This document shows, piece after piece, positions 1 through 64,000 of a stretch of DNA of 64,000 bases (positions are counted from its first letter, which is position 1; each line of letters starts with the position of its first letter). Position numbers and translations under genes: made by a program. The stretch lies in contig OZ244235.1 of the NCBI GenBank assembly GCA_965217095.1, forward strand, positions 5,268,609 to 5,332,608. Direction: 5' to 3'. This DNA is from Candidatus Latescibacterota bacterium. Its GTDB lineage: Bacteria > Latescibacterota > UBA2968 > UBA8231. The notes under the pieces are model-generated. The model was not told the origin of the DNA and did no database searches. It saw only the letters and a list, made by a program, of their open reading frames with translations.

Positions 1-651
1 GCTCCGTTCGGTGAGGGCTTGAATGCGCCGCCGTCGAACGAGGATATCGCCAGAGTGGCGACGGCAACGCTGTCGGATCCCGCCACCCACATTAGCAGGA
101 GCTATCGGCCGACTGGCCCCGAGCTGATTTCACCGCAGGATATCGCCGGCATCTTGAGTAACGTCCTCGAGCGCAAGGTCACCTACAAAGACGTGCCTTT
201 TAAGGCCTTCAATAAAGCGGCCGTTGCTCAGGGCTTTCCGGTTTCCGATATCGCCCACATCCACTACTACGCTGAGGACCTCAGAAATGGTGCGTTCGCC
301 GTCGGAGCCCCGACCGATCACGTGCGCCAAGTCACTGGCGTCGAACCCGAAGGCTTCGAGTCGATCGCACGACGCTACACTCAGAATCCGTCGCTGATTC
401 ACCCGAAGCTCGACACCGGATCGAGAATTGGCGCCATTCGGTTTCTCTTGAAGTTGATCGCTACCCCGCCAGCGGACCTGGAAGCCTGGGAGCGCGATCG
501 TGGATATCCGTTGCTGAACGATCCGACCCTGGCACAACAGAGCGCCGAGTGGCGCGAGACGGCTCAGCGACAACAACTGAATCTGCTGCCGGAAGTTGCG
601 GTTGATGACGCACGTCATGGCGATATCAAACTGACGGCGATAGCGTCGTAA
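1..651 (+). CDS. NmrA-like / NAD(P)H-binding family protein, C-terminal part (5' end outside window)
   Basis: The reading frame is open from nt 1, so the ORF track's M at nt 19 is internal. Motifs PQDIAGILSNVLERKVTYKDVPFKAF and the HIHYY region resemble NmrA-family C-termini. Confidence 0.55.
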   Translation, partial: APFGEGLNAPPSNEDIARVATATLSDPATHISRSYRPTGPELISPQDIAGILSNVLERKVTYKDVPFKAFNKAAVAQGFPVSDIAHIHYYAEDLRNGAFAVGAPTDHVRQVTGVEPEGFESIARRYTQNPSLIHPKLDTGSRIGAIRFLLKLIATPPADLEAWERDRGYPLLNDPTLAQQSAEWRETAQRQQLNLLPEVAVDDARHGDIKLTAIAS

Positions 652-691
652 CCGATCGATACAGCTACTGTTTGGTTAAGGAGATAGACCG

Positions 692-1555
692 ATGACCTCC
701 ACACACATAACTGAAACCCAGATTCTTCCCCCGTTGCCAGTGTCACGCCCGGATTCGATTAACGGCAATGATGGAGACGACTACCGTTACGAGACCTTCC
801 GTGCGGGTGTGCTCATGAACGACGCCCGGTTCTCACCCGATGCCCTCAAGCCGGGGCAACTCCTGCCGGACCAAACGCTGGTCCGACCGGACGGCGAAGA
901 GATCTCGTTGCGAAATCTAGCGGCCGGTCGGCCGATCGTACTCGTAACCGGCTCGCTTACGTGCCCTCTCAGCATCAGCTCACTGCCCGCATTCGCACAG
1001 TTGAACCGCACCTACGGCGAACGCGTGGCCTTCGCCTTCATCTATACTCGCGAGGCTCATCCCGGCGAAAGTCTGGGGCAACCCTCGACCCTGGAGGAAA
1101 AGATGGAGCATGCACGCCAGCTGCAAGAGGTCCACCGAGTCGATTGGCCCGTGTTAGTGGACGATCTGGACGGCACCGTCCATCGGAAGCTGGATACCAA
1201 GCAGAATTCCGTCCACATTGCTGACGCCGAGGGCCGGGTTGTATTTCGAGCCCTCTTTGCAGGTAGTAACGCGGTGGGAAAAGCGATCGCCGCCGTCGCC
1301 GAGACGGGGCAGCCTCACAAAAGCCAGATTCATGGCATGCTAACTGGCTCCATGAGGTCGATCGGCTACATCGACGAGACCCTGCGACTAGCTGGCTCGA
1401 AAGCCTACCGCGACGTCATCAAAGCTCTGCCACCGATGGCTGCCGTAGCACTGATGGCTCGCGCCTTCCCGTTCCTGCCTAAAGCCAACCGTGGTTGGGC
1501 GGCGATATCGCTGATGCTCGGCGCGGTTGCCGCCCTATGGCTCGCTTTCAGGTAG
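692..1555 (+). CDS. thioredoxin-fold (redoxin / deiodinase-like) protein with C-terminal hydrophobic anchor
   Basis: 287-aa ORF. The motif VLVTGSLTCPLS...LPAF is a Cys-containing Trx-fold active-site-like motif. The C-terminal AAVALMARAFPFL...AAISLMLGAVAALWLAF segment looks like a transmembrane anchor. Confidence 0.45.
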   Translation: MTSTHITETQILPPLPVSRPDSINGNDGDDYRYETFRAGVLMNDARFSPDALKPGQLLPDQTLVRPDGEEISLRNLAAGRPIVLVTGSLTCPLSISSLPAFAQLNRTYGERVAFAFIYTREAHPGESLGQPSTLEEKMEHARQLQEVHRVDWPVLVDDLDGTVHRKLDTKQNSVHIADAEGRVVFRALFAGSNAVGKAIAAVAETGQPHKSQIHGMLTGSMRSIGYIDETLRLAGSKAYRDVIKALPPMAAVALMARAFPFLPKANRGWAAISLMLGAVAALWLAFR

Positions 1556-1640
1556 AAACCACTGACCCAGAGGATCCCATGGTTGCATCATTCTCTCAAT
1601 TCACGAAGCCCTGGGCGATCTAGTTTTATTTGAGCAGTAT

Positions 1641-1654
1641 GTTGCATATACAAC
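1641..1654. promoter_or_regulatory. palindromic operator-like site GTTGCATATACAAC (copy 1 of 3, one mismatch)
   Basis: Near-perfect 14-bp palindrome 33 nt upstream of the RBS/ATG of the DUF1918-like gene. The same motif recurs at 2781 and 3300 around the MarR gene. Confidence 0.5.
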
Positions 1655-1686
1655 TTGCGAATCTCAATTCAAAAAGGAGGTAAGAG

Positions 1687-1950
1687 ATGTCTCGTTTTGA
1701 ACCGGGAAATACCGTCCGCTTCACCCATCAACAGGATCTAATAATCGGCGAAGTGGAGGAGATACGGCGAGGGTTTGAAGGGGATCATGTGCTCGTCGTC
1801 CGTCAAGGCGGACCATGGTCGGGTGATCGCTATATGGTCCTGTCGAGCTACGTGGAAAAGATCGGGTCTCACACTGCGGAGACTGAGGTGGACTTTCGGG
1901 CGGCTTCCCATGGGCAGCATAAGCCCAGCACACTCTCTACCGAGCACTAG
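1687..1950 (+). CDS. small DUF1918-like protein (hypothetical)
   Basis: 87-aa ORF with a strong RBS (AAAAAGGAGG). Weak resemblance to the DUF1918 small β-barrel proteins. The palindromic site lies just upstream. Confidence 0.5.
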   Translation: MSRFEPGNTVRFTHQQDLIIGEVEEIRRGFEGDHVLVVRQGGPWSGDRYMVLSSYVEKIGSHTAETEVDFRAASHGQHKPSTLSTEH

Positions 1951-1970
1951 CGCAAAAGGAGCACTCAAAA

Positions 1971-2449
1971 TGACGACCACAACTTTTCCATTTTCAATCA
2001 ATCACCACCTACGGGCAAAGAATCTGAACGTAGAACCGCCGAGAAGTCCGTATGAGAAAATCGCCGATCATGTGTTTGCAGCCCGGACCCTGGATAAGTG
2101 TCGGTCCTATCTGGCTGGAACACTCGGTGAATACGAGTTCAACTGCAAGCTCGATCGGCGGTGGTTCGACTTCACCGGAATCAACGTCATCGACTTTATG
2201 GAGTTCGTGGCTACTGGCGCGGATGACGATGAGGTGGATCGCTGGATTCGCGAGTATTCGGTTGCACGGGAGCGAGTCCAGATCGTGCAATGGAACAACC
2301 AAATGCGGGAACTGCGGATTAGCGAACTTCCAGAGCGGTCTCAAGTCTATATAGAGGACCTCTTATCATCTATCGTACCCTCAGGCAGATCACCGGCCAC
2401 CCTGTTCGAGGTTTTTGAGGTTGACGAAGGACGTCTGGAACTCGGATAA
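1971..2449 (+). CDS. hypothetical protein (about 159 aa)
   Basis: The ORF track gives 1775..2449. The likely start is the internal ATG at 1971 (MTTTTFPF...), preceded by AAGGAG. No family recognised. Confidence 0.5.
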
Positions 2450-2457
2450 GAGGCGAC

Positions 2458-2760
2458 ATGTCTGAGTTAATCTACAAGTGCACCAGTCGATGGGTCGTGC
2501 GGCGAGCGCTGCTACAAGCGCTCGTGGTTGGCCCCGTCCTAACTGCCATCAATCACGGAGGTGCGATTCTCCGAATGGAACTGGACGGGGCCCGAGTGCT
2601 GGCGATCGGTCTGACCCTCGTTGTGCCTTATCTGATTTCGACCATATCTATCGTGTCGGCGATGAACCGGAGTACACTTGACCCATCCCAAAAGCGCGCC
2701 GATATGTGGGCGCGAGGTACTTCTTGCGACCAAACGGTTTCAGCCAGCTGCGGTGAATAA
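2458..2760 (+). CDS. NrtS-like small membrane protein (putative nitrate/nitrite transporter NrtS family)
   Basis: 100 aa. RRALLQALVVGPVLTAINHGGAIL followed by a second hydrophobic helix resembles NrtS-family proteins. Confidence 0.4.
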   Translation: MSELIYKCTSRWVVRRALLQALVVGPVLTAINHGGAILRMELDGARVLAIGLTLVVPYLISTISIVSAMNRSTLDPSQKRADMWARGTSCDQTVSASCGE

Positions 2761-2761
2761 T

Positions 2762-2794
2762 TTGACAAGCCCGCTTTTTAGTTGTATATACAAT
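2762..2794 (+). promoter_or_regulatory. sigma70-like promoter (TTGACA-17-TATATA) overlapping palindrome GTTGTATATACAAT (copy 2)
   Basis: TTGACA at 2762-2767, a 17-bp spacer, then TATATA at 2785-2790. The -10 sits inside the palindrome. This is a typical autoregulated MarR promoter layout directly upstream of the MarR gene. Confidence 0.55.
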
Positions 2795-2822
2795 GAAACC
2801 TAGTCGCAGGAGGACATTTTAG

Positions 2823-3278
2823 TTGGGAAAAACGCAGGTAAGTTCCGGCGAAGCCACCGAAGTCAACTGTAGCTGTATCGCTGACAAGGTTCGGCTCCTT
2901 AACCGGGTAATTACAAAAGTCTACGACGACGCGCTAAAACCGGCTGGCATCACGACGGCACAGATGAACATTCTAGGGGTCGTCGCCAAATACGGGGATG
3001 CAACGCCTCGACAGGTATGTGACTGGTTGTCCATGGAAAAGTCGACGTTGAGTCGAAACTGTCGTCGCTTGCGCGAAAACGGCTGGATGAACGTAATCGA
3101 AGAAGATGGACGTGCCCATAGGTTTCAGATTACCGCCAAGGGTGCCAGGCTGTGGAAGAGAATCGTGCCCTTGTGGCAGGAGGCACAGGACCAGGTACAT
3201 GCACTTGTAGGCGAGCGTGGCGTAAGAGACGTGATGCGGATTGCCAATACCGTGAGGTCTCTCGATGCCGCCGAATAG
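2823..3278 (+). CDS. MarR family transcriptional regulator
   Basis: 151 aa with a TTG start after a GGAGGA RBS. Winged-helix MarR signature ITTAQMNILGVVAKYGDATPRQVCDWLSMEKSTLSRNCRRLRENGWMN. Confidence 0.8.
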   Translation: MGKTQVSSGEATEVNCSCIADKVRLLNRVITKVYDDALKPAGITTAQMNILGVVAKYGDATPRQVCDWLSMEKSTLSRNCRRLRENGWMNVIEEDGRAHRFQITAKGARLWKRIVPLWQEAQDQVHALVGERGVRDVMRIANTVRSLDAAE

Positions 3279-3299
3279 GGACTCTTTTTTGTGCTCTGT

Positions 3300-3313
3300 G
3301 TTGTATATACAAC
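3300..3313. promoter_or_regulatory. perfect palindrome GTTGTATATACAAC (copy 3)
   Basis: Identical 14-bp perfect palindrome 22 nt downstream of the MarR stop and upstream of the sensor-kinase gene. Confidence 0.5.
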
Positions 3314-3354
3314 TTTTTGAGTATAGGCCAGCGACGAGTATTCGTGTACTGCTC

Positions 3355-3374
3355 CGTAATTTCGTGAAATTACG
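3355..3374. promoter_or_regulatory. inverted repeat CGTAATTTC-GT-GAAATTACG in the sensor-kinase leader
   Basis: 9-bp perfect inverted arms with a 2-nt spacer, about 85 nt upstream of the kinase start. Confidence 0.35.
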
Positions 3375-3459
3375 AAATGTCGAGAGTCGTCGGTGCGTTC
3401 AGAGGCCAGGAGATGAACTGCAAGGACCTACTCAAAACCGATCGAAAACAGGGACTTAA

Positions 3460-5274
3460 GTGAATCCTCAAAGACAGAGGCAACCAATGGCACAAGAATT
3501 GCCAGAACTCGAATCGAGGGCACCATTGAAACAACAACCCACCAACATACATCGGGCGCCTTTCGAGCCCATCGTGATGAACGGCAATTCGATCAGAGGT
3601 AAACCCTTTGACTCTGGCCGCCCAGCTACCAAGGATTTCTTCCAGAGGGTTGTGCGCCCACTCACCGGATCTGCTGCCATTTTCGCCTTGATGAGCGTTG
3701 CGATTGCTTGGGCTGTTGGTATTTACGTTTACAAACTCGGCACAGATGAAGCGACGAAAATCGTGTACGAAAAGAATCTGACTCTGGCCCATGCGTTTGA
3801 ACAGTACGCCCGTAACGAGGGTGGTAATGGCAGCTCAGATCTGAGTTCCGTCCGAGCCGCCTGGAAACAGATGGACCAACCACCTGGAAGCTACCTGTGC
3901 ATCATTGGTGCGGACGGGATGGCAAAGGTTCACACAGCAGAGCCGGCTCTGGTGGGCACGTACATGGGGGACCAACGGATCGACGCCCATGGGTCGGGTC
4001 CACGCACGGTCAATCAGCTATTCGAAACCCGCCAAGATTGGGTCGGCCCTTCATACGGACTGAACGGCCAGGAAGAGATAGGTGCGTTCGTCTACAGCGA
4101 TGTCCTGGACGCACTGGTGGGCGTCTACAATCCGGCGCACTTGATAAACTCCGAGATTAGAGCCGCGGCGATGCCGGAGGCGGCAGGTATCGCGCTGGTC
4201 ACTACGGTACTTTTACCGATTACGTTTGTATTCCTGCACCGAGCCTACAAGGCCTCCCGGAGAGAGCTGGAGAGGACGAACGTGGAACTCAGGCAGGAGA
4301 TCCATGAGCGCCTAGCACTCGAGGGGAAAAACCGGCTGCTTGCGGCCTTCCCGCGGGAGAATCCGAACCCCGTCCTTGCCTGCGACAAGGAGGGGACGGT
4401 GGTGTACGCCAACGAGGCGGCGCAGCAGCTTCTCGACCAAACGGAGCTTGGGGAGAGCGGCAGATTGTTTCCCACAAATGAGTTTTCCCGGCCACAAAAT
4501 TGCCTTGACGAGGGCAAGTGCCGCTGGGGCATCGAAACAATCCTGGGCGATAGGGTGTATTCCTGGACCTACAATCCGGTTCCTTCCATCGAATGCATTC
4601 ACATCTACGGGAGAGACGTTACCGAGACCAAGCGTGCGCACGAGCGCATCGAGGAGTCTCTACGGGAAAAGGAGATTCTGCTGCAGGAAGTGTATCATCG
4701 CGTCAAGAACAACCTGCAGATCGTCTCCAGCCTGCTCAAGCAGCAATCGGCTGCTGTGCAAAACGAAGAAGCTCGCGGCGTGTTCAGCGAGATGCAGCAT
4801 CGCATCCACTCGATGGCACTGGTGCATCAGGCGCTCTATCAGTCGACCGATCTGGGCCAGATCGCCTTCGACGGATACATAAGGAACCTAGCGGCCAATC
4901 TCGTTCGCTCCAGCAACCAACAGGACCGCCGAGTCGCGTTGGAGTTTGATTTGGAGGAAATATCTCTCGGTCTCGACTACGCCATCCCCTGCGGTCTCAT
5001 CCTCAACGAACTGATTACCAATGCGATCAAATATGCGTTCCCGGAGGGCCGCCGGGGAACGATTCGGGTCGAATTGCGTAAGCTGACAGAGGGAAGTTTC
5101 AGAATGGCGGTCAGCGATGACGGTGCGGGGATCTCGGGCGGCATTGACCTGGAGAATCCGCTCACTCTGGGGCTGCGACTGGTGCACGATTTGACCTATC
5201 AATTGGGTGGAGAAATGAAGATTGATCACATCAATGGTACCACATTTCAGCTGACGTTCTCAGAGTCGGCTTAA
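3460..5274 (+). CDS. sensor histidine kinase (periplasmic sensor domain, PAS, HisKA_2, HATPase_c)
   Basis: 604 aa. GTG at 3460, or ATG at 3487. Two transmembrane segments flank a roughly 170-aa periplasmic region, followed by a PAS-like region. H-box LQEVYHRVKNNLQIVSSLL is the HisKA_2 type. C-terminal ATPase motifs NELITNAIKYAF and DDGAG. Confidence 0.8.
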   Translation: MNPQRQRQPMAQELPELESRAPLKQQPTNIHRAPFEPIVMNGNSIRGKPFDSGRPATKDFFQRVVRPLTGSAAIFALMSVAIAWAVGIYVYKLGTDEATKIVYEKNLTLAHAFEQYARNEGGNGSSDLSSVRAAWKQMDQPPGSYLCIIGADGMAKVHTAEPALVGTYMGDQRIDAHGSGPRTVNQLFETRQDWVGPSYGLNGQEEIGAFVYSDVLDALVGVYNPAHLINSEIRAAAMPEAAGIALVTTVLLPITFVFLHRAYKASRRELERTNVELRQEIHERLALEGKNRLLAAFPRENPNPVLACDKEGTVVYANEAAQQLLDQTELGESGRLFPTNEFSRPQNCLDEGKCRWGIETILGDRVYSWTYNPVPSIECIHIYGRDVTETKRAHERIEESLREKEILLQEVYHRVKNNLQIVSSLLKQQSAAVQNEEARGVFSEMQHRIHSMALVHQALYQSTDLGQIAFDGYIRNLAANLVRSSNQQDRRVALEFDLEEISLGLDYAIPCGLILNELITNAIKYAFPEGRRGTIRVELRKLTEGSFRMAVSDDGAGISGGIDLENPLTLGLRLVHDLTYQLGGEMKIDHINGTTFQLTFSESA

Positions 5275-5291
5275 GTCAGGAGAAAGGATAT

Positions 5292-5311
5292 GAAAAAGAC
5301 TCGCATACTAG
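5292..5311 (+). pseudogene. orphaned 5' end (codons 1-7, MKKTRIL) of the response-regulator gene, separated from the rest by an IS insertion
   Basis: ATG AAA AAG ACT CGC ATA CTA G sits directly after the kinase stop with RBS AGGAGAAAGG. Removing the IS plus one CTAG copy restores MKKTRILVVEDEILVARDL, a canonical receiver-domain N-terminus. Confidence 0.7.
5308..5311. repeat. target-site duplication CTAG (left)
   Basis: Identical 4-bp CTAG directly abuts both IS termini. Confidence 0.7.
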
Positions 5312-6946
5312 CCTGAATAATTCATGAATCCGCACCAAGCGAACGAATTCGGTGCGCTGGTCAATGGCTGGACGTTTTGGTAGCGGGTTGATCGAGTGCT
5401 GTCGGTCGTCGAGGTGTTGTCTGGGAGATCTGAGCCTCTTTTGGATGTCATTGGGACAGTCGGGTCCCTTGGTGGATCGTGTGCGTGGATGTAGTGGGAC
5501 ATCGCAAAGCATCATGAGGTGTCGAGGTTGAGGACGACGGTGCGCATCAGATCCTTGAGCGGGTATGACGTCGGAAAGTGAAAACGGACCTTGGTGGCTT
5601 GCTCCCGCACGCGGGCGCCGATTTTGAGCACCCGGAGTTGGATCGTGTTAAAGTTGGACGTCGTCCATTGGGTGCCGCGCATGCCAATCTGTTGGATCGT
5701 GTGCAGCAGCACGTAGGCCGCGCTGTGCAGGAAGAGGCGAAATTGGTTGGCCGAGAAGCGGTGGCAGGAGGTGCGGTCGGACTGCAGGTAGGTCTTGTGA
5801 TTCTTGATGAAGCCTTCCGACCGCCCACGAGCGCAGTAGATCTCCTCATACAGAAACTCGGGAGAGCGGTTGCGGATATTGGTCACCACGAAGCGCGGGT
5901 TGGCTTTGCCTTGTGTGATCTCGGCCTTGTAGATAATCTGGCGCGGTCGGGGCCAGCTCTTGGCCTGATACTCGAAGCGGTCAAAAAGCCGCACCGGTTC
6001 ATCGCTCTGCTCGGCCAGCGCCGCCACCAGCTCCATCAGCGGTTCGCCGAGTGCCTTGAGCTTGTTGTTGATCGCCTGTCCCAGAATGAAATCAATACCG
6101 TATCCGTCGCACAGGTCGTGCACCTCAGGGGTGCTGAAGTGTGAGTCGCCTCGTAAGGTGATCTTCGTCTTCGGCCACACCATGATCAAATGATCCAACA
6201 CGCGTTTGAGGATGGCTACCGCCTCTCGGCCTCGCATTCTACGACCGGGTCGCAGCAGCGTCGTGATCAATTTGCCCGACTCCCCTTCGTAGAGATGGAC
6301 CGGAAGGTAGCAATACTCGTCATAGTAGGCATGGAACAACGTGAGTTGCTGGGCGCCGTGTGCCGGATCGTCCGTGTCGTCGATGTCGATGGTGAGCTTC
6401 TTGGGCGGCTGGTCGTAAGACTCGATGAATATTTCCAGCAAAGCGAGCCCGATGCGATACAGATCCGAGCGGCTGACACTGTTTTCCAAACGAGACATGG
6501 TTGGTTGACTGGCCAAATCGTCTCCCGTCAGAGGCAGACGGTCGCACGCGGTTTTCAGACCCGGATCGCAACGCAGGTCGTCACTGTCATTGGCGTCCTC
6601 GTAGCCACAGGCGATCTGGAATACGCGCTGCCGGATGAGGTCAGTATACGTATGGTCGATATAGCTTTGATGTCGACGATCCGACATCGCCGCCACGATT
6701 CGGTCGACGATCCCGGTGCGGGCTTCCGCTGGTCGCAGAAGCAGGGCGCCCCCATCACTGGTGGTCATGCCACCGTCAAAATCAGCTTCGATCTTTTTGC
6801 CCGAGATGTTTGCAAACGATAGCGCGATCTGCGAAGTTTCCATCTGCGGTGGCCCTCTTGATTGGTTGTTGTTTGTGGGTAACCCTAACGTAGGGCAAAA
6901 CAACCAGTTGTACAGAGGCTCACCGCATTTTTATGAATAATTCAGG
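5312..6946 (-). mobile_element. IS1380-family insertion sequence (1635 bp)
   Basis: Terminal inverted repeats CCTGAATAATTCATGAA (5312-5328) and CCTGAATTATTCATAAA (reverse complement of 6930-6946) match at 15 of 17 positions and start with CC as in IS1380. Flanked by a 4-bp CTAG duplication. Single 443-aa DDE transposase ORF. Confidence 0.8.
5512..6843 (-). CDS. IS1380-family DDE transposase
   Basis: The ORF track gives 5512..6903. The likely start is METSQIAL at 6843. The N-terminus (SFANISGKKIEADFDGGMTTSDGGALLLRPAEARTGI) and overall length are typical of IS1380 transposases. Confidence 0.8.
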   Translation of the reverse strand: METSQIALSFANISGKKIEADFDGGMTTSDGGALLLRPAEARTGIVDRIVAAMSDRRHQSYIDHTYTDLIRQRVFQIACGYEDANDSDDLRCDPGLKTACDRLPLTGDDLASQPTMSRLENSVSRSDLYRIGLALLEIFIESYDQPPKKLTIDIDDTDDPAHGAQQLTLFHAYYDEYCYLPVHLYEGESGKLITTLLRPGRRMRGREAVAILKRVLDHLIMVWPKTKITLRGDSHFSTPEVHDLCDGYGIDFILGQAINNKLKALGEPLMELVAALAEQSDEPVRLFDRFEYQAKSWPRPRQIIYKAEITQGKANPRFVVTNIRNRSPEFLYEEIYCARGRSEGFIKNHKTYLQSDRTSCHRFSANQFRLFLHSAAYVLLHTIQQIGMRGTQWTTSNFNTIQLRVLKIGARVREQATKVRFHFPTSYPLKDLMRTVVLNLDTS

Positions 6947-6950
6947 CTAG
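6947..6950. repeat. target-site duplication CTAG (right)
   Basis: See the left duplication. Confidence 0.7.
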
Positions 6951-7891
6951 TGGTAGAGGATGAAATTCTCGTCGCAAGAGACCTGCAGTCCAGTTTGGAA
7001 CTCCTTGGATACGACGTTCCAGAGATTGCTATCTCGGGCGCGGAGGCGTTGGAAAAAATAAAAGCTACTCAACCAGATGTGGTGCTGATGGATATCCACC
7101 TGAAGGGCGACATGGATGGCGTGGAGGCCGCTGGCATAATCCGCGAGCAGTACGACATCGCGCTCATCTACCTGACCGCATACGCCGACGACCAGACCCT
7201 GCAGCGCGCGAAACTCACGCAGCCGTACGGCTACCTGTTAAAACCGTATCAGGAAACAGAGTTGAAAACCACTATCGAAGTGGCCCTCTACAAACATGAA
7301 ACCGAGGACAAGCTGAAGGTCGCCCACCTGCAACTGGAGCGCGCGCATGCGCAGATCCGGCGCCAGGTGCGGGAGTTGGAGGGCCGTGACCAGCTGGTGC
7401 GATTTCAGGTGACCGGTCCCACCGTTGTCGAGGCTTGCGATCAGATCGCTCGGATCTTTTCCGCTGTTTTCGGGCCCACTCAAATCGCGGTCTATCTGCC
7501 CGACGCCAGCGCTACCTGGCTCGAGTTGACTTCGAGTTCCGTCGCGGGTATCGACAGCACCGATCTCACTGACAGATTGGTCGCCAACGATCCGGATTCA
7601 CTGGTTGCCGCGTCTTTTCGGCATGCCGCTGCGCGGCTCAGTGTCGACGGCGGGCAAGCGGCGGTCGCCATGCGCTACGGAGACCGGGCTGTGGGTGTGG
7701 TTATGCTCGCGGCCGTCGAGCAGGAAAGTTGGCCGGCCGCCGAGCTGATCCCGGCTTTGCGTCGACTAGGTGAACAATCGGCTTTACTGCTGCGCATGGC
7801 CCGGGTTGCGACGGAACTGGATGGAGGACAGCTAACGGTTGAGGAACTCCTGGAGCTCGAGGAAGAGGCCAGCTATGACGATGGTGCGTGA
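6950..7891 (+). CDS. response regulator (REC plus C-terminal coiled-coil/GAF-like domain), 5'-disrupted by IS1380
   Basis: The REC domain begins abruptly at VVEDEILVARD... with only a GTG available at the IS junction. The native start lies at 5292, upstream of the IS. The C-terminal ~180 aa look GAF-like. Confidence 0.7.
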   Translation: MVEDEILVARDLQSSLELLGYDVPEIAISGAEALEKIKATQPDVVLMDIHLKGDMDGVEAAGIIREQYDIALIYLTAYADDQTLQRAKLTQPYGYLLKPYQETELKTTIEVALYKHETEDKLKVAHLQLERAHAQIRRQVRELEGRDQLVRFQVTGPTVVEACDQIARIFSAVFGPTQIAVYLPDASATWLELTSSSVAGIDSTDLTDRLVANDPDSLVAASFRHAAARLSVDGGQAAVAMRYGDRAVGVVMLAAVEQESWPAAELIPALRRLGEQSALLLRMARVATELDGGQLTVEELLELEEEASYDDGA

Positions 7892-10133
7892 GCGACCCAT
7901 GAAACGGCGATCTTCTTTGCTCGAGTCAGAACTCCCCGATCCCGCACTATCCGATGTTGAAAGTGTCGACCGCTTTCTGGAAGAGGTCGACGCGTTCGCT
8001 GAGTACGATCCGGACGCTTCCGTTGCAGAGCCGCAATCAGTCAGCGTGCATCAACAGCAACGGATCCGCCGCTTGGCGAGCGCTCTTGGGAGGGTGGCTG
8101 CGGACCTGAAGCGCGTTGAGGCGCCGCCCGGATTCGAACCCGCGGGGGCCCAGCCGTACTATGAGCTGGATATGGAAGGACAGCGACTGGCCATTCGCCA
8201 CGATGGGCTGCAAGCCTTTTGGATTTCCGATCCCGACTGGCAGGAACCGGAACGGCTGGCTGAGCTGCTCCACGCCCATGGTCTCATAGAGATCAATCGA
8301 GAGGCGATTACGGGCGGAGCACAGCGACTGCGGGACCAGTGGATTGAGGTAGCCGCAGGATCCGCCCCCACCGCGGGTCACGCAGCCCAGATCGGCTTCG
8401 TGGAACCGGGCAACCCGAACTCAGAGATTTCACCGGAATCGCTGGGTTTGATTTCCCTGGAACTGGCAGAGACGTTGAAATCCCAGGATGCCAAGGCCAT
8501 CCGCAAGAATCGCAGCGCCCTCGTCGCCGCACCCGGCGATCTGTTGGCCCGAGCCACATCCCCGACGCCTGGCCAATCGGGGCAAGACATATTCGGCCGG
8601 AACGTGGCGGCCGCGATCGAGAGCCGGGAACTCCATCTGCAAGCGGGATCCCACGTGACCTCGACGGACGCCGGGGAGTTTCATGCTGCCCGGTACGGCT
8701 ATGTCGCTATTGAGGACGGTCGACTTTCCATTCTGCCACCCATTCGAAGCGATGCCACCTCCATGAACGCCCACTGGGCGATGATGGGTAGCCAACGCTC
8801 CTCCCTTACAGTCGCGATGATCCAAGAGTGGCTGGTCGAGCTCGACGTCAACACGGGTGTGAAAGTGGATGTCATCGAAGCTCTGGTGGCCAAGGTCGGC
8901 GCTGGCGAGCACCCCACCGGCAGGCACCTAATTGCTGTCGGCTCGAGCCCTGTCGACGGGGAGGACGCGCATGTGGAAATTCTGGTAGATATGGAACGAA
9001 GCGCCGGCAAAGAGCGGGAAGATGGCTCCATCGATTTCAGGGAAGTCAACTTCACTCCCAACGTACGAGCGGGTCAGCGGGTGGCCTGGCGCACTAGCCC
9101 GACAACCGGCACCCCGGGCTGGGACCTTACCGGTAACGCCCAACCTGCCAACAACGGCAAGGAGCAGGTGTTGCAGGCTGGAGAGAACGTCCGGGTTGTC
9201 GAAGAGAGCGACCAAGAGGAGTACTACTCGTTGATCGACGGAGTGCTGAAACAGCACGGAGACGAACTTTCGGTGGCAGAGCGCCTAACCATCAACGGCG
9301 ATGTGAGTTATCGCACCGGAAATCTGGACTTCGGCGGCGAGATCTTTGTTAACGGTTCGGTGCTCTCTGGATTCTCGGTCAAGGCGGCCGGCGATATTAC
9401 GGTTTCCGGCACCTTAGAACCTGGCGCCACGCTTCAATCCGGAGGAGATATCGCCGTCGGCAAGGGGATACTGGGGCGCAAAACCAAGGTGAAGGCCGAG
9501 GGGAACATTCGCGCCCAGCTAGTCCAGGAGGCCAACCTGCGCGCCGGAAACAACATTCAAGTCGGCAATTATATCTACCATGCCAACGTCAAAGCCAAAG
9601 GGAAAGTTCTGGTATCTCGCGGCAAAGGTCGTCGGGGGGGAAGCATCATGGGAGGTGAGACCTGGGGCATGTTGGGCGTCGAAGCGCATATCGTCGGAAC
9701 GCCCAGCGAAACTCCGACGACGCTGGTGGCGGGTTTGAGTTACGAAGATGCTCAGTTGCTCGACCGGCTGGAACGTAGCATTGGCACTGCCAGCGATCAC
9801 ATCGAACGCCTTCTCGAACGATTTGCGCTCGATCACTTCGATCTCGTTCAGATCCGCAACATGATCAAGGCAGCCGTCGGTCCGAAACGCAAGATACTCG
9901 CCAAGAATGCGCGCCAGCTGGGACAGCTTGCCCAGATGTATCAACAGCTGTTGGAGCGGCGCGGAACCTTGAGAGAAAGGGTGGAATCGGTGCGCGAGTG
10001 CATAGAGGTAAAGATCTGGGACAGCGCTCATGCCGGCGTAGAAGCCCGATTGGGAGAATTTCGCCGCCGGCTCTCGGAGTTGTACCGGGCACCGCGATTT
10101 CATATCAAAGAGGGCACGATGGTGGCGGCCTAG
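7875..10133 (+). CDS. FapA/DUF342-like β-solenoid protein
   Basis: Long ORF, 764 aa by the track from 7839. Probable start ATG at 7875 or 7899. The C-terminal half is full of short β-helix repeats (GDVSYRTGNLDFGGEIFVNGSV, GDITVSGTL, GGDIAVGKG, GNIRAQLV, GNNIQVGNY), then a coiled coil, as in FapA proteins. Located 3' of the kinase/regulator pair. Confidence 0.5.
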   Translation: MTMVRERPMKRRSSLLESELPDPALSDVESVDRFLEEVDAFAEYDPDASVAEPQSVSVHQQQRIRRLASALGRVAADLKRVEAPPGFEPAGAQPYYELDMEGQRLAIRHDGLQAFWISDPDWQEPERLAELLHAHGLIEINREAITGGAQRLRDQWIEVAAGSAPTAGHAAQIGFVEPGNPNSEISPESLGLISLELAETLKSQDAKAIRKNRSALVAAPGDLLARATSPTPGQSGQDIFGRNVAAAIESRELHLQAGSHVTSTDAGEFHAARYGYVAIEDGRLSILPPIRSDATSMNAHWAMMGSQRSSLTVAMIQEWLVELDVNTGVKVDVIEALVAKVGAGEHPTGRHLIAVGSSPVDGEDAHVEILVDMERSAGKEREDGSIDFREVNFTPNVRAGQRVAWRTSPTTGTPGWDLTGNAQPANNGKEQVLQAGENVRVVEESDQEEYYSLIDGVLKQHGDELSVAERLTINGDVSYRTGNLDFGGEIFVNGSVLSGFSVKAAGDITVSGTLEPGATLQSGGDIAVGKGILGRKTKVKAEGNIRAQLVQEANLRAGNNIQVGNYIYHANVKAKGKVLVSRGKGRRGGSIMGGETWGMLGVEAHIVGTPSETPTTLVAGLSYEDAQLLDRLERSIGTASDHIERLLERFALDHFDLVQIRNMIKAAVGPKRKILAKNARQLGQLAQMYQQLLERRGTLRERVESVRECIEVKIWDSAHAGVEARLGEFRRRLSELYRAPRFHIKEGTMVAA

Positions 10134-10759
10134 GTTAGTCAGAGAGTTGATGGCCTATCGCTATTCTGTTCTGACACTAAACAGACTGTGCGCTTCGATG
10201 AGTGCTGCTGCTCGGATTATGTTGCTGATGGATGCTGTTGTGAAATCAAGGAATCTTGGCGACTAGCTGCGAACGCTGCCGAAAAATGGATATTCAGGAC
10301 GCCTTCACTATTAGACGCCCCGCTTGCTCAGCCACACCTTAGGATCTCCTATCTCGAAGTTCCGCTTAGTGATACCCAGTTTCCAAGGAATCGTCCGCAC
10401 GATCCCTGTCGTACACTGGCAGACTTAAAACAAGCCCTCCTGATCTAGTAGCACACTTTTCCTCAGTTCGACTGTAATCCTTTCATCAACAGACGTCGTG
10501 ACGCCGTCTACATACCAAAGGAGAAAGTGTGCGCGAAGTCAGATTAGAAACCCGTGGTGACGCAGAAGAAGCGCTGCACGAGAGCGATGAAAGTTGGAAC
10601 GCTCTCTATACGGAGCGTGACTCGTAAACCCGGCTTTTTGCCGGTCCGGCCACGAATTCGGTGGGCCGTTTTTTACTTTGGCTCCTCGAGATCCGTCTAT
10701 ATTGTGAGGCTCGAGGAGATCTTTGTTAGAGCGACGAGAGGCGGACAACCATGACACCT

Positions 10760-11773
10760 CTACACGGAACGCGTGATGGTTCCGCACGGGGACCGGTGAC
10801 CCGACCGCGGCGTGGTGACGAATTCCGGAGCCGACCAGGTCATGCCGTCGTTGGTGGAGAATGCGACGCAGGGGGTTTCGAAGTCCGGTGTAGCACCCCA
10901 ATGTTGGTGCATGCAGACCATCAGCCGTCCGTCCGGCAGCTTGTGCACCCCTGAGTAGTTGTAACCCGCGTACATGTCGCCGCCGATGGGGGTAATGTGT
11001 GGGCTGATGCAGGCAACGTTGCTGACGTACTCGAAGCTAATGCCATTGTTGTAGCTGACGTAGTAGGCACAGATGTTGCGCCGGTAGATTCCTCCGACGA
11101 TGCCCAGAACTCCGTTGTCGAAGCGGACGTGGCCGAGGTTGACCGACAGAAAACCTCCGCCGGGCGCCCATCTGGGCGCGTCGAGCAGCGTCGCGTGCTT
11201 CTCCCAGGTGCGGCCACGGTCCGTGCTGCGCACACAGAACGACACGCAGTGCTTGGGTTTGCCCAGGTGAAAGTTGATCCCCTCGTTCGGTTGGTTCGAC
11301 GACCCTCCAATCGGAAATTTCACACTACTCTCCGCCTCGCAGAAGTGGATGATCGAGTCCGGGTCACCCAGGTCGATTTCCTCGCGCTCGCCGATGTCGC
11401 GTGGGCGCAGCCAGTCGAGCGTCTCGTCGATCGTGCGGTTGTTGTTCCAGATCCACTGGCGCTCGCTCTCGGGCCAGGTCTCACCCCAATCGAGGGAGCG
11501 GCTCAGCATCACCCCGGATTCGCTGCCCCATTTCTCGTGGGCCCCTCGAAAGGAAGGGTCTCCACCGCCGTGGCGGTTGTGCCCCGTCGGCAGATCGCCC
11601 GTGTAGTTCATCGGTACGGCGATGTAGGCGATGGCGATCTCGCCGTCACCGAAGTTCCAGATTCCACCTCGGTTAGGGGCGAACGGGTACAGATGTTCGT
11701 CGTGGTGGATCTTGATGTGCCTGACGTCGCTAACCTCGACCTGGCCTACGCCGACAGTTCGTCTTGATTCCAT
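10760..11773 (-). CDS. BNR/Asp-box repeat glycoside hydrolase (sialidase-like)
   Basis: Asp-box motifs RSTDRGRTW and STNDGMTWS. Start chosen at MESRR (GGAGAAG RBS). The track ORF extends to 11800. Confidence 0.55.
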   Translation of the reverse strand: MESRRTVGVGQVEVSDVRHIKIHHDEHLYPFAPNRGGIWNFGDGEIAIAYIAVPMNYTGDLPTGHNRHGGGDPSFRGAHEKWGSESGVMLSRSLDWGETWPESERQWIWNNNRTIDETLDWLRPRDIGEREEIDLGDPDSIIHFCEAESSVKFPIGGSSNQPNEGINFHLGKPKHCVSFCVRSTDRGRTWEKHATLLDAPRWAPGGGFLSVNLGHVRFDNGVLGIVGGIYRRNICAYYVSYNNGISFEYVSNVACISPHITPIGGDMYAGYNYSGVHKLPDGRLMVCMHQHWGATPDFETPCVAFSTNDGMTWSAPEFVTTPRSGHRSPCGTITRSV

Positions 11774-11931
11774 CAATGCTTCTCCGACAGGTTGTGGCAT
11801 GTTGTGCGCGATGTGATCACGGCGAAGGCACCGAAGCGCTCCTGCTCGGTGAGGACCGTGCTAATAAACGATATTATCGGCAGCGGCCAAGCGACAGTGT
11901 GCGACCCGACATTCACCGTGAGGAGATTGTG

Positions 11932-12759
11932 ATGCCCAAGTCAGGAGAAAAGCCCAACGCCCATCTCTACCCCGAGGGCGGTCCGGGACGGCAATTGAAG
12001 GGGCGCTTGAAGGTGGGAGAGGTGTTGGTCGGAGGAATCATCTTCGAATACACCCGCCCGCCACTGGTGAGGTTTTACCAGCAGGCCGGCTTCGACTTCA
12101 TCTACATCGAATACGAGCACATGTTCATGGATCCCTCGTCCCTGGTGGACACGGTTCAGTGCGCGCGCGACAACGGTTTGCCCATAATCGCCAAGCCCCC
12201 GACGCTCGACCAGGCCGAGGTGGCCAAGCTGATGGAGTGCGGCGTCGTGGGCATCCAGTTGCCTCGCACCGGGTCGCGCGAAGAAATAGCGACGCTGATC
12301 GACTGGGTGAGATTTACTCCGGTGGGCCACCGAGCCCTAGCTTCCGGTTACGGTAATAGCGACTACGTCCGGCCTGATGACAAGCGTGCGTGGATGGATG
12401 CGCAAGATGAAGAAATAGCTGTCGTGGCGATGATCGAGACACGGCAGGGATACGAGCATGCCGAGGAGATCATCAGCACCCCAGGTGTCGACATGCTCTA
12501 CGTAGGGCAGAGTGATTTCGCGGTGGAAATGGGCCAGCCTGGAAATGGCGAGCATCCAGACGTCAGGGGACCGATAGAGGAAATTCTCGAGATCTGCAAG
12601 AAGCACGACGTGCCCTTTGGCACCAACGCAGCGAACCTGGAAGCGGCTAAACGGTATGTGGACAACGGCGCCCTCTTCTTCGAAACGGTCGACGAACGAA
12701 TCCTCATCACCGAGGGGGCCAAGCAGGTGGTGGAGGACTATCGCAGGATACTCGCGTGA
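11932..12759 (+). CDS. HpcH/HpaI family 2-keto-3-deoxy-sugar-acid aldolase
   Basis: Start MPKSGEK after GAGGAG. Motifs FIYIEYEHM and PIIAKPPTLDQAEVAKLMECGVVGIQLP are typical of the HpcH/HpaI aldolase family. Confidence 0.7.
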   Translation: MPKSGEKPNAHLYPEGGPGRQLKGRLKVGEVLVGGIIFEYTRPPLVRFYQQAGFDFIYIEYEHMFMDPSSLVDTVQCARDNGLPIIAKPPTLDQAEVAKLMECGVVGIQLPRTGSREEIATLIDWVRFTPVGHRALASGYGNSDYVRPDDKRAWMDAQDEEIAVVAMIETRQGYEHAEEIISTPGVDMLYVGQSDFAVEMGQPGNGEHPDVRGPIEEILEICKKHDVPFGTNAANLEAAKRYVDNGALFFETVDERILITEGAKQVVEDYRRILA

Positions 12760-12982
12760 GATGTCGTGGCGGCCGATCAAACCTGGTCCGCCGAGGGCAT
12801 GATCCGCGGTTACGACCGGGAACGGGCCCGACGCCGGTTGCTGGACGACAGCGGCCGCGTGGCGATCGATCCCGCCGTCGAAACGGACCGATTCCCGACG
12901 AAGCGAACGATTTCGATTTCACTTAACTGCCGAATTGGGAGGACCTGATTCGGATCATGCCCTCAACGAGAGATGACTGACC

Positions 12983-14041
12983 ATGAGCGCCGAACCCGTC
13001 CGCGACGCCAGTGCCTGGACGCCCGATCTGCTCGAGCGAGACCGGTCCTGGGAATTTTTCCTCAGCGACGAGCAGCAGTCGACGCTCGCGCGGGCACTGC
13101 AGCAGGTCGGAGGGACGCCCTTCGAGCAGATCACGGCACGGGACTTTCCGCTGCCTGGACTGACCGAGACCCTCGATGGCGTACTTCAGCAGCTCCGTAG
13201 CGGGCGCGGCTTCGCGGTTCTGCACGGCTTTCCGACCTCTGGTTTCGAGCTGCCTCAGCTGGAGCGGCTCTACTGGGGCCTGTGCACCCACCTGGGCCGG
13301 GGGATTACGCAGAACAGCGATGCCGGTCTCATCCACTACGTGACCGACGGCAAGTTGCGGCCCCGCCAGGGCACCCGCGGCGTCGGTGATCCGGGACCGG
13401 TAGAGCTCCACATCGACCTGTCCGATATCGTAGCCCTATACTGCGTGCAGCAGGCACCCGACGATCCACCCAGCGTCGTGTCCAGCTCGATGACGATCTA
13501 CAACGAAATCGTTCGGCAACACCCGGAATGGCTGCCGTGTCTCGAACGGGGTTTCATCTGGGATCGCGCCGGCGAGGAGGTGCCCGGCGAGTCAGAGGTT
13601 TCCGACTATCTGGTTCCGGCATTCAGCGAGGCAGAGGGTATCGTCAGCTGCCGCTTCCACGCGAAGTGGATCCGCAAGGGGCTGGCGCGCGTTGACGCCG
13701 CGCTCAGCGACGAGGAGGAGATGATCTTCGACTTCATTCGCGACGTCAGCAACGCCAACTCCTTCGCCTTTCCGCTGCACGAGGGCGATATCGCCATCTG
13801 CAACAACTACACGGTCTGCCATGGGCGCGCTTCGCACGAGCCGATCGCCGACGCGGGGCGCAAGCGCATCCTGATGCGGATCTGGATGGAGATAGATGGC
13901 CTGCGACCGTACGCCGACGAAGCTCGCGTGCGGTATGGCGTGATTCGCCACGGCAGGCTCGGTTGGACGGCGGCCGATCTGCTGGCGGGCAACCACGACC
14001 GGCCGCGACAGCGCCGGCCCGACGGCGCACCGCTAATCTGA
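12983..14041 (+). CDS. TauD/TfdA-family Fe(II)/2-oxoglutarate-dependent dioxygenase
   Basis: 352 aa. HIDLSD metal motif plus a distal CHGR/H region. Clavaminate-synthase-like layout. Confidence 0.65.
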   Translation: MSAEPVRDASAWTPDLLERDRSWEFFLSDEQQSTLARALQQVGGTPFEQITARDFPLPGLTETLDGVLQQLRSGRGFAVLHGFPTSGFELPQLERLYWGLCTHLGRGITQNSDAGLIHYVTDGKLRPRQGTRGVGDPGPVELHIDLSDIVALYCVQQAPDDPPSVVSSSMTIYNEIVRQHPEWLPCLERGFIWDRAGEEVPGESEVSDYLVPAFSEAEGIVSCRFHAKWIRKGLARVDAALSDEEEMIFDFIRDVSNANSFAFPLHEGDIAICNNYTVCHGRASHEPIADAGRKRILMRIWMEIDGLRPYADEARVRYGVIRHGRLGWTAADLLAGNHDRPRQRRPDGAPLI

Positions 14042-14043
14042 AG

Positions 14044-14256
14044 AGCTGCAATGTCGAGCGGGGATTCCCGCAGCTCAAAGGGATCCACAACTACGACACC
14101 GAGCATCTGCAAATGGCCGTGAATTTCCTCGAAGCGACCCACAGCGAGTTCCCATTTGGTGAGATCGTCACGCACAGCGTGAATCTGGAGAATGTCACCG
14201 AGGGCCTGCGCCTGGCGGAATCCGGTCAAGCCATCCGCGTTGCGGTTCTGCCTTGA
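14044..14256 (+). pseudogene. C-terminal remnant (about 70 aa) of a zinc-type alcohol dehydrogenase / MDR gene
   Basis: LKGIHNYDTEHLQMAVNFLEATHSEFPFGEIVTHSVNLENVTEGLRLAESGQAIRVAVLP matches the conserved C-terminus of MDR dehydrogenases. There is no upstream body. It lies out of frame and overlaps the TauD 3' end. Confidence 0.45.
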
Positions 14257-14277
14257 GTTGATAAAAGGAGCAGCCTA

Positions 14278-15918
14278 ATGGACGAGACAAGGAAAGCTGC
14301 ACGCTGGCGCAAGCGGCGGATTATTTTCAACAATGACGGCGACGACGTGATCGAGTCAAAGACAGAAGCGGAACTTCGCCATGCCGCCCACTGGCGAGTG
14401 TTCACCCGCAGCGGAGGCGAGCTGATGGATGACTTCCTCAATGCGCGCAGAACGCCGCTGGTGGGGACACAGGTGGACAGCATCTGGTATTCCACTTGCC
14501 GAGCCGGCATCACATTCTGGCACCGCACAAAATTGGGTGGATTTTGCAATGAGGGTATTCCACAAGAGCTCATTGACAAGTACGGACGCGACATCCTGCA
14601 GATTCAGGTGGACTTCTGTCGCAAACACGATATGGAGGCATTCTGGTCATTGCGCATGAACGACGTGCATGATTCCTATCCCGTGGGTCATCGCAGCTGG
14701 CACTATCGTCTGGGTCCCTTCAAGCGGGACCATCCGGAATATCTGATGGGTGAGCCGGACGACTGGGAGAAATACCCAGATGGACCGAGACACCTCTGGT
14801 CTGCTCTTGATTTCAGCTATGCAGAGGTGCGGGAGCACATATTCTCGTTGATTCGGGAAGTATGCCAGGGATACGACGTAAATGGGGTGGAGTTGGACTT
14901 CTTCCGACATCCCAAGTTTTTTGCGCCGACTCTGGATGGACTTCCTGCCGAGCAACAGCACCTGGAGATGATGACCGACCTGATGCGTCGAGTCAGGAAG
15001 ATGGCCGACGAGGTGGGACAGCAAAGAGGGCGTCCACTGCTGCTGGCGGCGCGCGCACCTTTCAATCCTGCCGACGCACAGTTCATCGGACTGGATCTAG
15101 AAACGTGGCTTGCAGAAGATCTCATTGACATTCTGATACCTGGTGGCGGTACCGAGTCGAGAATGACTGAGTCGTTCCAGGAAATCGTGAATCTGGGGCA
15201 CAAATACGATGTGCCGGTGTATCCTTGTATCGGGTGGGCTTTCTGGAAACACTGGGCTTTCCTCGAGGTGGGAGAGGGCAAGCACAGGACGTTTGAATCG
15301 TGGGTGAAAACCCAATCGGCCGGAGACCCGAAGGACACTGAGAAGCCCTCCTTTGTCGTGGCGATCGATTCGTGGGCAGGAACAATTGCAGCTTGGCGGG
15401 GTGCGGCGACCAATCTGTTCAACGCTGGCGCCGATGGAATCTACACCTTCAATGCTTTTTCCCCGAGGAACGACATATGGCGAGAGATCGGAGATCCCAA
15501 AACGATGGAAAACAAGGACAAGATATTCGGTGTGGATCGGTTCGCCGGTGACTCCAGCTTCAAAGACGTGCGCGAGCTGGAGCTGAAGCCAGGGGAACCC
15601 GTCAGTGTGCCGTTTCAGGTGGGGGAGGATGTAAAGTCGGGGAATAGCCCCGAGTTGCAATTTCGTCTCCACTTCTGGGACTTTGCACACATTGATGATC
15701 TAGCTGTGAAACTCAACCAGGAACCCCTGAAGGAGTTAAAGCCAACCGGGCCTATGCAGACACCCTTGGCGGAGCAATGGCTCGAATGCCCGCTCGATCC
15801 CGCCCAGGTCAAGAGGGGGGAGAACAGGGTCGACCTGATGGTGGGCAAACGGGATGAATCCATGCCAACGCCCCTGGTCTTGGACGCAGTACAGTTGCAC
15901 GTTCGCCACAAGGGCTAG
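14278..15918 (+). CDS. glycoside-hydrolase-like TIM-barrel protein (GHL10/DUF187-like, tentative)
   Basis: 546 aa with RBS AAAAGGAG. The ELDFFRHP motif resembles the DY-x-RYP motif of GH-like family 10. No signal peptide. Confidence 0.4.
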   Translation: MDETRKAARWRKRRIIFNNDGDDVIESKTEAELRHAAHWRVFTRSGGELMDDFLNARRTPLVGTQVDSIWYSTCRAGITFWHRTKLGGFCNEGIPQELIDKYGRDILQIQVDFCRKHDMEAFWSLRMNDVHDSYPVGHRSWHYRLGPFKRDHPEYLMGEPDDWEKYPDGPRHLWSALDFSYAEVREHIFSLIREVCQGYDVNGVELDFFRHPKFFAPTLDGLPAEQQHLEMMTDLMRRVRKMADEVGQQRGRPLLLAARAPFNPADAQFIGLDLETWLAEDLIDILIPGGGTESRMTESFQEIVNLGHKYDVPVYPCIGWAFWKHWAFLEVGEGKHRTFESWVKTQSAGDPKDTEKPSFVVAIDSWAGTIAAWRGAATNLFNAGADGIYTFNAFSPRNDIWREIGDPKTMENKDKIFGVDRFAGDSSFKDVRELELKPGEPVSVPFQVGEDVKSGNSPELQFRLHFWDFAHIDDLAVKLNQEPLKELKPTGPMQTPLAEQWLECPLDPAQVKRGENRVDLMVGKRDESMPTPLVLDAVQLHVRHKG

Positions 15919-16173
15919 ATAAGAAGCGGATTACCGTCGCTCCCAGATTTCCACAAAGCCATCATCGTCATCGACCAGCGTCAGGCGATCTCCTCGGATC
16001 GTGTAGGAATCTGAAGTGCTTGCGGTCTCGCGTGCGGCGTAGATAGTGATGACCAATTTCCCCCCGACGATTTCCCACGTGCCTGAGAGGGAGATGGTCA
16101 AATCGCATTCGCGACTTCGTTGAATTGTGAGAACAAGCCGAAATGTGAAATGGGGGGGCCGCCGACATAGACC

Positions 16174-16620
16174 ATGGCCAGACAGCCGCTTCAAGTTCTA
16201 GTGATTCCGGTCCGAGTTCGCTCTGAGCCAGAGTTCGCGGTTTTTCGCCGTTCTGACGGCGAAATGTGGCAATTTATTGCTGGTGGCGCCGAGGACCACG
16301 AAGACGCATTGCAGGCAGCACATCGGGAGGCCGCAGAGGAAGCAGGCATTCCTCGCAATCTATCGATTGTTCGACTTGATTCAGTTGCCTCGATTACAAG
16401 ATCGTCGTTCTTGCAAACTGAACACTGGCCGGAAGATCTGTATGTCGTCCGTGAGTATTCGTTTGCCATTGATGTCGGTGACCGGCAATTGACGTTGTCC
16501 TCTGAACACGACGAGGTGAGGTGGTTGCCGTATGATATGGCATCATCTCTCCTGACATGGGACAGCAACCGGGTTGCCCTTTGGGAGCTAAATGAAAGGC
16601 TGGCAAGAGTCACTAGCTAA
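16174..16620 (+). CDS. NUDIX hydrolase
   Basis: Nudix box GGAEDHEDALQAAHREAAEEAGI. Confidence 0.8.
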   Translation: MARQPLQVLVIPVRVRSEPEFAVFRRSDGEMWQFIAGGAEDHEDALQAAHREAAEEAGIPRNLSIVRLDSVASITRSSFLQTEHWPEDLYVVREYSFAIDVGDRQLTLSSEHDEVRWLPYDMASSLLTWDSNRVALWELNERLARVTS

Positions 16621-16696
16621 GGGCAATGATTGGATTTCCGAACCCACTTCGGCTAACACGCGCGGACCGAACACTCCCAAGGAAAGGAGTAAAGCT

Positions 16697-17434
16697 ATGT
16701 CAGGAATCGAACCCGCATCCCGATTAAACCGCTTGAGCGGTGCCAGGATCGGACTTCTGGATCCGGGAAAACGTACTTCAGCAGCCGTTCTTGAGGCGGT
16801 AGGGGAACGGCTCGGAGGAGAGTATGACGCGAATGTGGTCGGGCCGTGGAGGAAGTCATCTCCCTACCGGGTCTGCTCGAAGAAGCTTCTGGAGGAGATC
16901 GTTCCCCAGTGCGATGGGCTTGTGATGGGAGTCGTGGACTGATGCGGCGCCAGTTCGTGCAGTTTGCACGATATGCTGGAGTTTGAGTTGAGAGGCATCC
17001 CGACCGCCTATATCACAGCCGCTGGAAGGGTTCCAAAGATCGAACGCGATGGTGTTGGGTTCAGGCTGTCGCATGCGACGGGGAGCTATCTGGTAGAGGA
17101 ATGGGAGGACTCCGGCCAACAGTCTGACGCCGTGCATCGCAGGTTGGTCCACTTCGGGGTACACCGCAGGATGCGGATGAGCGGGGTGAAGGAGGGAGAC
17201 GCGGTCCGCTACGGCGACAGGGAGCTGCGATGGGAATATCCTCCAAAGGACCTGGAGGCTAGAGCCAAGCCCGCCGGAGCCGGCGCCTGGTCGAGCACCT
17301 CTGACGGCGTTGCAGGCTACAGGAGTATTGAACTGCGGGCGTACGCAGCACCCGTGGGAGGCGATGAATTCGATGAAAGTGTGGCGGAGGCCGTCCCGCA
17401 GGTGGTTTCGATTCTGACGGGTGGGAAGGAGTGA
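16697..17434 (+). CDS. candidate selenoprotein (about 245 aa, GrdB/PrdB-like or UGSC-like family?) with in-frame UGA at 16940-16942
   Basis: Track ORFs 16592..16942 and 16964..17434 share a reading frame and are separated only by one TGA plus 7 codons. There is a strong RBS (AAAGGAG) before the ATG at 16697. The second ORF has no RBS. Local context VMGVVD-U-CGASSCSL...RGIPT. A SECIS-like hairpin starts 7 nt 3' of the UGA. Confidence 0.5.
16950..16979 (+). promoter_or_regulatory. SECIS-like stem-loop 7 nt downstream of the in-frame UGA
   Basis: CCAG-T-TCGTGCA-GUU-UGCACGA-UAUG-CUGG gives a 7-bp upper stem, a GUU apical loop with G-U, and a 4-bp lower stem. The apical loop lies about 20 nt after the UGA, the geometry expected for a bacterial SECIS. 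Confidence 0.45.
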
Positions 17435-17574
17435 GTCCACGCGAGCTTGCAGAATACGGACTCGATCGTCTCGGGTTTTCCTCGGTATAGGCAGCGGAGT
17501 CGCTGCTCTTTATCGAGCGGTGAAACTATATGAAATGAAGCGTGAAGACATGCTGAATTGGCCTTCTGGCGCGC

Positions 17575-18141
17575 ATGGCTAGCGACCGAGACCAGGGCAA
17601 GATTATTCTCATTAATGGCGCATCAAGCGCCGGTAAGTCGACTCTTGCACGTCACCTCCAGGAGACCTTGCCAGCACCTTTCTGGCATTTTTCGTTTGAC
17701 CATCTGCGCGATTCCGATGCCCTGCCGATGTCCCGCATAGGAAGAGGCGAACTCGATTGGTCGGCGATGCGTCCAGCCGTTTTCGACGGGTTTCACCAAT
17801 GTCTTCCGGTTTTGGCCAGGGCAGGCAACAATCTCATCGTTGACCACATAATCGAGACCGAGGCATGGCTGTCGGATCTGTTGAACCTTCTTTCTGATTG
17901 TGATGTATTCACTGTCGGGGTGCACTGTCCACTTCCAGAGCTAGAGCGAAGGGAGCGTGAGAGAGGGAACCGGCGCCCCGGTGAGGCAAAAGCGGATTTT
18001 CGGATAGTTCACAGTTTCGTCGAGTACGATCTGGAAGTGGATTCGACGCAACCCGCCGAAGCCAACGCCGCAGAGGTGATCGATGCTTGGACATGCCGCG
18101 TCCGACCGAATGCGTTCGATCGAATGGCTGCACGCAAGTGA
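17575..18141 (+). CDS. chloramphenicol-phosphotransferase-like (CPT family) P-loop kinase
   Basis: N-terminal KIILINGASSAGKSTLARHLQ P-loop and overall CPT-family layout. Confidence 0.7.
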   Translation: MASDRDQGKIILINGASSAGKSTLARHLQETLPAPFWHFSFDHLRDSDALPMSRIGRGELDWSAMRPAVFDGFHQCLPVLARAGNNLIVDHIIETEAWLSDLLNLLSDCDVFTVGVHCPLPELERRERERGNRRPGEAKADFRIVHSFVEYDLEVDSTQPAEANAAEVIDAWTCRVRPNAFDRMAARK

Positions 18142-18337
18142 TGTCCCCACTTCATACGACACAGCGGTTTACGGTGCGCCGTGCTAAGGCGCACATCTTC
18201 AGTGGGTGCGAATCCCACCCGGCAAGGGTCGCTCCAGCCGGTAGCAATCGGAGCAGCGGTGGAGGCGACGAAGCCGCTGAAGCCTTCGGCGTAGATGTGG
18301 TTCCGTCTGTTGAGACCACGTCCTCGCGCCGAAAAGC

Positions 18338-19432
18338 TCACTGAAACAGCGCGGCCTCGATGGTTAACCCCGGCCCGAACCCGAGCGCCACGCACGGCAT
18401 GCGGGCTCCCGAGTCCAGCAACCGTTCCAGGATGAACGCCAGAGTGGCCGATGACATGTTCCCGTGATCCCCGAGGACCTGGCGTGAGACGACAGTCGAC
18501 TCCGGGGACAGACCCAGCGCTTTCTCGGCTGCATCCAGGATCCTCGGCCCGCCGGGATGAATCGCCCAGGTGGAGACATCACCCCGCGTGAGACCCGACT
18601 CGGCGAGCCAAGGGTCCACGTACGCCGAAAGGTGCGCTTCGATGAGATCCGGGATCTGCGCCGAGATAGTCATCTGGAACCCATGATCGCCGATGCGCCA
18701 AGTCATGGCATCGGCCGAATCCGGCAGCAGGAAAGAGCCGCCGCGCGTCATCGTCCACTCGTCGGCTCCCCCGTCCGACCCGGCGGCGAAACGCGCCACG
18801 AGGGCGCCCGCGCCATCGGCGAACAGCGAATTCGAGACGATCCGGTCGGCATCCCAACCGTACTGGAAGTGCAGGGAGCACAGCTCGATCGAGGTCACCA
18901 GGATTCGGGCCTCTGGATCCGACCGGGCGATCGCCGCGGAGACGCGCAGCGCATTCAGCATAGCGTGGCAGCCCATGAAGCCAATCTGCACCCGCTCGAC
19001 CGTCCGCTCGAGCGACAGACCGTCGACGAGCTGGCAATCGATTCCGGGCGCGAAGAAGCCGGTGCACGTTACGGTTATCAGGTGAGTGATCTCACGCGGA
19101 TGCACCATGGATTTGCGCAGGGCATTGGAGGCGACCCGAAGCGCCAGCGACCCCGCGTGCCTTTCGTACCTGCACATTCGGGCTTCGGTGGACGGCCCCC
19201 GGTCCTCCGGACCTACCCGGAGCGGGTAGAAGTCGTAGTTCATTGACCCGCCGGTCTCGTCCAGGAGGACGCTGCCCCGCGCCCGAATCCTGGTCCTCTT
19301 GTAAAGTATCTTCAGCATCCGCTCCTGCTCCGGGGCGTTCGCCGATAGGGACAGCGCATGGTCCGCGCTCTCCAGCTGATCGATTGAGTGCGCCGAAGAC
19401 GCGGAAGCCACCGCCAGTATTCTGAGGGCCAT
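18338..19432 (-). CDS. type III polyketide synthase (chalcone/stilbene synthase family)
   Basis: Cys-containing GFMGCHAMLNAL segment, HPGGPRILD and the C-terminal GFGPGLT motif. Confidence 0.8.
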   Translation of the reverse strand: MALRILAVASASSAHSIDQLESADHALSLSANAPEQERMLKILYKRTRIRARGSVLLDETGGSMNYDFYPLRVGPEDRGPSTEARMCRYERHAGSLALRVASNALRKSMVHPREITHLITVTCTGFFAPGIDCQLVDGLSLERTVERVQIGFMGCHAMLNALRVSAAIARSDPEARILVTSIELCSLHFQYGWDADRIVSNSLFADGAGALVARFAAGSDGGADEWTMTRGGSFLLPDSADAMTWRIGDHGFQMTISAQIPDLIEAHLSAYVDPWLAESGLTRGDVSTWAIHPGGPRILDAAEKALGLSPESTVVSRQVLGDHGNMSSATLAFILERLLDSGARMPCVALGFGPGLTIEAALFQ

Positions 19433-19435
19433 GTA

Positions 19436-20593
19436 CTAGAGCCTTTCGATAAGGGGACGGTTGAAGCTCGCGACGACCGGCCGCGTCCACCCCGGTGACA
19501 ATGCTATCATGTGGATCAGCATACTCGTGATCGACGGCCGACCCAGCAGGTTCCGAAGGATTCGACAAACGGGCTGGCGTCCTACGATTTTCCGGCGGTG
19601 GATCCTCTCCCACTCGACGAGGAGCGATTCGGACCAGCGATCGCGGGCTGCTGCCGCGAGTGGCGCCACCCGCAGCGCCGAATTCAGTGCCCAGGACATG
19701 CCTTCGCCTGTGAAGGGCTCCACGTACCCGGTGGCATCGCCCACCAGGAACATCCGCCGCCTGCCGTGAATCCTGCGGCGACGCGTCAGGTACGGTGTGC
19801 CCCGGATACCCCGGACAATCTCAAACCCCTCCAGAACTCCCTCCCGCTCCAGGATACCGCGGAGGACCGCTTCCGGCGTCGACCCAACGAGCGCCCTGCG
19901 ATCGACGGCTGCAGCGACGTCCACAAGCCCATCTTCCAGGCGGACCAGGCCCACATATCCCTCAGAGGCCACCGTCATCCGGATCTCACCGACCCGGAGT
20001 TCCGACGCCGGCACCGCCGCGAGAACCCCGAGCCCGATCCTCGAGTCCGGTGCGACGACCGGGGAGAAGCATGGGTGCCCCCGGAGAAACCCTCCGTCGA
20101 GGCCGTCCGCGGCGAGCACAACGCGTGCATGCACGGTCGAGGGCGGAGTCCCGGCCCTCGGTTTCAGATCGACGAGCCAGCCTTCCGCCTGCTCCGCACC
20201 CAGTCGCGCGAAGGTGCCCGGTCGAAAGACCGTCCCTGCCTGCTGTGCCTCCCGCACCAGGGCGGCGTCGAGGGCTCGTCGCGAGACCGCGTAGCCCGAT
20301 GGGAGCGATATGTGCGCACGCCGTCCGTAGCCGCGAAGATCGAGCGTGTCCAGACGGTGGGCACCGAGACCATCGAGAAGCCCACGCAGCCCCGACTGTT
20401 CCAGGGCGTCCAGCGCCGCGCCGTTGAGGCAGCCGCCGCAGACCTTGTCGCGGGGAAACGCGCAGCGGTCAACGAGGAGCACCGACAGGCCCTTGCCCGC
20501 TAGCAGTCGCGCCGCAGTCGCGCCTGCTGGTCCCGCACCCGCCACGAACGCGTCCCAGTATTCACTGGGCTTCCCATTCCGCTCAGTTGCCAT
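19436..20593 (-). CDS. FAD-dependent oxidoreductase (geranylgeranyl-reductase / flavin monooxygenase family)
   Basis: N-terminal WDAFVAGAGPAGATAARLLAGKG Rossmann motif, FPRDKVCGGCL and GDATGYVEPFTGEG. Its 3' end is 4 nt from the PKS start, so the two are operonic. Confidence 0.75.
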   Translation of the reverse strand: MATERNGKPSEYWDAFVAGAGPAGATAARLLAGKGLSVLLVDRCAFPRDKVCGGCLNGAALDALEQSGLRGLLDGLGAHRLDTLDLRGYGRRAHISLPSGYAVSRRALDAALVREAQQAGTVFRPGTFARLGAEQAEGWLVDLKPRAGTPPSTVHARVVLAADGLDGGFLRGHPCFSPVVAPDSRIGLGVLAAVPASELRVGEIRMTVASEGYVGLVRLEDGLVDVAAAVDRRALVGSTPEAVLRGILEREGVLEGFEIVRGIRGTPYLTRRRRIHGRRRMFLVGDATGYVEPFTGEGMSWALNSALRVAPLAAAARDRWSESLLVEWERIHRRKIVGRQPVCRILRNLLGRPSITSMLIHMIALSPGWTRPVVASFNRPLIERL

Positions 20594-21350
20594 GTGTGCT
20601 CTGCGGGGCCCACGACAGCAGCAACCGGCACGGCCAGCGCCGCGTGCAGCGGACGCCCGGAAGGTCCGCGAGGATCGACATCGCGATCGTCTCTTCGAGC
20701 GAAAAGGCCGCCCGTACCGAGAGCAGGGCGTCCGCGTGCACGATCGGCGAGCGGGTGAACGCGCGACTCGCTACGCCCGCCAAGAGAAACCCCCGGGTTG
20801 ATCGCTCCAGGTCATGGACCACGAACCCGCGCCGGGCAGCGCGAGCCATTTCCCGAAACAGCCTGACCGCCTGTCCGTCAGCCAGGTGATGCAGGAAGAG
20901 GCTGGACACGAAGTAGCCGTATCCATCCGGTAGCGGCCCCTCGAGAACGTCGCGGGCGAAGAATCGGCACGTCGGCGTCGAGCCCGCGCGGGATTGCCGG
21001 TCCGCGAACTCGACCGCGTGACCACTCCTGTCGCAGCCGTCGAACTCGAACGGCATTCCGTCCCGTGCCGCCAGCGCCGCGAGTCGCCGGGTGATGTCCC
21101 CGCTCCCGCACGCGAGGTCCAGTACCCGCACAGGCCCTCCGCCTCCGTTGTGTCTGACCTCCATGCCCGCCAGCGCCGCCCATAGGCCATCCGCCGTTCG
21201 ACTCAGTCGGTTAAGACGTGCCAGCCCCCGTAGCGCCTGGATGTGCGACGAGGCGTCCAGGGCCCGGTCGTCCATGCGCTCATCGGCCCACTGGCGGCGT
21301 TCGAGCGCCCAGTTGCGTATCAGCCGATCTCTCCAGCGGACGTTGCTCAT
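20583..21350 (-). CDS. class I SAM-dependent methyltransferase
   Basis: VLDLACGSGD motif I. The track ORF extends to 21395, but the likely start is MSNVR at 21350. It overlaps the oxidoreductase start by 11 nt. Confidence 0.7.
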   Translation of the reverse strand: MSNVRWRDRLIRNWALERRQWADERMDDRALDASSHIQALRGLARLNRLSRTADGLWAALAGMEVRHNGGGGPVRVLDLACGSGDITRRLAALAARDGMPFEFDGCDRSGHAVEFADRQSRAGSTPTCRFFARDVLEGPLPDGYGYFVSSLFLHHLADGQAVRLFREMARAARRGFVVHDLERSTRGFLLAGVASRAFTRSPIVHADALLSVRAAFSLEETIAMSILADLPGVRCTRRWPCRLLLSWAPQSTHGN

Positions 21351-21733
21351 GCGCTGCCGGCCTCCAGTGCTTCGCGCGACACACAGACTCCACACATTTT
21401 GGGTTGTATCAGAGAACGATCAAAGTACCAAGTCTGTGAGGCAGGTTCAATTAGGGGAATTACTACATTCCAGAAGTGCGTGTAGGAAAACCACTTTGTG
21501 GGACACAACGCCATGCCTTGCTTGTGCCAATACGTGCACGATATCGCTTGCCAACGTGAATCCAATTCCCCAACATTTTTTGTTCGCACATTTTTGCATT
21601 GTCCAAAGTAGAGAATTTGCATGAGCTACCGCGAAATTCAATTGAATCCAAGATACTCTGATGAAATCCTAGCATGGGAGTACGACAGCTAAACAACAAG
21701 CTATCTCCTGCGAGGTGGCATGGTATCTGAAAT

Positions 21734-23780
21734 ATGCACACAAGGTCCAAGGCCAGCTCAGAGCCCCCCGGTGAGACCCACCCTTCAATCCCCTTGGATA
21801 GCGTAAGACAGCCAGAACCGAGCCGGGATGAAACGCCTCTCATTACGCTGCGGTCATTGGTTCTGGGTGCTCTGACCATTGCCGCAACCTTCTACTATTA
21901 CATAAACGAGATTCAGGGAACGGGCATGCTCGGTCATGCTGTGAGCTCACAGCTTCCGGTTGTCGTGTACGTTCCCTTCGTGTTATGGCTGTTCCTGAAT
22001 GTCCTTCTGAAACAGCTATGGCCGCGGCTGGCCCTCCGCAGGGGGGAGTTGCTGACGATCTTTGGAATGCTCTGGGTGGTAGGCACCATTCCGGGGTACG
22101 GCTGGATGGGGTATTGGGTACTCACGCTGGCGGCACCCGCTTTCTACGACACTGCCGAAAATCAGTGGGCCGAGATTCTCTTCGACTTCCTTCCCTGGCA
22201 TGTATTCCCCGACACCTCTGCACGGGTCATCGATGCCTTCTGGCTGGGCTTGCCGGAAGGTGCGCCGGTGCCCTGGGACGGTTGGTTCGGCGCAACAGCT
22301 CAGTGGTTGAGCGTTTCGGTGGCCATGGTCGGCTTCGGCCTCTGTTTGGTTATCCTGCTGCAACTGCAATGGGAAGCGAACGAGAAGCTGACCTTTCCCC
22401 TGGCTCAACTCCCGCTGGATCTGACTGCCGGATTCGACGGAGCACACGGGTGCCCCGTGATCTTCCGTTCGCGGCTGTTCTGGGTCGGCTTCGCCACAGT
22501 CTTCGTACCCGTCCTCTAACATCACATCCTACTTCATGGTCGGACTGCCGAGGATTGGGATTTACTGGGATCTCTACGACATTCATTTGGGAGAGGGATT
22601 CCCGACTTTACACTTCCGCATCATGCCTCTGGTGGTGGCCGTAACCTACCTGTGCCCCCTCGATATTCTGGCCAGCATGGTTGTCTTCCATCTGCTGGCG
22701 ATTTTCAAGGGGGCGGCTATGTCGCGGATCGGTTTCACCGTCGGCAGCGCTGAAGAGTCGTTACAGTGGAACGATATCCTTCATCTAGAAAGCTATGGCG
22801 CCATCATCTTCATGGGACTCTGGACCTTCTGGTTGGCTCGGGGCCACTTGCGCCACACCTGGCGGCAGGTTCGGTGGGGTGCCGGGGAACCTCAGGAGGT
22901 GTCGCGCCACCGGCGCGTGCTTCTGGGATTGACGATATGAGGCGTTTATCTCCTGGGATGGATGATGGCGCTGGGGATGAGCCTGCCAGCGGCGCTTCTA
23001 ATATTCTCCGTGGCGCTTTTGACCTACGTCGTGGTCGTCAAACTAATCGCCGCCACCGGATGTGCCTATCTGCTCACCGACCCAGGGCATATCAAGGGGA
23101 TCACCTTCGTGAATGAGCTGTTGGGCACTGCCCGCCTGTCACCCCGCAGCTATGTAGGGTTCAGGGTGTTCAGCGGTACGACCTTCTTTGGCAACTTACG
23201 CATTCCGGCCTGGCCTTCCCTGCCCCACCTGCTGCGCATCTTCTCGCTGAAACAACAGTCCGGATGGATAGCAGCGCTGGTCTTGGTCGCATTTCCAGTG
23301 GGATTCCTGGTAGCTGCGGGGGCAACGCTGGAAATGGCCTACACCAAGCAGGGGCTGGTCTTCTTTTCCGATAGCATCGGTCCCGGATACTACGAAACGG
23401 CTCGCAATCTGAATGACCCGGAAAATCCCGATCTCGGCCGCTGGCTCGTATTCCTTTTCGGCGTCGCGGAATCGGCGGTGCTGGCTATTTTGCGCGCCCG
23501 ATTTCACTGGTTTCCCCTGCATCCGGTGGGGGTCGCCTTTCAGTATACCATTGTCGGGATCGTATTTTGGTTTAGTCTGTTTCTGGTTTGGGCAGTGAAG
23601 GTGTTGCTGTTGCGCTTCGGCGGCAAAGGCGCTTACCTGGCGGGAAAGCCGTTCTTCTACGGTCTGGCAATCGGTTATGTAAGCGGAATAATCGTCTCGG
23701 TTTGCGTCGACCTCATCTGGTTTCCCACCGCAGGTCACAACGTTCATTCCTGGTTTGTGGAGATCAAAGCCCTGATCTAG
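21734..23780 (+). pseudogene. large polytopic membrane-protein gene (uncharacterised family) broken into three ORFs by a frameshift near 22520 and an in-frame TGA at 22938
   Basis: ORFs 21734..22519 (frame 2), 22536..22940 and 22962..23780 (both frame 0) are all hydrophobic, multi-helix and collinear. The last two are separated only by a TGA plus 7 codons, with no RBS. No hairpin follows this TGA. Confidence 0.5.
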
Positions 23781-23879
23781 CAGAATTCCGCCCTCTTATA
23801 GGTTAATCGGCAGACGGATCCTTAAGGGGGTCTCTCAATACACGTAACAAGCTGGTTGATGCTATGATTGTAGCCTGAA

Positions 23880-25382
23880 ATGGACCATGGACCTCAGCTA
23901 ATCGAACCTCACAAACACCGCCAGCTGTTCGCGGACGACGACGCCTTGGAAACGGGGTCCGGCGCCCAAAACCACGGTTGGACGCGGACCATGCATCTAC
24001 CCAAGAAGTGCGGCCCGGTCATTCGTCCTGATCTAACCTGCGGACAGAGGTCGCTGCAAAGTCGCAGCGCGCCGCAATGGAATCCCGAAATGGGCATCTG
24101 GGAATGGTGGTATTTCGGCCAGTACGTCTACTACGCCAGCTCGACCGACGGTGAGAACTGGGACCGCCCATCCCTGGGGCGTTACGAGTGGGAGGGTTCT
24201 AAAGACAACAACATCGCGGACGATCCCGGTACCGGCGAAACCCGGCGATTGACCCATGTCCTTCGCGACGAAGCCGAAGATAATCCGCAGCGACGCTACA
24301 AAGCGCTCTTTACCCGCAGGGCGGTCATCAATGCCAGTAGCCGTTTCTTGGCAACGTCCCCCGACGGGTTCGACTGGACCATTCTGGATCGCCCTCCCAT
24401 ACCCAGCAGCGACGAATGCCACTTCACTTACGACGAGTTCGGCCAGCAGTACCTGGCGCTCGTTAAGCACGGCACCGAATGGGGGCGCTCGGTTTTTCTT
24501 TCCACCAGCAAAGACTTCGAACAGTTCACTGAACCACAGCTTATTTTTCACTCCGACGAGCTCGATCGAGAGAACTGCCGGCGACGCGTACGCAAAGTGA
24601 TTGAGGACCCCGACTATATTACACCGCCCATCGTCGACGATGTGGACTATATGGCCGAGGTCTACCAAATGGCCGTCATGCCGTACGAGGGATGTTATTT
24701 CGGGTTCCCCGCTCTGTTCAATCCGTTCGGAGCCATCGCCCCACCCGACAAGAACTTCACCCGCATCAACCAGGTGGAACTGGCGTTTTCCCGTGACCTC
24801 CACAACTGGGACCGGCTCGGGGATCGACAGGTGTTTGTCGGCATCGACCGGTGGGACGGCGAAACCTACGGTACAAGCCAGATCCTGTTGACCGCCCGCC
24901 CGGTAGTGCGCCCGGATCTTGGAGAGATCTGGGTTTATTACAACGCCCTGCGTAATCCGGGGAATCGGGAACAATACCAGCAATTGAACCGCAACCGGGA
25001 ACTCTTCAGACTCAATGTGGATCCAGAGCTCTTCGAGGATGCTGGCGCCCTGTCGTTGGCAAAGCTTCGCTTGGACGGTTTTATCTCGCTCGACGGCGGC
25101 GAGTCGGCGACCATCACTACCAAACCGTTCATGCTCAGAGGAGAAGAGGTATACATCAACGTCGACGCCAAATGGGGTGCGATCTTTACCGAGATAGTCG
25201 ATGGGGAAACCATGAAACGTTTCCCTGACTGCACTGTAATTGGCGAACCAATCAGCGGCGATCACCTGCGCGCGAAGATAACTTGGCAGGGCGAACACGA
25301 CCGGGTCTTCGAGCGGCCGGTTCGTCTCATCTTCGACCTGCACCAGACGCGCCTTTACTCCTTCTGGCTGCAGAAGGAATAA
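23880..25382 (+). CDS. glycoside-hydrolase-like β-propeller protein (GH32/43-clan-like, family uncertain)
   Basis: 500 aa. LAFSRDLHNWDR-type motif. A paralogue with the same LAFSRD/IAFSRDG signature lies at 49672..51072. Confidence 0.45.
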   Translation: MDHGPQLIEPHKHRQLFADDDALETGSGAQNHGWTRTMHLPKKCGPVIRPDLTCGQRSLQSRSAPQWNPEMGIWEWWYFGQYVYYASSTDGENWDRPSLGRYEWEGSKDNNIADDPGTGETRRLTHVLRDEAEDNPQRRYKALFTRRAVINASSRFLATSPDGFDWTILDRPPIPSSDECHFTYDEFGQQYLALVKHGTEWGRSVFLSTSKDFEQFTEPQLIFHSDELDRENCRRRVRKVIEDPDYITPPIVDDVDYMAEVYQMAVMPYEGCYFGFPALFNPFGAIAPPDKNFTRINQVELAFSRDLHNWDRLGDRQVFVGIDRWDGETYGTSQILLTARPVVRPDLGEIWVYYNALRNPGNREQYQQLNRNRELFRLNVDPELFEDAGALSLAKLRLDGFISLDGGESATITTKPFMLRGEEVYINVDAKWGAIFTEIVDGETMKRFPDCTVIGEPISGDHLRAKITWQGEHDRVFERPVRLIFDLHQTRLYSFWLQKE

Positions 25383-25494
25383 GGCCGCCCGGGGGCTCGA
25401 GAGTGGCCGGGCCCGAAGTGGTCGACGCGATTCGGCCCGACCTCTGGGAAGCTTTATCGAATTCCCAGCAACGAACTCCGGGGCATCGGCTTCC

Positions 25495-28485
25495 CTAAAT
25501 TGGCTGACCGAACTCGGTAAAACCGACCAGACCTCTCACAAAGAATGACCAGTTGTGGAAGTTGCGGTTTGAGCGAAATTCTTCGTCGAACCTTCGTTTG
25601 TCTTTTGCCAAACCGACGATTGTTACCATCTCGTATCCGAAGTAGCTGGTCAGATTGGTGAGCGTACAAAAAGCGGTCCAGCGTTTGAAGCTCTCGCTTC
25701 CCGTGTTGTCCGCTACCCGGTATGGCAACGGACCAAGCCCCTGAAGCCCGACCCGTACGTCCGTTCGCGGCAACAACTGGTATCGAAGACGCAGTACTGG
25801 AATCGATCTCTTCTCATGCTGGACCGCGCGGCCACGATCATGATCGAATTGAAGGAACAGCATCTGTTTGTGTTGTGCGGTCAACTCCAACTGCGACGAC
25901 CAGCTCCACGACTTGCCGACACGGCTTACCCAGGTCAACAGATCGAGACGACGCCGTCGTTGAAACAGTCCGGGGTGAAGCTCGCCTCCTTGCTGCCAGT
26001 TTATGCGTAACCGCAGCTTCTGCACCACACTCAACCGGTGGCGCTCGAAGCTTCCTTCCAGATATCCTTCGTTGACGAAACTATCTCTATACGCCAGCAA
26101 ATCAGGCACCGCTATACTCGAGAAGATCGGAGGACGGTCATTCAAGAGGAACTCGGCAGCGCTCGAGCTGCTCAACCCCCCCTGTGTGAAAACATTGTCT
26201 CGATTCGGGTTCTCGACCGCGATCATGTAGGCATCGGCTATATCGTCAAAGATCCGGCGGAAGTGGTTCTCGAAAAAGAGATGTCGGAAACCACTCGAGT
26301 TTCGTTTCTGGTAGGTCAGGATAAGGTAGGTTGAGCGATTTCGGCCAGCACCGGCAATCTGCCTGACGGCGTGTCGGCCCACGGTAAGCGACCAGTTGGA
26401 ACTGAAATCCAGTTGACCGAAGATGTGGTACCCCCGTTGGTCGGCGTCATACGGGTAATCCACGTCGCCGTCATCTTCCCGCTGATCAGGCTCGTCGTTG
26501 TTGTTCCGGTCGAGACCGTAGGTATAGCGGTTGGGCTCCACGTCGTACATGAGAAACGGCTCGTCATAGTCGGCCACTGAATTGAGATTGCGGTTGGTAT
26601 CAGGGATTCCGTCCCCATCCTCGTCCTGCCCGAGGAAGACTCCGTCGATGTCGAAGCTGCGTTCGTCTGGTTCCAAGCCGACGATGTTTCCCATGCGACG
26701 ATCTGGGTAACGGTCGCCGTCATCGTTGTCCTGCACCAGATCCCAGTACACTGTGTTGTTGATCATGCCAGACAAATTCGTGTAGTCCAGGTCGGAGTTG
26801 TTGTCCAGGTATGTGCGCAGGCTGGTGGTGAATTCCGGGTTGATGGAGAAAAGCTCGGCCCCGACGCGACCCTGATCGAACCACCGAGTTCCGTTCAGGT
26901 AATAAGCCGATCCATGATCCGAGAAGCGCGCGCCCGATCCGAAATCGGCTGCACCTTCGGCGCGTCCAGGATAGCGGGCAAAGAGGGACGAGCGGGCGTA
27001 CTCTCCCCTTACCTGTACGCCGGCCAAGGCAATGTCGATGTCGGTACTGTAGGTAAACAAACCCGTACCCTCACCAACCCTGAAACGGACACGTCGCAGA
27101 TTCGAGTGATCGCGCATGTTCCCCTTGGACCGCAGCACGTTGCGATAGAAGGTGGTCTTATATCGCGTATGGTAGGTACGTCCCCGGGGATTGGCTTCGT
27201 CTAGCTGCGCCACGTCGACGCGGAAATCGCCTCCCATTATTGCATCCACCTCCACCGATTCGACTGGATCCTCCTCCGACAGATCGAAGAGAAAAACCAA
27301 CTGCTGGTCGCCGTCCGCGTGCAGCACTTCTGTTGCGGAGCGAATTTCGAATCCTGCAACCAACGCCTCCAGATTGGCGTCCTCGCTCACATCTACGCCC
27401 GCCTCGTGGTCCAATCGATACAGGTAGTCGGCATAAAGCGGGATCTCGTCTCGACCTCTATAGTACAATCGATGCCCGATAAATTGGGTGTAGTCTAGGG
27501 CCTGAAAGCGCCCGGTTGCAGTTGAAAACCGCCCGACTTGCGGCGATATGCCGCCGTTGTGGGCCAACACCCGGGGTGCCAGGTCCGGTCGCAACGCGCC
27601 ATTGACAATCAGCGTCAAATTCTGGACCACAGCGCCTCCCTTGCCGTCTTCGGGAGAATCGTCGGCGATGCGAACCACGATCCAATCAATGAGCGGCTGA
27701 TCTGGTCGCAGCACCCCATTCATGCTGTTGCCACCTCGGACGCTGTTGTATATGTGGATATTGGACCAGTTTAGTCCCAATTTTCCGATTCCGAGCTCAC
27801 TTTGCACTCGTGCTCCCAGGAGCAATGTCGAGTCGTGGGCTATATGCGTCTCTCCAAGGGCAAAAGTTGCGCGCGGCAGGTAGGCATGTGGCCGCTCGAT
27901 TCGCGAAGCCAGACCGGTCAATTGAAGGCGTGGCATAGAAATGTCCAAGCGAAAGCCGCTCAAGTCAGTCATCGACAAGGTCAGTGGTGAAAGTCGGGCG
28001 TTGAGGCCGTCGGCTACGACCAGGCTATATCCCCAAGCTCCGTAGCCGTCGCGTCCGACCACAGTTGCTTTGTACACCTTATTCCATACGAGAAGGAAGA
28101 TTCCGCTGTTTGGCTTGAAGATTGAGCTACCATATTCCTGCCCCGGATGCCGCGCCTCCTCCCAGAAATAGAGATCGTATCCATTGATCAGTCGATTGCC
28201 CAGCGGGCCGTAGAAGACCCTTGGCGAATCGGTATACGGAGCTGAATGGTTTGGGTAATTGTGAAAGGGATCGAAGGCCAAATTGCGATAACTTGGCCGC
28301 TCCCAGCGAAGAAAAACCCGCGTTGATTCGACTTCGGCCATGTCCGGCGTCTTGGCGATCGAAGAACCCTCGAAGGTTTGCAAGAGCACCAGGATGCTCA
28401 AAAAGCTAACCCGTAACGTCAGCCGCTGATCTGATCGCTTCACGACCTTAACAATCCCTTGGGTAGGAACGGGCGGGCTCGGCAC
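25495..28485 (-). CDS. large secreted/outer-membrane protein with Asp-rich Ca-binding-like repeats (paralogue A)
   Basis: 996 aa by the track. An alternative GTG start at 28443 gives MKRSDQRLTLRVSFLSILVLL, a clean signal peptide. Repeats DNDDGDRYPD, DEDGDGIPDTNRN, DRNNNDEPDQREDDGDVDYPYD. β-rich, with a C-terminal aromatic-rich end. About 45 % identical to 35283..38258. Confidence 0.6.
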   Translation of the reverse strand: MPSPPVPTQGIVKVVKRSDQRLTLRVSFLSILVLLQTFEGSSIAKTPDMAEVESTRVFLRWERPSYRNLAFDPFHNYPNHSAPYTDSPRVFYGPLGNRLINGYDLYFWEEARHPGQEYGSSIFKPNSGIFLLVWNKVYKATVVGRDGYGAWGYSLVVADGLNARLSPLTLSMTDLSGFRLDISMPRLQLTGLASRIERPHAYLPRATFALGETHIAHDSTLLLGARVQSELGIGKLGLNWSNIHIYNSVRGGNSMNGVLRPDQPLIDWIVVRIADDSPEDGKGGAVVQNLTLIVNGALRPDLAPRVLAHNGGISPQVGRFSTATGRFQALDYTQFIGHRLYYRGRDEIPLYADYLYRLDHEAGVDVSEDANLEALVAGFEIRSATEVLHADGDQQLVFLFDLSEEDPVESVEVDAIMGGDFRVDVAQLDEANPRGRTYHTRYKTTFYRNVLRSKGNMRDHSNLRRVRFRVGEGTGLFTYSTDIDIALAGVQVRGEYARSSLFARYPGRAEGAADFGSGARFSDHGSAYYLNGTRWFDQGRVGAELFSINPEFTTSLRTYLDNNSDLDYTNLSGMINNTVYWDLVQDNDDGDRYPDRRMGNIVGLEPDERSFDIDGVFLGQDEDGDGIPDTNRNLNSVADYDEPFLMYDVEPNRYTYGLDRNNNDEPDQREDDGDVDYPYDADQRGYHIFGQLDFSSNWSLTVGRHAVRQIAGAGRNRSTYLILTYQKRNSSGFRHLFFENHFRRIFDDIADAYMIAVENPNRDNVFTQGGLSSSSAAEFLLNDRPPIFSSIAVPDLLAYRDSFVNEGYLEGSFERHRLSVVQKLRLRINWQQGGELHPGLFQRRRRLDLLTWVSRVGKSWSWSSQLELTAQHKQMLFLQFDHDRGRAVQHEKRSIPVLRLRYQLLPRTDVRVGLQGLGPLPYRVADNTGSESFKRWTAFCTLTNLTSYFGYEMVTIVGLAKDKRRFDEEFRSNRNFHNWSFFVRGLVGFTEFGQPI
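28448..28481. repeat. 34-nt repeat copy A, TTAACAATCCCTTGGGTAGGAACGGGCGGGCTCG
   Basis: Identical apart from a 1-nt indel to 32883..32915. On the minus strand it ends ...CCCAAGGGATTGTTAAGGTC directly before the GTG start of paralogue A. Confidence 0.6.
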
Positions 28486-28514
28486 GCCGCTCTTTTTACT
28501 GACGACCTCTGCAT

Positions 28515-28537
28515 GATTCCGTACACCGTACGGAATC
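28515..28537. promoter_or_regulatory. perfect inverted repeat GATTCCGTAC-ACC-GTACGGAATC upstream of paralogue A
   Basis: 10-bp perfect arms with a 3-nt spacer, about 35 nt upstream (minus sense) of the repeat and start region. Confidence 0.4.
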
Positions 28538-29188
28538 CCATCTCGGATGCCAACTATTCAGGACCTATTTCATCGGCAACGGTATAAAGATAACCAGGAG
28601 TTACGCCGTTGTGCTTGACCGTACCTTGATCCGACAGAGACAAAAGGAAGGGGCGGTGTGAGAACGCTTTTGCCACATTCTTGTTCTGGGTGACCGAACT
28701 ACCGACTCTCAACTTTGTTAGCTTCTGCTGAGAGCCGTGATACCACGTCAGGTTATAGTCGCAATCTGGCATCAGTCACCTCAGAACCGCAAACTGAAAG
28801 GAAAACGGCCAAAACCAGCCTGCAAATGCCGCCCAACGTTAGGTCGGCTCGCACACCGCAAAGCGGCTTGCTAAGGGCCAGCGCCGAACGGAGCGCAGCG
28901 CGAGCCGTAGTGACATAGGGCCCGTGGCGTGCCCCGAGCGTTCCATTCACTCAAGCAGGTAGCGCTCCCAGGTTGAGTTCGTAGGTCTTTTCCTGTTGTC
29001 CCTCATACACTCGATGAATCGAAACGCTGTATGGTAGCCTGCATTCGCGGTAGAATGCTGGCGGAACTGGCGAAAATTGCCTTCGCGGAGCAAGGTGAGA
29101 TGGAAGTCGCGGATGACACGAGAGCAAACTCCCTCAAAACGTTTTACAATGACCGGTTTCTTAGTTTGACAGACAGGTTTCAACCTCT

Positions 29189-32100
29189 CTACCTGCGCGG
29201 CCGTCGCACTCGAATTGGGTCGGGGGGTTGTGGTCGGATCCTAACCTCCTCATCCTTCAGCAATTCGAGGGCGACGTCGACGGCTTTTTCGAGCTGGGGG
29301 TCGTGGCCCATATTGACCAGCTTCGGATCCTGCTCGACTTCGATATCCGGTGCGACCCCGATGTTCTCGACATCCCACTCGCCCTCTAGATTGTAAAATC
29401 CCCCGCGGGGAGCGGTGATGTACCCGCCGTCAATCAAGGGCGGTACGTCCCATACTCCGACCAGTCCGCCCCACGTGCGGGTGCCCACGAGAGGACCAAT
29501 TTCCTTCAGACGGAACATGTAGGGCAGCATGTCGCCCCCCGATCCCGCCATCTCGTTGATGATCATGACCTTTGGGCCCCACACTGCGGCGTTAGGGGCC
29601 GTGAACGGCTGCCGGTCTCCGAGAGGATTGTTGAAATATCCAAGTAACTTGCGCGACAACAGATCGACAATATAGTCTGCGATATAGCCCCCGTGATTGA
29701 AGCGCTCGTCGATTATAGCTCCCTTCCTGTCCTGCTGGGCGAAGTAATAGCGGTTGAAGCTCCGTTGGCCCGCTCTCGACGTGTTAGGTAACCAAACGTA
29801 AGCGATTCGACCGTAGGTCAACTCGTCGACCTTCCGACGGTTGCTCTCCACCCAATCCCGCTGGCGGAGGGCTGCTTCGCTCTTCACCGGCACGACGGTC
29901 ACCTCCCGCGCGCCGGATGTGTCCGGCTGATCGTTGACCAAGAGCGCGGTCTGCTCGTCAGCAGTGCGGTCGAACAGGCTGTACAGATTCATACCGGCGT
30001 CGAGAGCGTCACCGTTCACAGCCAACACGTAGTCGCCACCGCTGACATCGATGCCGGGACCGCTAAGGGGGGCGCGAAGCTCTGGATTCCAGTTCTCCCC
30101 GGTGTAGATCTTGACGATGCGGTAACGGCCTCGGTTGACCTCGAAATCGGCTCCAAGCAATCCTACCGGAACCCGATCGACCTCCGGCCAATCGCCGCCC
30201 CCAGTGAAAGAATGACCGATGGCGGTCTCGCCGCCGAGCTTATCGAGGATGTACGTGAGATCGGCTCGGTGACGAACGTTCGCCACCCAGGGAGAGTACG
30301 TCTCGTATACCCAGTCGAGGTCGAGCCCGTGGACATTGTCAACGTAGAAGTAGTCGCGTTGGTAGCGCCAGGCTTCCCTGAACATCTGCTCCCATTCAGC
30401 TTTAGGATCGACCTTCATTCTCATACCGTCGACGGGCAGGGCCTCGTCGATCGGCTCTATCTCCTCCCCCGCATCGGCGATTTCCCACACGTCATCATGA
30501 GTCCGATAGAGAAGCTTTTTGCCGTCTGCCGAGACGAGGACGTCTTCGATACCGTCCAGTACCTGCTTACCCTCGCGGTCTTGGAGGGAATAACGGTGCA
30601 ACCGCATCCCATCTTCGTTCGGAACATGCTCGCTGTAGTATATGACACCCTCTTCGCCGGCAAGCAGCGTCGCGTAGTTCCGTGCGGGTATGTCAAGGGC
30701 GATGATGCGCTGATCGAGACCGTTGAAGTCTATGTGGACATCAACGGGCTCTTTGTCGTCATCATCACCATCTTCAGATTTCTTATCTTCGCCATCCTCA
30801 CCGTTGTCCTCTTCCTTCTCCTCCTCGGGCTTCTCGTCATCACTTTCTGGCAGTATGGGAGAGGGCTCGTCAGCCGCGAGCACTGCGAGGTAGATCGCGC
30901 GACTGAGGGGACGATCGATGGAACTCATGTCGAGCCAACCGACTTGCAGTCCGTAATCGGTGCTGGACATGAAGTAGAGATATTTGCCGTTGGCATCCCA
31001 TGCCGGCGACAGGCAATCCGAAAGGCCATCGGTCAACTGAAACGACTTTCGTTGCTCGAGAGAGTAGACGAAGATGACATTGTATTGATTCGGCAATCGT
31101 TTGGTGTACGCGATCCACTTGGAGTCGGGTGACCACTCGGGGTAGATAGTGCGATAAGGATGGGAGAACCCCTCGTTGTCGATGAGCTCGGCTTTACCCT
31201 CGGCGACATTGGCAACCCACAGGTTGCGGTCTGCATCGGCGAAGCTGATGTGTTCGGAGTCGGGCGACCACTTCGGCGTGTAGTAGAAGGTCGGGTGATC
31301 TAGGCGCATGGTCGTCTGATTCTTGCCGAATTGGTCAGCAATGACCAGCTGGTACTCACCGCCCGCGTCAGAAAACCAGCTGATACGCGTACCGTCCGGA
31401 GACCAGGCGGGCGTGCGATCGGCAACGCCAGGGCTGCGCGTTAGGTTGCGGATCGACCCCTTCTCCGCCGGAACCGTGAAGATGTCCCCCCGAGCTGAGA
31501 ATACTGCACGTTTGCCTTTGGGCGAGATCGCTCGTCCACGGATGAGGCCGTCGACACTCTCCCAGTGAGGGCGTGCCCATGGAAAATCACCACGAAGCTG
31601 TACGGAAAGCCTTTCGGGTGTCCCACCGCCCGCGTCGAGCGTATAGAGATAACCACTGTTTGTGAAGACAAGCTGCCCCGCACCGCCCTCGAGGTCACCG
31701 CAGTCGGCATCCGTGAAGAAGGTGAGCTGTTCGAGTTTTTCTGCCTTCAGGTCGTAGGTCCACACATTCACGACGTGGTCGCGGTCAGATAGAAAGAAGA
31801 TCCTCTCACCCAGCCACACGGGGTTCTTGTCATTGGCTCCGTCCCAGGGAAGTTTCTCGACGTCATGTGTCTTTAAATCGATGATCCGAATCGGGTTGTT
31901 CTGTCCGCCGCGATAGTGCCGCCATTCGCTCTCCCACTGGAAAACCATTTGGTATGCGAGACGACGGCCATGTGGAGAGAGTTGTCCTTCTAGGAGCCGA
32001 GGTACAGGCAGTACATTCGGAAGGCCGCCGTCGAGTCCTATGGTCCAAAACTTATAGAGATACTGACGCGGGGCACTCGTTCGCCCAGAAGCGAACAGGA

Positions 32101-32458
32101 CGCGATCGTCTGGCGTCCAACCCCTCACAAGGTCGGGCCCGGGATGCCAGGTAAGACGTTGCGGTTCTCCTCCTTCCACGTCTACAACGTAGACGTCGAT
32201 GTTGCCGTCATACTCTCCAGACAGTGCAATTCGGGTGCCGTCGCGCGAGAAATGCGGCTGAAACTCTGCACCTGGGAAGGTGGTGATCCGCCTTGCCTCT
32301 CCACCATCCGTGTCAACGAGCCAGATGTCGTTTGCATAGACGAACGCAACGTGGTTCTCACTGATTGCCGGTTGCCTCAGCAATCGCGCTTCTTCAGCGA
32401 AAACTGCCGTTGCAAGCAGAAAGCTGAAGGCTGCAGACAGAACAATGCTGGCTTGCAT
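29189..32458 (-). CDS. tricorn protease homologue (β-propeller domains, PDZ, S41-type peptidase domain)
   Basis: Start chosen at MQASIVLSAAFSFLLATAVFA, a signal peptide. The track ORF extends to 32596. WD40/tricorn-type propeller signatures, then PDZ and C-terminal-processing-peptidase-like regions. Acidic insert DDEKPEEEKEEDNGEDGEDKKSEDGDDDDKE at about 30750-30850. Confidence 0.75.
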   Translation of the reverse strand: MQASIVLSAAFSFLLATAVFAEEARLLRQPAISENHVAFVYANDIWLVDTDGGEARRITTFPGAEFQPHFSRDGTRIALSGEYDGNIDVYVVDVEGGEPQRLTWHPGPDLVRGWTPDDRVLFASGRTSAPRQYLYKFWTIGLDGGLPNVLPVPRLLEGQLSPHGRRLAYQMVFQWESEWRHYRGGQNNPIRIIDLKTHDVEKLPWDGANDKNPVWLGERIFFLSDRDHVVNVWTYDLKAEKLEQLTFFTDADCGDLEGGAGQLVFTNSGYLYTLDAGGGTPERLSVQLRGDFPWARPHWESVDGLIRGRAISPKGKRAVFSARGDIFTVPAEKGSIRNLTRSPGVADRTPAWSPDGTRISWFSDAGGEYQLVIADQFGKNQTTMRLDHPTFYYTPKWSPDSEHISFADADRNLWVANVAEGKAELIDNEGFSHPYRTIYPEWSPDSKWIAYTKRLPNQYNVIFVYSLEQRKSFQLTDGLSDCLSPAWDANGKYLYFMSSTDYGLQVGWLDMSSIDRPLSRAIYLAVLAADEPSPILPESDDEKPEEEKEEDNGEDGEDKKSEDGDDDDKEPVDVHIDFNGLDQRIIALDIPARNYATLLAGEEGVIYYSEHVPNEDGMRLHRYSLQDREGKQVLDGIEDVLVSADGKKLLYRTHDDVWEIADAGEEIEPIDEALPVDGMRMKVDPKAEWEQMFREAWRYQRDYFYVDNVHGLDLDWVYETYSPWVANVRHRADLTYILDKLGGETAIGHSFTGGGDWPEVDRVPVGLLGADFEVNRGRYRIVKIYTGENWNPELRAPLSGPGIDVSGGDYVLAVNGDALDAGMNLYSLFDRTADEQTALLVNDQPDTSGAREVTVVPVKSEAALRQRDWVESNRRKVDELTYGRIAYVWLPNTSRAGQRSFNRYYFAQQDRKGAIIDERFNHGGYIADYIVDLLSRKLLGYFNNPLGDRQPFTAPNAAVWGPKVMIINEMAGSGGDMLPYMFRLKEIGPLVGTRTWGGLVGVWDVPPLIDGGYITAPRGGFYNLEGEWDVENIGVAPDIEVEQDPKLVNMGHDPQLEKAVDVALELLKDEEVRIRPQPPDPIRVRRPRR

Positions 32459-32882
32459 GAGTGACTCTCTTTGAGGCGATGGAGAAGAGCGTCCTCTCAG
32501 GCATGGACGCTGTGGAACAGGCAATACTACGCCTGCTCTATCGCTCTTGCAATGAGAAATCCCTCTGCTGCGCCATGTGAGAGAATCCCTTTGCACACAC
32601 GCGCAGAAAGACGCTTCGGGGATAGAGTCGGTAATCGGATTATGACAACGATTTGGATGTTAGGATTCCTAGAACTGGATTACGGGAAGGAGTCCTCCCC
32701 ACGAAGGCAGTTTGGGCGTGGTATCTTGGCTAACAGATGGTCTAGCTTCGCCGAAAGAGGTGGACTACTCTCGGGCGCAAATTGACATGCAATTGTGGGA
32801 ACAGGCAACACATCATTTCTCAGTAGCTGCGGTATGGCAGAGTCTTCAAGCTCTGCATAGGCAAACTGGTCTAGCCGTGACA

Positions 32883-32915
32883 TTAACATCCCTTGGGTAG
32901 GAACGGGCGGGCTCG
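32883..32915. repeat. 33-nt repeat copy B, TTAACATCCCTTGGGTAGGAACGGGCGGGCTCG
   Basis: Second copy, about 430 nt upstream (minus sense) of the tricorn start. On the minus strand it is immediately followed by ATG of small ORF 32680..32889 (...CCCAAGGGATGTTAATG). Confidence 0.6.
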
Positions 32916-32951
32916 CCTACGGGACTTTGGAAGAACGCCAATTGGACACCA

Positions 32952-33254
32952 TCAAAGGATAATTTCAAAGCCTTCAAATTGCGGATGACCGAGATAGGTG
33001 CCTTGCGGGGCATGGTCTTGGGCGTGGGCCTTGCGAAAGGACTCCGATTCAGTCCACGCGTCAAAGTTTGTCTCTGAATCCCAGACCGAATGGGATGCGT
33101 AAAGCGTGTGGTCTTCGTTGGTGGGACCGCGCAAGAGGTGGAACTCCCGGAAGCCGGGTACTTCGTCAAGAAAGGATTCGCGCTGGCGCCAGAGATTTTC
33201 GAAGGTTGCTTCGCTGCCGAGGGCGATTTTGAAGCGGTTCATCGCAATATACAT
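32952..33254 (-). CDS. antibiotic-biosynthesis-monooxygenase (ABM) domain protein
   Basis: 100 aa. MYIAMNRFKI...FENLW...PGFREFHLL...YASHSVWDSETNFDAWTESESF is the classic ABM/Dabb pattern. Confidence 0.7.
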   Translation of the reverse strand: MYIAMNRFKIALGSEATFENLWRQRESFLDEVPGFREFHLLRGPTNEDHTLYASHSVWDSETNFDAWTESESFRKAHAQDHAPQGTYLGHPQFEGFEIIL

Positions 33255-33533
33255 GGAGTCCTCATGTTATTTGGGTGTGCTGTGGGAAGCATTCTATTAA
33301 AGATAGCACTCCGGAATTATCGGGCAGTGGTCGGACATCGGCAAGCACGGGAAATGGCTTTGTTTGGAAACAAGCGGGGTGGCGCAATCCTGGAGCGACG
33401 CTGTCGAAGGTTCACCGCAGTCCGACCCGGCGGATTCATGCACAGCGCGATGCCCCCTGCTGCGCGATGAAGCGGTCGTCAATGAACCGTTGCCGGCGCG
33501 AACCGTCGTCGATTGCGGTAGCCAACGTTGTTC

Positions 33534-35090
33534 TCATAGCGGCTCGAAGAACGTCAGGTCGGCGCCAAAGCTCTCCATCGCCGCCACCTCGTCGCCGCGC
33601 AAGCGCGCCTTGATCTCCCGCGTGAGGTGCGCGAGCACGATCTCCTCGGTGGGCAGCTTGAAGGCGATGGTGATGGGCCGGTTCAGCGGCGGCTCGGCCA
33701 CGAACGGATAGCCGTTCGCCATGCGGAGCTCTGCCTCCACGCCCTCGAGGCGCATGGCCGCCAGGTCGACCCAGGGCGGCAGGCGGACGAACAGCGGTGC
33801 GGGCGTCTTCACCCGCACCGACAGCGTAGGATGGGTGTAGGGAGATTCGATCTTCAGGTGACGCGTCTCGCGATCGAAGAGCAGGTTGACCCGGTGACCG
33901 GTCGCGTCGAACCGCGTCGCTTCCCGAAGGGCCTCGCACAGCGACCCGACCGCGCCGCCGCCGACGTCGGTGTTGAAGCGCATGCGCTCCTGTTCGAGGG
34001 GTTCGTGCCCGAAAGGGGCCGGGAAGCCGAAGGAGCCCCGGATGCGCCCGGCGACATCGGTCAGGGCGTCTACCCCGTCCGGATTCGCCGGCTCCTCGAT
34101 CCACGACACGTCGCGCAGCTGCGACGGCAGCAGATGGCAGCGCAGGATCCGCTCGGCGTCGTGGTAGTACTCGGTGTACCCCCACCGCCCCAGGATCAGC
34201 GCCGTCTCGAGGATGTCGCCGGTGTTGTTCATCTCGCCCTCGTCGGGCCTCTTGCTCTCCGGTGACGCGTCCTCGATGGACCAGCCGATCCCGTCGCGCA
34301 TCTCCCAGAGACCGTTGTCGTAGAACGCCTTCACCCGGTTCATCAACGGCGTGTCACCGGTCAGGTCGGCGAGCTGTGCCAGGGACGACATGGTGCAGGT
34401 GACAGAGTGGGCATGCGTGCCGAACAGCTCGCGGTCGTAGGAGCCGTCCTCGGTGAAGTAGCGGCCGATCGCCTTCTCCTTCAGCAGGAGCGCGAGCTCG
34501 AGCGCGGCGGCGTGACCCGTGGAGCGATAGTACTTCACCAGGGGACCGATCGTGCGCGCAACCCCGGAGATGAACGTGCCGGAATCATTGAACACGATGC
34601 CCTGCTGCTCGAGCCGCGCCGCGTCCCACTCGGTCTCGGGATTCCAGTAATCGAGGATGGTCTGTATGCTCGCCTCAGCGAGATCGCGGGCCCGGAGTGA
34701 TCCCCGGAACTTGACGAGGGCGTACAGGGCGTGGAAACCCTCGCGCACGTGGTGCGGCACGAGCACGCGCGGCGACCCCGCCCCGTCCTGCCGGCCGAGG
34801 GACAGGGGCAGCGGACCGCTGTAGGACAGGAAGGCCGCCCGCGCATGCTTGTCGATGGCTTCTTCGTCGATGGCCACCTCGACGACGTCCTCGGCGTTGA
34901 GGAGGGCGTTGAGGTGCCGGCCGGGAACGTGGTCGATCAGGGGGATGCCCAGAAATGCGTCCGGCCTGGCGACCACGCGGAAGTACGGCACGTCGCCATC
35001 GTCGGCATCGAACACGTTGCACATGCAGTGACACCCCAGGCGGATCGCGTCCTCGATGTCACTCGTGTTGACGTCAGTCAAGTGGGTCAA
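33534..35090 (-). CDS. hypothetical protein, possibly (α/α)6-barrel glycoside-hydrolase-like
   Basis: 518-aa ORF with no recognisable motifs. Long coding stretch with ordinary residue composition. Confidence 0.5.
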   Translation of the reverse strand: MTHLTDVNTSDIEDAIRLGCHCMCNVFDADDGDVPYFRVVARPDAFLGIPLIDHVPGRHLNALLNAEDVVEVAIDEEAIDKHARAAFLSYSGPLPLSLGRQDGAGSPRVLVPHHVREGFHALYALVKFRGSLRARDLAEASIQTILDYWNPETEWDAARLEQQGIVFNDSGTFISGVARTIGPLVKYYRSTGHAAALELALLLKEKAIGRYFTEDGSYDRELFGTHAHSVTCTMSSLAQLADLTGDTPLMNRVKAFYDNGLWEMRDGIGWSIEDASPESKRPDEGEMNNTGDILETALILGRWGYTEYYHDAERILRCHLLPSQLRDVSWIEEPANPDGVDALTDVAGRIRGSFGFPAPFGHEPLEQERMRFNTDVGGGAVGSLCEALREATRFDATGHRVNLLFDRETRHLKIESPYTHPTLSVRVKTPAPLFVRLPPWVDLAAMRLEGVEAELRMANGYPFVAEPPLNRPITIAFKLPTEEIVLAHLTREIKARLRGDEVAAMESFGADLTFFEPL

Positions 35091-35282
35091 GGCAGGCTCC
35101 TTGTCAACGGCATCAGAAGTACGTCAAACTTGACAATAACGTATGCGCTGACCAAGGCTGTCCAGCCCTTTATTGCTCAGTTCAGCCGATTTTGGCAGAT
35201 TCCGTTTTACTGCTTCCCGTGGAGAGCGCTGAAACGCCCACCTTTCAACCCGTGAGATCCGGGAACAAGCAGGGCCGAAGCT

Positions 35283-38258
35283 ATGAGCAATCTACTCGTG
35301 CGCACGTGCTGGATCCTCGTGCCGGTGCTGGCCTGGGGTGCGGGGACCAAGGGTCAGAAGCCGGCGCACATCCAGGGGCCGCCCCAGATTTTACCCCCAC
35401 AACTGTTACTGCGCCAGGAGCGGCCCACCTACCGCAATTACGCCTTCCAAAGCTTTGTCAACTACGCGAACCACACTCAGCCCTATGATGATATCCCCAA
35501 GGCCTACTACAGCTCGCTGGGTAATTATCTGATCACCGGCTATCCCCTCTACGAGTGGGGGGAGACCCGCAGGGTGGGACAGGAGTGGGGCAGCCGCATA
35601 TTTAAAGAGAAGGGTGTGGGAAGGGTTATCGGCTCGTGGGGAAGTGTTTTCGACAGCATGGTGCTGGGGCGCGACAGCCACGACAGCTGGAGCTATGTGG
35701 CCATCGTCGGCGACGCGCTGATTGCGCGTTTTTCCCCGCTGACGCTGTCGAAGACGAATTTCAACGGCATACGGGTGGATATAACCACGCCGTATTTGAA
35801 GGTCACCGGCTTGGGATCGCGTGTCGAACGGCCCCACGGTTTTATCCCAACGACTCCTCCGACATGGGTTTCTGATTCCAAGACCCATCTAGCCGACGAT
35901 TCCACCCTGCTTTTGGGTAGCCGGGTGCAGGCCGAGCTGGGTGCCCTAAAGGTGGGTCTCAACTGGGCGAACCAGCACGTGTACGAGAGCACGCAGTTGG
36001 GCAACAGTCTCAAAGGCAGGTTGCGGCCGGACCAGCCGCTGGTGGACTGGATCATTGTGCGCTTTTCCGACGACTCGCCAGCGGACGGTCTGGGCGGTGC
36101 CGTAGTGCACGAGGTGCAGCTTGTGGTCAACGGCGAGGTGCGGCCGGATCTGCGCCGGGCGGTGGTGCGGCACCAGACTGGGGCCACACCACAGGTGGGG
36201 ACGGTTTCGCAGGCCACGGGTAAGTTCCGCCCGGTCGTATACAACAAACCCAAAAACAAGGCCCTCAGTTTCGAAGGCAGCACCTTTTACCGGGGGCGCG
36301 AGGTCCCGCTCTATGCCGACTATCTGACGCTCCTGGATCACGTGGCCGGAGTCGATGTGAGCAAGACCGCCCACCTGAGGGGGCTCTTGGGGAGTTTTGC
36401 GCTGGAATCGCCCGCAGAGATTCTGCGCGCCGACGGAGACGAGCAGCTGATTTTTCTCTTCGACGTGTCGGAGGAGCCCTACATCGAGTCGGTCGAGCTG
36501 GAGGCCGTCCTGGGCAACGACTATCGGGCGGAGGTGGCGTTTCTGCATACGGTGGGTCCGAGCGGCAAGGCCTACTACGCCGAATTCTTGAGCAGTTACT
36601 ATCACACGGTATTGCGCGCCCGGGGCAATGTGCAGGACCTGTCGAACCTCAAGCGGGTGCGCTTCGAGCTTGGAGAGCACACCGGCCACTTTGCCTACAG
36701 TGCCGACGTGGATCTGCGCCTGAAGAGTGTGGCGATCCACGGTGAGTACGCGCGCTCGTCGGTGTACGGGCGATATCCGGCACATTTGGAGCAGGAAGCC
36801 CGGTTCGACGTGAGTCCGCGCTTTGTGCAGCGGGGCGCGGCCTACTACGTCAATGCGACGCGATGGTTCGGGCGTGGCCGGTTGGGCGGGGAGTACTTTT
36901 CGATCCATCCCGACTTTCAGACCGAGATACGCACCTTTCTGGACTGGGAGCAGGCCCTGTCATTGGGCAACCTGTACGGGTTGGTCAATCAGACGATGTA
37001 CTGGCAGCTGGTGGAGGACAACGACGATGGGGACCGCTACCCCGACCAGCGGTTTGGCAATCTCCCCGGTCTCATGAACGATAGTAAGGGATACGATATC
37101 GATGGGGTTCTCTTAGGGCAGGACGAGGACAACGACGGTACGCTAGAGATCAATCGCAATCTCAACGACCTTGCCGACTACGAAGAGCCCTTTCTGATGT
37201 TCGATGTGGAGCCCAACGTCTATGTCTACGGCCTCGATCGCAACCACAACGACGAGCCTGACCACCGCGAGGACGACGGCGAGGTGGACTACCCCTATGA
37301 CTACGACCAGCGGGGCTACCACTTCTTTGGACAATGGGATTTGACGCGGTACTGGTCGCTGGCGGCGGGCCGCTTCACGACGCGACAGATGGCCGGCAGC
37401 GGTCGCAGTCGCTCCACCTATGCGCTAATGACCTACCGCAGGGAAAGCGTGGAGCGCCTTCGACGGTTGTTTTTCGAAAATCACTTCCGCCGGGTGCGGG
37501 ATGACATCGGCGACGAGTTCGTGGCGAACCACGAAACACCCACAAGGGACGGCGCTTGGGGAGACCAGGGACTCACTTTTCACTCCGTACGAACGGGCGC
37601 GTTTCTGCCCCCCCGTTTTACCAACTTTTTTCGCCTGGACGCGCTGCTCTACCAGGACAGCTATGTCAACGAAACGTACGTGGAGGGCTGGTTCCATCCC
37701 GGGTCCACGCTCAAGCTGGTGCAGAAGCTGCGCCTGCGACTCAACTGGCAGCAGGGCGGCCCGGTGCGGCCGGGCGTCGTCCAGCGCCAGCGCCGACTGG
37801 ACTTTTGGACCTGGGTCAGCGGGACCGAGTACACCTGGCGCTGGGCCAAATGGAGCGTCACGCCGCAGTACAAGTTCATGTTGCTGCACCTGATGGACCA
37901 GGAGCGCAACCAGGCCCTGCGCACGGAGATCCGTTCGATCCCGATTGTGCGCTTCGCCTATCCGCTGATGAGCCGCACGGTGCTGCAGGGGGGCATCCAG
38001 GGCTGGGGGCCGCTGCCGTATCGCCTGGAGGACCGGGCGACGGAGGCAGCGGAGAGCAACAGCTTTGAGCAGCGCACGGCCTTTGTGACGCTGACGAATC
38101 GCTCGCGGTATTTCGGCTACGAACTGGTGACGATCATCGGAATCCATAAGGATAAAAAGGAGTTCGATACGCCGTTCCAGGATCTCAGGAGCTTTGATAC
38201 CTGGAGCTTTTTCGTACGGGCGCTGGTGGGTTTTACCGAGTACGGACGAATATTCTAG
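35283..38258 (+). CDS. large secreted/outer-membrane protein with Asp-rich Ca-binding-like repeats (paralogue B)
   Basis: 991 aa. Signal peptide MSNLLVRTCWILVPVLAWGAG. Collinear with paralogue A and about 45 % identical. Repeats DNDDGDRYPD, DEDNDGTLEINRN, DRNHNDEPDHREDDGEVDYPYD. Ends FVRALVGFTEYGRIF. Confidence 0.6.
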   Translation: MSNLLVRTCWILVPVLAWGAGTKGQKPAHIQGPPQILPPQLLLRQERPTYRNYAFQSFVNYANHTQPYDDIPKAYYSSLGNYLITGYPLYEWGETRRVGQEWGSRIFKEKGVGRVIGSWGSVFDSMVLGRDSHDSWSYVAIVGDALIARFSPLTLSKTNFNGIRVDITTPYLKVTGLGSRVERPHGFIPTTPPTWVSDSKTHLADDSTLLLGSRVQAELGALKVGLNWANQHVYESTQLGNSLKGRLRPDQPLVDWIIVRFSDDSPADGLGGAVVHEVQLVVNGEVRPDLRRAVVRHQTGATPQVGTVSQATGKFRPVVYNKPKNKALSFEGSTFYRGREVPLYADYLTLLDHVAGVDVSKTAHLRGLLGSFALESPAEILRADGDEQLIFLFDVSEEPYIESVELEAVLGNDYRAEVAFLHTVGPSGKAYYAEFLSSYYHTVLRARGNVQDLSNLKRVRFELGEHTGHFAYSADVDLRLKSVAIHGEYARSSVYGRYPAHLEQEARFDVSPRFVQRGAAYYVNATRWFGRGRLGGEYFSIHPDFQTEIRTFLDWEQALSLGNLYGLVNQTMYWQLVEDNDDGDRYPDQRFGNLPGLMNDSKGYDIDGVLLGQDEDNDGTLEINRNLNDLADYEEPFLMFDVEPNVYVYGLDRNHNDEPDHREDDGEVDYPYDYDQRGYHFFGQWDLTRYWSLAAGRFTTRQMAGSGRSRSTYALMTYRRESVERLRRLFFENHFRRVRDDIGDEFVANHETPTRDGAWGDQGLTFHSVRTGAFLPPRFTNFFRLDALLYQDSYVNETYVEGWFHPGSTLKLVQKLRLRLNWQQGGPVRPGVVQRQRRLDFWTWVSGTEYTWRWAKWSVTPQYKFMLLHLMDQERNQALRTEIRSIPIVRFAYPLMSRTVLQGGIQGWGPLPYRLEDRATEAAESNSFEQRTAFVTLTNRSRYFGYELVTIIGIHKDKKEFDTPFQDLRSFDTWSFFVRALVGFTEYGRIF

Positions 38259-38276
38259 CAGACGGTGTCGATGTTG

Positions 38277-39185
38277 TTAGCTGCGAGAGCTTGGCGCAGT
38301 TTTTCCATCCGCCGCCAGTTCCTGTTCGACGAGTTCGACCCAATAAGATGAACCGAGCGTCAGGATTTCGTCGTTGAAATCATAGTCGGCGGAGTGGAGT
38401 GGTCGGGCGTGGACGCCTTGAGTGCCGCTGCCCATGAAGACGAAGCATCCGGGGTGGGCGATGGCCATGTGGGCAAAATCTTCCGAACCGAGGATGGGCG
38501 CGCAGTCGGTGTCTACGTTACCCGGCCCAGCCAGCGCCGTGGCTGCCCGTGCAGCCTTTTCGGTTGGTGCCGGGGCGTTGATGGTGACCTCGAAGACGGT
38601 GTCGTACTTAACCTCTGCGGTGATATCGTGCGCCAGGCAGATGCCTTCAACGATCTGGCGCATCTTTGCTTCGATCTGCGCGTTCACACCAGGCGTCAGC
38701 GCGCGGGCATCGCCGGAGAGTGTTGCGTGGCCCGGCAAAACATTGCGCTGGCCATCCGTGACGAAATCGGTGACCGAGACGACGCCGTTGAGCCCGGGGT
38801 CGAGTTTGCGTGAGACGATGGTTTGCAGTGCGCCGACGATTTCGGCGCCAACAACGATGGCGTCTACGCCATGATGGGGCATGGCGGCATGACCGCCGCG
38901 CGCCGTGATGACGATCTCAAACAGCGCTTCGCTCGCCATCATAGTGCCGGTGCGCATGGCGAATGTGCCGAGTTCCGTACCCGGCATGTTGTGCATCCCG
39001 TAAACTTCGTCGACGGGGAATTTTTCGAACAGGCCATCGGCGATCATCGCGGGACCACCCTTGCCGTGTTCCTCGGCGGGCTGGAAGATAAAGACCGCTT
39101 GACCGTCGAAGTTTCCGGAATCCGCAAGTGTTTTGGCGGCACCGAGCAACATGGTCGTGTGGCCGTCGTGGCCGCAGGCGTGCAT
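38277..39185 (-). pseudogene. M20D amidohydrolase (hippurate-hydrolase / aminoacylase type) lacking its N-terminal ~90 aa
   Basis: The ORF begins exactly at the metal-binding motif MHACGHDGH. The normally preceding domain is absent, and unrelated remnants lie directly upstream. Confidence 0.6.
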
Positions 39186-39189
39186 GATG

Positions 39190-39407
39190 TTTTCGTGTGA
39201 AGACGCGTGCTTGAAGGCTTAGGTCGTTTGAGAGGCGTTTCATGAGGCCTTCGCCATAGGTCGATTTATCCACGTGGGCGAGCAAATGGTGGTGGATGGC
39301 GTCGCCGATCTGCCAGTAGCCGTGGGCGAGACGACGGCCGCGGGCTTGGCTGCTCAGGTCCTTGCCGGAGGCGAAGATCTCGTCGATTCCTTCCAGCAAG
39401 GCGTCAT
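39190..39407 (-). pseudogene. N-terminal remnant (about 70 aa) of a DUF1016 / YhcG-like PDDEXK nuclease gene
   Basis: MTLDTYDALLEGIDEIFASGKDLSSQARGRRLAHGYWQIGDAIHHHLLAHVDKSTYGEGLMKRLSNDLSLQ matches the YWQIG...YG..L.K.LS.DL N-terminal signature of DUF1016 proteins. GGAGAC RBS. No C-terminal nuclease domain follows. Confidence 0.45.
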
Positions 39408-39529
39408 AGGTGTCGAGCGTCATGGGGGTCTCCGGGACGGCTTCGTTAGCTAGTGGGCAACGCGTCGGTGGCGCTGGGCCAATGGTCGAGAAAGGCCTGG
39501 CCGAGGGCACGGCCTCGCTGGAGATGTAC

Positions 39530-39673
39530 GAGCGTCGCACCCCCATGCGGCGGTTGGGCACGTCGCAGGAGATTGCCGAAGCCGTGCTCTATCTGGCCAG
39601 CGACGAAGCTTCCTACATCGTGGGGGAAGTGCTGCGGCTGGGGCGCGTATCAGCTTTTCTGAAGCGCTGCTAG
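39530..39673 (+). pseudogene. C-terminal remnant (about 45 aa) of a short-chain dehydrogenase/reductase gene
   Basis: TPMRRLGTSQEIAEAVLYLASDEASYIVGEVL is the canonical SDR C-terminus. It diverges where it meets the 3' end of the intact convergent SDR gene. Confidence 0.5.
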
Positions 39674-40494
39674 GCCGCGCACAATTGGCTTCCACCGTCC
39701 ACCCGCAGGATCTGCCCGCTAACGAAGCCGGCGAGAGGCGAGGCAAAGAACTGGACAGCAGCCGCAATCTCATCCGGCGTCGCATACCTGAGCAGGGTGG
39801 GTCGACCGCTCGCCTTGAGAAGCTCCGGATCGGGCTGTCGCGTCGCCAGGAACCGGGCGCTTAGTGCTCCGCCGGGAGCCACCATATTGACCGTGATGTT
39901 GTGCTCGCGGAGCTGGGAGGCCATGCAGCGGGTGTAATTGGCCTGGGCCGCTTTCGCCGCTGCGTATATGACGCCGTGCGATCGCCCGATGAATCCTGCA
40001 ACCGAACCGATGTTCACGATCCTCCCTCCGCCTCGATCGATCATTCCGGGCACAACCTCTCTGCAGCAGTCCACCGTCGTGATCAGGTTGCGATCTACGA
40101 TCGACCGAACGTCCTCGGGAGAAATGCCGAATGCATCGTTGGGCTCAGGCTTGCCCCCCTGGGCTGCGATATCGCCGCCTGCATTGTTGACCAGCACGTC
40201 GATCGGCCCCAGATCACTCTCGATCTGGGCAACTGCTGCCCTGACCTGTTCCGGATCTGCCAGATCAGCAAAGACGGTGGTCACCGGATTGCCCAGTGCT
40301 GCAATCTCTTCGGCGACCTGCCGCGTCGAAGTGGCCTCGCCGAACTCCGCGGGCGTTTTGTCCGAGCGGCTGTGCACCACGATCGAAACGCCGCATCTGG
40401 CGAGGCGTTCCGCGATGGCGCGACCGAGGCCTCGGGCTGAGGCGGTTACCCACGCTACTTTACCCTTTAGCAATTCAGCATCGATTCCTTCCAT
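39670..40494 (-). CDS. SDR-family oxidoreductase
   Basis: TASARGLGRAIA glycine-rich motif, NNAG, YAAAKAA catalytic motif and C-terminal ILRVDGG. Confidence 0.8.
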   Translation of the reverse strand: MEGIDAELLKGKVAWVTASARGLGRAIAERLARCGVSIVVHSRSDKTPAEFGEATSTRQVAEEIAALGNPVTTVFADLADPEQVRAAVAQIESDLGPIDVLVNNAGGDIAAQGGKPEPNDAFGISPEDVRSIVDRNLITTVDCCREVVPGMIDRGGGRIVNIGSVAGFIGRSHGVIYAAAKAAQANYTRCMASQLREHNITVNMVAPGGALSARFLATRQPDPELLKASGRPTLLRYATPDEIAAAVQFFASPLAGFVSGQILRVDGGSQLCAA

Positions 40495-40887
40495 CGCTTT
40501 TTCCTTGTCAGCTAAGACGATCTCACTCGGCTCGGAAACAGGTCCGAATCATGTGGAACGAGAAGTGCGAAGCGTTTGCGAGCGGTGATAGCAACGACAG
40601 GAGTGCCATTGAGGTTCTCCGCTCAAGCTATGATATAAAGGTACCCTGCGTGTGAAAAGGAGTCGCCTGAAAGAGCCGCCCAAAGGAGATGTGGAGTATG
40701 AATGCAGACGAAGTGTGGAGATTGGTGTTGCGCATGTGACGGGACTGGAAATGGCGTTAGTTTGACGGGGGTGGTAGGAGTCATGTGGCATTCGTGCCAA
40801 AAGCCGTATCCTCCTCCCTTCAGCTGATCGGGAGACAGGCGGGAATGTGGCCTGGCAATCGACCTCGAAACCAATAAAACCCAACAG

Positions 40888-42558
40888 GTGACCATGCGTT
40901 GGCACTTAGCATCGATCGCGGCGATGTTGCTCGTCGGTTGCGGTGATTCCTCGGGACCGACAAAGTCCCAAACCGAGTCGCCGAACGGATCCGAGCCGAC
41001 ACAGCCGTTGTCGACACCTGGCTCGCGCTACGTCGCGCACCGACTCCTTCAGGTCGGCGCGGAAGCCGACCTAACGGAAGCTGGCCAGGTCTTGGAGGTC
41101 ATCGACTTTTCAAGCGAGGGTAGCCTCGCGTACGACGCCGCCACGGGAGCGATCCGCTGTACGCGGGGCGGCGCCGGTTGCGTGCGTGTAAGGTATCGCG
41201 ACGACGTTACGCAGAACAGTGTGCAGACCCAGTGTTTCGTCTGCATCGACCAGACGGGCGACTGCGGCGGTGCCCCCCGTCTCGCCCTCGACCTGGAGCG
41301 CCTCTTAGAAGGAGGTTTGCCAGGTGACGGCAACTACCTGTCCCAGGGTAAACAGCTCTTTTACGGGCTTTGCCAGCGCGACGACGCCGTAGTATTGCAG
41401 CAATCCGAACGCGCTCTGCCGCCCCTGATGTTGCGGCTCGTGGACGCGTACGCCGTCGAGGGAAACACGACTATCGACGAGGATGAGATAGCGTTGGGCC
41501 GCCAGACCCGGTTGACGACCTACGGGGGCGCAGTCCTGGATTTTTCATGGCTGGCACTGATGGGTGGCGGCGGCGGGAACCTGCGACTCAACGAAGACGG
41601 CACCGTCGTGGTGGACGCTCCGATGTGCGATGCGCCGACCCTAGGAGGCGTCGAGTGCATTAGCGCCCCAGATATCGTGGTCGCCGGCGACATATTGAGC
41701 ATTTCGCCGCAGTTCCCCTCCGAAGAGACCATCGACGATCTGCTGGCGCCGGCCAACAACGACCTTCTCGACGCTTTTGTCTCCGCCTATCGGATCGCCT
41801 CGTGGGATACCACCGCCGCCCTGGCTGATCCCGGCTCCCGGCGCAATGTCGTGCAGCGCTTGACCAACATGGCGGTGATGGACTTCTACCTGCGTTTTTT
41901 CGACGGCGCATATGGCCTCCGCAACAAGGGTGTCCGCGTTGCGATGCGGCCTCCCTTTACGAGCGTGCTCGGCAACGTCTGTTTACCGGAAGACGTGGCA
42001 GTTTGCGCGACGGTCGAAGCGGAGCTGGTCGCCGCCGAGGCCCGGGTCGCAGCAGGTTGGCGCAATCAGGGGTTCGATATCTGGGTGATGTATTTCCTGC
42101 GCCACGACGAGATGGGTGCCTATCTGCCCATGGCTGACCTGGCGCCCTCATTTTCCGCCTTCAACGGCGTCGTCTTCGACGTCAACACAAACGCCAACCC
42201 GCCGGGTAGCCCCACGACGATTGCGGCGGGATTGACCAACGCCGTTCGAGGAGCATCCGAGGAAGTCGGCTCGCTCCCGGTAATCTTCAGCCCCTGGGCC
42301 GGTCAGATGAGCTTCTACACCGAAGGCGAAATCTGCACCTCGGCTTTCGGGGACTATTTCACGATCAACGAGGCGCTGTTCGACGCGGCTCTGACCCATT
42401 TTCCGTTCGACCAGATAAAAGCCTTTGTCATCCCGCTTGTAGACGGGTCCCATTTCGATATCCGCGACCCCCATGAGCTGGTGACGGGCATGGGCTTGAA
42501 CCGGGTCGGGGAGACCGGTTTCAACAACCCCTTGCTCAATATCTATTTGAGCCAGTAA
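40888..42558 (+). CDS. lipoprotein of unknown function
   Basis: Signal peptide plus lipobox MLLVGC. 556 aa. No recognised domain. Confidence 0.55.
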   Translation: MTMRWHLASIAAMLLVGCGDSSGPTKSQTESPNGSEPTQPLSTPGSRYVAHRLLQVGAEADLTEAGQVLEVIDFSSEGSLAYDAATGAIRCTRGGAGCVRVRYRDDVTQNSVQTQCFVCIDQTGDCGGAPRLALDLERLLEGGLPGDGNYLSQGKQLFYGLCQRDDAVVLQQSERALPPLMLRLVDAYAVEGNTTIDEDEIALGRQTRLTTYGGAVLDFSWLALMGGGGGNLRLNEDGTVVVDAPMCDAPTLGGVECISAPDIVVAGDILSISPQFPSEETIDDLLAPANNDLLDAFVSAYRIASWDTTAALADPGSRRNVVQRLTNMAVMDFYLRFFDGAYGLRNKGVRVAMRPPFTSVLGNVCLPEDVAVCATVEAELVAAEARVAAGWRNQGFDIWVMYFLRHDEMGAYLPMADLAPSFSAFNGVVFDVNTNANPPGSPTTIAAGLTNAVRGASEEVGSLPVIFSPWAGQMSFYTEGEICTSAFGDYFTINEALFDAALTHFPFDQIKAFVIPLVDGSHFDIRDPHELVTGMGLNRVGETGFNNPLLNIYLSQ

Positions 42559-42612
42559 CGGAGGAGGTCGGTGTCGGATCGGATGCACCAATTGCCCATC
42601 TGAAAACTACGC

Positions 42613-43606
42613 ATGAGAACGCGATCTCTTGGAAAAACAGGAGTCGCCGTCAGCGAGCTTGGTCTCGGGACGTGTTTCATGGCACTCCAAGGCCAGCAGG
42701 GCGTGAACGAATGCGTCGCTCGCGCGGTCGATCGGGGGATCAGCTACTTCGATACGGCAGCGGATTACGGCGACGACGAATCGATGCTGGGGGAAGCTTT
42801 GAGTGGACGTCGCGACGGCGTCTTCCTGGCGACGAAGGTAGGCGGCGTGGAGGCCCCGGACGGGCACAGAAGAGCGTCGTCCCTGATGCGGCTAGTTCGA
42901 GCGAGGTCTGAGCCGGCTCCAGACCGATAGAGTGGACCTGATCCAACTGCACGAGGCGGAACAACGGAAGTGGTGGTCCGACGATCCTGTCACGGAGCAA
43001 ATCGCCAAGACTCATTCGGGACCACTCATTCAGGATGAGGAAGATTACGATTTCGCCGATTCGCCTTGTCTCACGTTCCTCAAGCAGGCGAGGGAGCAGG
43101 GCAAGGCACGCTTCATCGGCATCACCGGGAAGGATGCACGGCGCCTCACGCGACTTGTCGAAGCCCTCGAGATCGACTCGATGATGGTCGCGCACCAATA
43201 CAATGCGATTCTGAGAAGCGCACCGCGATACCTGCTCCCACTGACGGAGTCGAAGGGGGTCGGTGTTGCGGGTGGCGCGATGTTCATCAAGGGATGGCTC
43301 GCTGCGCCCAGGACGGAGTGGCGCGATCAGGCTCCCGACTGGATGAACGACGAATTCCATCGTGCCTATTTCGGCTACCTCGACGTTCAGGTGTCATCCG
43401 GTATCCCGCTGCCGGAGCTCACGCTACGATGGCTCCTGCCCGAGGAGCGCATCCATAGCATCGTGACGGGATTCAAGGAGTGGCGTGAGATCGAGTCGAA
43501 TATCGAGGCGATCGAGCGCGGACCTTTGCCGGAGGAACTGCGGTCGGCAATCGACGCGCTGGGGATTGTCCAGCCGCTCTACTATCAAGGTAGATCGGAA
43601 ATGTAG
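42613..43606 (+). pseudogene. aldo/keto reductase with a single-nt frameshift near 42893
   Basis: ORF 42613..42930 carries the AKR N-terminus (LGKTGVAVSELGLGT...FDTAADYG...ATKVG). ORF 42932..43606 in the +1 frame continues with ...SRLQTDRVDLIQLHE..., so it is a split gene. Confidence 0.6.
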
Positions 43607-43754
43607 AAGGCCTATCTATGCGCAGTCCACCTTGAGACGATACGAGTACCGGGTCATCACCTTGTGGTCGGAGGACGGCCCGTTGATATCAGCGATCGAA
43701 TGGCTTCTCGCGATAGTCACCTTATGCGGCATGTCCCGATCATTCGCCGCCTGC

Positions 43755-44123
43755 TTATTCTGCCATCACGGTCTGTCTGTCCGCGGAGGAGAATGCGATG
43801 AACATCAGAGCTTCCTCCGTAGCGGACAGATTGCGGGCCTGATGCGGCGCTCCGACAGGGATGTTGACCGTATCGTCGGCTCTGAGCTCCACCTCCGCAT
43901 CGGCGTCGAGCGTGTGGGCGACCGAGCCCGCGATCACGACCAGTACCTCCGAGCAATTGGGATGGAAGTGCCTGGGATTGCTCTGACCCGGTTTCAGCAG
44001 ACATCGCCCAACCGTAATATCCTCTGAATTGCCCAGCTGCGCGCTGGCGTGCCAGCGCAGTTCACCCCAGTCTGCATCGACCACTTCGCATTCACTGGAG
44101 CGCAGTACGGAAATCTCTGCCAT
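43755..44123 (-). CDS. cupin-domain protein
   Basis: Start MAEISVL after a perfect AAGGAGG. Cupin motifs GQSNPRHFHPNCSEVLVVIAG and NIPVGAPHQARN. Confidence 0.65.
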   Translation of the reverse strand: MAEISVLRSSECEVVDADWGELRWHASAQLGNSEDITVGRCLLKPGQSNPRHFHPNCSEVLVVIAGSVAHTLDADAEVELRADDTVNIPVGAPHQARNLSATEEALMFIAFSSADRQTVMAE

Positions 44124-44404
44124 CTCTATGCCACCTCCTTGCGCGACTGCATCGTGAACGTAGTATATGTCGCCGCTCGATTCCCGAGAAGATAATCTGC
44201 TGGGAAGAGCCATCCTTGACCAAGAGCCCACCCCCATATCACATTCTCAAGGCAACTCCAATCCGGCCTGCGCTGTCCTTCCCTTTACGATAAACGTGAT
44301 CCACGGGTCACGCATCGGCCTCAGCTCGTGCACGCCGGCCGCCCTCAAAGAGAATCGAGTCTGAGTTTGATTTGGGAAATACCCGTTAAATTGCAAGAGG
44401 ACCA

Positions 44405-45169
44405 ATGATGACCTCTTACACGGCAGTGTTTTTCGATGCGGGGGGCACCCTATGGTACGCTAGGAAAACGGTTGTGGAAGTGTGGCATGAAGTGCTCGCT
44501 GCCCAGGGCATGGAGATATCCATAGAGCAGATCGACGATGCTTGGCAGACGATGCAACCAATGCGGCAAGGCCAAGTGGATGCCTTTGAGACTTCAGGTA
44601 CACCCACGAGCTTGGCTGGGGTTCAAGAGTACCTGGACCAATTCAATAGTAAGTTCCTGGGTGAGCTGAAGATTATGGATGAGGACGCCACCCTGGTAGG
44701 TCGGGTTCACCGCGGATTTGAGAATAATCGATTCTTGTATCCTGAGACAGCGGACGTGCTCAAGGAGTTGCAGGGCAAGGGATACCGCTTGGCTATCGTC
44801 TCCAACGGATACGAGCAGGAACAGACCGCTGCAAACCTAGGCATCGCCTCGTACTTTGATACCATCATCGGCTCGTTCTACGTGGGTTTCAGGAAGCCCA
44901 TGCCGGAGATTTACCACATGGCCCTCGATCGGCTGGGCATTGGCCCGGAGCAGGCCATCATGGTGGGCGACCACTGGGGAGCCGATGTTGAGGGGCCGGA
45001 AAGGGTGGGAATCAAAGGCGTTCATCTTCACCAAAGCCGTCTTGGCGTTCATCTCGACCGTGGCTACCCGACTCCCGGCCCAGAGGCCATTAAAGACCTC
45101 TGGGGCATTGTCCGGTTGGTCAACGAAGATGGCTCTGGGGTCGCTCGAGGAACGCCAAACTCAGGCTGA
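44405..45169 (+). CDS. HAD-family hydrolase (subfamily IA)
   Basis: VFFDAGGTL motif I, SNG and VGD motifs. Confidence 0.75.
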   Translation: MMTSYTAVFFDAGGTLWYARKTVVEVWHEVLAAQGMEISIEQIDDAWQTMQPMRQGQVDAFETSGTPTSLAGVQEYLDQFNSKFLGELKIMDEDATLVGRVHRGFENNRFLYPETADVLKELQGKGYRLAIVSNGYEQEQTAANLGIASYFDTIIGSFYVGFRKPMPEIYHMALDRLGIGPEQAIMVGDHWGADVEGPERVGIKGVHLHQSRLGVHLDRGYPTPGPEAIKDLWGIVRLVNEDGSGVARGTPNSG

Positions 45170-45210
45170 AGCTTGGGATGTCATGAGTATCTAAATGCTG
45201 GAGGAGTACG

Positions 45211-46122
45211 ATGGAAATCAGTTCAGCACCTGACTCACTAGCGCGATGGACGTCTCAAGAGGTCCAGGAACGGCTGGGTATCTCAACCCATGCCTTCAAA
45301 ACCCGGCCCATCGGGGCCAGGGAGATCGCCGCTGTTCGAGAAGCGGGAATCACTCGGATTGAGATTGATGGACTTTCCGGCACCAATACCCCAACCCCAG
45401 CCTTTGACTTCCACAACCGCTCCCAGGCATCGGAGATCCTGGCAGAATGTCAGAAACAGGGCGTTTCAATTGTATCGGTTCATGCCGCCGGTGGACAGTC
45501 TCCTGGGCATGGGCCGGGTTGTCCCATCTATGATTCACAGGACGAAGGGGAGAGGAAGGCAGCGGTAAGCCAAGCCGTCCTATATGCAAAGGTGGCGGAG
45601 GACTTGGGAGCTTCTGTTCTCGTGGGACACTTCTTTGGAGTCGCCGAGCAGTGTGAGAAAACCGTGAGCGAGATACTTGAGCAACTGCACGACTCGTCTG
45701 TGAAGCTTACCGTAGAGAATGGACTCGGCGATCTCCGCGACTTCATGGCAATTGTGGACAAGGCAGGTTCGGAGCGCTTCGGAATGGTTGTTGACACTGG
45801 GCATGCAAGGGACAGTGATGGTGTCAACCCGTTCACCAAGAAAGAGAATGCCCGCGAGACGATGGCGCAATGCGGCGAGCGTCTCTTCCATCTCCATTTG
45901 AATGACTTCACAAACGGGGACCATATAGCGCCTTTCGATGGCAACGTCCATTGGGGAGATGTTTTCGCTGCCCTCAAGGATATCGACTATAAGGGTACGT
46001 TCATGTTCGAGCCGGGCCCTTTCCGAAAAAAATACATAAATGGAGACGTTTCTCCGGAGGAGCTGTTGCGCAAGGTCGCCCTGTTTCCCAAGACCTATGC
46101 CGAGCGTTATGGGACCGGATGA
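45211..46122 (+). CDS. sugar phosphate isomerase/epimerase (xylose-isomerase-like TIM barrel)
   Basis: TIM-barrel AP-endonuclease-2 / xylose-isomerase-like pattern (ENGLGD, DTGHA, HLHLND). Confidence 0.7.
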   Translation: MEISSAPDSLARWTSQEVQERLGISTHAFKTRPIGAREIAAVREAGITRIEIDGLSGTNTPTPAFDFHNRSQASEILAECQKQGVSIVSVHAAGGQSPGHGPGCPIYDSQDEGERKAAVSQAVLYAKVAEDLGASVLVGHFFGVAEQCEKTVSEILEQLHDSSVKLTVENGLGDLRDFMAIVDKAGSERFGMVVDTGHARDSDGVNPFTKKENARETMAQCGERLFHLHLNDFTNGDHIAPFDGNVHWGDVFAALKDIDYKGTFMFEPGPFRKKYINGDVSPEELLRKVALFPKTYAERYGTG

Positions 46123-46191
46123 TAAGACTCGTCGTACTCAGCCTGTGCTGGTTCAGTCTCGGGTTGGAGACGTTGGTTTCCATGAATTCCC

Positions 46192-46986
46192 CTATCCGAC
46201 AAGGGCGTCGCGGAGGGAGTCGATCTCAGCCTGGCTCACGCCGCAGTGTTGCGCATAACCCTCGACGCCGCCGTGGCGCTCGTCCAGGTCCCGGAGAACG
46301 CCGAGCATCACGGCGGGATTGCAGGTATCACGCTGGTGGTCCTGCCAGGTGTAGTTGGTGGGGTCGATCTCCGGATGAGCCTCGAGGTAGCGAGGCAGGT
46401 GGCAACGAGCGGTGAGGGCGTAATCCTGCGCGATGGTCTCGGCAGGTACTCTAGCGATCCCGAGGACGAGGGCGGCGATCATACCTGTCCTGTCGGCGCC
46501 GCCGGCGCAGTGGATTAGCGCGGGAAACGAGTCGGGGGACGCCAGCGTGCGCAGGGTGTCGCGCACTGCAGACGCTCGCTTGTCGAGCACGACCGAGTAT
46601 CCCCAGCGCTTCCTTTCGACGTATTCATGCCCTTCAGGAAGGTCCTCCCATTCGGGGTAACCATTCCCGGGCGATGAACTTATCCATTCGGCCGGTATCA
46701 TATCCCCGGTCAGGCTCTGATGGTAGTAGGTCACCTTGTCCGAACCGAAGAAGACGTTGAGTGTGTCCTGTATCTCTACGCTCTTTCTCAGGTCGATGAT
46801 GGCCCGGACGCCGTAATCCAGGAGATCCTGCTGGTCTTTGGCTGACAGTTTATGTAGAGAATCGGAGCGCAGGAATTGTCCCCAGCGCGTCTGCCGCCCG
46901 TCCGAGGTGGCGTATCCACCGACATCCCTAGTGTTATAAGTGCCTTCGAGCTTCAGATGCCTTCTCGGGTCCAGTTCTGCGGTCAT
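46192..46986 (-). CDS. tyrosine-protein phosphatase (CX5R family)
   Basis: HCAGGADRTG P-loop. Start MTAELDP after AAGGGGAGG; the track ORF extends to 47103. Paralogue at 52800. Confidence 0.7.
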   Translation of the reverse strand: MTAELDPRRHLKLEGTYNTRDVGGYATSDGRQTRWGQFLRSDSLHKLSAKDQQDLLDYGVRAIIDLRKSVEIQDTLNVFFGSDKVTYYHQSLTGDMIPAEWISSSPGNGYPEWEDLPEGHEYVERKRWGYSVVLDKRASAVRDTLRTLASPDSFPALIHCAGGADRTGMIAALVLGIARVPAETIAQDYALTARCHLPRYLEAHPEIDPTNYTWQDHQRDTCNPAVMLGVLRDLDERHGGVEGYAQHCGVSQAEIDSLRDALVG

Positions 46987-47099
46987 ATCACAATCCTCCC
47001 CTTCTAGCTGCGGGCGTGAGTAGGTCAGATCCCAACGCTTGGGCCTGATCCTGGGCACGGCGGGATACGCGAATGGTCCTGCCGTCAAAAGGCGACGCG

Positions 47100-48287
47100 T
47101 CACCAGCCCTTCCAGCTACCGTCAGCATGGCGGTACTGACGGTAAGCCATGGGCTCGTGGGGTATGGCGGCGATGTCAGCTTCCTTCACCTCGAGGCCCA
47201 GACCGGGTGCGTCGGTGACGTTGATATAACCATCGGCAATGCGCCAGTCATGCTCCGCGTACTTGTCGAGGTTGGCGACGTAGGGCGGGCACAATTCCTG
47301 GATCAGAAAATTCGGCGTCGCCGCGTCCGCGTGCAGAGTTGCCGCCATGCCAATGGGACCAGAGATGTTGTGTGGCGCCATGAGCATCTGCTGGTGGTTG
47401 GCCCGCTTGGCGATCTCGCGCAGGGTGGTAATGCCGTGGCAATGGGCTATGTCCGGCTGCAAGAACGCGCAAGCTCTGTTCAGGATCAATGGCTCGAAAT
47501 CCGCCACGGTGAATAGCTTTTCGCCGGTGGCGACCGGAACGGGACTACGTCGGGACACCTCCATCAGCGCTTCCACTGAGCCGGGTTTGGTTGGCTCTTC
47601 GAGGAACAGAGGCGAGTAGGGCGCCACGCGGCGCGCGAATTCCAGACTGAGCTCGGGGATTGGGCTTCCGTGAGTGTCCAGCAATATGGCGATGTCGGGG
47701 CCGATCGCCTCGCGGACGGCGGCGATAGACTCGAGACTGCGCTCGATGGCCGCTATATCCATGGGGTCGCGCCGCGACTCGAGGGGGTTGCCCTTGATGC
47801 CGGCATACCCGTTGGCCATGTGACGCTTCGCCGCCGTCACGGCCTCTTCAGGCGAACCCTCCACGAGTCCGCCGCTGGCATAGACCCGAATGCGATCGCG
47901 CCGCTTGCCGCCGAGAATCGCGTGTACCGGCACGCCCCAGGCCTTTCCCGTGATATCGTAAAGCGCCATGTTGATCGCCGCGACCGCGGTGCCCATGAGG
48001 GGACCGCCGCGGAGGGGCGAACGCTCGCAGACTTCATCGGTCAGAGCCTCAACCCCAGTTGGGTCCCGGTCCCGAAGCATCGTAAATAGTCGGCCCAGCG
48101 TCACCTCGACCTGTTCTACCATCCAGCCGCTGCCCTCACCCCAGCCAACGATGCCGGCGTCGGTTTCCAGCTTGAGAAAGAGCCAGCTCTTGTGGGTGCT
48201 GCAGATCAGCTCGCCGGTGCCAGGGTCGCGAATCTCCTGGCCGGTGGGCACAGAGAATACATAGGTTTTGTAGGATGTGATTTTCAT
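47100..48287 (-). CDS. enolase-superfamily (mandelate racemase / muconate lactonising enzyme family) sugar-acid dehydratase
   Basis: Start MKITSYKTYVF; the track ORF extends to 48443. MR/MLE N- and C-domain signatures with the metal-ligand pattern. Confidence 0.7.
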   Translation of the reverse strand: MKITSYKTYVFSVPTGQEIRDPGTGELICSTHKSWLFLKLETDAGIVGWGEGSGWMVEQVEVTLGRLFTMLRDRDPTGVEALTDEVCERSPLRGGPLMGTAVAAINMALYDITGKAWGVPVHAILGGKRRDRIRVYASGGLVEGSPEEAVTAAKRHMANGYAGIKGNPLESRRDPMDIAAIERSLESIAAVREAIGPDIAILLDTHGSPIPELSLEFARRVAPYSPLFLEEPTKPGSVEALMEVSRRSPVPVATGEKLFTVADFEPLILNRACAFLQPDIAHCHGITTLREIAKRANHQQMLMAPHNISGPIGMAATLHADAATPNFLIQELCPPYVANLDKYAEHDWRIADGYINVTDAPGLGLEVKEADIAAIPHEPMAYRQYRHADGSWKGW

Positions 48288-48449
48288 GATTGGCCTGCAG
48301 GTTGAGTGTGAGCTCCGAACGCTGGGTGGCAATGAATCCGCGCTTCGCAACCGAACGTGGGCGCTGTGGGTTCGCCGCCACAGCGCGATCGGCGACCCGG
48401 ACGGTGCGGCTTTTCTCCTTCTACCTGTTATTCCCCATATCAAAACCAG

Positions 48450-49310
48450 TCAATCCCAGCTAGCCGCCACCGCGCGCGTCTGACGCGCCAGTTCGTCCTG
48501 GGTCTCGCCATTTCGTCCGTTGATGACTTCGAACGTCCACACACCGGGATACTCGATGCGCCGCAGCGCAGCACAAATACCCGGCCAATCCAGACCGCCG
48601 TGCGTTGGAACCCAATGGTTGTCACTGGGTTCTTCGGCGTCGACATCTTGAAGGTGTGTGCCCCACAACCGAGCACCGGCTGCCTCGATCTCTGCGACAG
48701 GGTCGTGCCGATCGGTCCACGCATGACCAGTGTCGATGATGAGCGCCACACATTCGGGTGGAAATGGCTCCACGAACGTGCTTAGTTCGCGCATTGAAAT
48801 GAGTGGATAGTCGCTGCCTGTCGCCGCTTTGACCTCGTGGTTGTAAGGCAGGTTTTCCAGCAACATGCGAACGCCTGCCTCGGCGGCGACGGGAACCAGC
48901 TCTTCCACGGACTGAGTCATCGATTCCACCATCACCGGGCACAGTGACATGAGCGGCCGATCCTGAGGAAGAAACATCGGGTTCGGTATCCCATGTATCA
49001 CCATCCCCTGCGCACCGAGTTCGCCCGTGAAACGAAGATAGCTTGCGAGTACCGCCACTTTTTCTTTCCGCCAGGATTCGGTAGACGCACCCAGTACGTT
49101 TCGTCGCGCTGGCCCGTGCACCGTCGTCGGCACGAGACCACACTCTTCGATCTGTCGGCGAAACTCCGTCGCCTCGCCTGGCGAGGACGGTTCGTCAACA
49201 TGCGCCATAGACAACTCCACGCCATCAAACCCCGCTTCCGCGATGGCATCGAGTGCTGCGGTAAGTTCACGATCGGCGAAACAGCTCGTACTAAGACTGA
49301 TGATCGGCAT
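48450..49310 (-). CDS. sugar phosphate isomerase/epimerase (xylose-isomerase-like TIM barrel)
   Basis: Start MPIISL. Motifs MLLENLP and IDTGHA. Confidence 0.7.
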   Translation of the reverse strand: MPIISLSTSCFADRELTAALDAIAEAGFDGVELSMAHVDEPSSPGEATEFRRQIEECGLVPTTVHGPARRNVLGASTESWRKEKVAVLASYLRFTGELGAQGMVIHGIPNPMFLPQDRPLMSLCPVMVESMTQSVEELVPVAAEAGVRMLLENLPYNHEVKAATGSDYPLISMRELSTFVEPFPPECVALIIDTGHAWTDRHDPVAEIEAAGARLWGTHLQDVDAEEPSDNHWVPTHGGLDWPGICAALRRIEYPGVWTFEVINGRNGETQDELARQTRAVAASWD

Positions 49311-49671
49311 GATTAATTCCTGATTGGCTTGCACGGCTATGGGTGGGCAGGATCGTCGTCATCCGCCGATCCTGCTATATTCTGCCCGAGCTCATGCTCG
49401 AGCAACACGGACGAGAGCGCGGGCTGCACTTCTATCGAGGTTCGCCAACACGGAATCCGAAAGGTGACCTCAATCAAGAAAGGAGAGCGTATGTCGCTTC
49501 GGAATTGTAAGCGATCTGCAGCTGGGACACACCCCCGAGGACGATGAAGAGCGGAGGCGCCCGTTAATCGAGCAGGTCGCCACCGACCGCACTTCGTGAT
49601 TGTGCGGAAGGGGACGTGATCGACCAGTGGACAGAAGCTGAACCCGAAACCTGAGCTCAAGGAGAGCGCAA

Positions 49672-51072
49672 ATGGCTGACGAATGGCGGGATATTCTAAC
49701 ACGCGGTAGTTACTTTCCCGGCGACTGGGTGCGCCCCCGGTTCAATCCCGGGACCTGGATGGCGATGGTGGATGTGATGGAGATCTTCCCGGGCTACCGA
49801 AGCGTTACCCGCGAGGGAAGCTACGAGCTGTTCGACGGACCAATCGGAGTCGATCTGCGGGTGGAAGAGGCACAGAGATGCGAGCCGATTCTGAATCCCG
49901 GAAAAGATTGGGGAGCTGAGGGTTTCGAAGATCCGTCGGCGCCGCCCGCAGAGCGCTACAAGGCTATGGACGCCAAAGGATTCTGGCTCGACCGCGAAAC
50001 CGGCGAGGAAGTGGTCCACGACGAGGCGAATAAATGCTGGCGCGCCGAACAGTACGAGGGCCCCGCCTATACCGGTCGCAAGGTAGTTCTCAAGGGCCAG
50101 ATGCTGGGCCGGACCTCGCCGGACCGCGTCAACTGGACCAAGATCGACGAACCCCTCGCCAACTATTCGGTCAATGGAGGTATTTCCCCTGGGTACGACG
50201 CCCACAGCAAGACCTACTTCGCCTTCCTGCAGCCCCAGGGAGTTGCCCCCTCAGAGCCGCAAGGCCTGGGCACCGGCATGCCCGAGACCGAGGTGGTGCG
50301 CCGCGCGGTGGGGCTGGCGCGGACCAAGGATTTCCGCCACTGGCCCGCGCCCAAGCTCTTGCTCCATCCCGATGCACAGGACCCTTTGGACATATCGTTC
50401 TACGGGACCTGCTACTTCCCCTATCCGGGCAGGCAGGATCTTCACGCAATAATCCTTCCGGTTTTCCACATGGTAACCGATCACGTGGACTTGCAGATCG
50501 CCTTCAGTCGCGACGGCCTGGTATGGACCCGCCCCGAACGCCGCGCCATACTCGGCCTGGGTCCGCGCGGAAGTGGGGAGGAGGGCCAGATCTATCCGTG
50601 TGCCCCTCCGGTTGAGCTTCCCGATGGCTATTGGGCCATGCAATACATGTGTCGCTCGACCACTCACACGGTCGCCGAGGAGTACAAGCCGGCTCTTTTT
50701 CCGGAGATGGCGCCGGAGCAGAAAAGGTGGGCGCGCTGGCGCTCGCATCGGCTCTGCGGCATGGAAGCCGAGAGCGAAGGAAGATTCACCATTGCTACAG
50801 TGTCTCGCCGGGCAAAGCAACTGCGTCTGAACTACCGCTGCGCACCCGGTGGTTGGATCAGCGTAGAGTTGCTGCGGGCGATACCCTCCAAGAACTGCCC
50901 GGATGTGGATCCCCTCGAGGGCTTCACTTTCGAGGTGTGTGACCGCCTGGTGGGAGATGAAGAAGACCAGGTCGTTACCTGGCAGCGGAATAGCGATATC
51001 TCCAGCGCCGGCGAGATGGTGGCCATTCGAGTGAGGATGTTCCAGGCGAAGCTGTTCGCTTACAGGGTGTAA
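49672..51072 (+). CDS. glycoside-hydrolase-like β-propeller protein (paralogue of 23880..25382)
   Basis: 466 aa with RBS AAGGAGAG. IAFSRDGLVW motif. Confidence 0.45.
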   Translation: MADEWRDILTRGSYFPGDWVRPRFNPGTWMAMVDVMEIFPGYRSVTREGSYELFDGPIGVDLRVEEAQRCEPILNPGKDWGAEGFEDPSAPPAERYKAMDAKGFWLDRETGEEVVHDEANKCWRAEQYEGPAYTGRKVVLKGQMLGRTSPDRVNWTKIDEPLANYSVNGGISPGYDAHSKTYFAFLQPQGVAPSEPQGLGTGMPETEVVRRAVGLARTKDFRHWPAPKLLLHPDAQDPLDISFYGTCYFPYPGRQDLHAIILPVFHMVTDHVDLQIAFSRDGLVWTRPERRAILGLGPRGSGEEGQIYPCAPPVELPDGYWAMQYMCRSTTHTVAEEYKPALFPEMAPEQKRWARWRSHRLCGMEAESEGRFTIATVSRRAKQLRLNYRCAPGGWISVELLRAIPSKNCPDVDPLEGFTFEVCDRLVGDEEDQVVTWQRNSDISSAGEMVAIRVRMFQAKLFAYRV

Positions 51073-51167
51073 CGCCCGACTGAAAGGAACGCACGATGCC
51101 CATTCCCGAGCGAGATCCTGGGCACTTACATCGAGATGAGGAACTTGATCTTCAAAAGCCCCCGAGC

Positions 51168-52406
51168 CTAAGGCCGCGTTACGGTGCCGTCGGGGCGCCG
51201 TGAGCTCTCTTCCCGAAGACGCGTCTCTCCTAGTGGATACTTGGCAGCCAGCTGCTCATTGATATCCACCCCCAGACCGGGTTTGCCACTCGGCCACATG
51301 TAACCACCGCGCACTTCAGGGACACCGGGGAACACCTCCTTCAAGGTCTCATTGGGGTTCAGATAACACGAAGCCTCCTGTACGCCGAAATTCCACACAT
51401 TCATATCCAGCATGAGGTTGGCCGCGTGCCCGACAGGTGACACATCTGCCGAGCCATGCCAGGCGGTGCGGACGTTGAAGGCTTCGCACAGCGCCGCCAG
51501 CTTGCGTGCTGGCGTCAGCCCACCGATCGTCGAAATGTGCAGCCGGAGGAAGTCGATCAGCCGGTCCCTGATCACCGGGACAATCTCATGGGGATTGCTG
51601 TATAACTCGCCCATGGCCATCGGAGTGCTCGTCTGCGCGCGCACGAGGCGGAAATAGTCGTTGTCCTCCGGCGCGAACAGGTCCTCTAGGAAGAATGGCT
51701 TGAACTGCTCCACGTCCTTGGCCAGTGCCAGACCCTGGATAGGAGGCATCGGCGATTTGAGGTCGAAGAGAATCTCCGGGTTCGGGCCAAAGGTAGAGCG
51801 GAACTGCTCGAAAGCTTGTACGATATTGCGGCAGATCGACGTCGCCTCGATGATGCTGCCGCCGTCAATGGAGGCCTTTTTGGTGATAACGGTCCGTTGA
51901 TAGTACTCCTTATCCTCTTCCGCCATCAAACTTCCCCAACCGAACTTGATGTGGTGGAAGCCCTGTTCCAAAAGCTCGCGGGTGTGCTCTTCGTACTCAA
52001 CGCGGTCCCGTCCCTTGGGGATCACGTACACCGCCGCAGCTTCTCTCGATTTCCCGCCGAACAGTTCGTACACCGGCATCCCCGCGACCTTGCCCTTGAT
52101 GTCCCACAGTGCTTGGTCGATGCCGCTGATGGAATTGTTGAGGACCGGTCCATTGCGCCAATAGGAGGACATGTAGCACGACTGCCAAATGTCTTCGATG
52201 TCGCCAGGGTCCTTGCCTATCAGAAAGGGCTTCAGGTAGTCGTCCACCGCGGCGGCCACAGCCGTCGGGCGCGTGCAGAATGAGGCGCATCCCAGGCCGT
52301 AGAGCTCCGGCTCGTCTGTCTCCACCTTGACAACGGTGAGGGTGCGAGCACCGGGCGGACGCGTGATAATCGTCCGCACATCGCGAATCTCAAGCTTGCT
52401 CATCAT
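51168..52406 (-). CDS. enolase-superfamily dehydratase (D-mannonate / D-galactonate dehydratase-like)
   Basis: 412 aa. ManD/RspA-like N-terminus MSKLEIRDVRTIIT...VKVETDEPELYGLGCA. Confidence 0.7.
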   Translation of the reverse strand: MMSKLEIRDVRTIITRPPGARTLTVVKVETDEPELYGLGCASFCTRPTAVAAAVDDYLKPFLIGKDPGDIEDIWQSCYMSSYWRNGPVLNNSISGIDQALWDIKGKVAGMPVYELFGGKSREAAAVYVIPKGRDRVEYEEHTRELLEQGFHHIKFGWGSLMAEEDKEYYQRTVITKKASIDGGSIIEATSICRNIVQAFEQFRSTFGPNPEILFDLKSPMPPIQGLALAKDVEQFKPFFLEDLFAPEDNDYFRLVRAQTSTPMAMGELYSNPHEIVPVIRDRLIDFLRLHISTIGGLTPARKLAALCEAFNVRTAWHGSADVSPVGHAANLMLDMNVWNFGVQEASCYLNPNETLKEVFPGVPEVRGGYMWPSGKPGLGVDINEQLAAKYPLGETRLREESSRRPDGTVTRP

Positions 52407-52799
52407 TTCCCTTTCGGTTACAGGTACGGGACCGCCAATCCTGTTCCGGCCCGTCCGCTACATACCTATACTACCAGGTATTCATACTGAGGCGCAACAC
52501 AGAGGTATGTGGCGAATCACTCCGACCGCAACCCCGCGTGGGACTTCCTTCTCTATACCGACGATGCTGCGTCTCATCCGGAAGGAGAGTGGAAAGGCCG
52601 TCTGGTCTACAAACGGTTCCTCAGCCGCGACGACATTCTGATTGAATATCGCCACTTCCAACAGTTTTGCGGGCGCGAGTGGGTGATACCGCCTTACGGC
52701 AAGTAAGAGATTTCGCCTGGACAGCAGGCCTTCTCAAGCGCGACGATCTTTGCGAGCATCACCGAAGCTGGCAGTGACATCTAAGGAAGAGGTCCAACA

Positions 52800-53558
52800 A
52801 TGACTGACGAGGCCCTACAACCGGAGCGACGCCTCGACATTAAAGGCACCTACAACCTGCGCGATATAGGCGGTTACCCTACAAGACAAGGAAAACACAC
52901 CCGGTGGAAGCAGTTCCTGCGCTCAGACAGCTTGCATGCGGTGACTGACGCCGGGCAAAGCGCCCTCAAAGACTATGGACTGCGGGTCATCATCGATCTG
53001 CGTTCGACGCTGGAAATCGAGCATAAACCTAATGTATTCGCCAATTCGCCCAGCGTCGACTATCGTCATCTCCCCGTGGTTGACGCTGTTGACAATACAT
53101 CAATACCGGAGGATAGAAGGCATCAGGGTGTGGGTGCGGGATATCGAAACTCAGTAGATCATTACCAATCCTGTATCAGCGCCATCATGATAGCGCTTGC
53201 CGAACCGCATGACGGCGCCAAACTCTATCACTGCGCCGGCGGCAAGGATCGGACGGGTCTGATCTCGACATTGTTGCTCGGCCTCGCCGATGTATCGCCC
53301 GAACTCATTGCCGCCGATTACGCCGTGACTGACCGCTACAACATCCATTCTTTCCTGGCCATGGCGAGCGTCTCCCGGTCAGACCCGCAAGAAATCCGCA
53401 CGTGGCAGGACTATGAGCAGCACCTCTGCCCGCCGGAAGCGATGCTCAGCACACTGCAGTATCTGGATGAGCACTACGGTGGCGTTGAAAGCTATGTGCG
53501 CAGGATCGGCTTATCGGATAAGCAGATCAATCAGCTGCGCAAGCAGCTGGTGGAATAG
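52800..53558 (+). CDS. tyrosine-protein phosphatase (CX5R family), paralogue
   Basis: HCAGGKDRTG. Collinear with 46192..46986. Confidence 0.7.
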   Translation: MTDEALQPERRLDIKGTYNLRDIGGYPTRQGKHTRWKQFLRSDSLHAVTDAGQSALKDYGLRVIIDLRSTLEIEHKPNVFANSPSVDYRHLPVVDAVDNTSIPEDRRHQGVGAGYRNSVDHYQSCISAIMIALAEPHDGAKLYHCAGGKDRTGLISTLLLGLADVSPELIAADYAVTDRYNIHSFLAMASVSRSDPQEIRTWQDYEQHLCPPEAMLSTLQYLDEHYGGVESYVRRIGLSDKQINQLRKQLVE

Positions 53559-53742
53559 GTTTATGCCTGGTCGACAGCAGCCGCCAGTTCACACATGACT
53601 TGACCCAGTGACGGTCAAACGGCTTTACATTGGATGGTAGTCGGTCGTAGACATTGCGCTCGAAGAATATCGACACCTTGTTCATGCACTATCCAGGTCG
53701 ACAACGTGGCGATCATAGCGGATCTTTGAGGTGAAGGGAAAA

Positions 53743-54597
53743 ATGCGGGAATACACCGAGCACCGTGTTTTGGTCAGTGGTCTTCACCTTCACTACGAGG
53801 ACTGGGGTAGTTCTCACCTGCCTCACATGTTCCTGACCCACGGGGCAGTAGCCAACGCCGCATACTGGGATCTCGTCGCTCCTGCATTTCGCGAACAGTA
53901 TCACGTCGTGGCCGTCACCGCCAGGGGTAGAGGTAAGAGCGATTACTCCCCCGACGGCCTGTATGACACTGAAGATTACCTGCAGGACTTTCGCGAGTTG
54001 ACTGTAGGGTTGGGCATGGACAAGCTGGTTTATGTAGGCCAGTCTCTGGGCGGCAGACTCGGCATGTCATATGCGGCAACCTATCCAGACCAGGTAGAGC
54101 GTTTGATCCTGGTTGATATCGGCGGCGAGTCGACGAGTGCTGCGACTGGCAATCCTATCACCGAGCGACCTGAAGTCTTCAATACTCTTGCCGAGGCCGA
54201 GGCTTGGCTGAGGAGGTTCGACCGCTTTTCGAGGTTGAGCAGCGAAGCGATGCAGATCGTTCTCGACACCAGCTTTCACCGACTTATCAACGAACAGTGG
54301 GCGTCTACGATGGCTTGCGCTCTCTTGCGAGGACAGGGCGTCGGGCAACCGGTATGGGACGTATTGCCCAATATTGCATGTCCAACACTCTTGATTCATG
54401 GCTCCCGGAGTGATGTGCTGTCGGACGAGGTCGCTCTACGGACTCAGAATGCTATCCCCGATTGCACGCTGGTGGAAATAGAGACGGGGCACCTCGCCCA
54501 TCTGGAGAATCCGAGCGACTTCATACGGTTGGTGCAGGAGTTCCTGGGCAGGATCACGAGCCGGTCTACGCAAACCGCTTCGCCTGGAACATCCTGA
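53743..54597 (+). CDS. α/β-fold hydrolase
   Basis: GQSLGG nucleophile elbow. Start MREYTEH after GAGG. The track shows a GTG at 53731. Confidence 0.7.
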   Translation: MREYTEHRVLVSGLHLHYEDWGSSHLPHMFLTHGAVANAAYWDLVAPAFREQYHVVAVTARGRGKSDYSPDGLYDTEDYLQDFRELTVGLGMDKLVYVGQSLGGRLGMSYAATYPDQVERLILVDIGGESTSAATGNPITERPEVFNTLAEAEAWLRRFDRFSRLSSEAMQIVLDTSFHRLINEQWASTMACALLRGQGVGQPVWDVLPNIACPTLLIHGSRSDVLSDEVALRTQNAIPDCTLVEIETGHLAHLENPSDFIRLVQEFLGRITSRSTQTASPGTS

Positions 54598-54657
54598 TGT
54601 GCACCGACTCGCCCACCGCGGAGATGTCACCGTTACCGTTCCGCAGCTGCGACGATT

Positions 54658-55329
54658 TCACTCGGCTCGGAAATAGATCCGAATCATGCGAAACGAGAAG
54701 TGGGAAATGTTACCGGCCCCGCCGCGAATGATGACGGTCGTCGTCGGCTCGATCTCGAAGCGGGCCGAGGTTTCGTAGGTCACCGGCTCGTAGTCATCCA
54801 CATAGGTCATCTGGTCGCCGCCGAAGGTCCCGATATTGCGACTCGGATGTTGGCAGTGCAATCCCTTGATGATCTGCTGCCGCAGATTCTGCATATTAAA
54901 ACCCTCTTGTCCGTGCCGTCTGGGTTCTTTGTTGGTCAACCCAGGTTGGGGATACTCGCAGATGAGATAGGCATCGGTCTTGCAGGCTGAGCCCAACACC
55001 GATACCGCAACGATCGGCTGTTCCTCGGTGATGGCGATGTATCCCTTGCTGCGTTCTAGCTCGAGCCCATGTCTGTGAGGCGCACCTTTATTCTTGCGTT
55101 CGCGCCACTCGGCGTCGCGTGTGCCGTCGTTCCAACAGGCATCGATTTCGATGTTGTCGTAGTCGTCGAACGGCGTCCAGTACTCTTTCATGGCCACACT
55201 GGTCATGGTCACGGCCTGCTCTCTCGTCGTGCGCACTACATCCGGATCCCTGTCCTCGCCCCAGTCGTCCGTGCAACCATGGAATGGGCTGAGCTTGTTG
55301 GCTTCCTTCCACAACGTTGCTTCGGTCAT
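54658..55329 (-). CDS. hypothetical protein
   Basis: Start MTEATLW with RBS AAAGGAGAAG. The track ORF extends to 55386. No family recognised. Confidence 0.45.
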   Translation of the reverse strand: MTEATLWKEANKLSPFHGCTDDWGEDRDPDVVRTTREQAVTMTSVAMKEYWTPFDDYDNIEIDACWNDGTRDAEWRERKNKGAPHRHGLELERSKGYIAITEEQPIVAVSVLGSACKTDAYLICEYPQPGLTNKEPRRHGQEGFNMQNLRQQIIKGLHCQHPSRNIGTFGGDQMTYVDDYEPVTYETSARFEIEPTTTVIIRGGAGNISHFSFRMIRIYFRAE

Positions 55330-55456
55330 TAGCTCTTCTCCTTTTAGGTGAGGGTCCACGCCTCTGCGGATCAGTCTTGCCAACATATCCTCAGTGGATG
55401 GACATTCAACTTTTCATCGATTTCGTTCCGCGAAGCTCGCTCATCTCCTTCCCCGG

Positions 55457-56476
55457 TCAGCCGTCGACGGAGACGGGCTCCCTCCTTGCTGCACTCTCGA
55501 TGGCGCCGAAGACCATCGCCAGGCTCTTGATGTTGTCGCTACCGACGGTCTCCGGTGTCTCGCCGTTGCCGATGCAGCGCACGAAATCGCGGATGAGTCC
55601 TTCATGGCCATCCTGCTTATCCGCCGCACTCGCCGGCTCCACTTCAAGGTCGCGGTACTTGGAACCAACAACCCCAGCTTGACCACTGAATCCGTCGGCG
55701 CCGTCCCATAAGATGCTGCCCTGGTCGCCAATCACGCGCCAATCGCATTCCCAGGTTGTTTCCAAACCTTCGGAACACCAGCTGCCGCGGTAGGTGTAGA
55801 CGATGCCGTTGTCCATTTCGAAGATGGCGACGGCCGAGGCGTCCTGCTTGAACCAGGAACCAGGTGGGTTCCACTCCTTGCAATAAACGGAAACAGGATC
55901 GGCACCGAGGATCAGGCGGGCAGCGTCAAAGGTGTGAATAGCCATGTCGAGCAGAAGCACGTGCGGCATGATATCTCTGAAACCGCCGAAATGGCGGCTT
56001 TTGTAGAAGTCGCTGTTCAGGGTCGTGAGCACTCCAATCTCACCCGATTCGATAACGCGCCTAAGCCGACGGATGTTGGCGTCGAAGCGGCGATTCTGCA
56101 TCACCGCATAAACCTTTCCGGCTTCTTCGGCGGCCTTCACGACTCGACGGGCATTTTTCATGGAGTCGGCCAGCGGTTTCTCTCCAAGAACGTGGCATCC
56201 TGCACCCAGTGCCTCGAGCGTAACCTCAGCGTGGGTCTCCGGAATGGTGCAGTCGAACAGCACGTCAGGTCTGGTGTTCTCCAGGGTCTTGGAGAGATCG
56301 GTGCTTATCTCCAACCGATCCATCTCGCCGTAATCAGCGGCCCTGGTCTTGGCGGCATCCAGGTCGATGTCCACGAATCCGACCAGCTCGAAGTCGGGAA
56401 TCTTCCGGGCAACCCGAACCCAGGTAAGACTCATGCCGCCGCAGCCAACCAAGACGCCGCGAAGCTTCTCGCTCAT
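55457..56476 (-). CDS. Gfo/Idh/MocA-family NAD(P)-dependent oxidoreductase
   Basis: N-terminal LRGVLVGCGGMS Rossmann motif and a typical C-terminal α/β domain. Confidence 0.8.
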   Translation of the reverse strand: MSEKLRGVLVGCGGMSLTWVRVARKIPDFELVGFVDIDLDAAKTRAADYGEMDRLEISTDLSKTLENTRPDVLFDCTIPETHAEVTLEALGAGCHVLGEKPLADSMKNARRVVKAAEEAGKVYAVMQNRRFDANIRRLRRVIESGEIGVLTTLNSDFYKSRHFGGFRDIMPHVLLLDMAIHTFDAARLILGADPVSVYCKEWNPPGSWFKQDASAVAIFEMDNGIVYTYRGSWCSEGLETTWECDWRVIGDQGSILWDGADGFSGQAGVVGSKYRDLEVEPASAADKQDGHEGLIRDFVRCIGNGETPETVGSDNIKSLAMVFGAIESAARREPVSVDG

Positions 56477-56479
56477 GCT

Positions 56480-56857
56480 CTAGTTCCGAAGAGGTCGCGC
56501 TTCAAGCTCAGAATGCGGAAAGAAATGAGTGGTGAGCCCGCGACGAGGATCGTCGGTGTGATTACCGCCGGAGTAATGGTAAGTGCGGCAGTGGTGGAAG
56601 GTGGCGTCGCCCGGTTCGAGGGTCACGGTGAAGGCGGAGTTCACGTCGACACCGGCAATCTCCAGTGCGCCGCCAACTTCAGAACGGGTGCTCGCATCTT
56701 CGTGAATGGTTATCTCTGCTAGGTGGCTTCCGGGCACAAAACTGACCGCACAGTTTTCCGGAAATGCGGGACTCAAAGCCAACCAGCAGGTTATCGCCCG
56801 CGTGTTGGCGATTTCCCGCCGGCGCCGGTAACTTCGTATCGTTCCGACTTCTACCAT
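56480..56857 (-). pseudogene. C-terminal fragment of a phytanoyl-CoA-dioxygenase (PhyH) family gene
   Basis: WLALSPAFPENCAVSFVPGSHL and the distal H..R region are present. The N-terminal half with the first His-x-Asp motif is missing. Confidence 0.45.
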
Positions 56858-56955
56858 TATGCGTACTTACGTTCCATATGCGTCAACCAGCGCTTGTTGA
56901 ATGAATCCGACGCGGCCCTATAATTAAGCCGATCCCAATTCCTCAGCAACACGCG

Positions 56956-57311
56956 GTGGAGTGCGAGAATGCCTTGCTTGACTTTCGCGAGCCGGGAGAC
57001 CTGTTTCGCTATCCGGTTCCCCGCGTATTACCCGACCTGCAGGAGTTCGAATGGGAGAAGGTCTGGATCGAGGATTGCACGGGGCGCCCGAGCGCGACCC
57101 GAGCATCTTCGGCAAGAGGTGGCTGGCGTTCGGCAATCAGATCCTTGCCCGGGATCTCATCGATGCTGTGGAACAGGATCGAGAACCGCTCTCCAGCGTC
57201 TCCTCGGTGCGCTTTGTCAACGAAATGGTGGAAGGGGTCTATCGATCACATCTTTCCGGCGGCATCCGCGTAACGATTCCCCTGGAAGATCGCAGCCACC
57301 CTTTGGAATGA
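56956..57311 (+). pseudogene. C-terminal remnant of a Gfo/Idh/MocA oxidoreductase, itself frameshifted
   Basis: Two overlapping frames (56956..57273 and 57051..57311) together read like ...LIDAVEQDREPLSSVSSVRFVNEMVEGVYRSHLSGGIRVTIPLE, the typical Gfo/Idh/MocA C-terminus. Confidence 0.35.
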
Positions 57312-57318
57312 GCGCAAT

Positions 57319-58273
57319 GTGACCGAGAACGCCCCAACGGGAACGGAGAGCGGACGCAAAGGGCTGGGTTGGGTGCTAGTAACGTTCACCGTCCTGAGCT
57401 GGGGATCGCTGGTCATTCTGCTCAAGCTGATTGTCCCGGAAGTCGATGTCTTAACCCTCACCTGGTACCGCGTCGCTGTTGGAGCCATTCTGATTCTGGC
57501 TTTCAGCGGTCGCACGGGCTTGCGCGATCTACGCCACGCGTTCGCGCGGCGGACTGCCATGCTGGTCGTCGTTGCCGGCTCGGGACTGGCGGTGAACTAC
57601 GTCCTGTTTCTGAGCGGGTTAAACTACCTGACGCCAGGTGTTGCCCTGATCGTGATGCAGGTAGCGCCATACATGATCTTGGCCGGGGGCGTATTGATCT
57701 TTGGCGAGGCTTTCGCCAGACAACAGTGGATCGGCGTCCTGTTCCTATTCGTCGGATCGATCTTCTTCTTCAATCAGCGTTATGAAGAGCTGCAGTCGCT
57801 CTCATCTGGGTACACGAGAGGTGTCGTGCTGGTGTTGATGAGTGCGGCCGGGTGGACCGTCTATCTGCTTATGCAGCGACGCCTGATCCGCGATCTCAAT
57901 GCGCGCACGATCATTACTGGCTGTTACATCGTCGGCATCCTGGCTTTGCTGCCATTTGCCTCTCACCGTCAGGTCATGGCGCTCGATGGCGGGACGTTGT
58001 TGGTGTTTGCTCTCGCAATCCTGCTGACTGCGATCTCCCATGTGGCTTTCAGTGCCTCCATGCGTTATATCGATGCCTCCAAGGCGGGCCTCGCGCTGGG
58101 CAACGTTCCTAATCGTCGCCTTGATTGGCACGGCGATACTCAGCCCCTGGGTGGTTGGTCTCGAACCGGACGGTCTCAACACTGCCGCGATCCTGGGAGC
58201 GCTGATGATCGTCGGCGGTACTGCCTTCGCGGCGCGGCAGGCACCCTTGACACTTGAAGAGAATCGCACTTAA
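57319..58273 (+). CDS. EamA/DMT-family transporter with an apparent +1 frameshift in a G-run near 58105
   Basis: ORF 57319..58257 carries EamA helices. The proper C-terminus (TFLIVALIGTAILSPWVVGLEP...AILGALMIVGGTAFA) lies in ORF 58040..58273. Deleting one G from CTGGGC restores ALATFLIV. Confidence 0.6.
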
Positions 58274-58311
58274 TCCGAATTGATTCTTCAACACAGACCA
58301 GGAGGTGGAAT

Positions 58312-59313
58312 TTGGACTGCAGCGACTATATGCGCGATGAAGATGTGGCCATGTTCGAGCGCGAGTTCGAGGCGTTCGTGCCCGACAAGGTCTACGACGC
58401 CCACTGCCACCTCCTCGCGCCCGGCGATCCTCACCCATTGGGCGACGACAGTCTCGGAGCTGTCGGCCATGCTGAATGCATGCGGTTGCTGGATTGTATG
58501 ATGCCCGGAAGAGACATTGCAGCAAACTTTCTCTCGTTCAGCGTCGACCCGGACTTCGCGACCAGCGCCAATGATTGGTCAGTAAAAGCGGTGGCGTGCG
58601 ACCCGCGCTGTCGCGCCGAGTTCTTCGTAAAACCGAACGACGATCCGGACTGGGTGCGTCAGGAGGTGAAACGGTTGGGCTCGAGCGGATTGAAATGTTA
58701 TCACCTTCAGGCTACGCTCAGCCCGTCGTGGGAAAAAGATCGCAAAACCTGGGAGGCCGATATTCCCGACTATCTGCCAGAGCCGTTCGTGCAGGTAGCG
58801 GACGAGGCGGGACTGGTGATCACCCTGCACATGGTCAAGGAGCGATCGGTGGCGGACCCGGGCAACCTTCATTGGATTCGCCACTATTGCGAGAAGTACC
58901 CCAACATGAAGCTGATCCTGGCGCATTCGGCGCGAGGTTTCCAACCGCAGCACAATCTCGAGGGACTTCCGCAGCTGCAAGATTTGGACAATCTCTATTT
59001 CGATTGCAGCGCCAATTGCGAGCCCGTCGCCCATCAGAGCATTTTCCGCATCTTCGGGCACAAGAAGATGATGTTCGGGTCCGACTTTCCCATTAGCCAC
59101 AAGCGGGGAAAATCCCTCGGGGCAGCGGATTCGTTCCTGTGGTTGTACGATGACACTCCGGTTTGGGGTGAAAAACATACGCAGGTAAAGCCGGTGCTGG
59201 TGGGACTGGAAAATCTGCGTTCGCTGAAGTGGGCTTGCTGGTCGGAGCGGCTCAGTGACCGTCAGGTGGAGGATGTGTTCTGGAACAACGCGGCTGAGCT
59301 GTTCGGCGTGTGA
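58312..59313 (+). CDS. amidohydrolase-2 family metal-dependent hydrolase (TIM barrel)
   Basis: TTG start after AGGAGG. Motifs DAHCHL, ILAHSA and GSDFP. Confidence 0.65.
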   Translation: MDCSDYMRDEDVAMFEREFEAFVPDKVYDAHCHLLAPGDPHPLGDDSLGAVGHAECMRLLDCMMPGRDIAANFLSFSVDPDFATSANDWSVKAVACDPRCRAEFFVKPNDDPDWVRQEVKRLGSSGLKCYHLQATLSPSWEKDRKTWEADIPDYLPEPFVQVADEAGLVITLHMVKERSVADPGNLHWIRHYCEKYPNMKLILAHSARGFQPQHNLEGLPQLQDLDNLYFDCSANCEPVAHQSIFRIFGHKKMMFGSDFPISHKRGKSLGAADSFLWLYDDTPVWGEKHTQVKPVLVGLENLRSLKWACWSERLSDRQVEDVFWNNAAELFGV

Positions 59314-60010
59314 TGGAGGTCGGCGAGTTCATCGGCCGCATCGCCGACGAGGGTTTCTGCGTTCTGCCAGACCTGCTGGAACCTGACGAAGCCGAACGTC
59401 TCGATGCGCTGGCTCGACCCCTGATGGATCCGCAAGCGGGTTACGTCAAGCTGGAAGGAGCGCTGAACGAGATCCCGGACCTGGCTCCGCTTTGCATGCA
59501 CCCGCTACTGCTTGAGATCACCGAGCACTTTCTGGGCGAGGACGATTTTCTGTCAAACAATGTGGCTATGATGTGGTGCCAACCAGGTGCCGGCGGCGGC
59601 CATCTCCATGCCGATTGGCCCCTATTTCGCGTTCCACAGCCGTGGCCCCGCTGGACATTCGGGATCCAGACCATGTGGATGCTCACCGATTTCACCGCCG
59701 AAAACGGCGCAACCTGCGTTGTGCCGGGCAGTCATCTGGCCGGGGGACCGCCGACTTCGGGGCAGGATACTCTCACGAGATGCCGGCCGCTGGCAAAAAG
59801 GGCTCGTTACTGATCTGGCAGGCGGCAGTGTGGCATCGCAGTGGGCTGAATACGACCAACGATCAGCACCGAATGGGTGCCAACATCGGGTACAAACCCT
59901 GGTTCGTACATCGACCAGCCGAGGAATGGCCGCTGCTGCGGCGGGAACTCTATCGGGAGTTTCCTGCACGGTTGCAGCAGTTACTGCGGCGCTCGGTCGA
60001 GAGTCCTTGA
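59310..60010 (+). CDS. phytanoyl-CoA-dioxygenase (PhyH) family protein with an apparent -1 frameshift in a G5 run near 59745
   Basis: ORFs 59310..59813 and 59573..60010. Adding one G to GCCGGGGGACC gives a continuous ...VVPGSHLAGGTADFGAGYSHEMPAAGKKGSLLIW... Confidence 0.55.
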
Positions 60011-60036
60011 TAGTCGTGTGAAGAGCGTAACCGGAT

Positions 60037-61050
60037 TCAAGCAGACGGCATCGAAACGGCTTCGTCTCGCCGTTGGTGCATGTTTTTCTCCATCGATTCA
60101 GGATAGCGATCGGGCAAGTGGGAGACGCGATTCAGCCGCTCCAACTGCTCTCCTTCGAGTTGGAACGAAGCCGCCGGGAGGTTGTTCACAAACTGATCCA
60201 GCGTGCGGGCCCCGACAATTATTGAAGTGATCGCCGGCTGCTCGAGGCACCAGCGCAACGCGATCTGGGCAGGCGAGCGACCTGTTTCCTGCGCCACATC
60301 GATGACGGCTTGCAGGGTCTCGTCGGCGTTGGCGGCGAAGTAGCTCTGCGGGAAAGCCCAGTCATCGGCTGACCGCGTTCCTGATAAAACCCGCTGGCCG
60401 GGCTGGTATTTCCCCGACAGGAATCCGCCTCCCAGCGGACTCCATACCACAACCCCGAGACCCTCCGTCTCGCAGATCGGGATCAGCTCCTGCTCGATGT
60501 CGCGCACCACCAGGTTGTATTGCGGTTGGTAGCAGTCGAAGCGGGCCCACCTGTGAAGGTCGCTGAGCCAGAGCGCTTTCATGAGACGCCAGCCCTGGTA
60601 GTTGCTGCAGCCGGTGTATCTTACCTTGCCCTGGCGCACGAGATCATCGAGGGCGCACAACATCTCCTCCATTGGCGTCTGCCGGTCGACATGGTGGATG
60701 TAATACAAATCCACGTAATCGGTGCCGAGGCGTTTCAGGCTCGCCTCCAACGCCTGCATGATGTGCAAGCGGGACGTGCCCGAGTCGTTGACTCCGCTCC
60801 CCATCGGATTAAAGAACTTGGTGGCGATGACGGTTCGGTCGCGATCGCCGGGGATCGCCTTGCCGAGCATTACCTCCGACTGGCCGCCGCCGTAGGAGTT
60901 GGCCGTGTCGAAGAAATTGATGCCGGCGTCCAGGGCTTGCGCGACCATCCTGTCGGCGGTGGCCTGATCGGTTCCGCTGCCGAAGGTCATGGAGCCGAAA
61001 CAGATCTCCGAGACCTTGATGCCCGTTCGTCCCATTCTGCGGTACTCCAT
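60037..61050 (-). CDS. aldo/keto reductase
   Basis: Start MEYRRMGRTGIKVSEICFG; the track ORF extends to 61383. Motifs FDTANSYG and TDYVDLYYIHHVD. Confidence 0.75.
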   Translation of the reverse strand: MEYRRMGRTGIKVSEICFGSMTFGSGTDQATADRMVAQALDAGINFFDTANSYGGGQSEVMLGKAIPGDRDRTVIATKFFNPMGSGVNDSGTSRLHIMQALEASLKRLGTDYVDLYYIHHVDRQTPMEEMLCALDDLVRQGKVRYTGCSNYQGWRLMKALWLSDLHRWARFDCYQPQYNLVVRDIEQELIPICETEGLGVVVWSPLGGGFLSGKYQPGQRVLSGTRSADDWAFPQSYFAANADETLQAVIDVAQETGRSPAQIALRWCLEQPAITSIIVGARTLDQFVNNLPAASFQLEGEQLERLNRVSHLPDRYPESMEKNMHQRRDEAVSMPSA

Positions 61051-61143
61051 GCACACAGCTCCCGTCTCGCAGTGCTTGATACCAGATATGTTGGGAGATA
61101 AGTTAAAATCGTTCAACAGGCGAAGAAAGGTGGGAGGATTTTT

Positions 61144-62070
61144 ATGAAGATTGCTGTGGTTGGCGCCGGCGCAATGGGTTCGATCTATGCAGGTCTGCTC
61201 GCCGATGCCGGAAACGAAGTCTGCGTGGTAGACAAATGGCAAGAGCACATCGACGCGATTCGCAAAAACGGGCTTCGAGTGGCCGGGGCGAGCGGCGACC
61301 GGGTGGTCAAGTTGCAGGCGACCACCGAAACCACCGATGTAGGTGAAGTAGATCTTCTGATCATCGCCACCAAAGCGATGCACGCCGAGGCAGCGGCGAC
61401 CAGCGCCCGTTCGCTGCTGACACCGGAGTCAACCGTGCTCACCATACAGAACGGCCTTGGAAGCGTCGAGAAGGTAGCTCAGGCTCTGGAGCTGGAGAGC
61501 GTTGTCACCGGCGTCGCCGGAGGGTTCGGAGCTTCGGTAGTCGGACCCGGACATGTGCACCACAACTCTATGCAGCTCATCCGTCTCGGTGAAGCGAATG
61601 GCCCGATTACCCCGCGTCTTAAACGGTTGACCGAAGTCTGGAGTGCCGCCGGTTTCAACGTGAAGGCGTTCGACGACATCGATCAGCTGGTCTGGGAAAA
61701 GTTGATCTGCAATGCCACCTACAGCGGTCCCTGCACGGTAATGGAACGGACCCTGGGAGAGGTTATCGCCGACGCCGAGGCTTGGAAGGTCGCATCCCGT
61801 TGCGCGGTTGAAGCGTTCGAAGTGGCCGGCGCGCTGTCCATCGCGTTGAGCTTCGGTGATCCAGTGCAGTACGTGCGGGACTTTGGGGCGCAGATGCCCG
61901 ACGCGGTGCCTTCGATGCTGCTCGACTATCGGGCCGGCAGGAGGTCGGAGATCGAGGTGATAAACGGGTCCATACCGCGGATGGCGTCGAGAGTCGATAT
62001 GAGGGCACCATACAACGAGGCGATCACCGCGCTCGTTCTGGCCAAGGAGAACGCCGCAGCCGGCGCCTAG
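61144..62070 (+). CDS. 2-dehydropantoate 2-reductase (ketopantoate reductase, ApbA/PanE family)
   Basis: MKIAVVGAGAMGSIYAGLL Rossmann motif and the ApbA C-terminal domain. Confidence 0.75.
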   Translation: MKIAVVGAGAMGSIYAGLLADAGNEVCVVDKWQEHIDAIRKNGLRVAGASGDRVVKLQATTETTDVGEVDLLIIATKAMHAEAAATSARSLLTPESTVLTIQNGLGSVEKVAQALELESVVTGVAGGFGASVVGPGHVHHNSMQLIRLGEANGPITPRLKRLTEVWSAAGFNVKAFDDIDQLVWEKLICNATYSGPCTVMERTLGEVIADAEAWKVASRCAVEAFEVAGALSIALSFGDPVQYVRDFGAQMPDAVPSMLLDYRAGRRSEIEVINGSIPRMASRVDMRAPYNEAITALVLAKENAAAGA

Positions 62071-62124
62071 TGCCGCTGTTTGAGCCCACTAGCGCGAGGG
62101 ACGACCGGCCGATCTTCTAGACGA

Positions 62125-63012
62125 TCACCGGGCGGGCGCGGAGTCTTCCCAGCGAAACGCGGGGTCGGTGACGCTGTACGGCCAACTGGAGCCGCCGTGG
62201 TGATGGAAGTCTCCTTCGCGGCCACATAACCACAGCAACAGTTCGGCTACGCGCGGTACGGACTGCCATCTGCGTGTCGAATCGGCGAAGTACTCGCTCT
62301 CGAAGGCAAATTCGGCGCGTGAAAAGTCGAAGCCTTCTTCCCGGATCCAGTCTCGCTGAGGCGGTACCGTCCTCCAACAATCCCATTTCAGCAGATTGCG
62401 TACGCCGTCCGCGCGTTTCCGCGGTTGGCGGTGCCAGACGGAGTAGGCCGTGAAGAAGACGGAACCGGCAGGGGATTCGGTCATCAGCTGTCCGGCAAGA
62501 TGGCCGAAATGTTCCAGCTCCTCGCGGGCGATGGGAACGAGGTGTGAGCCAGGTAGGAACAAGGTGGGTGCCATCTCCGGGTTCGCGTCTTTGGGGTAGT
62601 AGAAGATCTGCAGCAGTTTCAGGTTGCGCTCGAACTTCGAACCGGCGTCTACGTGCCACGGCCGCTCGGTCTTCGGTCCCTCCAACCGGTGATTGACCAG
62701 CCAATCGGGCAGCTGGAAACGTTCGCCAAGGAGGGAGCGGGTGACACCGGCTACGTCGGGGTGGAGCAGCACTTCGCGAACGAAACCTTCCTCTGCCAGT
62801 AGGTCGTTCTGGGCGGTCACCAGGGAGTCGCGATCGACCTCTTTGTCCACGAACTCGGCGACCCATTGATTGGTCGATTCCGGAATTACCGCCTCCAGCT
62901 TCAGTATTCCGGTTTTGCAGAACTCGAGGACCTCGCTGTCGTTGAGGGTTGGGGCGATACCTTCCTCTGCCAGTCGCACCGTCCTGTTTTCCGGCTTCAG
63001 CAGTTGGGGCAT
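62125..63012 (-). CDS. phytanoyl-CoA-dioxygenase (PhyH) family protein
   Basis: WHVDAGS and LFLPGSHL motifs. Confidence 0.65.
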   Translation of the reverse strand: MPQLLKPENRTVRLAEEGIAPTLNDSEVLEFCKTGILKLEAVIPESTNQWVAEFVDKEVDRDSLVTAQNDLLAEEGFVREVLLHPDVAGVTRSLLGERFQLPDWLVNHRLEGPKTERPWHVDAGSKFERNLKLLQIFYYPKDANPEMAPTLFLPGSHLVPIAREELEHFGHLAGQLMTESPAGSVFFTAYSVWHRQPRKRADGVRNLLKWDCWRTVPPQRDWIREEGFDFSRAEFAFESEYFADSTRRWQSVPRVAELLLWLCGREGDFHHHGGSSWPYSVTDPAFRWEDSAPAR

Positions 63013-63371
63013 GGCTCACCGAATCTTTCCAGAATAAATTCGCAGATGACGTGGTTGTCCTGCAAATGTTTTGCCGGAACCTCGGCGGGGAACCGTATCA
63101 CCCGCCACCCGTCGGTGATGGCTGCTGCCACGGTTTTATACGGCCAGCTCTCGTAGTCGGCGGGGCCGTCGTCGATCTTGCCCTCCCGCAGCATGGTCAT
63201 ACCGATCACCTTGGATTCCATGGATGTCGTTACGGTCTGCAGATAGAGCAGATCTTGAATGGGGTCGGACTGTCGCAGTCTGGCTTCGACGGCGCGCAGT
63301 TGGTCTTCGCTGAGATCACCTTTCCTGAAGGAGGCCAGGCACTCCTCCAGCAATTCGACGGCACTTGGCAT
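62997..63371 (-). CDS. hypothetical protein (124 aa), translationally coupled to the downstream PhyH gene
   Basis: 16-nt overlap with the PhyH gene. No family recognised. Confidence 0.4.
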   Translation of the reverse strand: MPSAVELLEECLASFRKGDLSEDQLRAVEARLRQSDPIQDLLYLQTVTTSMESKVIGMTMLREGKIDDGPADYESWPYKTVAAAITDGWRVIRFPAEVPAKHLQDNHVICEFILERFGEPCPNC

Positions 63372-63573
63372 GATCGGTCCTGGTGAGGAGAATCGGAACC
63401 CGAAAACGCTTCGGATGTCGGATTTAGCGGAGTATACCCCCTGGAGCGCCTACCTGCAAACGATATATACAGGGTATCCGATCCAAATGGGGACCGGCCG
63501 GAGTCGATGGTATGGAATTGGGCAAAAGCTGTTCTATATTGCTGTTCTGGGATCAAATCCAACGAGGTGAACT

Positions 63574-64000
63574 ATGAAGATCGCACTCTCAATACTGATG
63601 CTGGCGACGGCGATTGTCGGTCAGGCACGTGCCGAAGCGGAGATTGCTACATTCGCTGGCGGCTGTTTCTGGTGTACTGAAGCCTCTTTCGAAAAAGTAG
63701 AAGGGGTGAACGATGTTGTCTCGGGATATATGGGTGGCCCCGAGAAGAACCCAACCTACAAGCAGGTCTCCTCGGGTCGAACGGGGCACCTGGAGGTGGT
63801 TCAGGTGAGCTATGACCCGGAAGTCATCAGTTACGCCGGCATCCTACGCGCTTTCTGGATGATGTACGACCCCACCGACGCCGGCGGCTCTTTCTACGAC
63901 CGCGGTACCCAGTACACCTCGGCCATCTTTTATCACAGTGATTCGCAAAAAGGGTTGGCGGAGGTTTCCAAGCAGGAACTGGATGGATCCGGCCGCTTCT
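63574..64000 (+). CDS. msrA: peptide methionine sulfoxide reductase MsrA with signal peptide (3' end outside window)
   Basis: RBS GAGGTG. MKIALSILMLATAIVGQARA signal peptide, then the GGCFWC active-site motif. Not in the ORF track because it runs off the window. Confidence 0.8.
   Translation, partial: MKIALSILMLATAIVGQARAEAEIATFAGGCFWCTEASFEKVEGVNDVVSGYMGGPEKNPTYKQVSSGRTGHLEVVQVSYDPEVISYAGILRAFWMMYDPTDAGGSFYDRGTQYTSAIFYHSDSQKGLAEVSKQELDGSGRF

What the first reader, a model, noticed from the sequence alone, without database searches (positions are those of the whole stretch)
18338..21733. Type III PKS / FAD-oxidoreductase / methyltransferase operon (phenolic-lipid or alkylresorcinol type) with an AT-rich divergent control region
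Three tightly coupled minus-strand genes (methyltransferase, flavoprotein, type III PKS). By gene content they match the srsABC-like sets that make methylated or hydroxylated alkylresorcinols and alkylpyrones; here the order is methyltransferase, flavoprotein, PKS rather than srsA-srsB-srsC.

The 340-bp upstream intergenic region (21396-21733) is markedly AT-richer than the surroundings. It contains direct repeats (TTTGCAT ... TTTGCAT; TTGCCAA ... TTGCCAA) and is shared with the divergently transcribed large membrane-protein gene.
Basis: established knowledge. Interest (0 to 1): 0.5.

Follow-up and report, generated by a model that had tools for sequence, protein, structure and literature searches.

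The report
Hierridin-type alkylresorcinol operon, horizontally acquired
These three genes are an ordinary copy of a known bacterial operon (hidABC type) that builds long-chain phenolic lipids called alkylresorcinols; it sits in this uncultured bacterium as a recently imported 3.2-kb block, and the repeats in the AT-rich region upstream are no more than chance would give.

Summary
Three tightly coupled minus-strand genes encode a class I SAM methyltransferase (20583-21350), an FAD oxidoreductase (19436-20593) and a type III PKS (18338-19432).

The lipid-resorcinol reading is supported, but the closest match is not srsABC. It is the hidABC operon of picocyanobacteria and its counterpart in Planctomycetota (Costa 2019; Milke 2024), which has exactly this gene order.
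- The order recurs in 53 of 73 informative GTDB loci.
- The PKS has the Cys155/His292/Asn325 triad and Trp245 at the ArsB-281/ArsC-284 position that favours resorcinol formation.
- Its score against RppA-type THNS is low.

The upstream spacer is the most AT-rich spot in the window (43.5% GC). TTTGCAT occurs twice, TTGCCAA only once, and repeated 7-mers are not above chance.

New here: the operon is a discrete block, 18314-21504, with 67% GC against 58% for the rest of the window. It is about 95% identical, with the same borders, to a copy in a second lineage that has unrelated, IS-rich flanks. The divergent DUF6785 gene is broken.

Verdict: a new member of a known kind, of low interest.

The parts
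20583..21350 (-). hidA-like class I SAM-dependent methyltransferase, first gene of the operon (255 aa from the ATG at 21350; the longest ORF starts at the GTG at 21395)
   Evidence: Pfam Methyltransf_25/31/12/11. NCBIfam PRK06202 scores 192.5 bits, below its cutoff of 243. GGAGG lies 10 nt upstream of the ATG at 21350. Sibling contig L086 calls a 255-aa product. Identity to the MT in the same position is 41% for Gimesia L009 and 43% for Synechococcus CS-1332 L030. No solved structure matches by sequence.
19436..20593 (-). hidB-like FAD-dependent oxidoreductase (385 aa), second gene; its start overlaps the MT stop by 11 nt
   Evidence: Pfam FAD_binding_3. TIGR02032 GG-reductase superfamily scores 115 bits (cutoff 158.8) and QhpG 81 bits. 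GxGxxG, DG and GD motifs and the invariant stretch FPRxKxCG are present. The AF2 model has pLDDT 91.3. Best PDB folds are flavin-dependent halogenases (TM 0.77-0.83), PnpA-type hydroxylases (0.77-0.79) and GGR 3oz2 (0.70). There is no WxWxIP motif, and the presumed halogenase Lys (FasV Lys78) aligns to Leu81.
18338..19432 (-). hidC-like type III polyketide synthase (364 aa), last gene; predicted long-chain alkylresorcinol synthase
   Evidence: Pfam Chal_sti_synt_N/C. Triad Cys155/His292/Asn325 and Trp245 are invariant in 84 relatives. Trp245 aligns with the ArsC G284W site. Identity is 46% to the characterised G. maris enzyme over clean OCR blocks, 48% to its 94%-identical proxy L009, and 51% to Synechococcus CS-1332. 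In the NJ tree it sits inside the hid-type radiation.
21351..21504 (-). Leader and promoter region that travels with the operon (5' end of the transferred block)
   Evidence: 87-90% identical to lineage-B contigs L005/L092/L093. Similarity stops sharply at 21504. No sigma-70 consensus match was found.
21505..21733 (.).
   Evidence: No similarity to the lineage-B copies. Lowest GC in the window. Repeats are at chance level.
18314..18337 (-). 3' tail of the transferred block (14-24 nt after the PKS stop codon)
   Evidence: The same border is seen in L005, L092, L093 and L094. No terminal direct or inverted repeats of 7 nt or more join the two borders.
18200..18289 (+). Group II intron remnant (D1-D4 motif) in the convergent spacer beside the 3' border; belongs to the host context, not to the operon
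   Evidence: Rfam RF02003 scores 63.1 bits against a gathering score of 49. Model positions 1-90 are well paired and the rest is degenerate. No D5/D6 and no reverse-transcriptase ORF are present.
21734..23780 (+). Divergent DUF6785+DUF6784 membrane-protein gene, disrupted (pseudogene or decaying gene)
   Evidence: Three ORFs cover DUF6785 profile positions 1-217, 254-361 and 372-496, plus DUF6784. There is a 2-bp deletion at 22518 relative to L089 and an in-frame TGA at 22938-22940. Sibling contig L090 has an IS inserted at 22785-22788.

Best explanation
This is a hidABC-type (hierridin-type, or planctomycete-type) alkylresorcinol operon, transcribed 21504 -> 18314 on the minus strand as one translationally coupled mRNA.

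Proposed pathway:
1. Inferred from characterised homologues: the type III PKS loads a C14-C18 fatty acyl thioester.
2. It extends the chain with three malonyl-CoA units.
3. With Trp245 narrowing the active-site cavity, it closes the ring by C2-C7 aldol condensation and decarboxylation, giving a 5-alkylresorcinol.
4. The SAM methyltransferase then methylates the ring. HidA does this on oxygen; the Gimesia enzyme probably does it on carbon.
5. The flavoprotein most likely hydroxylates the ring. The product would be a methylated alkyl-hydroxyresorcinol or hydroquinone lipid of the hierridin / polyketide-quinone type.

Shown here:
- gene content, gene order and coupling;
- family placement;
- the catalytic residues;
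- that the operon is a discrete GC-rich 3.19-kb block shared at about 95% identity, with identical borders, with a second lineage that carries it in another genomic context. This indicates recent horizontal acquisition.

Not shown: the starter length, the site of methylation, the flavoprotein reaction, and the biological role.
For: **Domains and coupling.**

**Gene order.**
- MT-FDO-PKS occurs in the same order directly upstream of the PKS in L001 (69% identity), L003 (56%) and L005 (97%).
- It also occurs in 53 of 73 GTDB loci with enough flank; 5 more have MT-PKS and 12 have the PKS alone.

**Literature.**
- 58 of 96 planctomycete T3PKS genes are the last gene of such an operon.
- The order is the same as in hidABC of Cyanobium (PMC10896814; PMC6836626; PMC8086630).

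**Family placement.**
- Locus L009 is 94% identical to the characterised G. maris PKS. The window PKS is 46-48% identical to these and 51% to a Synechococcus hid-like PKS.
- The NJ tree puts it inside this radiation, far from the PKS18 outgroup, and sister to Acidobacteriota copies.

**Active site.** The triad and Trp245 are invariant. Trp245 aligns with the ArsC G284W / ArsB W281 site (role of this residue per PMC9927152).

**Transferred block.**
- 94.6-95.8% nucleotide identity over exactly 21504..18314 with L005, L092 and L093, whose flanks are unrelated and IS-rich.
- Other homologous ORFs between the two lineages are only 55-57% identical at protein level.
- Operon GC is 0.670 against 0.583 for the rest of the window, and 0.661 against 0.548 in L005.
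Against: - No chemistry was done for this locus.
- Identity to the characterised enzymes is only 44-51%. Two planctomycete PKSs of similar identity (P. limnophila, A. californiensis; neither in an operon) gave no product in the heterologous host (PMC10896814).
- In that study, co-expressing the Gimesia MT and FDO gave a methylated product but no hydroxylated one, so the flavoprotein's role is unproven.
- The flavoprotein keeps the FPRxKxCGG motif, which I recall as typical of geranylgeranyl/MenJ-type reductases (that attribution was not checked here). Its nearest folds are halogenases.
- HidC itself was not available for direct comparison.
- My tree is neighbour-joining without bootstrap support.
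- The 55-57% identical 'other' genes used as the baseline for transfer may be paralogues.
- The host taxon is unresolved.
Confidence: 0.85

Rival explanations
1. It is a member of the actinobacterial srsABC / pkqABC system. In that system a PKS is followed by a methyltransferase and then a hydroxylase, and the products are alkylquinones that act as membrane or respiratory lipids.
For: - The three enzyme classes and the predicted logic are the same: resorcinol, then methylation, then oxidation (PMC9927152).
- The resorcinol-type Trp is shared.
Against: - The gene order is MT-FDO-PKS, not PKS-MT-oxidoreductase.
- In the published tree, HidC and the planctomycete enzymes form a branch separate from SrsA/AgqA (PMC10896814, section 13).
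- All close relatives found here carry the hid order.
Confidence: 0.05
2. The PKS is a long-chain alkylpyrone synthase of the PKS18 or ArsC type. It would release tri- or tetraketide pyrones by lactonisation rather than resorcinols.
For: - The best solved-structure matches are PKS18-type enzymes: 7cb3 at 181 bits and 1ted at 171 bits.
- Many alkylresorcinol synthases also give pyrone by-products (this is from my own knowledge of the family).
Against: - Trp245 occupies the position that is Gly in the pyrone-forming ArsC and Leu in PKS18/7cb3.
- The ArsC G284W mutant scores 6 bits higher than the wild type against this sequence.
- Characterised operon-type relatives make resorcinols (PMC10896814).
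Confidence: 0.07
3. The PKS is an RppA-type tetrahydroxynaphthalene synthase or a DpgA-type synthase, with no lipid starter.
For: NCBIfam's best named hit is DpgA, at 166 bits.
Against: - The DpgA score is far below its cutoff of 425.
- THNS 1u0m scores only 122.6 bits.
- The published tree separates the HidC clade from RppA, PhlD and DpgA (PMC10896814).
Confidence: 0.01
4. The flavoprotein is not a ring hydroxylase. It would instead be a reductase (MenJ or geranylgeranyl-reductase-like, for example saturating an alkenyl side chain or reducing a quinone) or a halogenase.
For: - Invariant FPRxKxCG with Cys52. I recall this motif as typical of the GGR/MenJ family; that attribution was not checked here.
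- TIGR02032 is the best NCBIfam hit, and some sources name homologues 'menaquinone-9 beta-reductase'.
- The top fold matches are flavin-dependent halogenases acting on phenols or pyrroles, with TM up to 0.83.
- No hydroxylated product was seen when the Gimesia MT and FDO were co-expressed, and the halogenase for hierridin C is unknown (PMC10896814, PMC6836626).
Against: - Against a halogenase: there is no WxWxIP motif (GYVGLVRLEDG in its place), and the presumed halogenase Lys aligns to a conserved Leu.
- Against a classical reductase: the TIGR02032 score is below its cutoff. The fold is closer to aromatic hydroxylases and halogenases (TM 0.77-0.83) than to GGR (0.70).
- For a hydroxylase: hierridin B needs one extra ring oxygen, and HidB is the only redox enzyme in the cluster (PMC6836626). 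QhpG, a hydroxylase, is the second-best NCBIfam hit.
Confidence: 0.2
5. The AT-rich spacer is a shared divergent control region, and its direct repeats are operator sites that co-regulate the operon and the membrane-protein gene.
For: - It is the most AT-rich 300 bp in the window.
- The two TTTGCAT copies are 23 bp apart, about two helical turns.
Against: - The count of repeated 7-mers is within chance, and TTGCCAA is not repeated exactly.
- The repeats lie in 21505-21733, which is absent from the lineage-B copies of the operon.
- The leader is not conserved in the 83%-identical L094.
- The divergent gene is disrupted, and IS-interrupted in a sibling contig.
- No sigma-70-like promoter and no Rfam element was found in the spacer.
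- No regulator gene is adjacent.
Confidence: 0.08

Closest known systems
hidABC (hierridin B/C biosynthesis, Cyanobium sp. LEGE 06113; Costa et al. 2019, as described in PMC6836626 and PMC8086630)
   Same: - Three genes in the same order: SAM methyltransferase, FAD oxidoreductase, type III PKS.
- The PKS is a long-chain alkylresorcinol synthase.
- A cyanobacterial hid-like operon (Synechococcus CS-1332, L030) shares 43%, 39% and 51% protein identity with the three window proteins.
   Different: - The host is not a cyanobacterium.
- Identity is only about 40-50%.
- The product and the methylation pattern are unknown here.
- HidC itself was not compared directly.
Planctomycetota mtr-fdo-t3pks operon (Gimesia maris, Rhodopirellula baltica; Milke et al. 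2024, PMC10896814)
   Same: - Same tricistronic order, with the PKS last.
- Flanking genes are not conserved between hosts.
- The window PKS is 46% identical to the G. maris enzyme and 44% to the R. baltica enzyme over clean OCR blocks.
- The family forms one star-like radiation.
   Different: - In the NJ tree the window copy groups with Acidobacteriota-type copies (L003/L006) rather than with planctomycete ones.
- The host phylum is unresolved.
- Here the operon is visibly a recently transferred block, with a GC offset of +9 points.
srsABC (Streptomyces griseus) / pkqABC (Mycobacterium smegmatis, Streptomyces sp. MNU77; PMC9927152)
   Same: - Same chemistry in outline: alkylresorcinol, then methylation, then oxidation to alkyl(hydro)quinone.
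- Trp at the ArsB-281 position.
   Different: - Gene order is PKS-MT-oxidoreductase.
- The PKS clade is separate in the published tree.
- The homology of the tailoring enzymes was not tested here.
ArsB/ArsC (Azotobacter vinelandii) and PKS18 (M. tuberculosis)
   Same: - Long-chain acyl-primed type III PKSs.
- The ArsC G284W site aligns to Trp245.
- PKS18-type enzymes are the best solved-structure matches.
   Different: - The Ars enzymes work with type I FAS partners (ArsA/D) and have no MT/FDO operon.
- PKS18 has Leu at the Trp position and makes pyrones.

Membership tests
hidABC-type alkylresorcinol operon | Three co-directional genes in the order methyltransferase, FAD oxidoreductase, type III PKS, forming one operon | tested here: met
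   ORFs run 21350->20583, 20593->19436 and 19432->18338, with an 11-nt overlap and a 3-nt gap. The same order is found in 53 of 73 related GTDB loci.
hidABC-type alkylresorcinol operon | PKS belongs to the HidC / planctomycete clade of type III PKSs | tested here: met
   The NJ tree of 84 relatives plus a PKS18 outgroup places it in the same radiation as three reference loci:
- L009, 94% identical to the characterised G. maris enzyme;
- L045, 97% identical to the P. limnophila enzyme;
- L030, a Synechococcus hid-like copy.

Caveats: there is no bootstrap support, and HidC, SrsA and RppA sequences were not in the tree.
hidABC-type alkylresorcinol operon | Tailoring enzymes homologous to HidA (class I SAM MT) and HidB (FAD oxidoreductase) | tested here: met
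   tblastn gives 36-49% identity for the MT and 30-51% for the FDO to the genes in the same positions in the GTDB loci. These include cyanobacterial L030 and Gimesia L009.
hidABC-type alkylresorcinol operon | Product is a long-chain (C15/C17) 5-alkylresorcinol derivative | not testable with these tools
   This needs expression and GC/LC-MS. [quoted passage not shown]
Type III PKS, alkylresorcinol synthase subtype | Cys-His-Asn catalytic triad | tested here: met
   Cys155 (FMGC), His292 (IHPGG) and Asn325 (GNMSS) are invariant in 84 of 84 relatives and in PKS18.
Type III PKS, alkylresorcinol synthase subtype | Trp at the ArsB-281 / ArsC-284 position, which favours aldol (resorcinol) over lactone (pyrone) closure | tested here: met
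   Trp245 aligns with the single residue that differs between 3vs8 (Gly) and 3vs9 (Trp). It is invariant in 84 relatives, and is Leu in PKS18/7cb3.
srsABC / pkqABC | Operon order PKS, methyltransferase, oxidoreductase | tested here: not met
   The order here is the reverse for the PKS: it is the last gene.
srsABC / pkqABC | PKS clusters with SrsA/PkqA; tailoring enzymes homologous to SrsB/SrsC | not tested
   The sequences were not retrievable with these tools. The published tree separates the HidC clade from SrsA (PMC10896814).
RppA-type THN synthase | Closest similarity to RppA/THNS | tested here: not met
   1u0m scores 122.6 bits, against 171-181 bits for PKS18-type enzymes and at least 387 bits for hid-type relatives.
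DpgA (NCBIfam NF042429) | Score at or above the curated cutoff | tested here: not met
   166.5 bits against a cutoff of 425.
Flavin-dependent halogenase (for the flavoprotein) | WxWxIP motif and catalytic Lys | tested here: not met
   The fold is closest to FasV, ChlB4 and PltA (TM 0.77-0.83). However, the motif region reads GYVGLVRLEDG. FasV Lys78, which I take to be the catalytic Lys from its position (not confirmed), aligns to the conserved Leu81.
Geranylgeranyl reductase family TIGR02032 (for the flavoprotein) | Score at or above the curated cutoff; FPRxKxCGG motif with the conserved Cys | tested here: inconclusive
   115.4 bits against a cutoff of 158.8, so the score test is not met. The motif, with Lys50 and Cys52, is invariant. 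The attribution of the motif to this family rests on my recall. TM to GGR 3oz2 is 0.70.

The most novel reading that the evidence does not exclude
The 3.19-kb hid-like block (18314-21504) may be a unit that currently moves between distantly related uncultured soil bacteria without any mobility gene or terminal repeat of its own, landing beside mobile-element debris (IS elements; a group II intron remnant). In addition, its HidB-type flavoprotein may do chemistry other than the assumed ring hydroxylation, so that the end product is an undescribed lipid, for example a redox-active polyketide quinone. The flavoprotein combines a halogenase-like fold with a reductase-type Lys/Cys motif and has neither halogenase signature.
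Probability: 0.15. Interest if true: 0.5.

Novelty: new member of a known kind. Interest (0 to 1): 0.17.

Why it matters
The finding matters little on its own. It adds one more instance of a widespread, already characterised alkylresorcinol operon, this time outside the two phyla where it has been studied.

It has two modest uses:
- It gives a clean, border-resolved example of the horizontal transfer that earlier papers proposed only from phylogeny. The same 3.19-kb block sits at about 95% identity in two lineages with unrelated flanks.
- It underlines that the role of the HidB-type flavoprotein is still experimentally open. The protein's sequence motifs and its fold point in different directions.

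Tried and rejected
- **Sigma-70 promoter and intrinsic terminator scan of 18000-21900.** No promoter was found. The only terminator-like site lies inside the MT gene, at a chance-level count.
- **Rfam on the spacer.** Nothing was found in 21351-21733. The only hit is the group II intron fragment downstream of the PKS.
- **Terminal repeats at the two block borders.** No direct or inverted repeats of 7 nt or more, in the window or in L005. The block is therefore not a transposon-like unit.
- **Host taxonomy via the tricorn protease.** The best named non-self hits (60-69% identity) come from Gemmatimonadota, Latescibacteria, Krumholzibacteria, Planctomycetes, Acidobacteria and Bacteroidota, so the phylum is unresolved. 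The window has no tRNA or rRNA. The single GTDB scan returned nothing closer than 56%.
- **Characterised gene sequences from the Milke 2024 supplement.** The PDF text has many OCR indels. tblastn across them underestimated identity. I used only the error-free 60-nt lines, so those identities cover 170-260 residues.
- **Anand 2015 (PMC6051517).** The paper could not be fetched.
- **Solved structures for the MT.** No match by sequence.
- **Neighbouring genes.** I checked for acyl-activating or carrier proteins and found none.

Full report
**Observation**

- a 364-aa protein at 18338-19432;
- a 385-aa protein at 19436-20593;
- a methyltransferase ORF at 20583-21395.

Pfam and NCBIfam identify them as follows:
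- The first is a type III PKS (Chal_sti_synt_N/C).
- The second is an FAD-binding oxidoreductase. It hits FAD_binding_3. Its best NCBIfam hits are the geranylgeranyl-reductase superfamily TIGR02032 (115 bits, below the cutoff of 158.8) and the hydroxylase QhpG.
- The third is a class I SAM methyltransferase (Methyltransf_25). Its NCBIfam PRK06202 score is 192 bits, below the cutoff of 243.

The genes are translationally coupled. The MT stop and the FDO start overlap in ATGGCAACTGA, and the FDO TAG is followed by TAC and then the PKS ATG.

The MT most likely starts at the ATG at 21350. GGAGG lies 10 nt upstream, and a 255-aa product is called in sibling contig L086.

The spacer 21396-21733 has 43.5% GC and contains the lowest-GC 300 bp of the whole window.

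The repeats hold up only in part:
- TTTGCAT occurs twice, at 21593 and 21616.
- TTGCCAA occurs once, at 21548; the other copy is GTGCCAA.
- Eight 7-mers recur in the spacer, against 4.7 +/- 2.8 in Markov-1 shuffles, and 15.6% of shuffles reach that number.

The repeats are real strings but not a signal.

**What it is**

- Milke et al. 2024 (PMC10896814) found that 58 of 96 planctomycete type III PKS genes are the last gene of a methyltransferase, FAD-oxidoreductase, PKS operon.
- They showed that the PKSs of Gimesia maris, Rhodopirellula baltica and Stieleria maiorica make pentadecyl- and heptadecyl-resorcinols in Corynebacterium glutamicum.
[quoted passage not shown] 2019, as described in PMC6836626 and PMC8086630).

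I tested this placement in four ways.

1. *Close homologues.* The nearest homologues with long contigs carry MT-FDO-PKS in the same order, with unrelated flanks: L001 (69% identity), L003 (56%) and L005 (97%).

2. *GTDB scan.* A scan of GTDB species genomes returned 80 loci at 43-56% PKS identity. They come from:
   - Planctomycetota, Acidobacteriota, Gemmatimonadota and Hydrogenedentota;
   - cyanobacteria and Obscuribacterales;
   - Elusimicrobia, Omnitrophota and a Vreelandella.

   Of the 73 loci with at least 2.2 kb of upstream flank, 53 have MT-FDO-PKS, 5 have MT-PKS and 12 have the PKS alone.

3. *Characterised sequences.* I recovered the characterised gene sequences from the paper's supplement. 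The text carries OCR errors, so I used only intact 60-nt lines. Results:
   - Locus L009 (Gimesia sp.) is 94% identical to the characterised G. maris PKS.
   - L045 is 97% identical to the P. limnophila enzyme.
   - The window PKS is 46% identical to the G. maris enzyme and 44% to the R. baltica enzyme.
   - It is also 51% identical to the PKS of a Synechococcus hid-like operon (L030).

4. *Tree.* A neighbour-joining tree of 84 relatives, rooted with PKS18 and 7cb3, puts the window PKS inside this star-like radiation. It lies in a small clade with L005, L001 and two Acidobacteriota-type copies.

**Active site**

The catalytic triad is Cys155 (FMGC), His292 (IHPGG) and Asn325 (GNMSS). It is invariant in all 84 relatives.

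Trp281 of ArsB, which is Gly284 in ArsC, has been linked to resorcinol rather than pyrone formation (summarised in PMC9927152). The PDB holds ArsC wild type (3vs8) and the G284W mutant (3vs9).
- A 47-aa fragment of the window PKS aligns without gaps to both.
- Trp245 falls exactly on the one residue that differs between them.
- The mutant scores 6 bits higher, and the same 6-bit difference appears in the full-length search.

Trp245 is invariant in the family, and the position is Leu in the pyrone-forming PKS18. This supports an alkylresorcinol synthase.

RppA-type THNS (1u0m) scores 122.6 bits, PKS18-type enzymes score 171-181 bits, and hid-type relatives score at least 387 bits. The DpgA model scores 166 bits against a cutoff of 425.

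**The flavoprotein**

This is the least settled step. The literature assigns HidB the ring hydroxylation that hierridin B requires (PMC6836626). Co-expressing the Gimesia MT and FDO, however, gave only a methylated product, probably C-methylated (PMC10896814).

What I found:
- The protein has GxGxxG, DG and GD flavin motifs and an invariant FPRxKxCG stretch with Lys50 and Cys52. I recall this stretch as the signature of geranylgeranyl/MenJ-type reductases; that is from memory and was not checked.
- By sequence, the best solved relative is Thermoplasma GGR 3oz2, followed by N-terminal matches to flavin halogenases.
- An AlphaFold2 model built on 41 homologues is confident (pLDDT 91.3, pTM 0.91).
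- Its best PDB neighbours are flavin-dependent halogenases of phenols and pyrroles (FasV, ChlB4, PltA, Mpy16, Bmp2, CndH, PltM) at TM 0.77-0.83. Aromatic hydroxylases such as PnpA reach 0.77-0.79, and GGR reaches 0.70.
- It lacks the halogenase WxWxIP motif; the region reads GYVGLVRLEDG.
- FasV Lys78 aligns to the conserved Leu81. From its position I take Lys78 to be the catalytic Lys; this is an inference.

I therefore keep 'ring hydroxylase' as the most likely role. It rests on inference from pathway logic, the QhpG affinity and the fold. I give a reductase or other chemistry about 0.2.

**The operon is an imported block**

The window belongs to a population also sampled by ENA long-read contigs L086-L090, which are 99.8% identical to it. 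I call this lineage A.

A second set of contigs (L005, L091-L093; lineage B) carries a PKS that is 97% identical.
- The nucleotide similarity is 94.6-95.8% and covers exactly window 21504..18314 in all of them.
- That span includes about 155 bp upstream of the MT ATG and 14-24 nt after the PKS stop.
- The flanks are unrelated.
- Downstream in lineage B lie IS elements of several families.

The few other homologous ORFs between the two lineages are only 55-57% identical at protein level. They may be paralogues, which is a caveat.

The block is compositionally foreign in both lineages. Its GC is 0.670 against 0.583 in the window, and 0.661 against 0.548 in L005. In L001, L003, L006, L009 and L030 the operon is at most 5 points above its flanks.

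Identity rises from 87% at the 5' end to 97-98% in the PKS. The two borders share no direct or inverted repeats. A more distant copy (L094, 83.6%) shares the 3' border but not the leader.

The simplest reading is recent horizontal acquisition of a 3.19-kb block from a higher-GC donor. This fits the horizontal-transfer proposal already made for this operon (PMC10896814).

**Consequences for the 'control region'**

The spacer is a composite.
- 21351-21504 travels with the operon and presumably holds its promoter. No sigma-70 consensus was found there, and the host's promoter type is unknown.
- 21505-21733 is host-specific.

The divergent gene is a DUF6785+DUF6784 membrane protein that is no longer intact:
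- In-frame TGA at 22938-22940 splits the DUF6785 domain in all sibling contigs.
- The window has an extra 2-bp deletion at 22518.
- Contig L090 has an IS inserted at 22785-22788. That IS is 99.6% identical to the window's own DDE_Tnp_1_4 element at 5304-6950.

A shared, repeat-based operator for two divergent genes is therefore unlikely (about 0.08).

**Other context**

Rfam finds a group II intron D1-D4 motif at 18200-18339 on the plus strand. It scores 63.1 bits against a gathering score of 49, but only model positions 1-90 are well matched. The window has no D5/D6 and no reverse-transcriptase ORF. This is an intron remnant in the convergent spacer, 25-35 nt from the block's 3' border. It is further mobile-element debris at the junction.

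No acyl-activating enzyme, carrier protein or regulator lies next to the operon.

The host phylum could not be resolved. The tricorn protease's best named relatives, at 60-69% identity, are spread over Gemmatimonadota, Latescibacteria, Krumholzibacteria, Planctomycetes, Acidobacteria and Bacteroidota.

**Verdict**

The locus passes every membership test that sequence analysis can apply.

It is a new member of a known kind and of low interest. Two minor points are worth keeping: the border-resolved evidence that the operon moves as a discrete block, and the unresolved chemistry of the HidB-type flavoprotein.

Noticed in passing
window 18200-18339 (+): Rfam group-II-D1D4-4 (RF02003) hit at 63.1 bits, above its gathering score of 49. 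Only model positions 1-90 (18200-18289) are well matched. The window has no D5/D6 and no reverse transcriptase, so this looks like a group II intron remnant. It lies between the CPT-like kinase gene and the PKS stop, next to the 3' border of the transferred block.
   Followed up: partly
window 21734-23780 (+); L090 4571-6185: The DUF6785+DUF6784 membrane-protein gene is broken. All sibling contigs have an in-frame TGA at 22938-22940, and the window has a 2-bp deletion at 22518. In sibling contig L090 an IS is inserted at 22785-22788 with a 4-bp overlap that looks like a target duplication.
   Followed up: yes
window 5304-6950 (-): A DDE_Tnp_1_4 transposase IS element (ORF 5512-6903). A 99.6% identical copy sits at a different site in sibling contig L090, so the element appears active in this population. 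Lineage-B contigs carry only about 30% identical members of the same family.
   Followed up: partly
window 21134; L089: Sibling contig L089 has an extra GC dinucleotide inside the methyltransferase gene, which truncates its called product to 182 aa. The window and L086 are intact. This is either a real loss-of-function variant or a long-read assembly error.
   Followed up: no
window 10808: An 11-bp deletion relative to sibling contig L089, at the edge of the BNR/sialidase-like gene (10760-11800).
   Followed up: no
window 33534-35090 (-); L092 1163-2764: A 518-aa ORF with no Pfam match lies in a second GC-rich patch (0.65). It has a 55% identical homologue about 1.3 kb upstream of the lineage-B copy of the operon (L092 1163-2764; the MT starts at 4094). 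It is unclear whether this is coincidence or a linked gene.
   Followed up: no
L005, L091-L093 downstream of the PKS: In lineage B the region downstream of the operon is a variable graveyard of IS elements (IS1595, IS3/rve, DDE_3, Transposase_mut, DDE_Tnp_1_4), lying before a sigma-70 family gene and a response regulator.
   Followed up: partly
window 17575-18141 (+), 16174-16620 (+), 29189-32596 (-), 7839-10133 (+): Neighbouring genes unrelated to the operon: a chloramphenicol-phosphotransferase-like kinase convergent with the PKS, a NUDIX hydrolase, a tricorn protease and a FapA-like protein. Nothing in the window resolves the host phylum.
   Followed up: partly

What the first reader, a model, noticed from the sequence alone, without database searches (positions are those of the whole stretch)
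25495..38258. Pair of ~990-aa paralogous secreted/outer-membrane proteins with Asp-rich Ca-binding-like repeats flanking a tricorn protease
ORFs 25495..28485 (-) and 35283..38258 (+) are collinear paralogues at roughly 45 % identity. Both have signal peptides and are β-rich with aromatic-rich C-termini.

Each carries a block of repeats of the form DNDDGDRYPD, DED(G/N)DG..(P/E).NRNLN and DRN.NDEPD.REDDG(D/E)VDYPYD. These resemble thrombospondin-type-3-like Ca-binding loops. I do not recognise the family.

They bracket a 1090-aa tricorn protease homologue with a signal peptide, an ABM monooxygenase and a 518-aa protein of unknown fold. This could be an uncharacterised envelope-associated proteolytic or uptake system.
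Basis: partly seen in the sequence, partly recalled or inferred. Interest (0 to 1): 0.65.

Follow-up and report, generated by a model that had tools for sequence, protein, structure and literature searches.

The report
Giant outer-membrane barrel family, Latescibacterota
The two ~990-residue genes are real paralogues from an undescribed family of very large outer-membrane beta-barrel proteins, present in 20 or more copies per genome in the uncultured phylum Latescibacterota. They most likely act as nutrient channels, and their position on either side of a tricorn protease is an accident of this one genome.

Summary
Both ORFs exist. They are collinear paralogues at 52 % identity, not about 45 %, with signal peptides and a strongly conserved ~107-residue Asp-rich block.

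The family lies mainly in Candidatus Latescibacterota MAGs and is hugely expanded. At least 27, 20 and 19 copies were seen in single MAGs, often in tandem. Two neighbour types are position-specific:
- secreted proteins with a type-IX-like C-terminal domain, directly upstream;
- polytopic DUF6785/DUF6784 membrane proteins. A broken copy lies two genes from paralogue A.

The tricorn link fails. No tricorn homologue occurs in 74 other loci. In the closest genome A, B and the 518-aa gene lie in three separate places. The 518-aa protein is a cytoplasmic six-hairpin carbohydrate enzyme.

Best reading: substrate-specific outer-membrane uptake channels of polymer-degradation loci. The fold is well supported. 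The function is inferred.

The parts
25495..28485 (-). Paralogue A, a giant outer-membrane beta-barrel family member. The ORF is 996 aa; the likely true start is the GTG at 28443, giving 982 aa.
   Evidence: ORF and translation. 52 % identical to B. Its counterpart in L040 is 94 % identical and the one in L044 is 74 %. The start codon and signal peptide are inferred from the sequence and the alignment.
35283..38258 (+). Paralogue B, a giant outer-membrane beta-barrel family member of 991 aa. This is the protein that was modelled.
26416..26736 (-). Asp-rich DxDxDG-type block of A, residues 584-690.
   Evidence: 29 % D+E against 13 % overall. The columns are nearly invariant across 26 homologues.
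37011..37331 (+). Asp-rich DxDxDG-type block of B, residues 577-683. By strand parity it falls in a long loop on the extracellular side.
   Evidence: Model confidence is low here. The side of the membrane is my inference from the alternation of turn lengths in the DSSP string.
35988..36674 (+). Inserted, confidently modelled domain of B, residues ~236-464, between two barrel strands.
   Evidence: pLDDT is mostly 84-96, lower around residues 320-340, with mixed strands and helices lying between barrel strands 222-235 and 465-479.
21734..23780 (+). DUF6785/DUF6784 polytopic membrane protein gene, broken into three ORFs of 261, 134 and 272 aa. It lies two genes from paralogue A.
   Evidence: Pfam DUF6785 at 2.6e-43 and DUF6784 at 1.2e-19. 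The ORF frames show one frameshift and one in-frame stop. This family is enriched within two genes of family copies.
23880..25382 (+). Five-bladed beta-propeller glycosidase/phosphorylase-like protein of 500 aa with no signal peptide, convergent with A.
   Evidence: Profile A4 against PDB matches 6n1a at 3.5e-10 and GH130 9fj8 at 3.3e-9, plus GH117 and GH32. The gene stays near the counterparts of A in L040 and L044. The family is abundant at all distances from family copies, so this is not a specific partner.
29189..32458 (-). Tricorn-type S41 protease with a signal peptide, 1089 aa from the Met at codon 47. It is not part of the barrel family's conserved context.
   Evidence: Pfam and NCBIfam. 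N-terminus. No homologue in 74 other loci. No counterpart in the fetched loci of the related genome.
32952..33254 (-). ABM-domain protein of 100 aa.
   Evidence: PF03992 at 7.7e-18.
33534..35090 (-). The 518-aa (alpha/alpha)6 six-hairpin enzyme with a C-terminal beta-sandwich. It has no signal peptide and is divergent from B.

Best explanation
A and B are two members of a large, undescribed family found mainly in Latescibacterota. Each is made with a signal peptide and inserted in the outer membrane as a very large beta-barrel. I count about 24 strands.

Two long loops sit on what is probably the outer face or fold into the lumen. One is a ~230-residue folded insert. The other is a ~107-residue acidic segment with several DxDxDG-type motifs that probably hold calcium.

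I propose that the paralogues are substrate-selective uptake channels for breakdown products of polymers, mainly glycans. The loops would shape or gate the pore.

In a subset of loci two partners recur:
- A secreted protein with a type-IX-like C-terminal domain, encoded directly upstream, would capture substrate at the surface.
- A DUF6785/DUF6784 polytopic protein would carry the product across the inner membrane to cytoplasmic carbohydrate enzymes.

Shown: the paralogy, the family expansion, the barrel fold, the lack of a TonB plug, the conserved acidic block and the neighbour statistics.

Inferred: the membrane topology, calcium binding, the direction of transport and the substrate class.
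For: Fold:
- The AlphaFold2 model has long antiparallel strands over residues 127-235, 465-552 and 676-983.
- Foldseek's best matches are MtrB and SlpA.
- Signal peptides are seen across the family.

Expansion:
- 235 database clusters at E <= 0.001 among the 8000 candidates scored, the listed ones mostly 950-1000 aa.
- 733 representatives at 50 % identity.
- 180 matching stretches in species-representative genomes; the 74 loci kept come mainly from Latescibacterota MAGs.
- At least 27, 20, 19 and 13 distinct copies in single MAGs, often in tandem.
- This is the pattern of nutrient-uptake families, not of housekeeping barrels.

Context:
- Proteins with FlgD_ig, CHU_C or Por_Secre_tail C-termini, one group also with a discoidin domain, lie directly upstream on the same strand.
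- They make up 17 of 253 genes within two positions of a family copy, against 2 of 350 at four or more positions (Fisher 2e-5).
- DUF6785/6784 proteins make up 13 of 253 against 2 of 350 (Fisher 7e-4).
- Other recurrent neighbours are sulfatases, GHL6, GHL10, FG-GAP/ASPIC proteins and enolase-superfamily dehydratases.

In the window:
- A sits beside a beta-propeller glycosidase-like gene and a DUF6785/6784 remnant.
- B is divergent from a six-hairpin carbohydrate enzyme.
- B is followed downstream, beyond an M20 peptidase gene, by genes of types used in sugar and sugar-acid catabolism.

The acidic block is a family hallmark.
Against: - No experiment or annotation exists for any member.
- Only about a fifth to a quarter of copies have the type-IX-tail or DUF6785 partner. 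Most neighbours are heterogeneous.
- The most common neighbour, the beta-propeller glycosidase-like family, is equally frequent at all distances. It says nothing specific.
- Neighbour counts are not independent, because the loci include paralogous and orthologous copies.
- The model is only moderately confident. Residues 1-125 and the acidic block are poorly modelled although conserved.
- I could not inspect coordinates, so the strand count, pore size and loop placement are inferences.
- TM-scores to known barrels are low, about 0.2.
- These genomes also encode TonB-dependent-type barrels (L070), so the family is not a simple replacement for them.
- Peptidases occasionally lie nearby: the tricorn here and an M16 peptidase in L055. 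The substrate class is open.
Confidence: 0.5

Rival explanations
1. The barrel is an export or surface-attachment device, not an importer. It would secrete or anchor the protein encoded directly upstream, which carries a type-IX-like C-terminal domain. This would resemble a dedicated usher, PorV-type shuttle or two-partner secretion pore.
For: The tightest positional association is with secreted proteins carrying FlgD_ig, CHU_C or Por_Secre_tail C-termini. They lie directly upstream with gaps of 2-17 bp in the L019-type loci. Usher and type-IX translocon barrels appear among the Foldseek matches.
Against: Only a minority of copies have such a partner, and neither A nor B does in this window. 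The association with DUF6785/6784 inner-membrane proteins and cytoplasmic sugar enzymes fits import better. There are no POTRA or usher domains.
Confidence: 0.2
2. The proteins are structural outer-membrane or S-layer-like components related to Deinococcus-Thermus SlpA, which tethers or stiffens the envelope.
Against: The Pfam scores are below the gathering cut-off of 35 and cover only ~85 residues. A profile search of PDB sequences finds nothing. No SLH domain or coiled-coil stalk is present. Twenty to thirty divergent copies per genome, embedded in catabolic loci, is not the pattern of a structural tether.
Confidence: 0.08
3. One reading: the two paralogues and the secreted tricorn protease form one envelope proteolytic or peptide-uptake system.
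For: The tricorn gene has a signal peptide and lies ~700 bp upstream of A on the same strand. In Bacteroidota, RagAB-type barrels import peptides; this is a point from general knowledge. An M16 peptidase lies two genes from a family copy in L055.
Against: No tricorn homologue occurs in any of 74 other loci. In the closest genome A, B and the 518-aa gene are dispersed and homology ends at gene borders. The gap between the tricorn gene and A holds an unrelated 72-aa ORF. A's conserved neighbours are a carbohydrate-type enzyme and DUF6785.
Confidence: 0.04
4. The family is a set of variable surface proteins, such as adhesins or decoys, diversified under phage or host pressure. The barrel would be only an anchor for the displayed insert and acidic loops.
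For: Copy number is very high, with tandem arrays and divergence of 50-63 % between paralogues. Distant members keep residues ~370-977 but differ in the N-terminal third.
Against: The putatively exposed acidic block is the most conserved part of the protein, not the most variable. The specific linkage to an inner-membrane protein family suggests transport.
Confidence: 0.08

Closest known systems
SlpA outer-membrane barrel of Deinococcus radiodurans and Thermus (PDB 7ZGX, 8AE1; Pfam PF21620 SlpA_C)
   Different: There is no SLH domain and no long coiled-coil stalk. The Pfam score is below threshold, and there is no profile-to-sequence match to SlpA in the PDB. This family has dozens of paralogues per genome and carries an inserted domain and an acidic block.
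SusC/RagA TonB-dependent transporters of Bacteroidota polysaccharide-utilisation loci
   Different: There is no Plug, no TonB_dep_Rec barrel, no CarboxypepD_reg domain and no SusD partner. Energy coupling is therefore unlikely or of another kind. The recurrent partners here are proteins with type-IX-like tails and DUF6785/6784.
Substrate-specific TonB-independent channels (AlgE, OprD/Occ porins, CymA, chitoporin, maltoporin)
   Different: Those barrels have 14-18 strands and 300-450 residues. This family is more than twice as large, with large folded loop insertions.
Thrombospondin type-3 and DxDxDG calcium-binding loops
   Same: Motifs such as DNDDGD, DEDNDGxxD and DRNxNDEPD match the DxDxDG pattern and are invariant.
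   Different: Pfam TSP_3 does not match at E <= 0.1. There are no cysteines in the block and only one in each whole protein. Calcium binding is untested.
MtrB and LptD (26-strand barrels)
   Same: Top Foldseek matches, at 4.5e-8 for MtrB, with a comparable strand number.
   Different: There is no sequence similarity, no cytochrome or LptE-type partners nearby, and the family is multi-copy.

Membership tests
Outer-membrane beta-barrel proteins (generic) | N-terminal signal peptide | tested here: met
   By inspection of B, of A from the inferred start, and of most of the 26 aligned homologues. No signal-peptide predictor was available.
Outer-membrane beta-barrel proteins (generic) | Closed antiparallel transmembrane barrel fold | tested here: met
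Outer-membrane beta-barrel proteins (generic) | C-terminal aromatic beta-signal | tested here: inconclusive
   The last strand is aromatic-rich (WSFFVRALVGFTEY). B ends in F, but A and the consensus end in ...GRPI.
TonB-dependent transporters / SusC-RagA | N-terminal plug domain (PF07715) with a TonB box | tested here: not met
   No Plug match at E <= 0.1 in Pfam and none in NCBIfam. The N-terminal 125 residues are not modelled as a globular plug.
TonB-dependent transporters / SusC-RagA | TonB_dep_Rec barrel profile and a SusD-like partner | tested here: not met
   There is no PF00593 or OMP_b-brl_4 match. A genuine member in L070 scores 1.5e-82. No SusD family appeared among the recurrent neighbour families that were examined.
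SlpA family (PF21620) | Pfam gathering score over the barrel domain | tested here: not met
   23.1 and 14.5 bits against a cut-off of 35, covering ~85 of 656 profile positions.
SlpA family (PF21620) | N-terminal SLH domain and coiled-coil stalk | tested here: not met
   No SLH match and no long helix in the model.
SlpA family (PF21620) | Structural similarity of the barrel | tested here: met
Thrombospondin type-3 repeat (PF02412) | Profile match | tested here: not met
   Not reported at E <= 0.1.
DxDxDG calcium-binding loops | Motif present and conserved | tested here: met
   Regular-expression counts over 108 copies and the alignment. Metal binding itself cannot be tested here.
Tricorn protease (the neighbouring gene) | Beta-propellers, Tricorn_C1, PDZ_Tricorn and an S41 catalytic domain | tested here: met
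   Pfam E-values of 1e-18 to 1e-23 for each.
Bacteroidota-type polysaccharide-utilisation locus | Adjacent SusC/SusD pair | tested here: not met
   No SusC or SusD is found in the window region or among the recurrent neighbours. The resemblance is functional only.

The most novel reading that the evidence does not exclude
Latescibacterota use a previously unrecognised kind of nutrient-acquisition module. It consists of a giant plug-less outer-membrane barrel with a calcium-stabilised gating loop. In many loci the barrel is paired with a surface protein anchored through a type-IX-like tail and with a DUF6785/6784 inner-membrane permease. This would be a functional counterpart of SusCD loci, built from unrelated parts and working without TonB.
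Probability: 0.3. Interest if true: 0.8.

Novelty: new variant of a known kind. Interest (0 to 1): 0.55.

Why it matters
Latescibacterota are widespread, uncultured degraders of complex organic matter. How substrates cross their outer membrane is not described in what I found. The one in-silico study I read invoked only non-specific porins (PMC4454575).

A family with 20-30 copies per genome, a conserved acidic loop and position-specific partners is a strong candidate for the missing uptake step. It gives concrete targets for metaproteomics, structure determination and heterologous expression.

It would also assign a first role to the DUF6785/DUF6784 membrane proteins. It would show a second way, beside SusCD, in which the FCB group organises polymer utilisation.

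For this particular finding, the result also corrects an attractive but wrong inference of a protease-centred system.

Tried and rejected
- NCBIfam found nothing for A or B.
- A profile search of all PDB sequences with the family alignment gave no match even at E <= 10.
- The AlphaFold-database Foldseek library was not available, so no annotated AFDB neighbours could be checked.
- Literature searches on Latescibacteria with outer membrane, DUF6785, Latescibacterota with SusC, sulfatase with fucoidan, and UnbV with SusD found no description of this family.
- The promoter and terminator scan of 23500..39500 gave fewer sites than shuffled controls and says nothing about operons.
- I first took the ~500-aa beta-propeller glycosidase-like family, the commonest neighbour, as a specific partner. 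The distance-decay control showed it is equally common at all distances, so I dropped that claim.
- The 500-aa and 518-aa flanking proteins are not paralogues.
- A first attempt to scan 150 neighbours in one Pfam call exceeded the size limit and was repeated with 94.
Full report
**Observation**

The ORFs at 25495..28485 (-) of 996 aa (A) and 35283..38258 (+) of 991 aa (B) are present.

B starts with a typical signal peptide. The listed ORF of A probably begins too early. A GTG at 28443 gives MKRSDQRLTLRVSFLSILVLLQTFEGSSIA; this is my inference. Most of the 26 aligned homologues show classic signal peptides.

The Asp-rich block covers A residues 584-690 and B residues 577-683. It has 29 % D+E against 12-13 % overall and is close to invariant across the family. 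All 108 full-length copies I collected carry at least one D-x-[DN]-x-[DN]-G motif, and 104 carry RE[DN]D...D.PY.

The intervening genes are as described:
- A tricorn-type S41 protease, whose real start is the Met at codon 47 followed by MQASIVLSAAFSFLLATAVFA|EE, giving 1089 aa.
- An ABM protein at 32952..33254 (-).
- A 518-aa ORF.

**What the two proteins are**

No Pfam or NCBIfam model reaches threshold. The only hits are weak local matches to SlpA_C (PF21620) of 23.1 and 14.5 bits against a cut-off of 35. A family profile finds no PDB sequence.

An AlphaFold2 model of B, built on a 26-sequence alignment, has pLDDT 72 and pTM 0.72. It shows long antiparallel strands over 127-235, 465-552 and 676-983, and a confident inserted domain at ~236-464. 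The N-terminal 125 residues and the acidic block have low confidence.

- then AlgE, TonB-dependent transporters including SusC, and Occ porins.

Foldseek puts MtrB and SlpA on top at about 1e-7 to 1e-8, but with TM-scores of only ~0.2.

I counted strands backwards from the C-terminus and used the alternation of short and long connections in the DSSP string. This gives about 24 strands. It places both the insert and the acidic block in long-loop positions, which would be extracellular or folded into the lumen. This is inference, because I could not see the coordinates.

There is no plug, no TonB-receptor profile, no carboxypeptidase-regulatory domain, no SLH domain and no coiled coil.

**Distribution**

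- The 5.8-billion-protein search found 235 clusters at E <= 0.001 among the 8000 candidates scored. The best 120 are mostly 950-1000 aa at 50-65 % identity, none is named, and many come from the same chromosomes.
- A profile search of 1.84 billion representatives gives 733 matches at E <= 0.001 and 229 at E <= 1e-30. More distant members share only residues ~370-977.
- In species-representative genomes 180 stretches match. The kept loci come mainly from Candidatus Latescibacterota MAGs, with some from MAGs labelled Gemmatimonadota or only "uncultured bacterium". The phylum belongs to the FCB group.
- From the 74 loci kept, I count at least 27, 20, 19 and 13 distinct full-length copies in single MAGs, frequently in tandem.
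- A and B are not each other's closest relatives. A has counterparts at 94 % (L040) and 74 % (L044), and B at 89 % (L001). Other paralogues are at ~57-63 %.

**Genomic context across loci**

I called ORFs in all 74 loci and the window and clustered them by BLASTP. Recurrent neighbour families were identified with Pfam or PDB profiles:
- ~650-690-aa secreted proteins ending in FlgD_ig, CHU_C or Por_Secre_tail domains, one group also with a discoidin domain;
- ~650-aa DUF6785+DUF6784 proteins with at least ten hydrophobic segments;
- FG-GAP/ASPIC proteins with TPR partners;
- sulfatases, GHL6/GH42M-like and GHL10-like proteins;
- enolase-superfamily dehydratases;
- a ~500-aa family with no Pfam match, which a profile links to five-bladed beta-propeller glycosidases and phosphorylases (GH130, GH117, GH32).

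As an internal control I tabulated each family's frequency against gene distance from the nearest barrel gene:

| Neighbour family | Within 2 genes | At 4 or more genes | Fisher p |
|---|---|---|---|
| Type-IX-tail proteins | 17 of 253 | 2 of 350 | 2e-5 |
| DUF6785/6784 | 13 of 253 | 2 of 350 | 7e-4 |
| Beta-propeller glycosidase-like | 21 of 253 | 19 of 350 | 0.19 |

The propeller family is flat at 5-8 % at most distances, so it is merely abundant. The loci are not independent, so the p-values are rough. Only about a fifth to a quarter of barrel genes have either specific partner, and the rest of the context is heterogeneous.

**The window itself**

To the left of A lie the propeller glycosidase-like gene (23880..25382, convergent) and a DUF6785/6784 gene broken into three ORFs (21734..23780). 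This matches the family pattern.

Its 96 % counterpart lies 70 bp downstream of a different barrel copy. Other homologues sit beside GH116, sugar ABC transporters, DUF6785 and GFO/IDH genes.

Directly downstream of B is an M20 peptidase gene. Beyond it lie SDR, aldo-keto reductase, enolase-superfamily and xylose-isomerase-like genes. The surroundings are therefore mostly of carbohydrate-catabolic type.

**The tricorn hypothesis**

No homologue of the tricorn gene occurs in any of the other 74 loci.

A DNA comparison with the closest MAG shows three separate placements:
- A with the propeller gene in L040 at 93-94 % identity, with two extra genes inserted between them;
- the 518-aa gene in L006/L076 at 97 %;
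- B in L001 at 91 %.

Homology stops at 28554, at 33503-35111 and at 35170-38261. The tricorn/ABM segment 28555..33502 has no counterpart in the fetched loci.

The tricorn gene and A are ~700 bp apart with an unrelated 72-aa ORF between them. The bracketing is specific to this genome.

**Mechanism**

I commit to substrate-selective outer-membrane uptake channels. They would not depend on TonB. The folded insert and a probably calcium-stabilised acidic loop would shape or gate the pore. In a subset of loci they would work with a surface binding protein and a DUF6785/6784 inner-membrane carrier.

- The barrel fold and the expansion are well supported.
- The direction of transport, the substrates, calcium binding and the topology are inferred.

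These genomes also encode TonB-dependent-type barrels (L070), and an M16 peptidase lies near one family copy (L055). The substrate range may therefore not be limited to glycans.

**Novelty**

I found no description of the family in Pfam, NCBIfam, the PDB or the searchable literature. The published in-silico study of the phylum assumed non-specific porins (PMC4454575).

I rate it a new variant of a known kind: an outer-membrane barrel of a new family with an unusual architecture. The family it uncovered is moderately interesting.

Noticed in passing
window 21734..23780 (+): The DUF6785/DUF6784 gene is split into three ORFs of 261, 134 and 272 aa by one frameshift (near 22519/22536) and one in-frame stop (22938-22940). 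It is either a pseudogene or an assembly error.
   Followed up: partly
window 42613..43606 (+): An aldo/keto reductase is split into two ORFs in different frames at 42930/42932 (Pfam profile positions 3-85 and 117-289). This is a second broken gene in the window.
   Followed up: partly
window 38277..39185 (-): The M20 peptidase ORF starts at Pfam profile position 28 and is only 302 aa, so it may be truncated at the N-terminus. The overlapping upstream ORF 38917..39561 gives only a weak DUF1016_N match.
   Followed up: no
window 18338..21395 (-): Three abutting genes encode a methyltransferase, an FAD-dependent monooxygenase and a type III polyketide synthase. From memory, this resembles the srsABC-type phenolic-lipid (alkylresorcinol) gene set.
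   Followed up: no
window 28486..29188: The ~700-bp spacer between the tricorn gene and paralogue A holds a 72-aa ORF (28554..28772, -) with no Pfam match. Its origin is unknown. Homology to the related MAG ends at 28554.
   Followed up: no
window 40888..42558 (+): A 556-aa protein with a lipoprotein-like N-terminus (…LLVGCGDSSG) and no Pfam match.
   Followed up: no
window 23866..38261 against L040, L006/L076 and L001: Homology to the closest MAG (91-97 % DNA identity) comes in single-gene or two-gene blocks that end at gene boundaries and map to three different genomic places. This suggests very frequent rearrangement at the level of gene cassettes in these genomes.
   Followed up: partly
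window 23880..25382 and 49672..51072; 58 copies in 35 loci: The ~500-aa beta-propeller glycosidase/phosphorylase-like family has no Pfam model. It makes up roughly 3-8 % of genes of 150 aa or more across the sampled loci, so it is itself a very large expansion.
   Followed up: partly
L040 10982..12910: The 94 %-identical counterpart of paralogue A appears as a 642-aa ORF only, so it is possibly interrupted in that MAG.
   Followed up: no
L070 19647..22676; L055 4561..7461: A TonB-dependent-type barrel (CarboxypepD_reg + OMP_b-brl_4) lies about 7 kb from a family copy. A secreted M16 peptidase lies two genes upstream of another family copy.
   Followed up: partly
B residues ~45-125 (window ~35415..35657): The segment after the signal peptide is highly conserved across the family, with many invariant aromatic, Pro and Arg positions, but is modelled with pLDDT below 50. 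It could be a lumen plug or a partner-binding segment.
   Followed up: no
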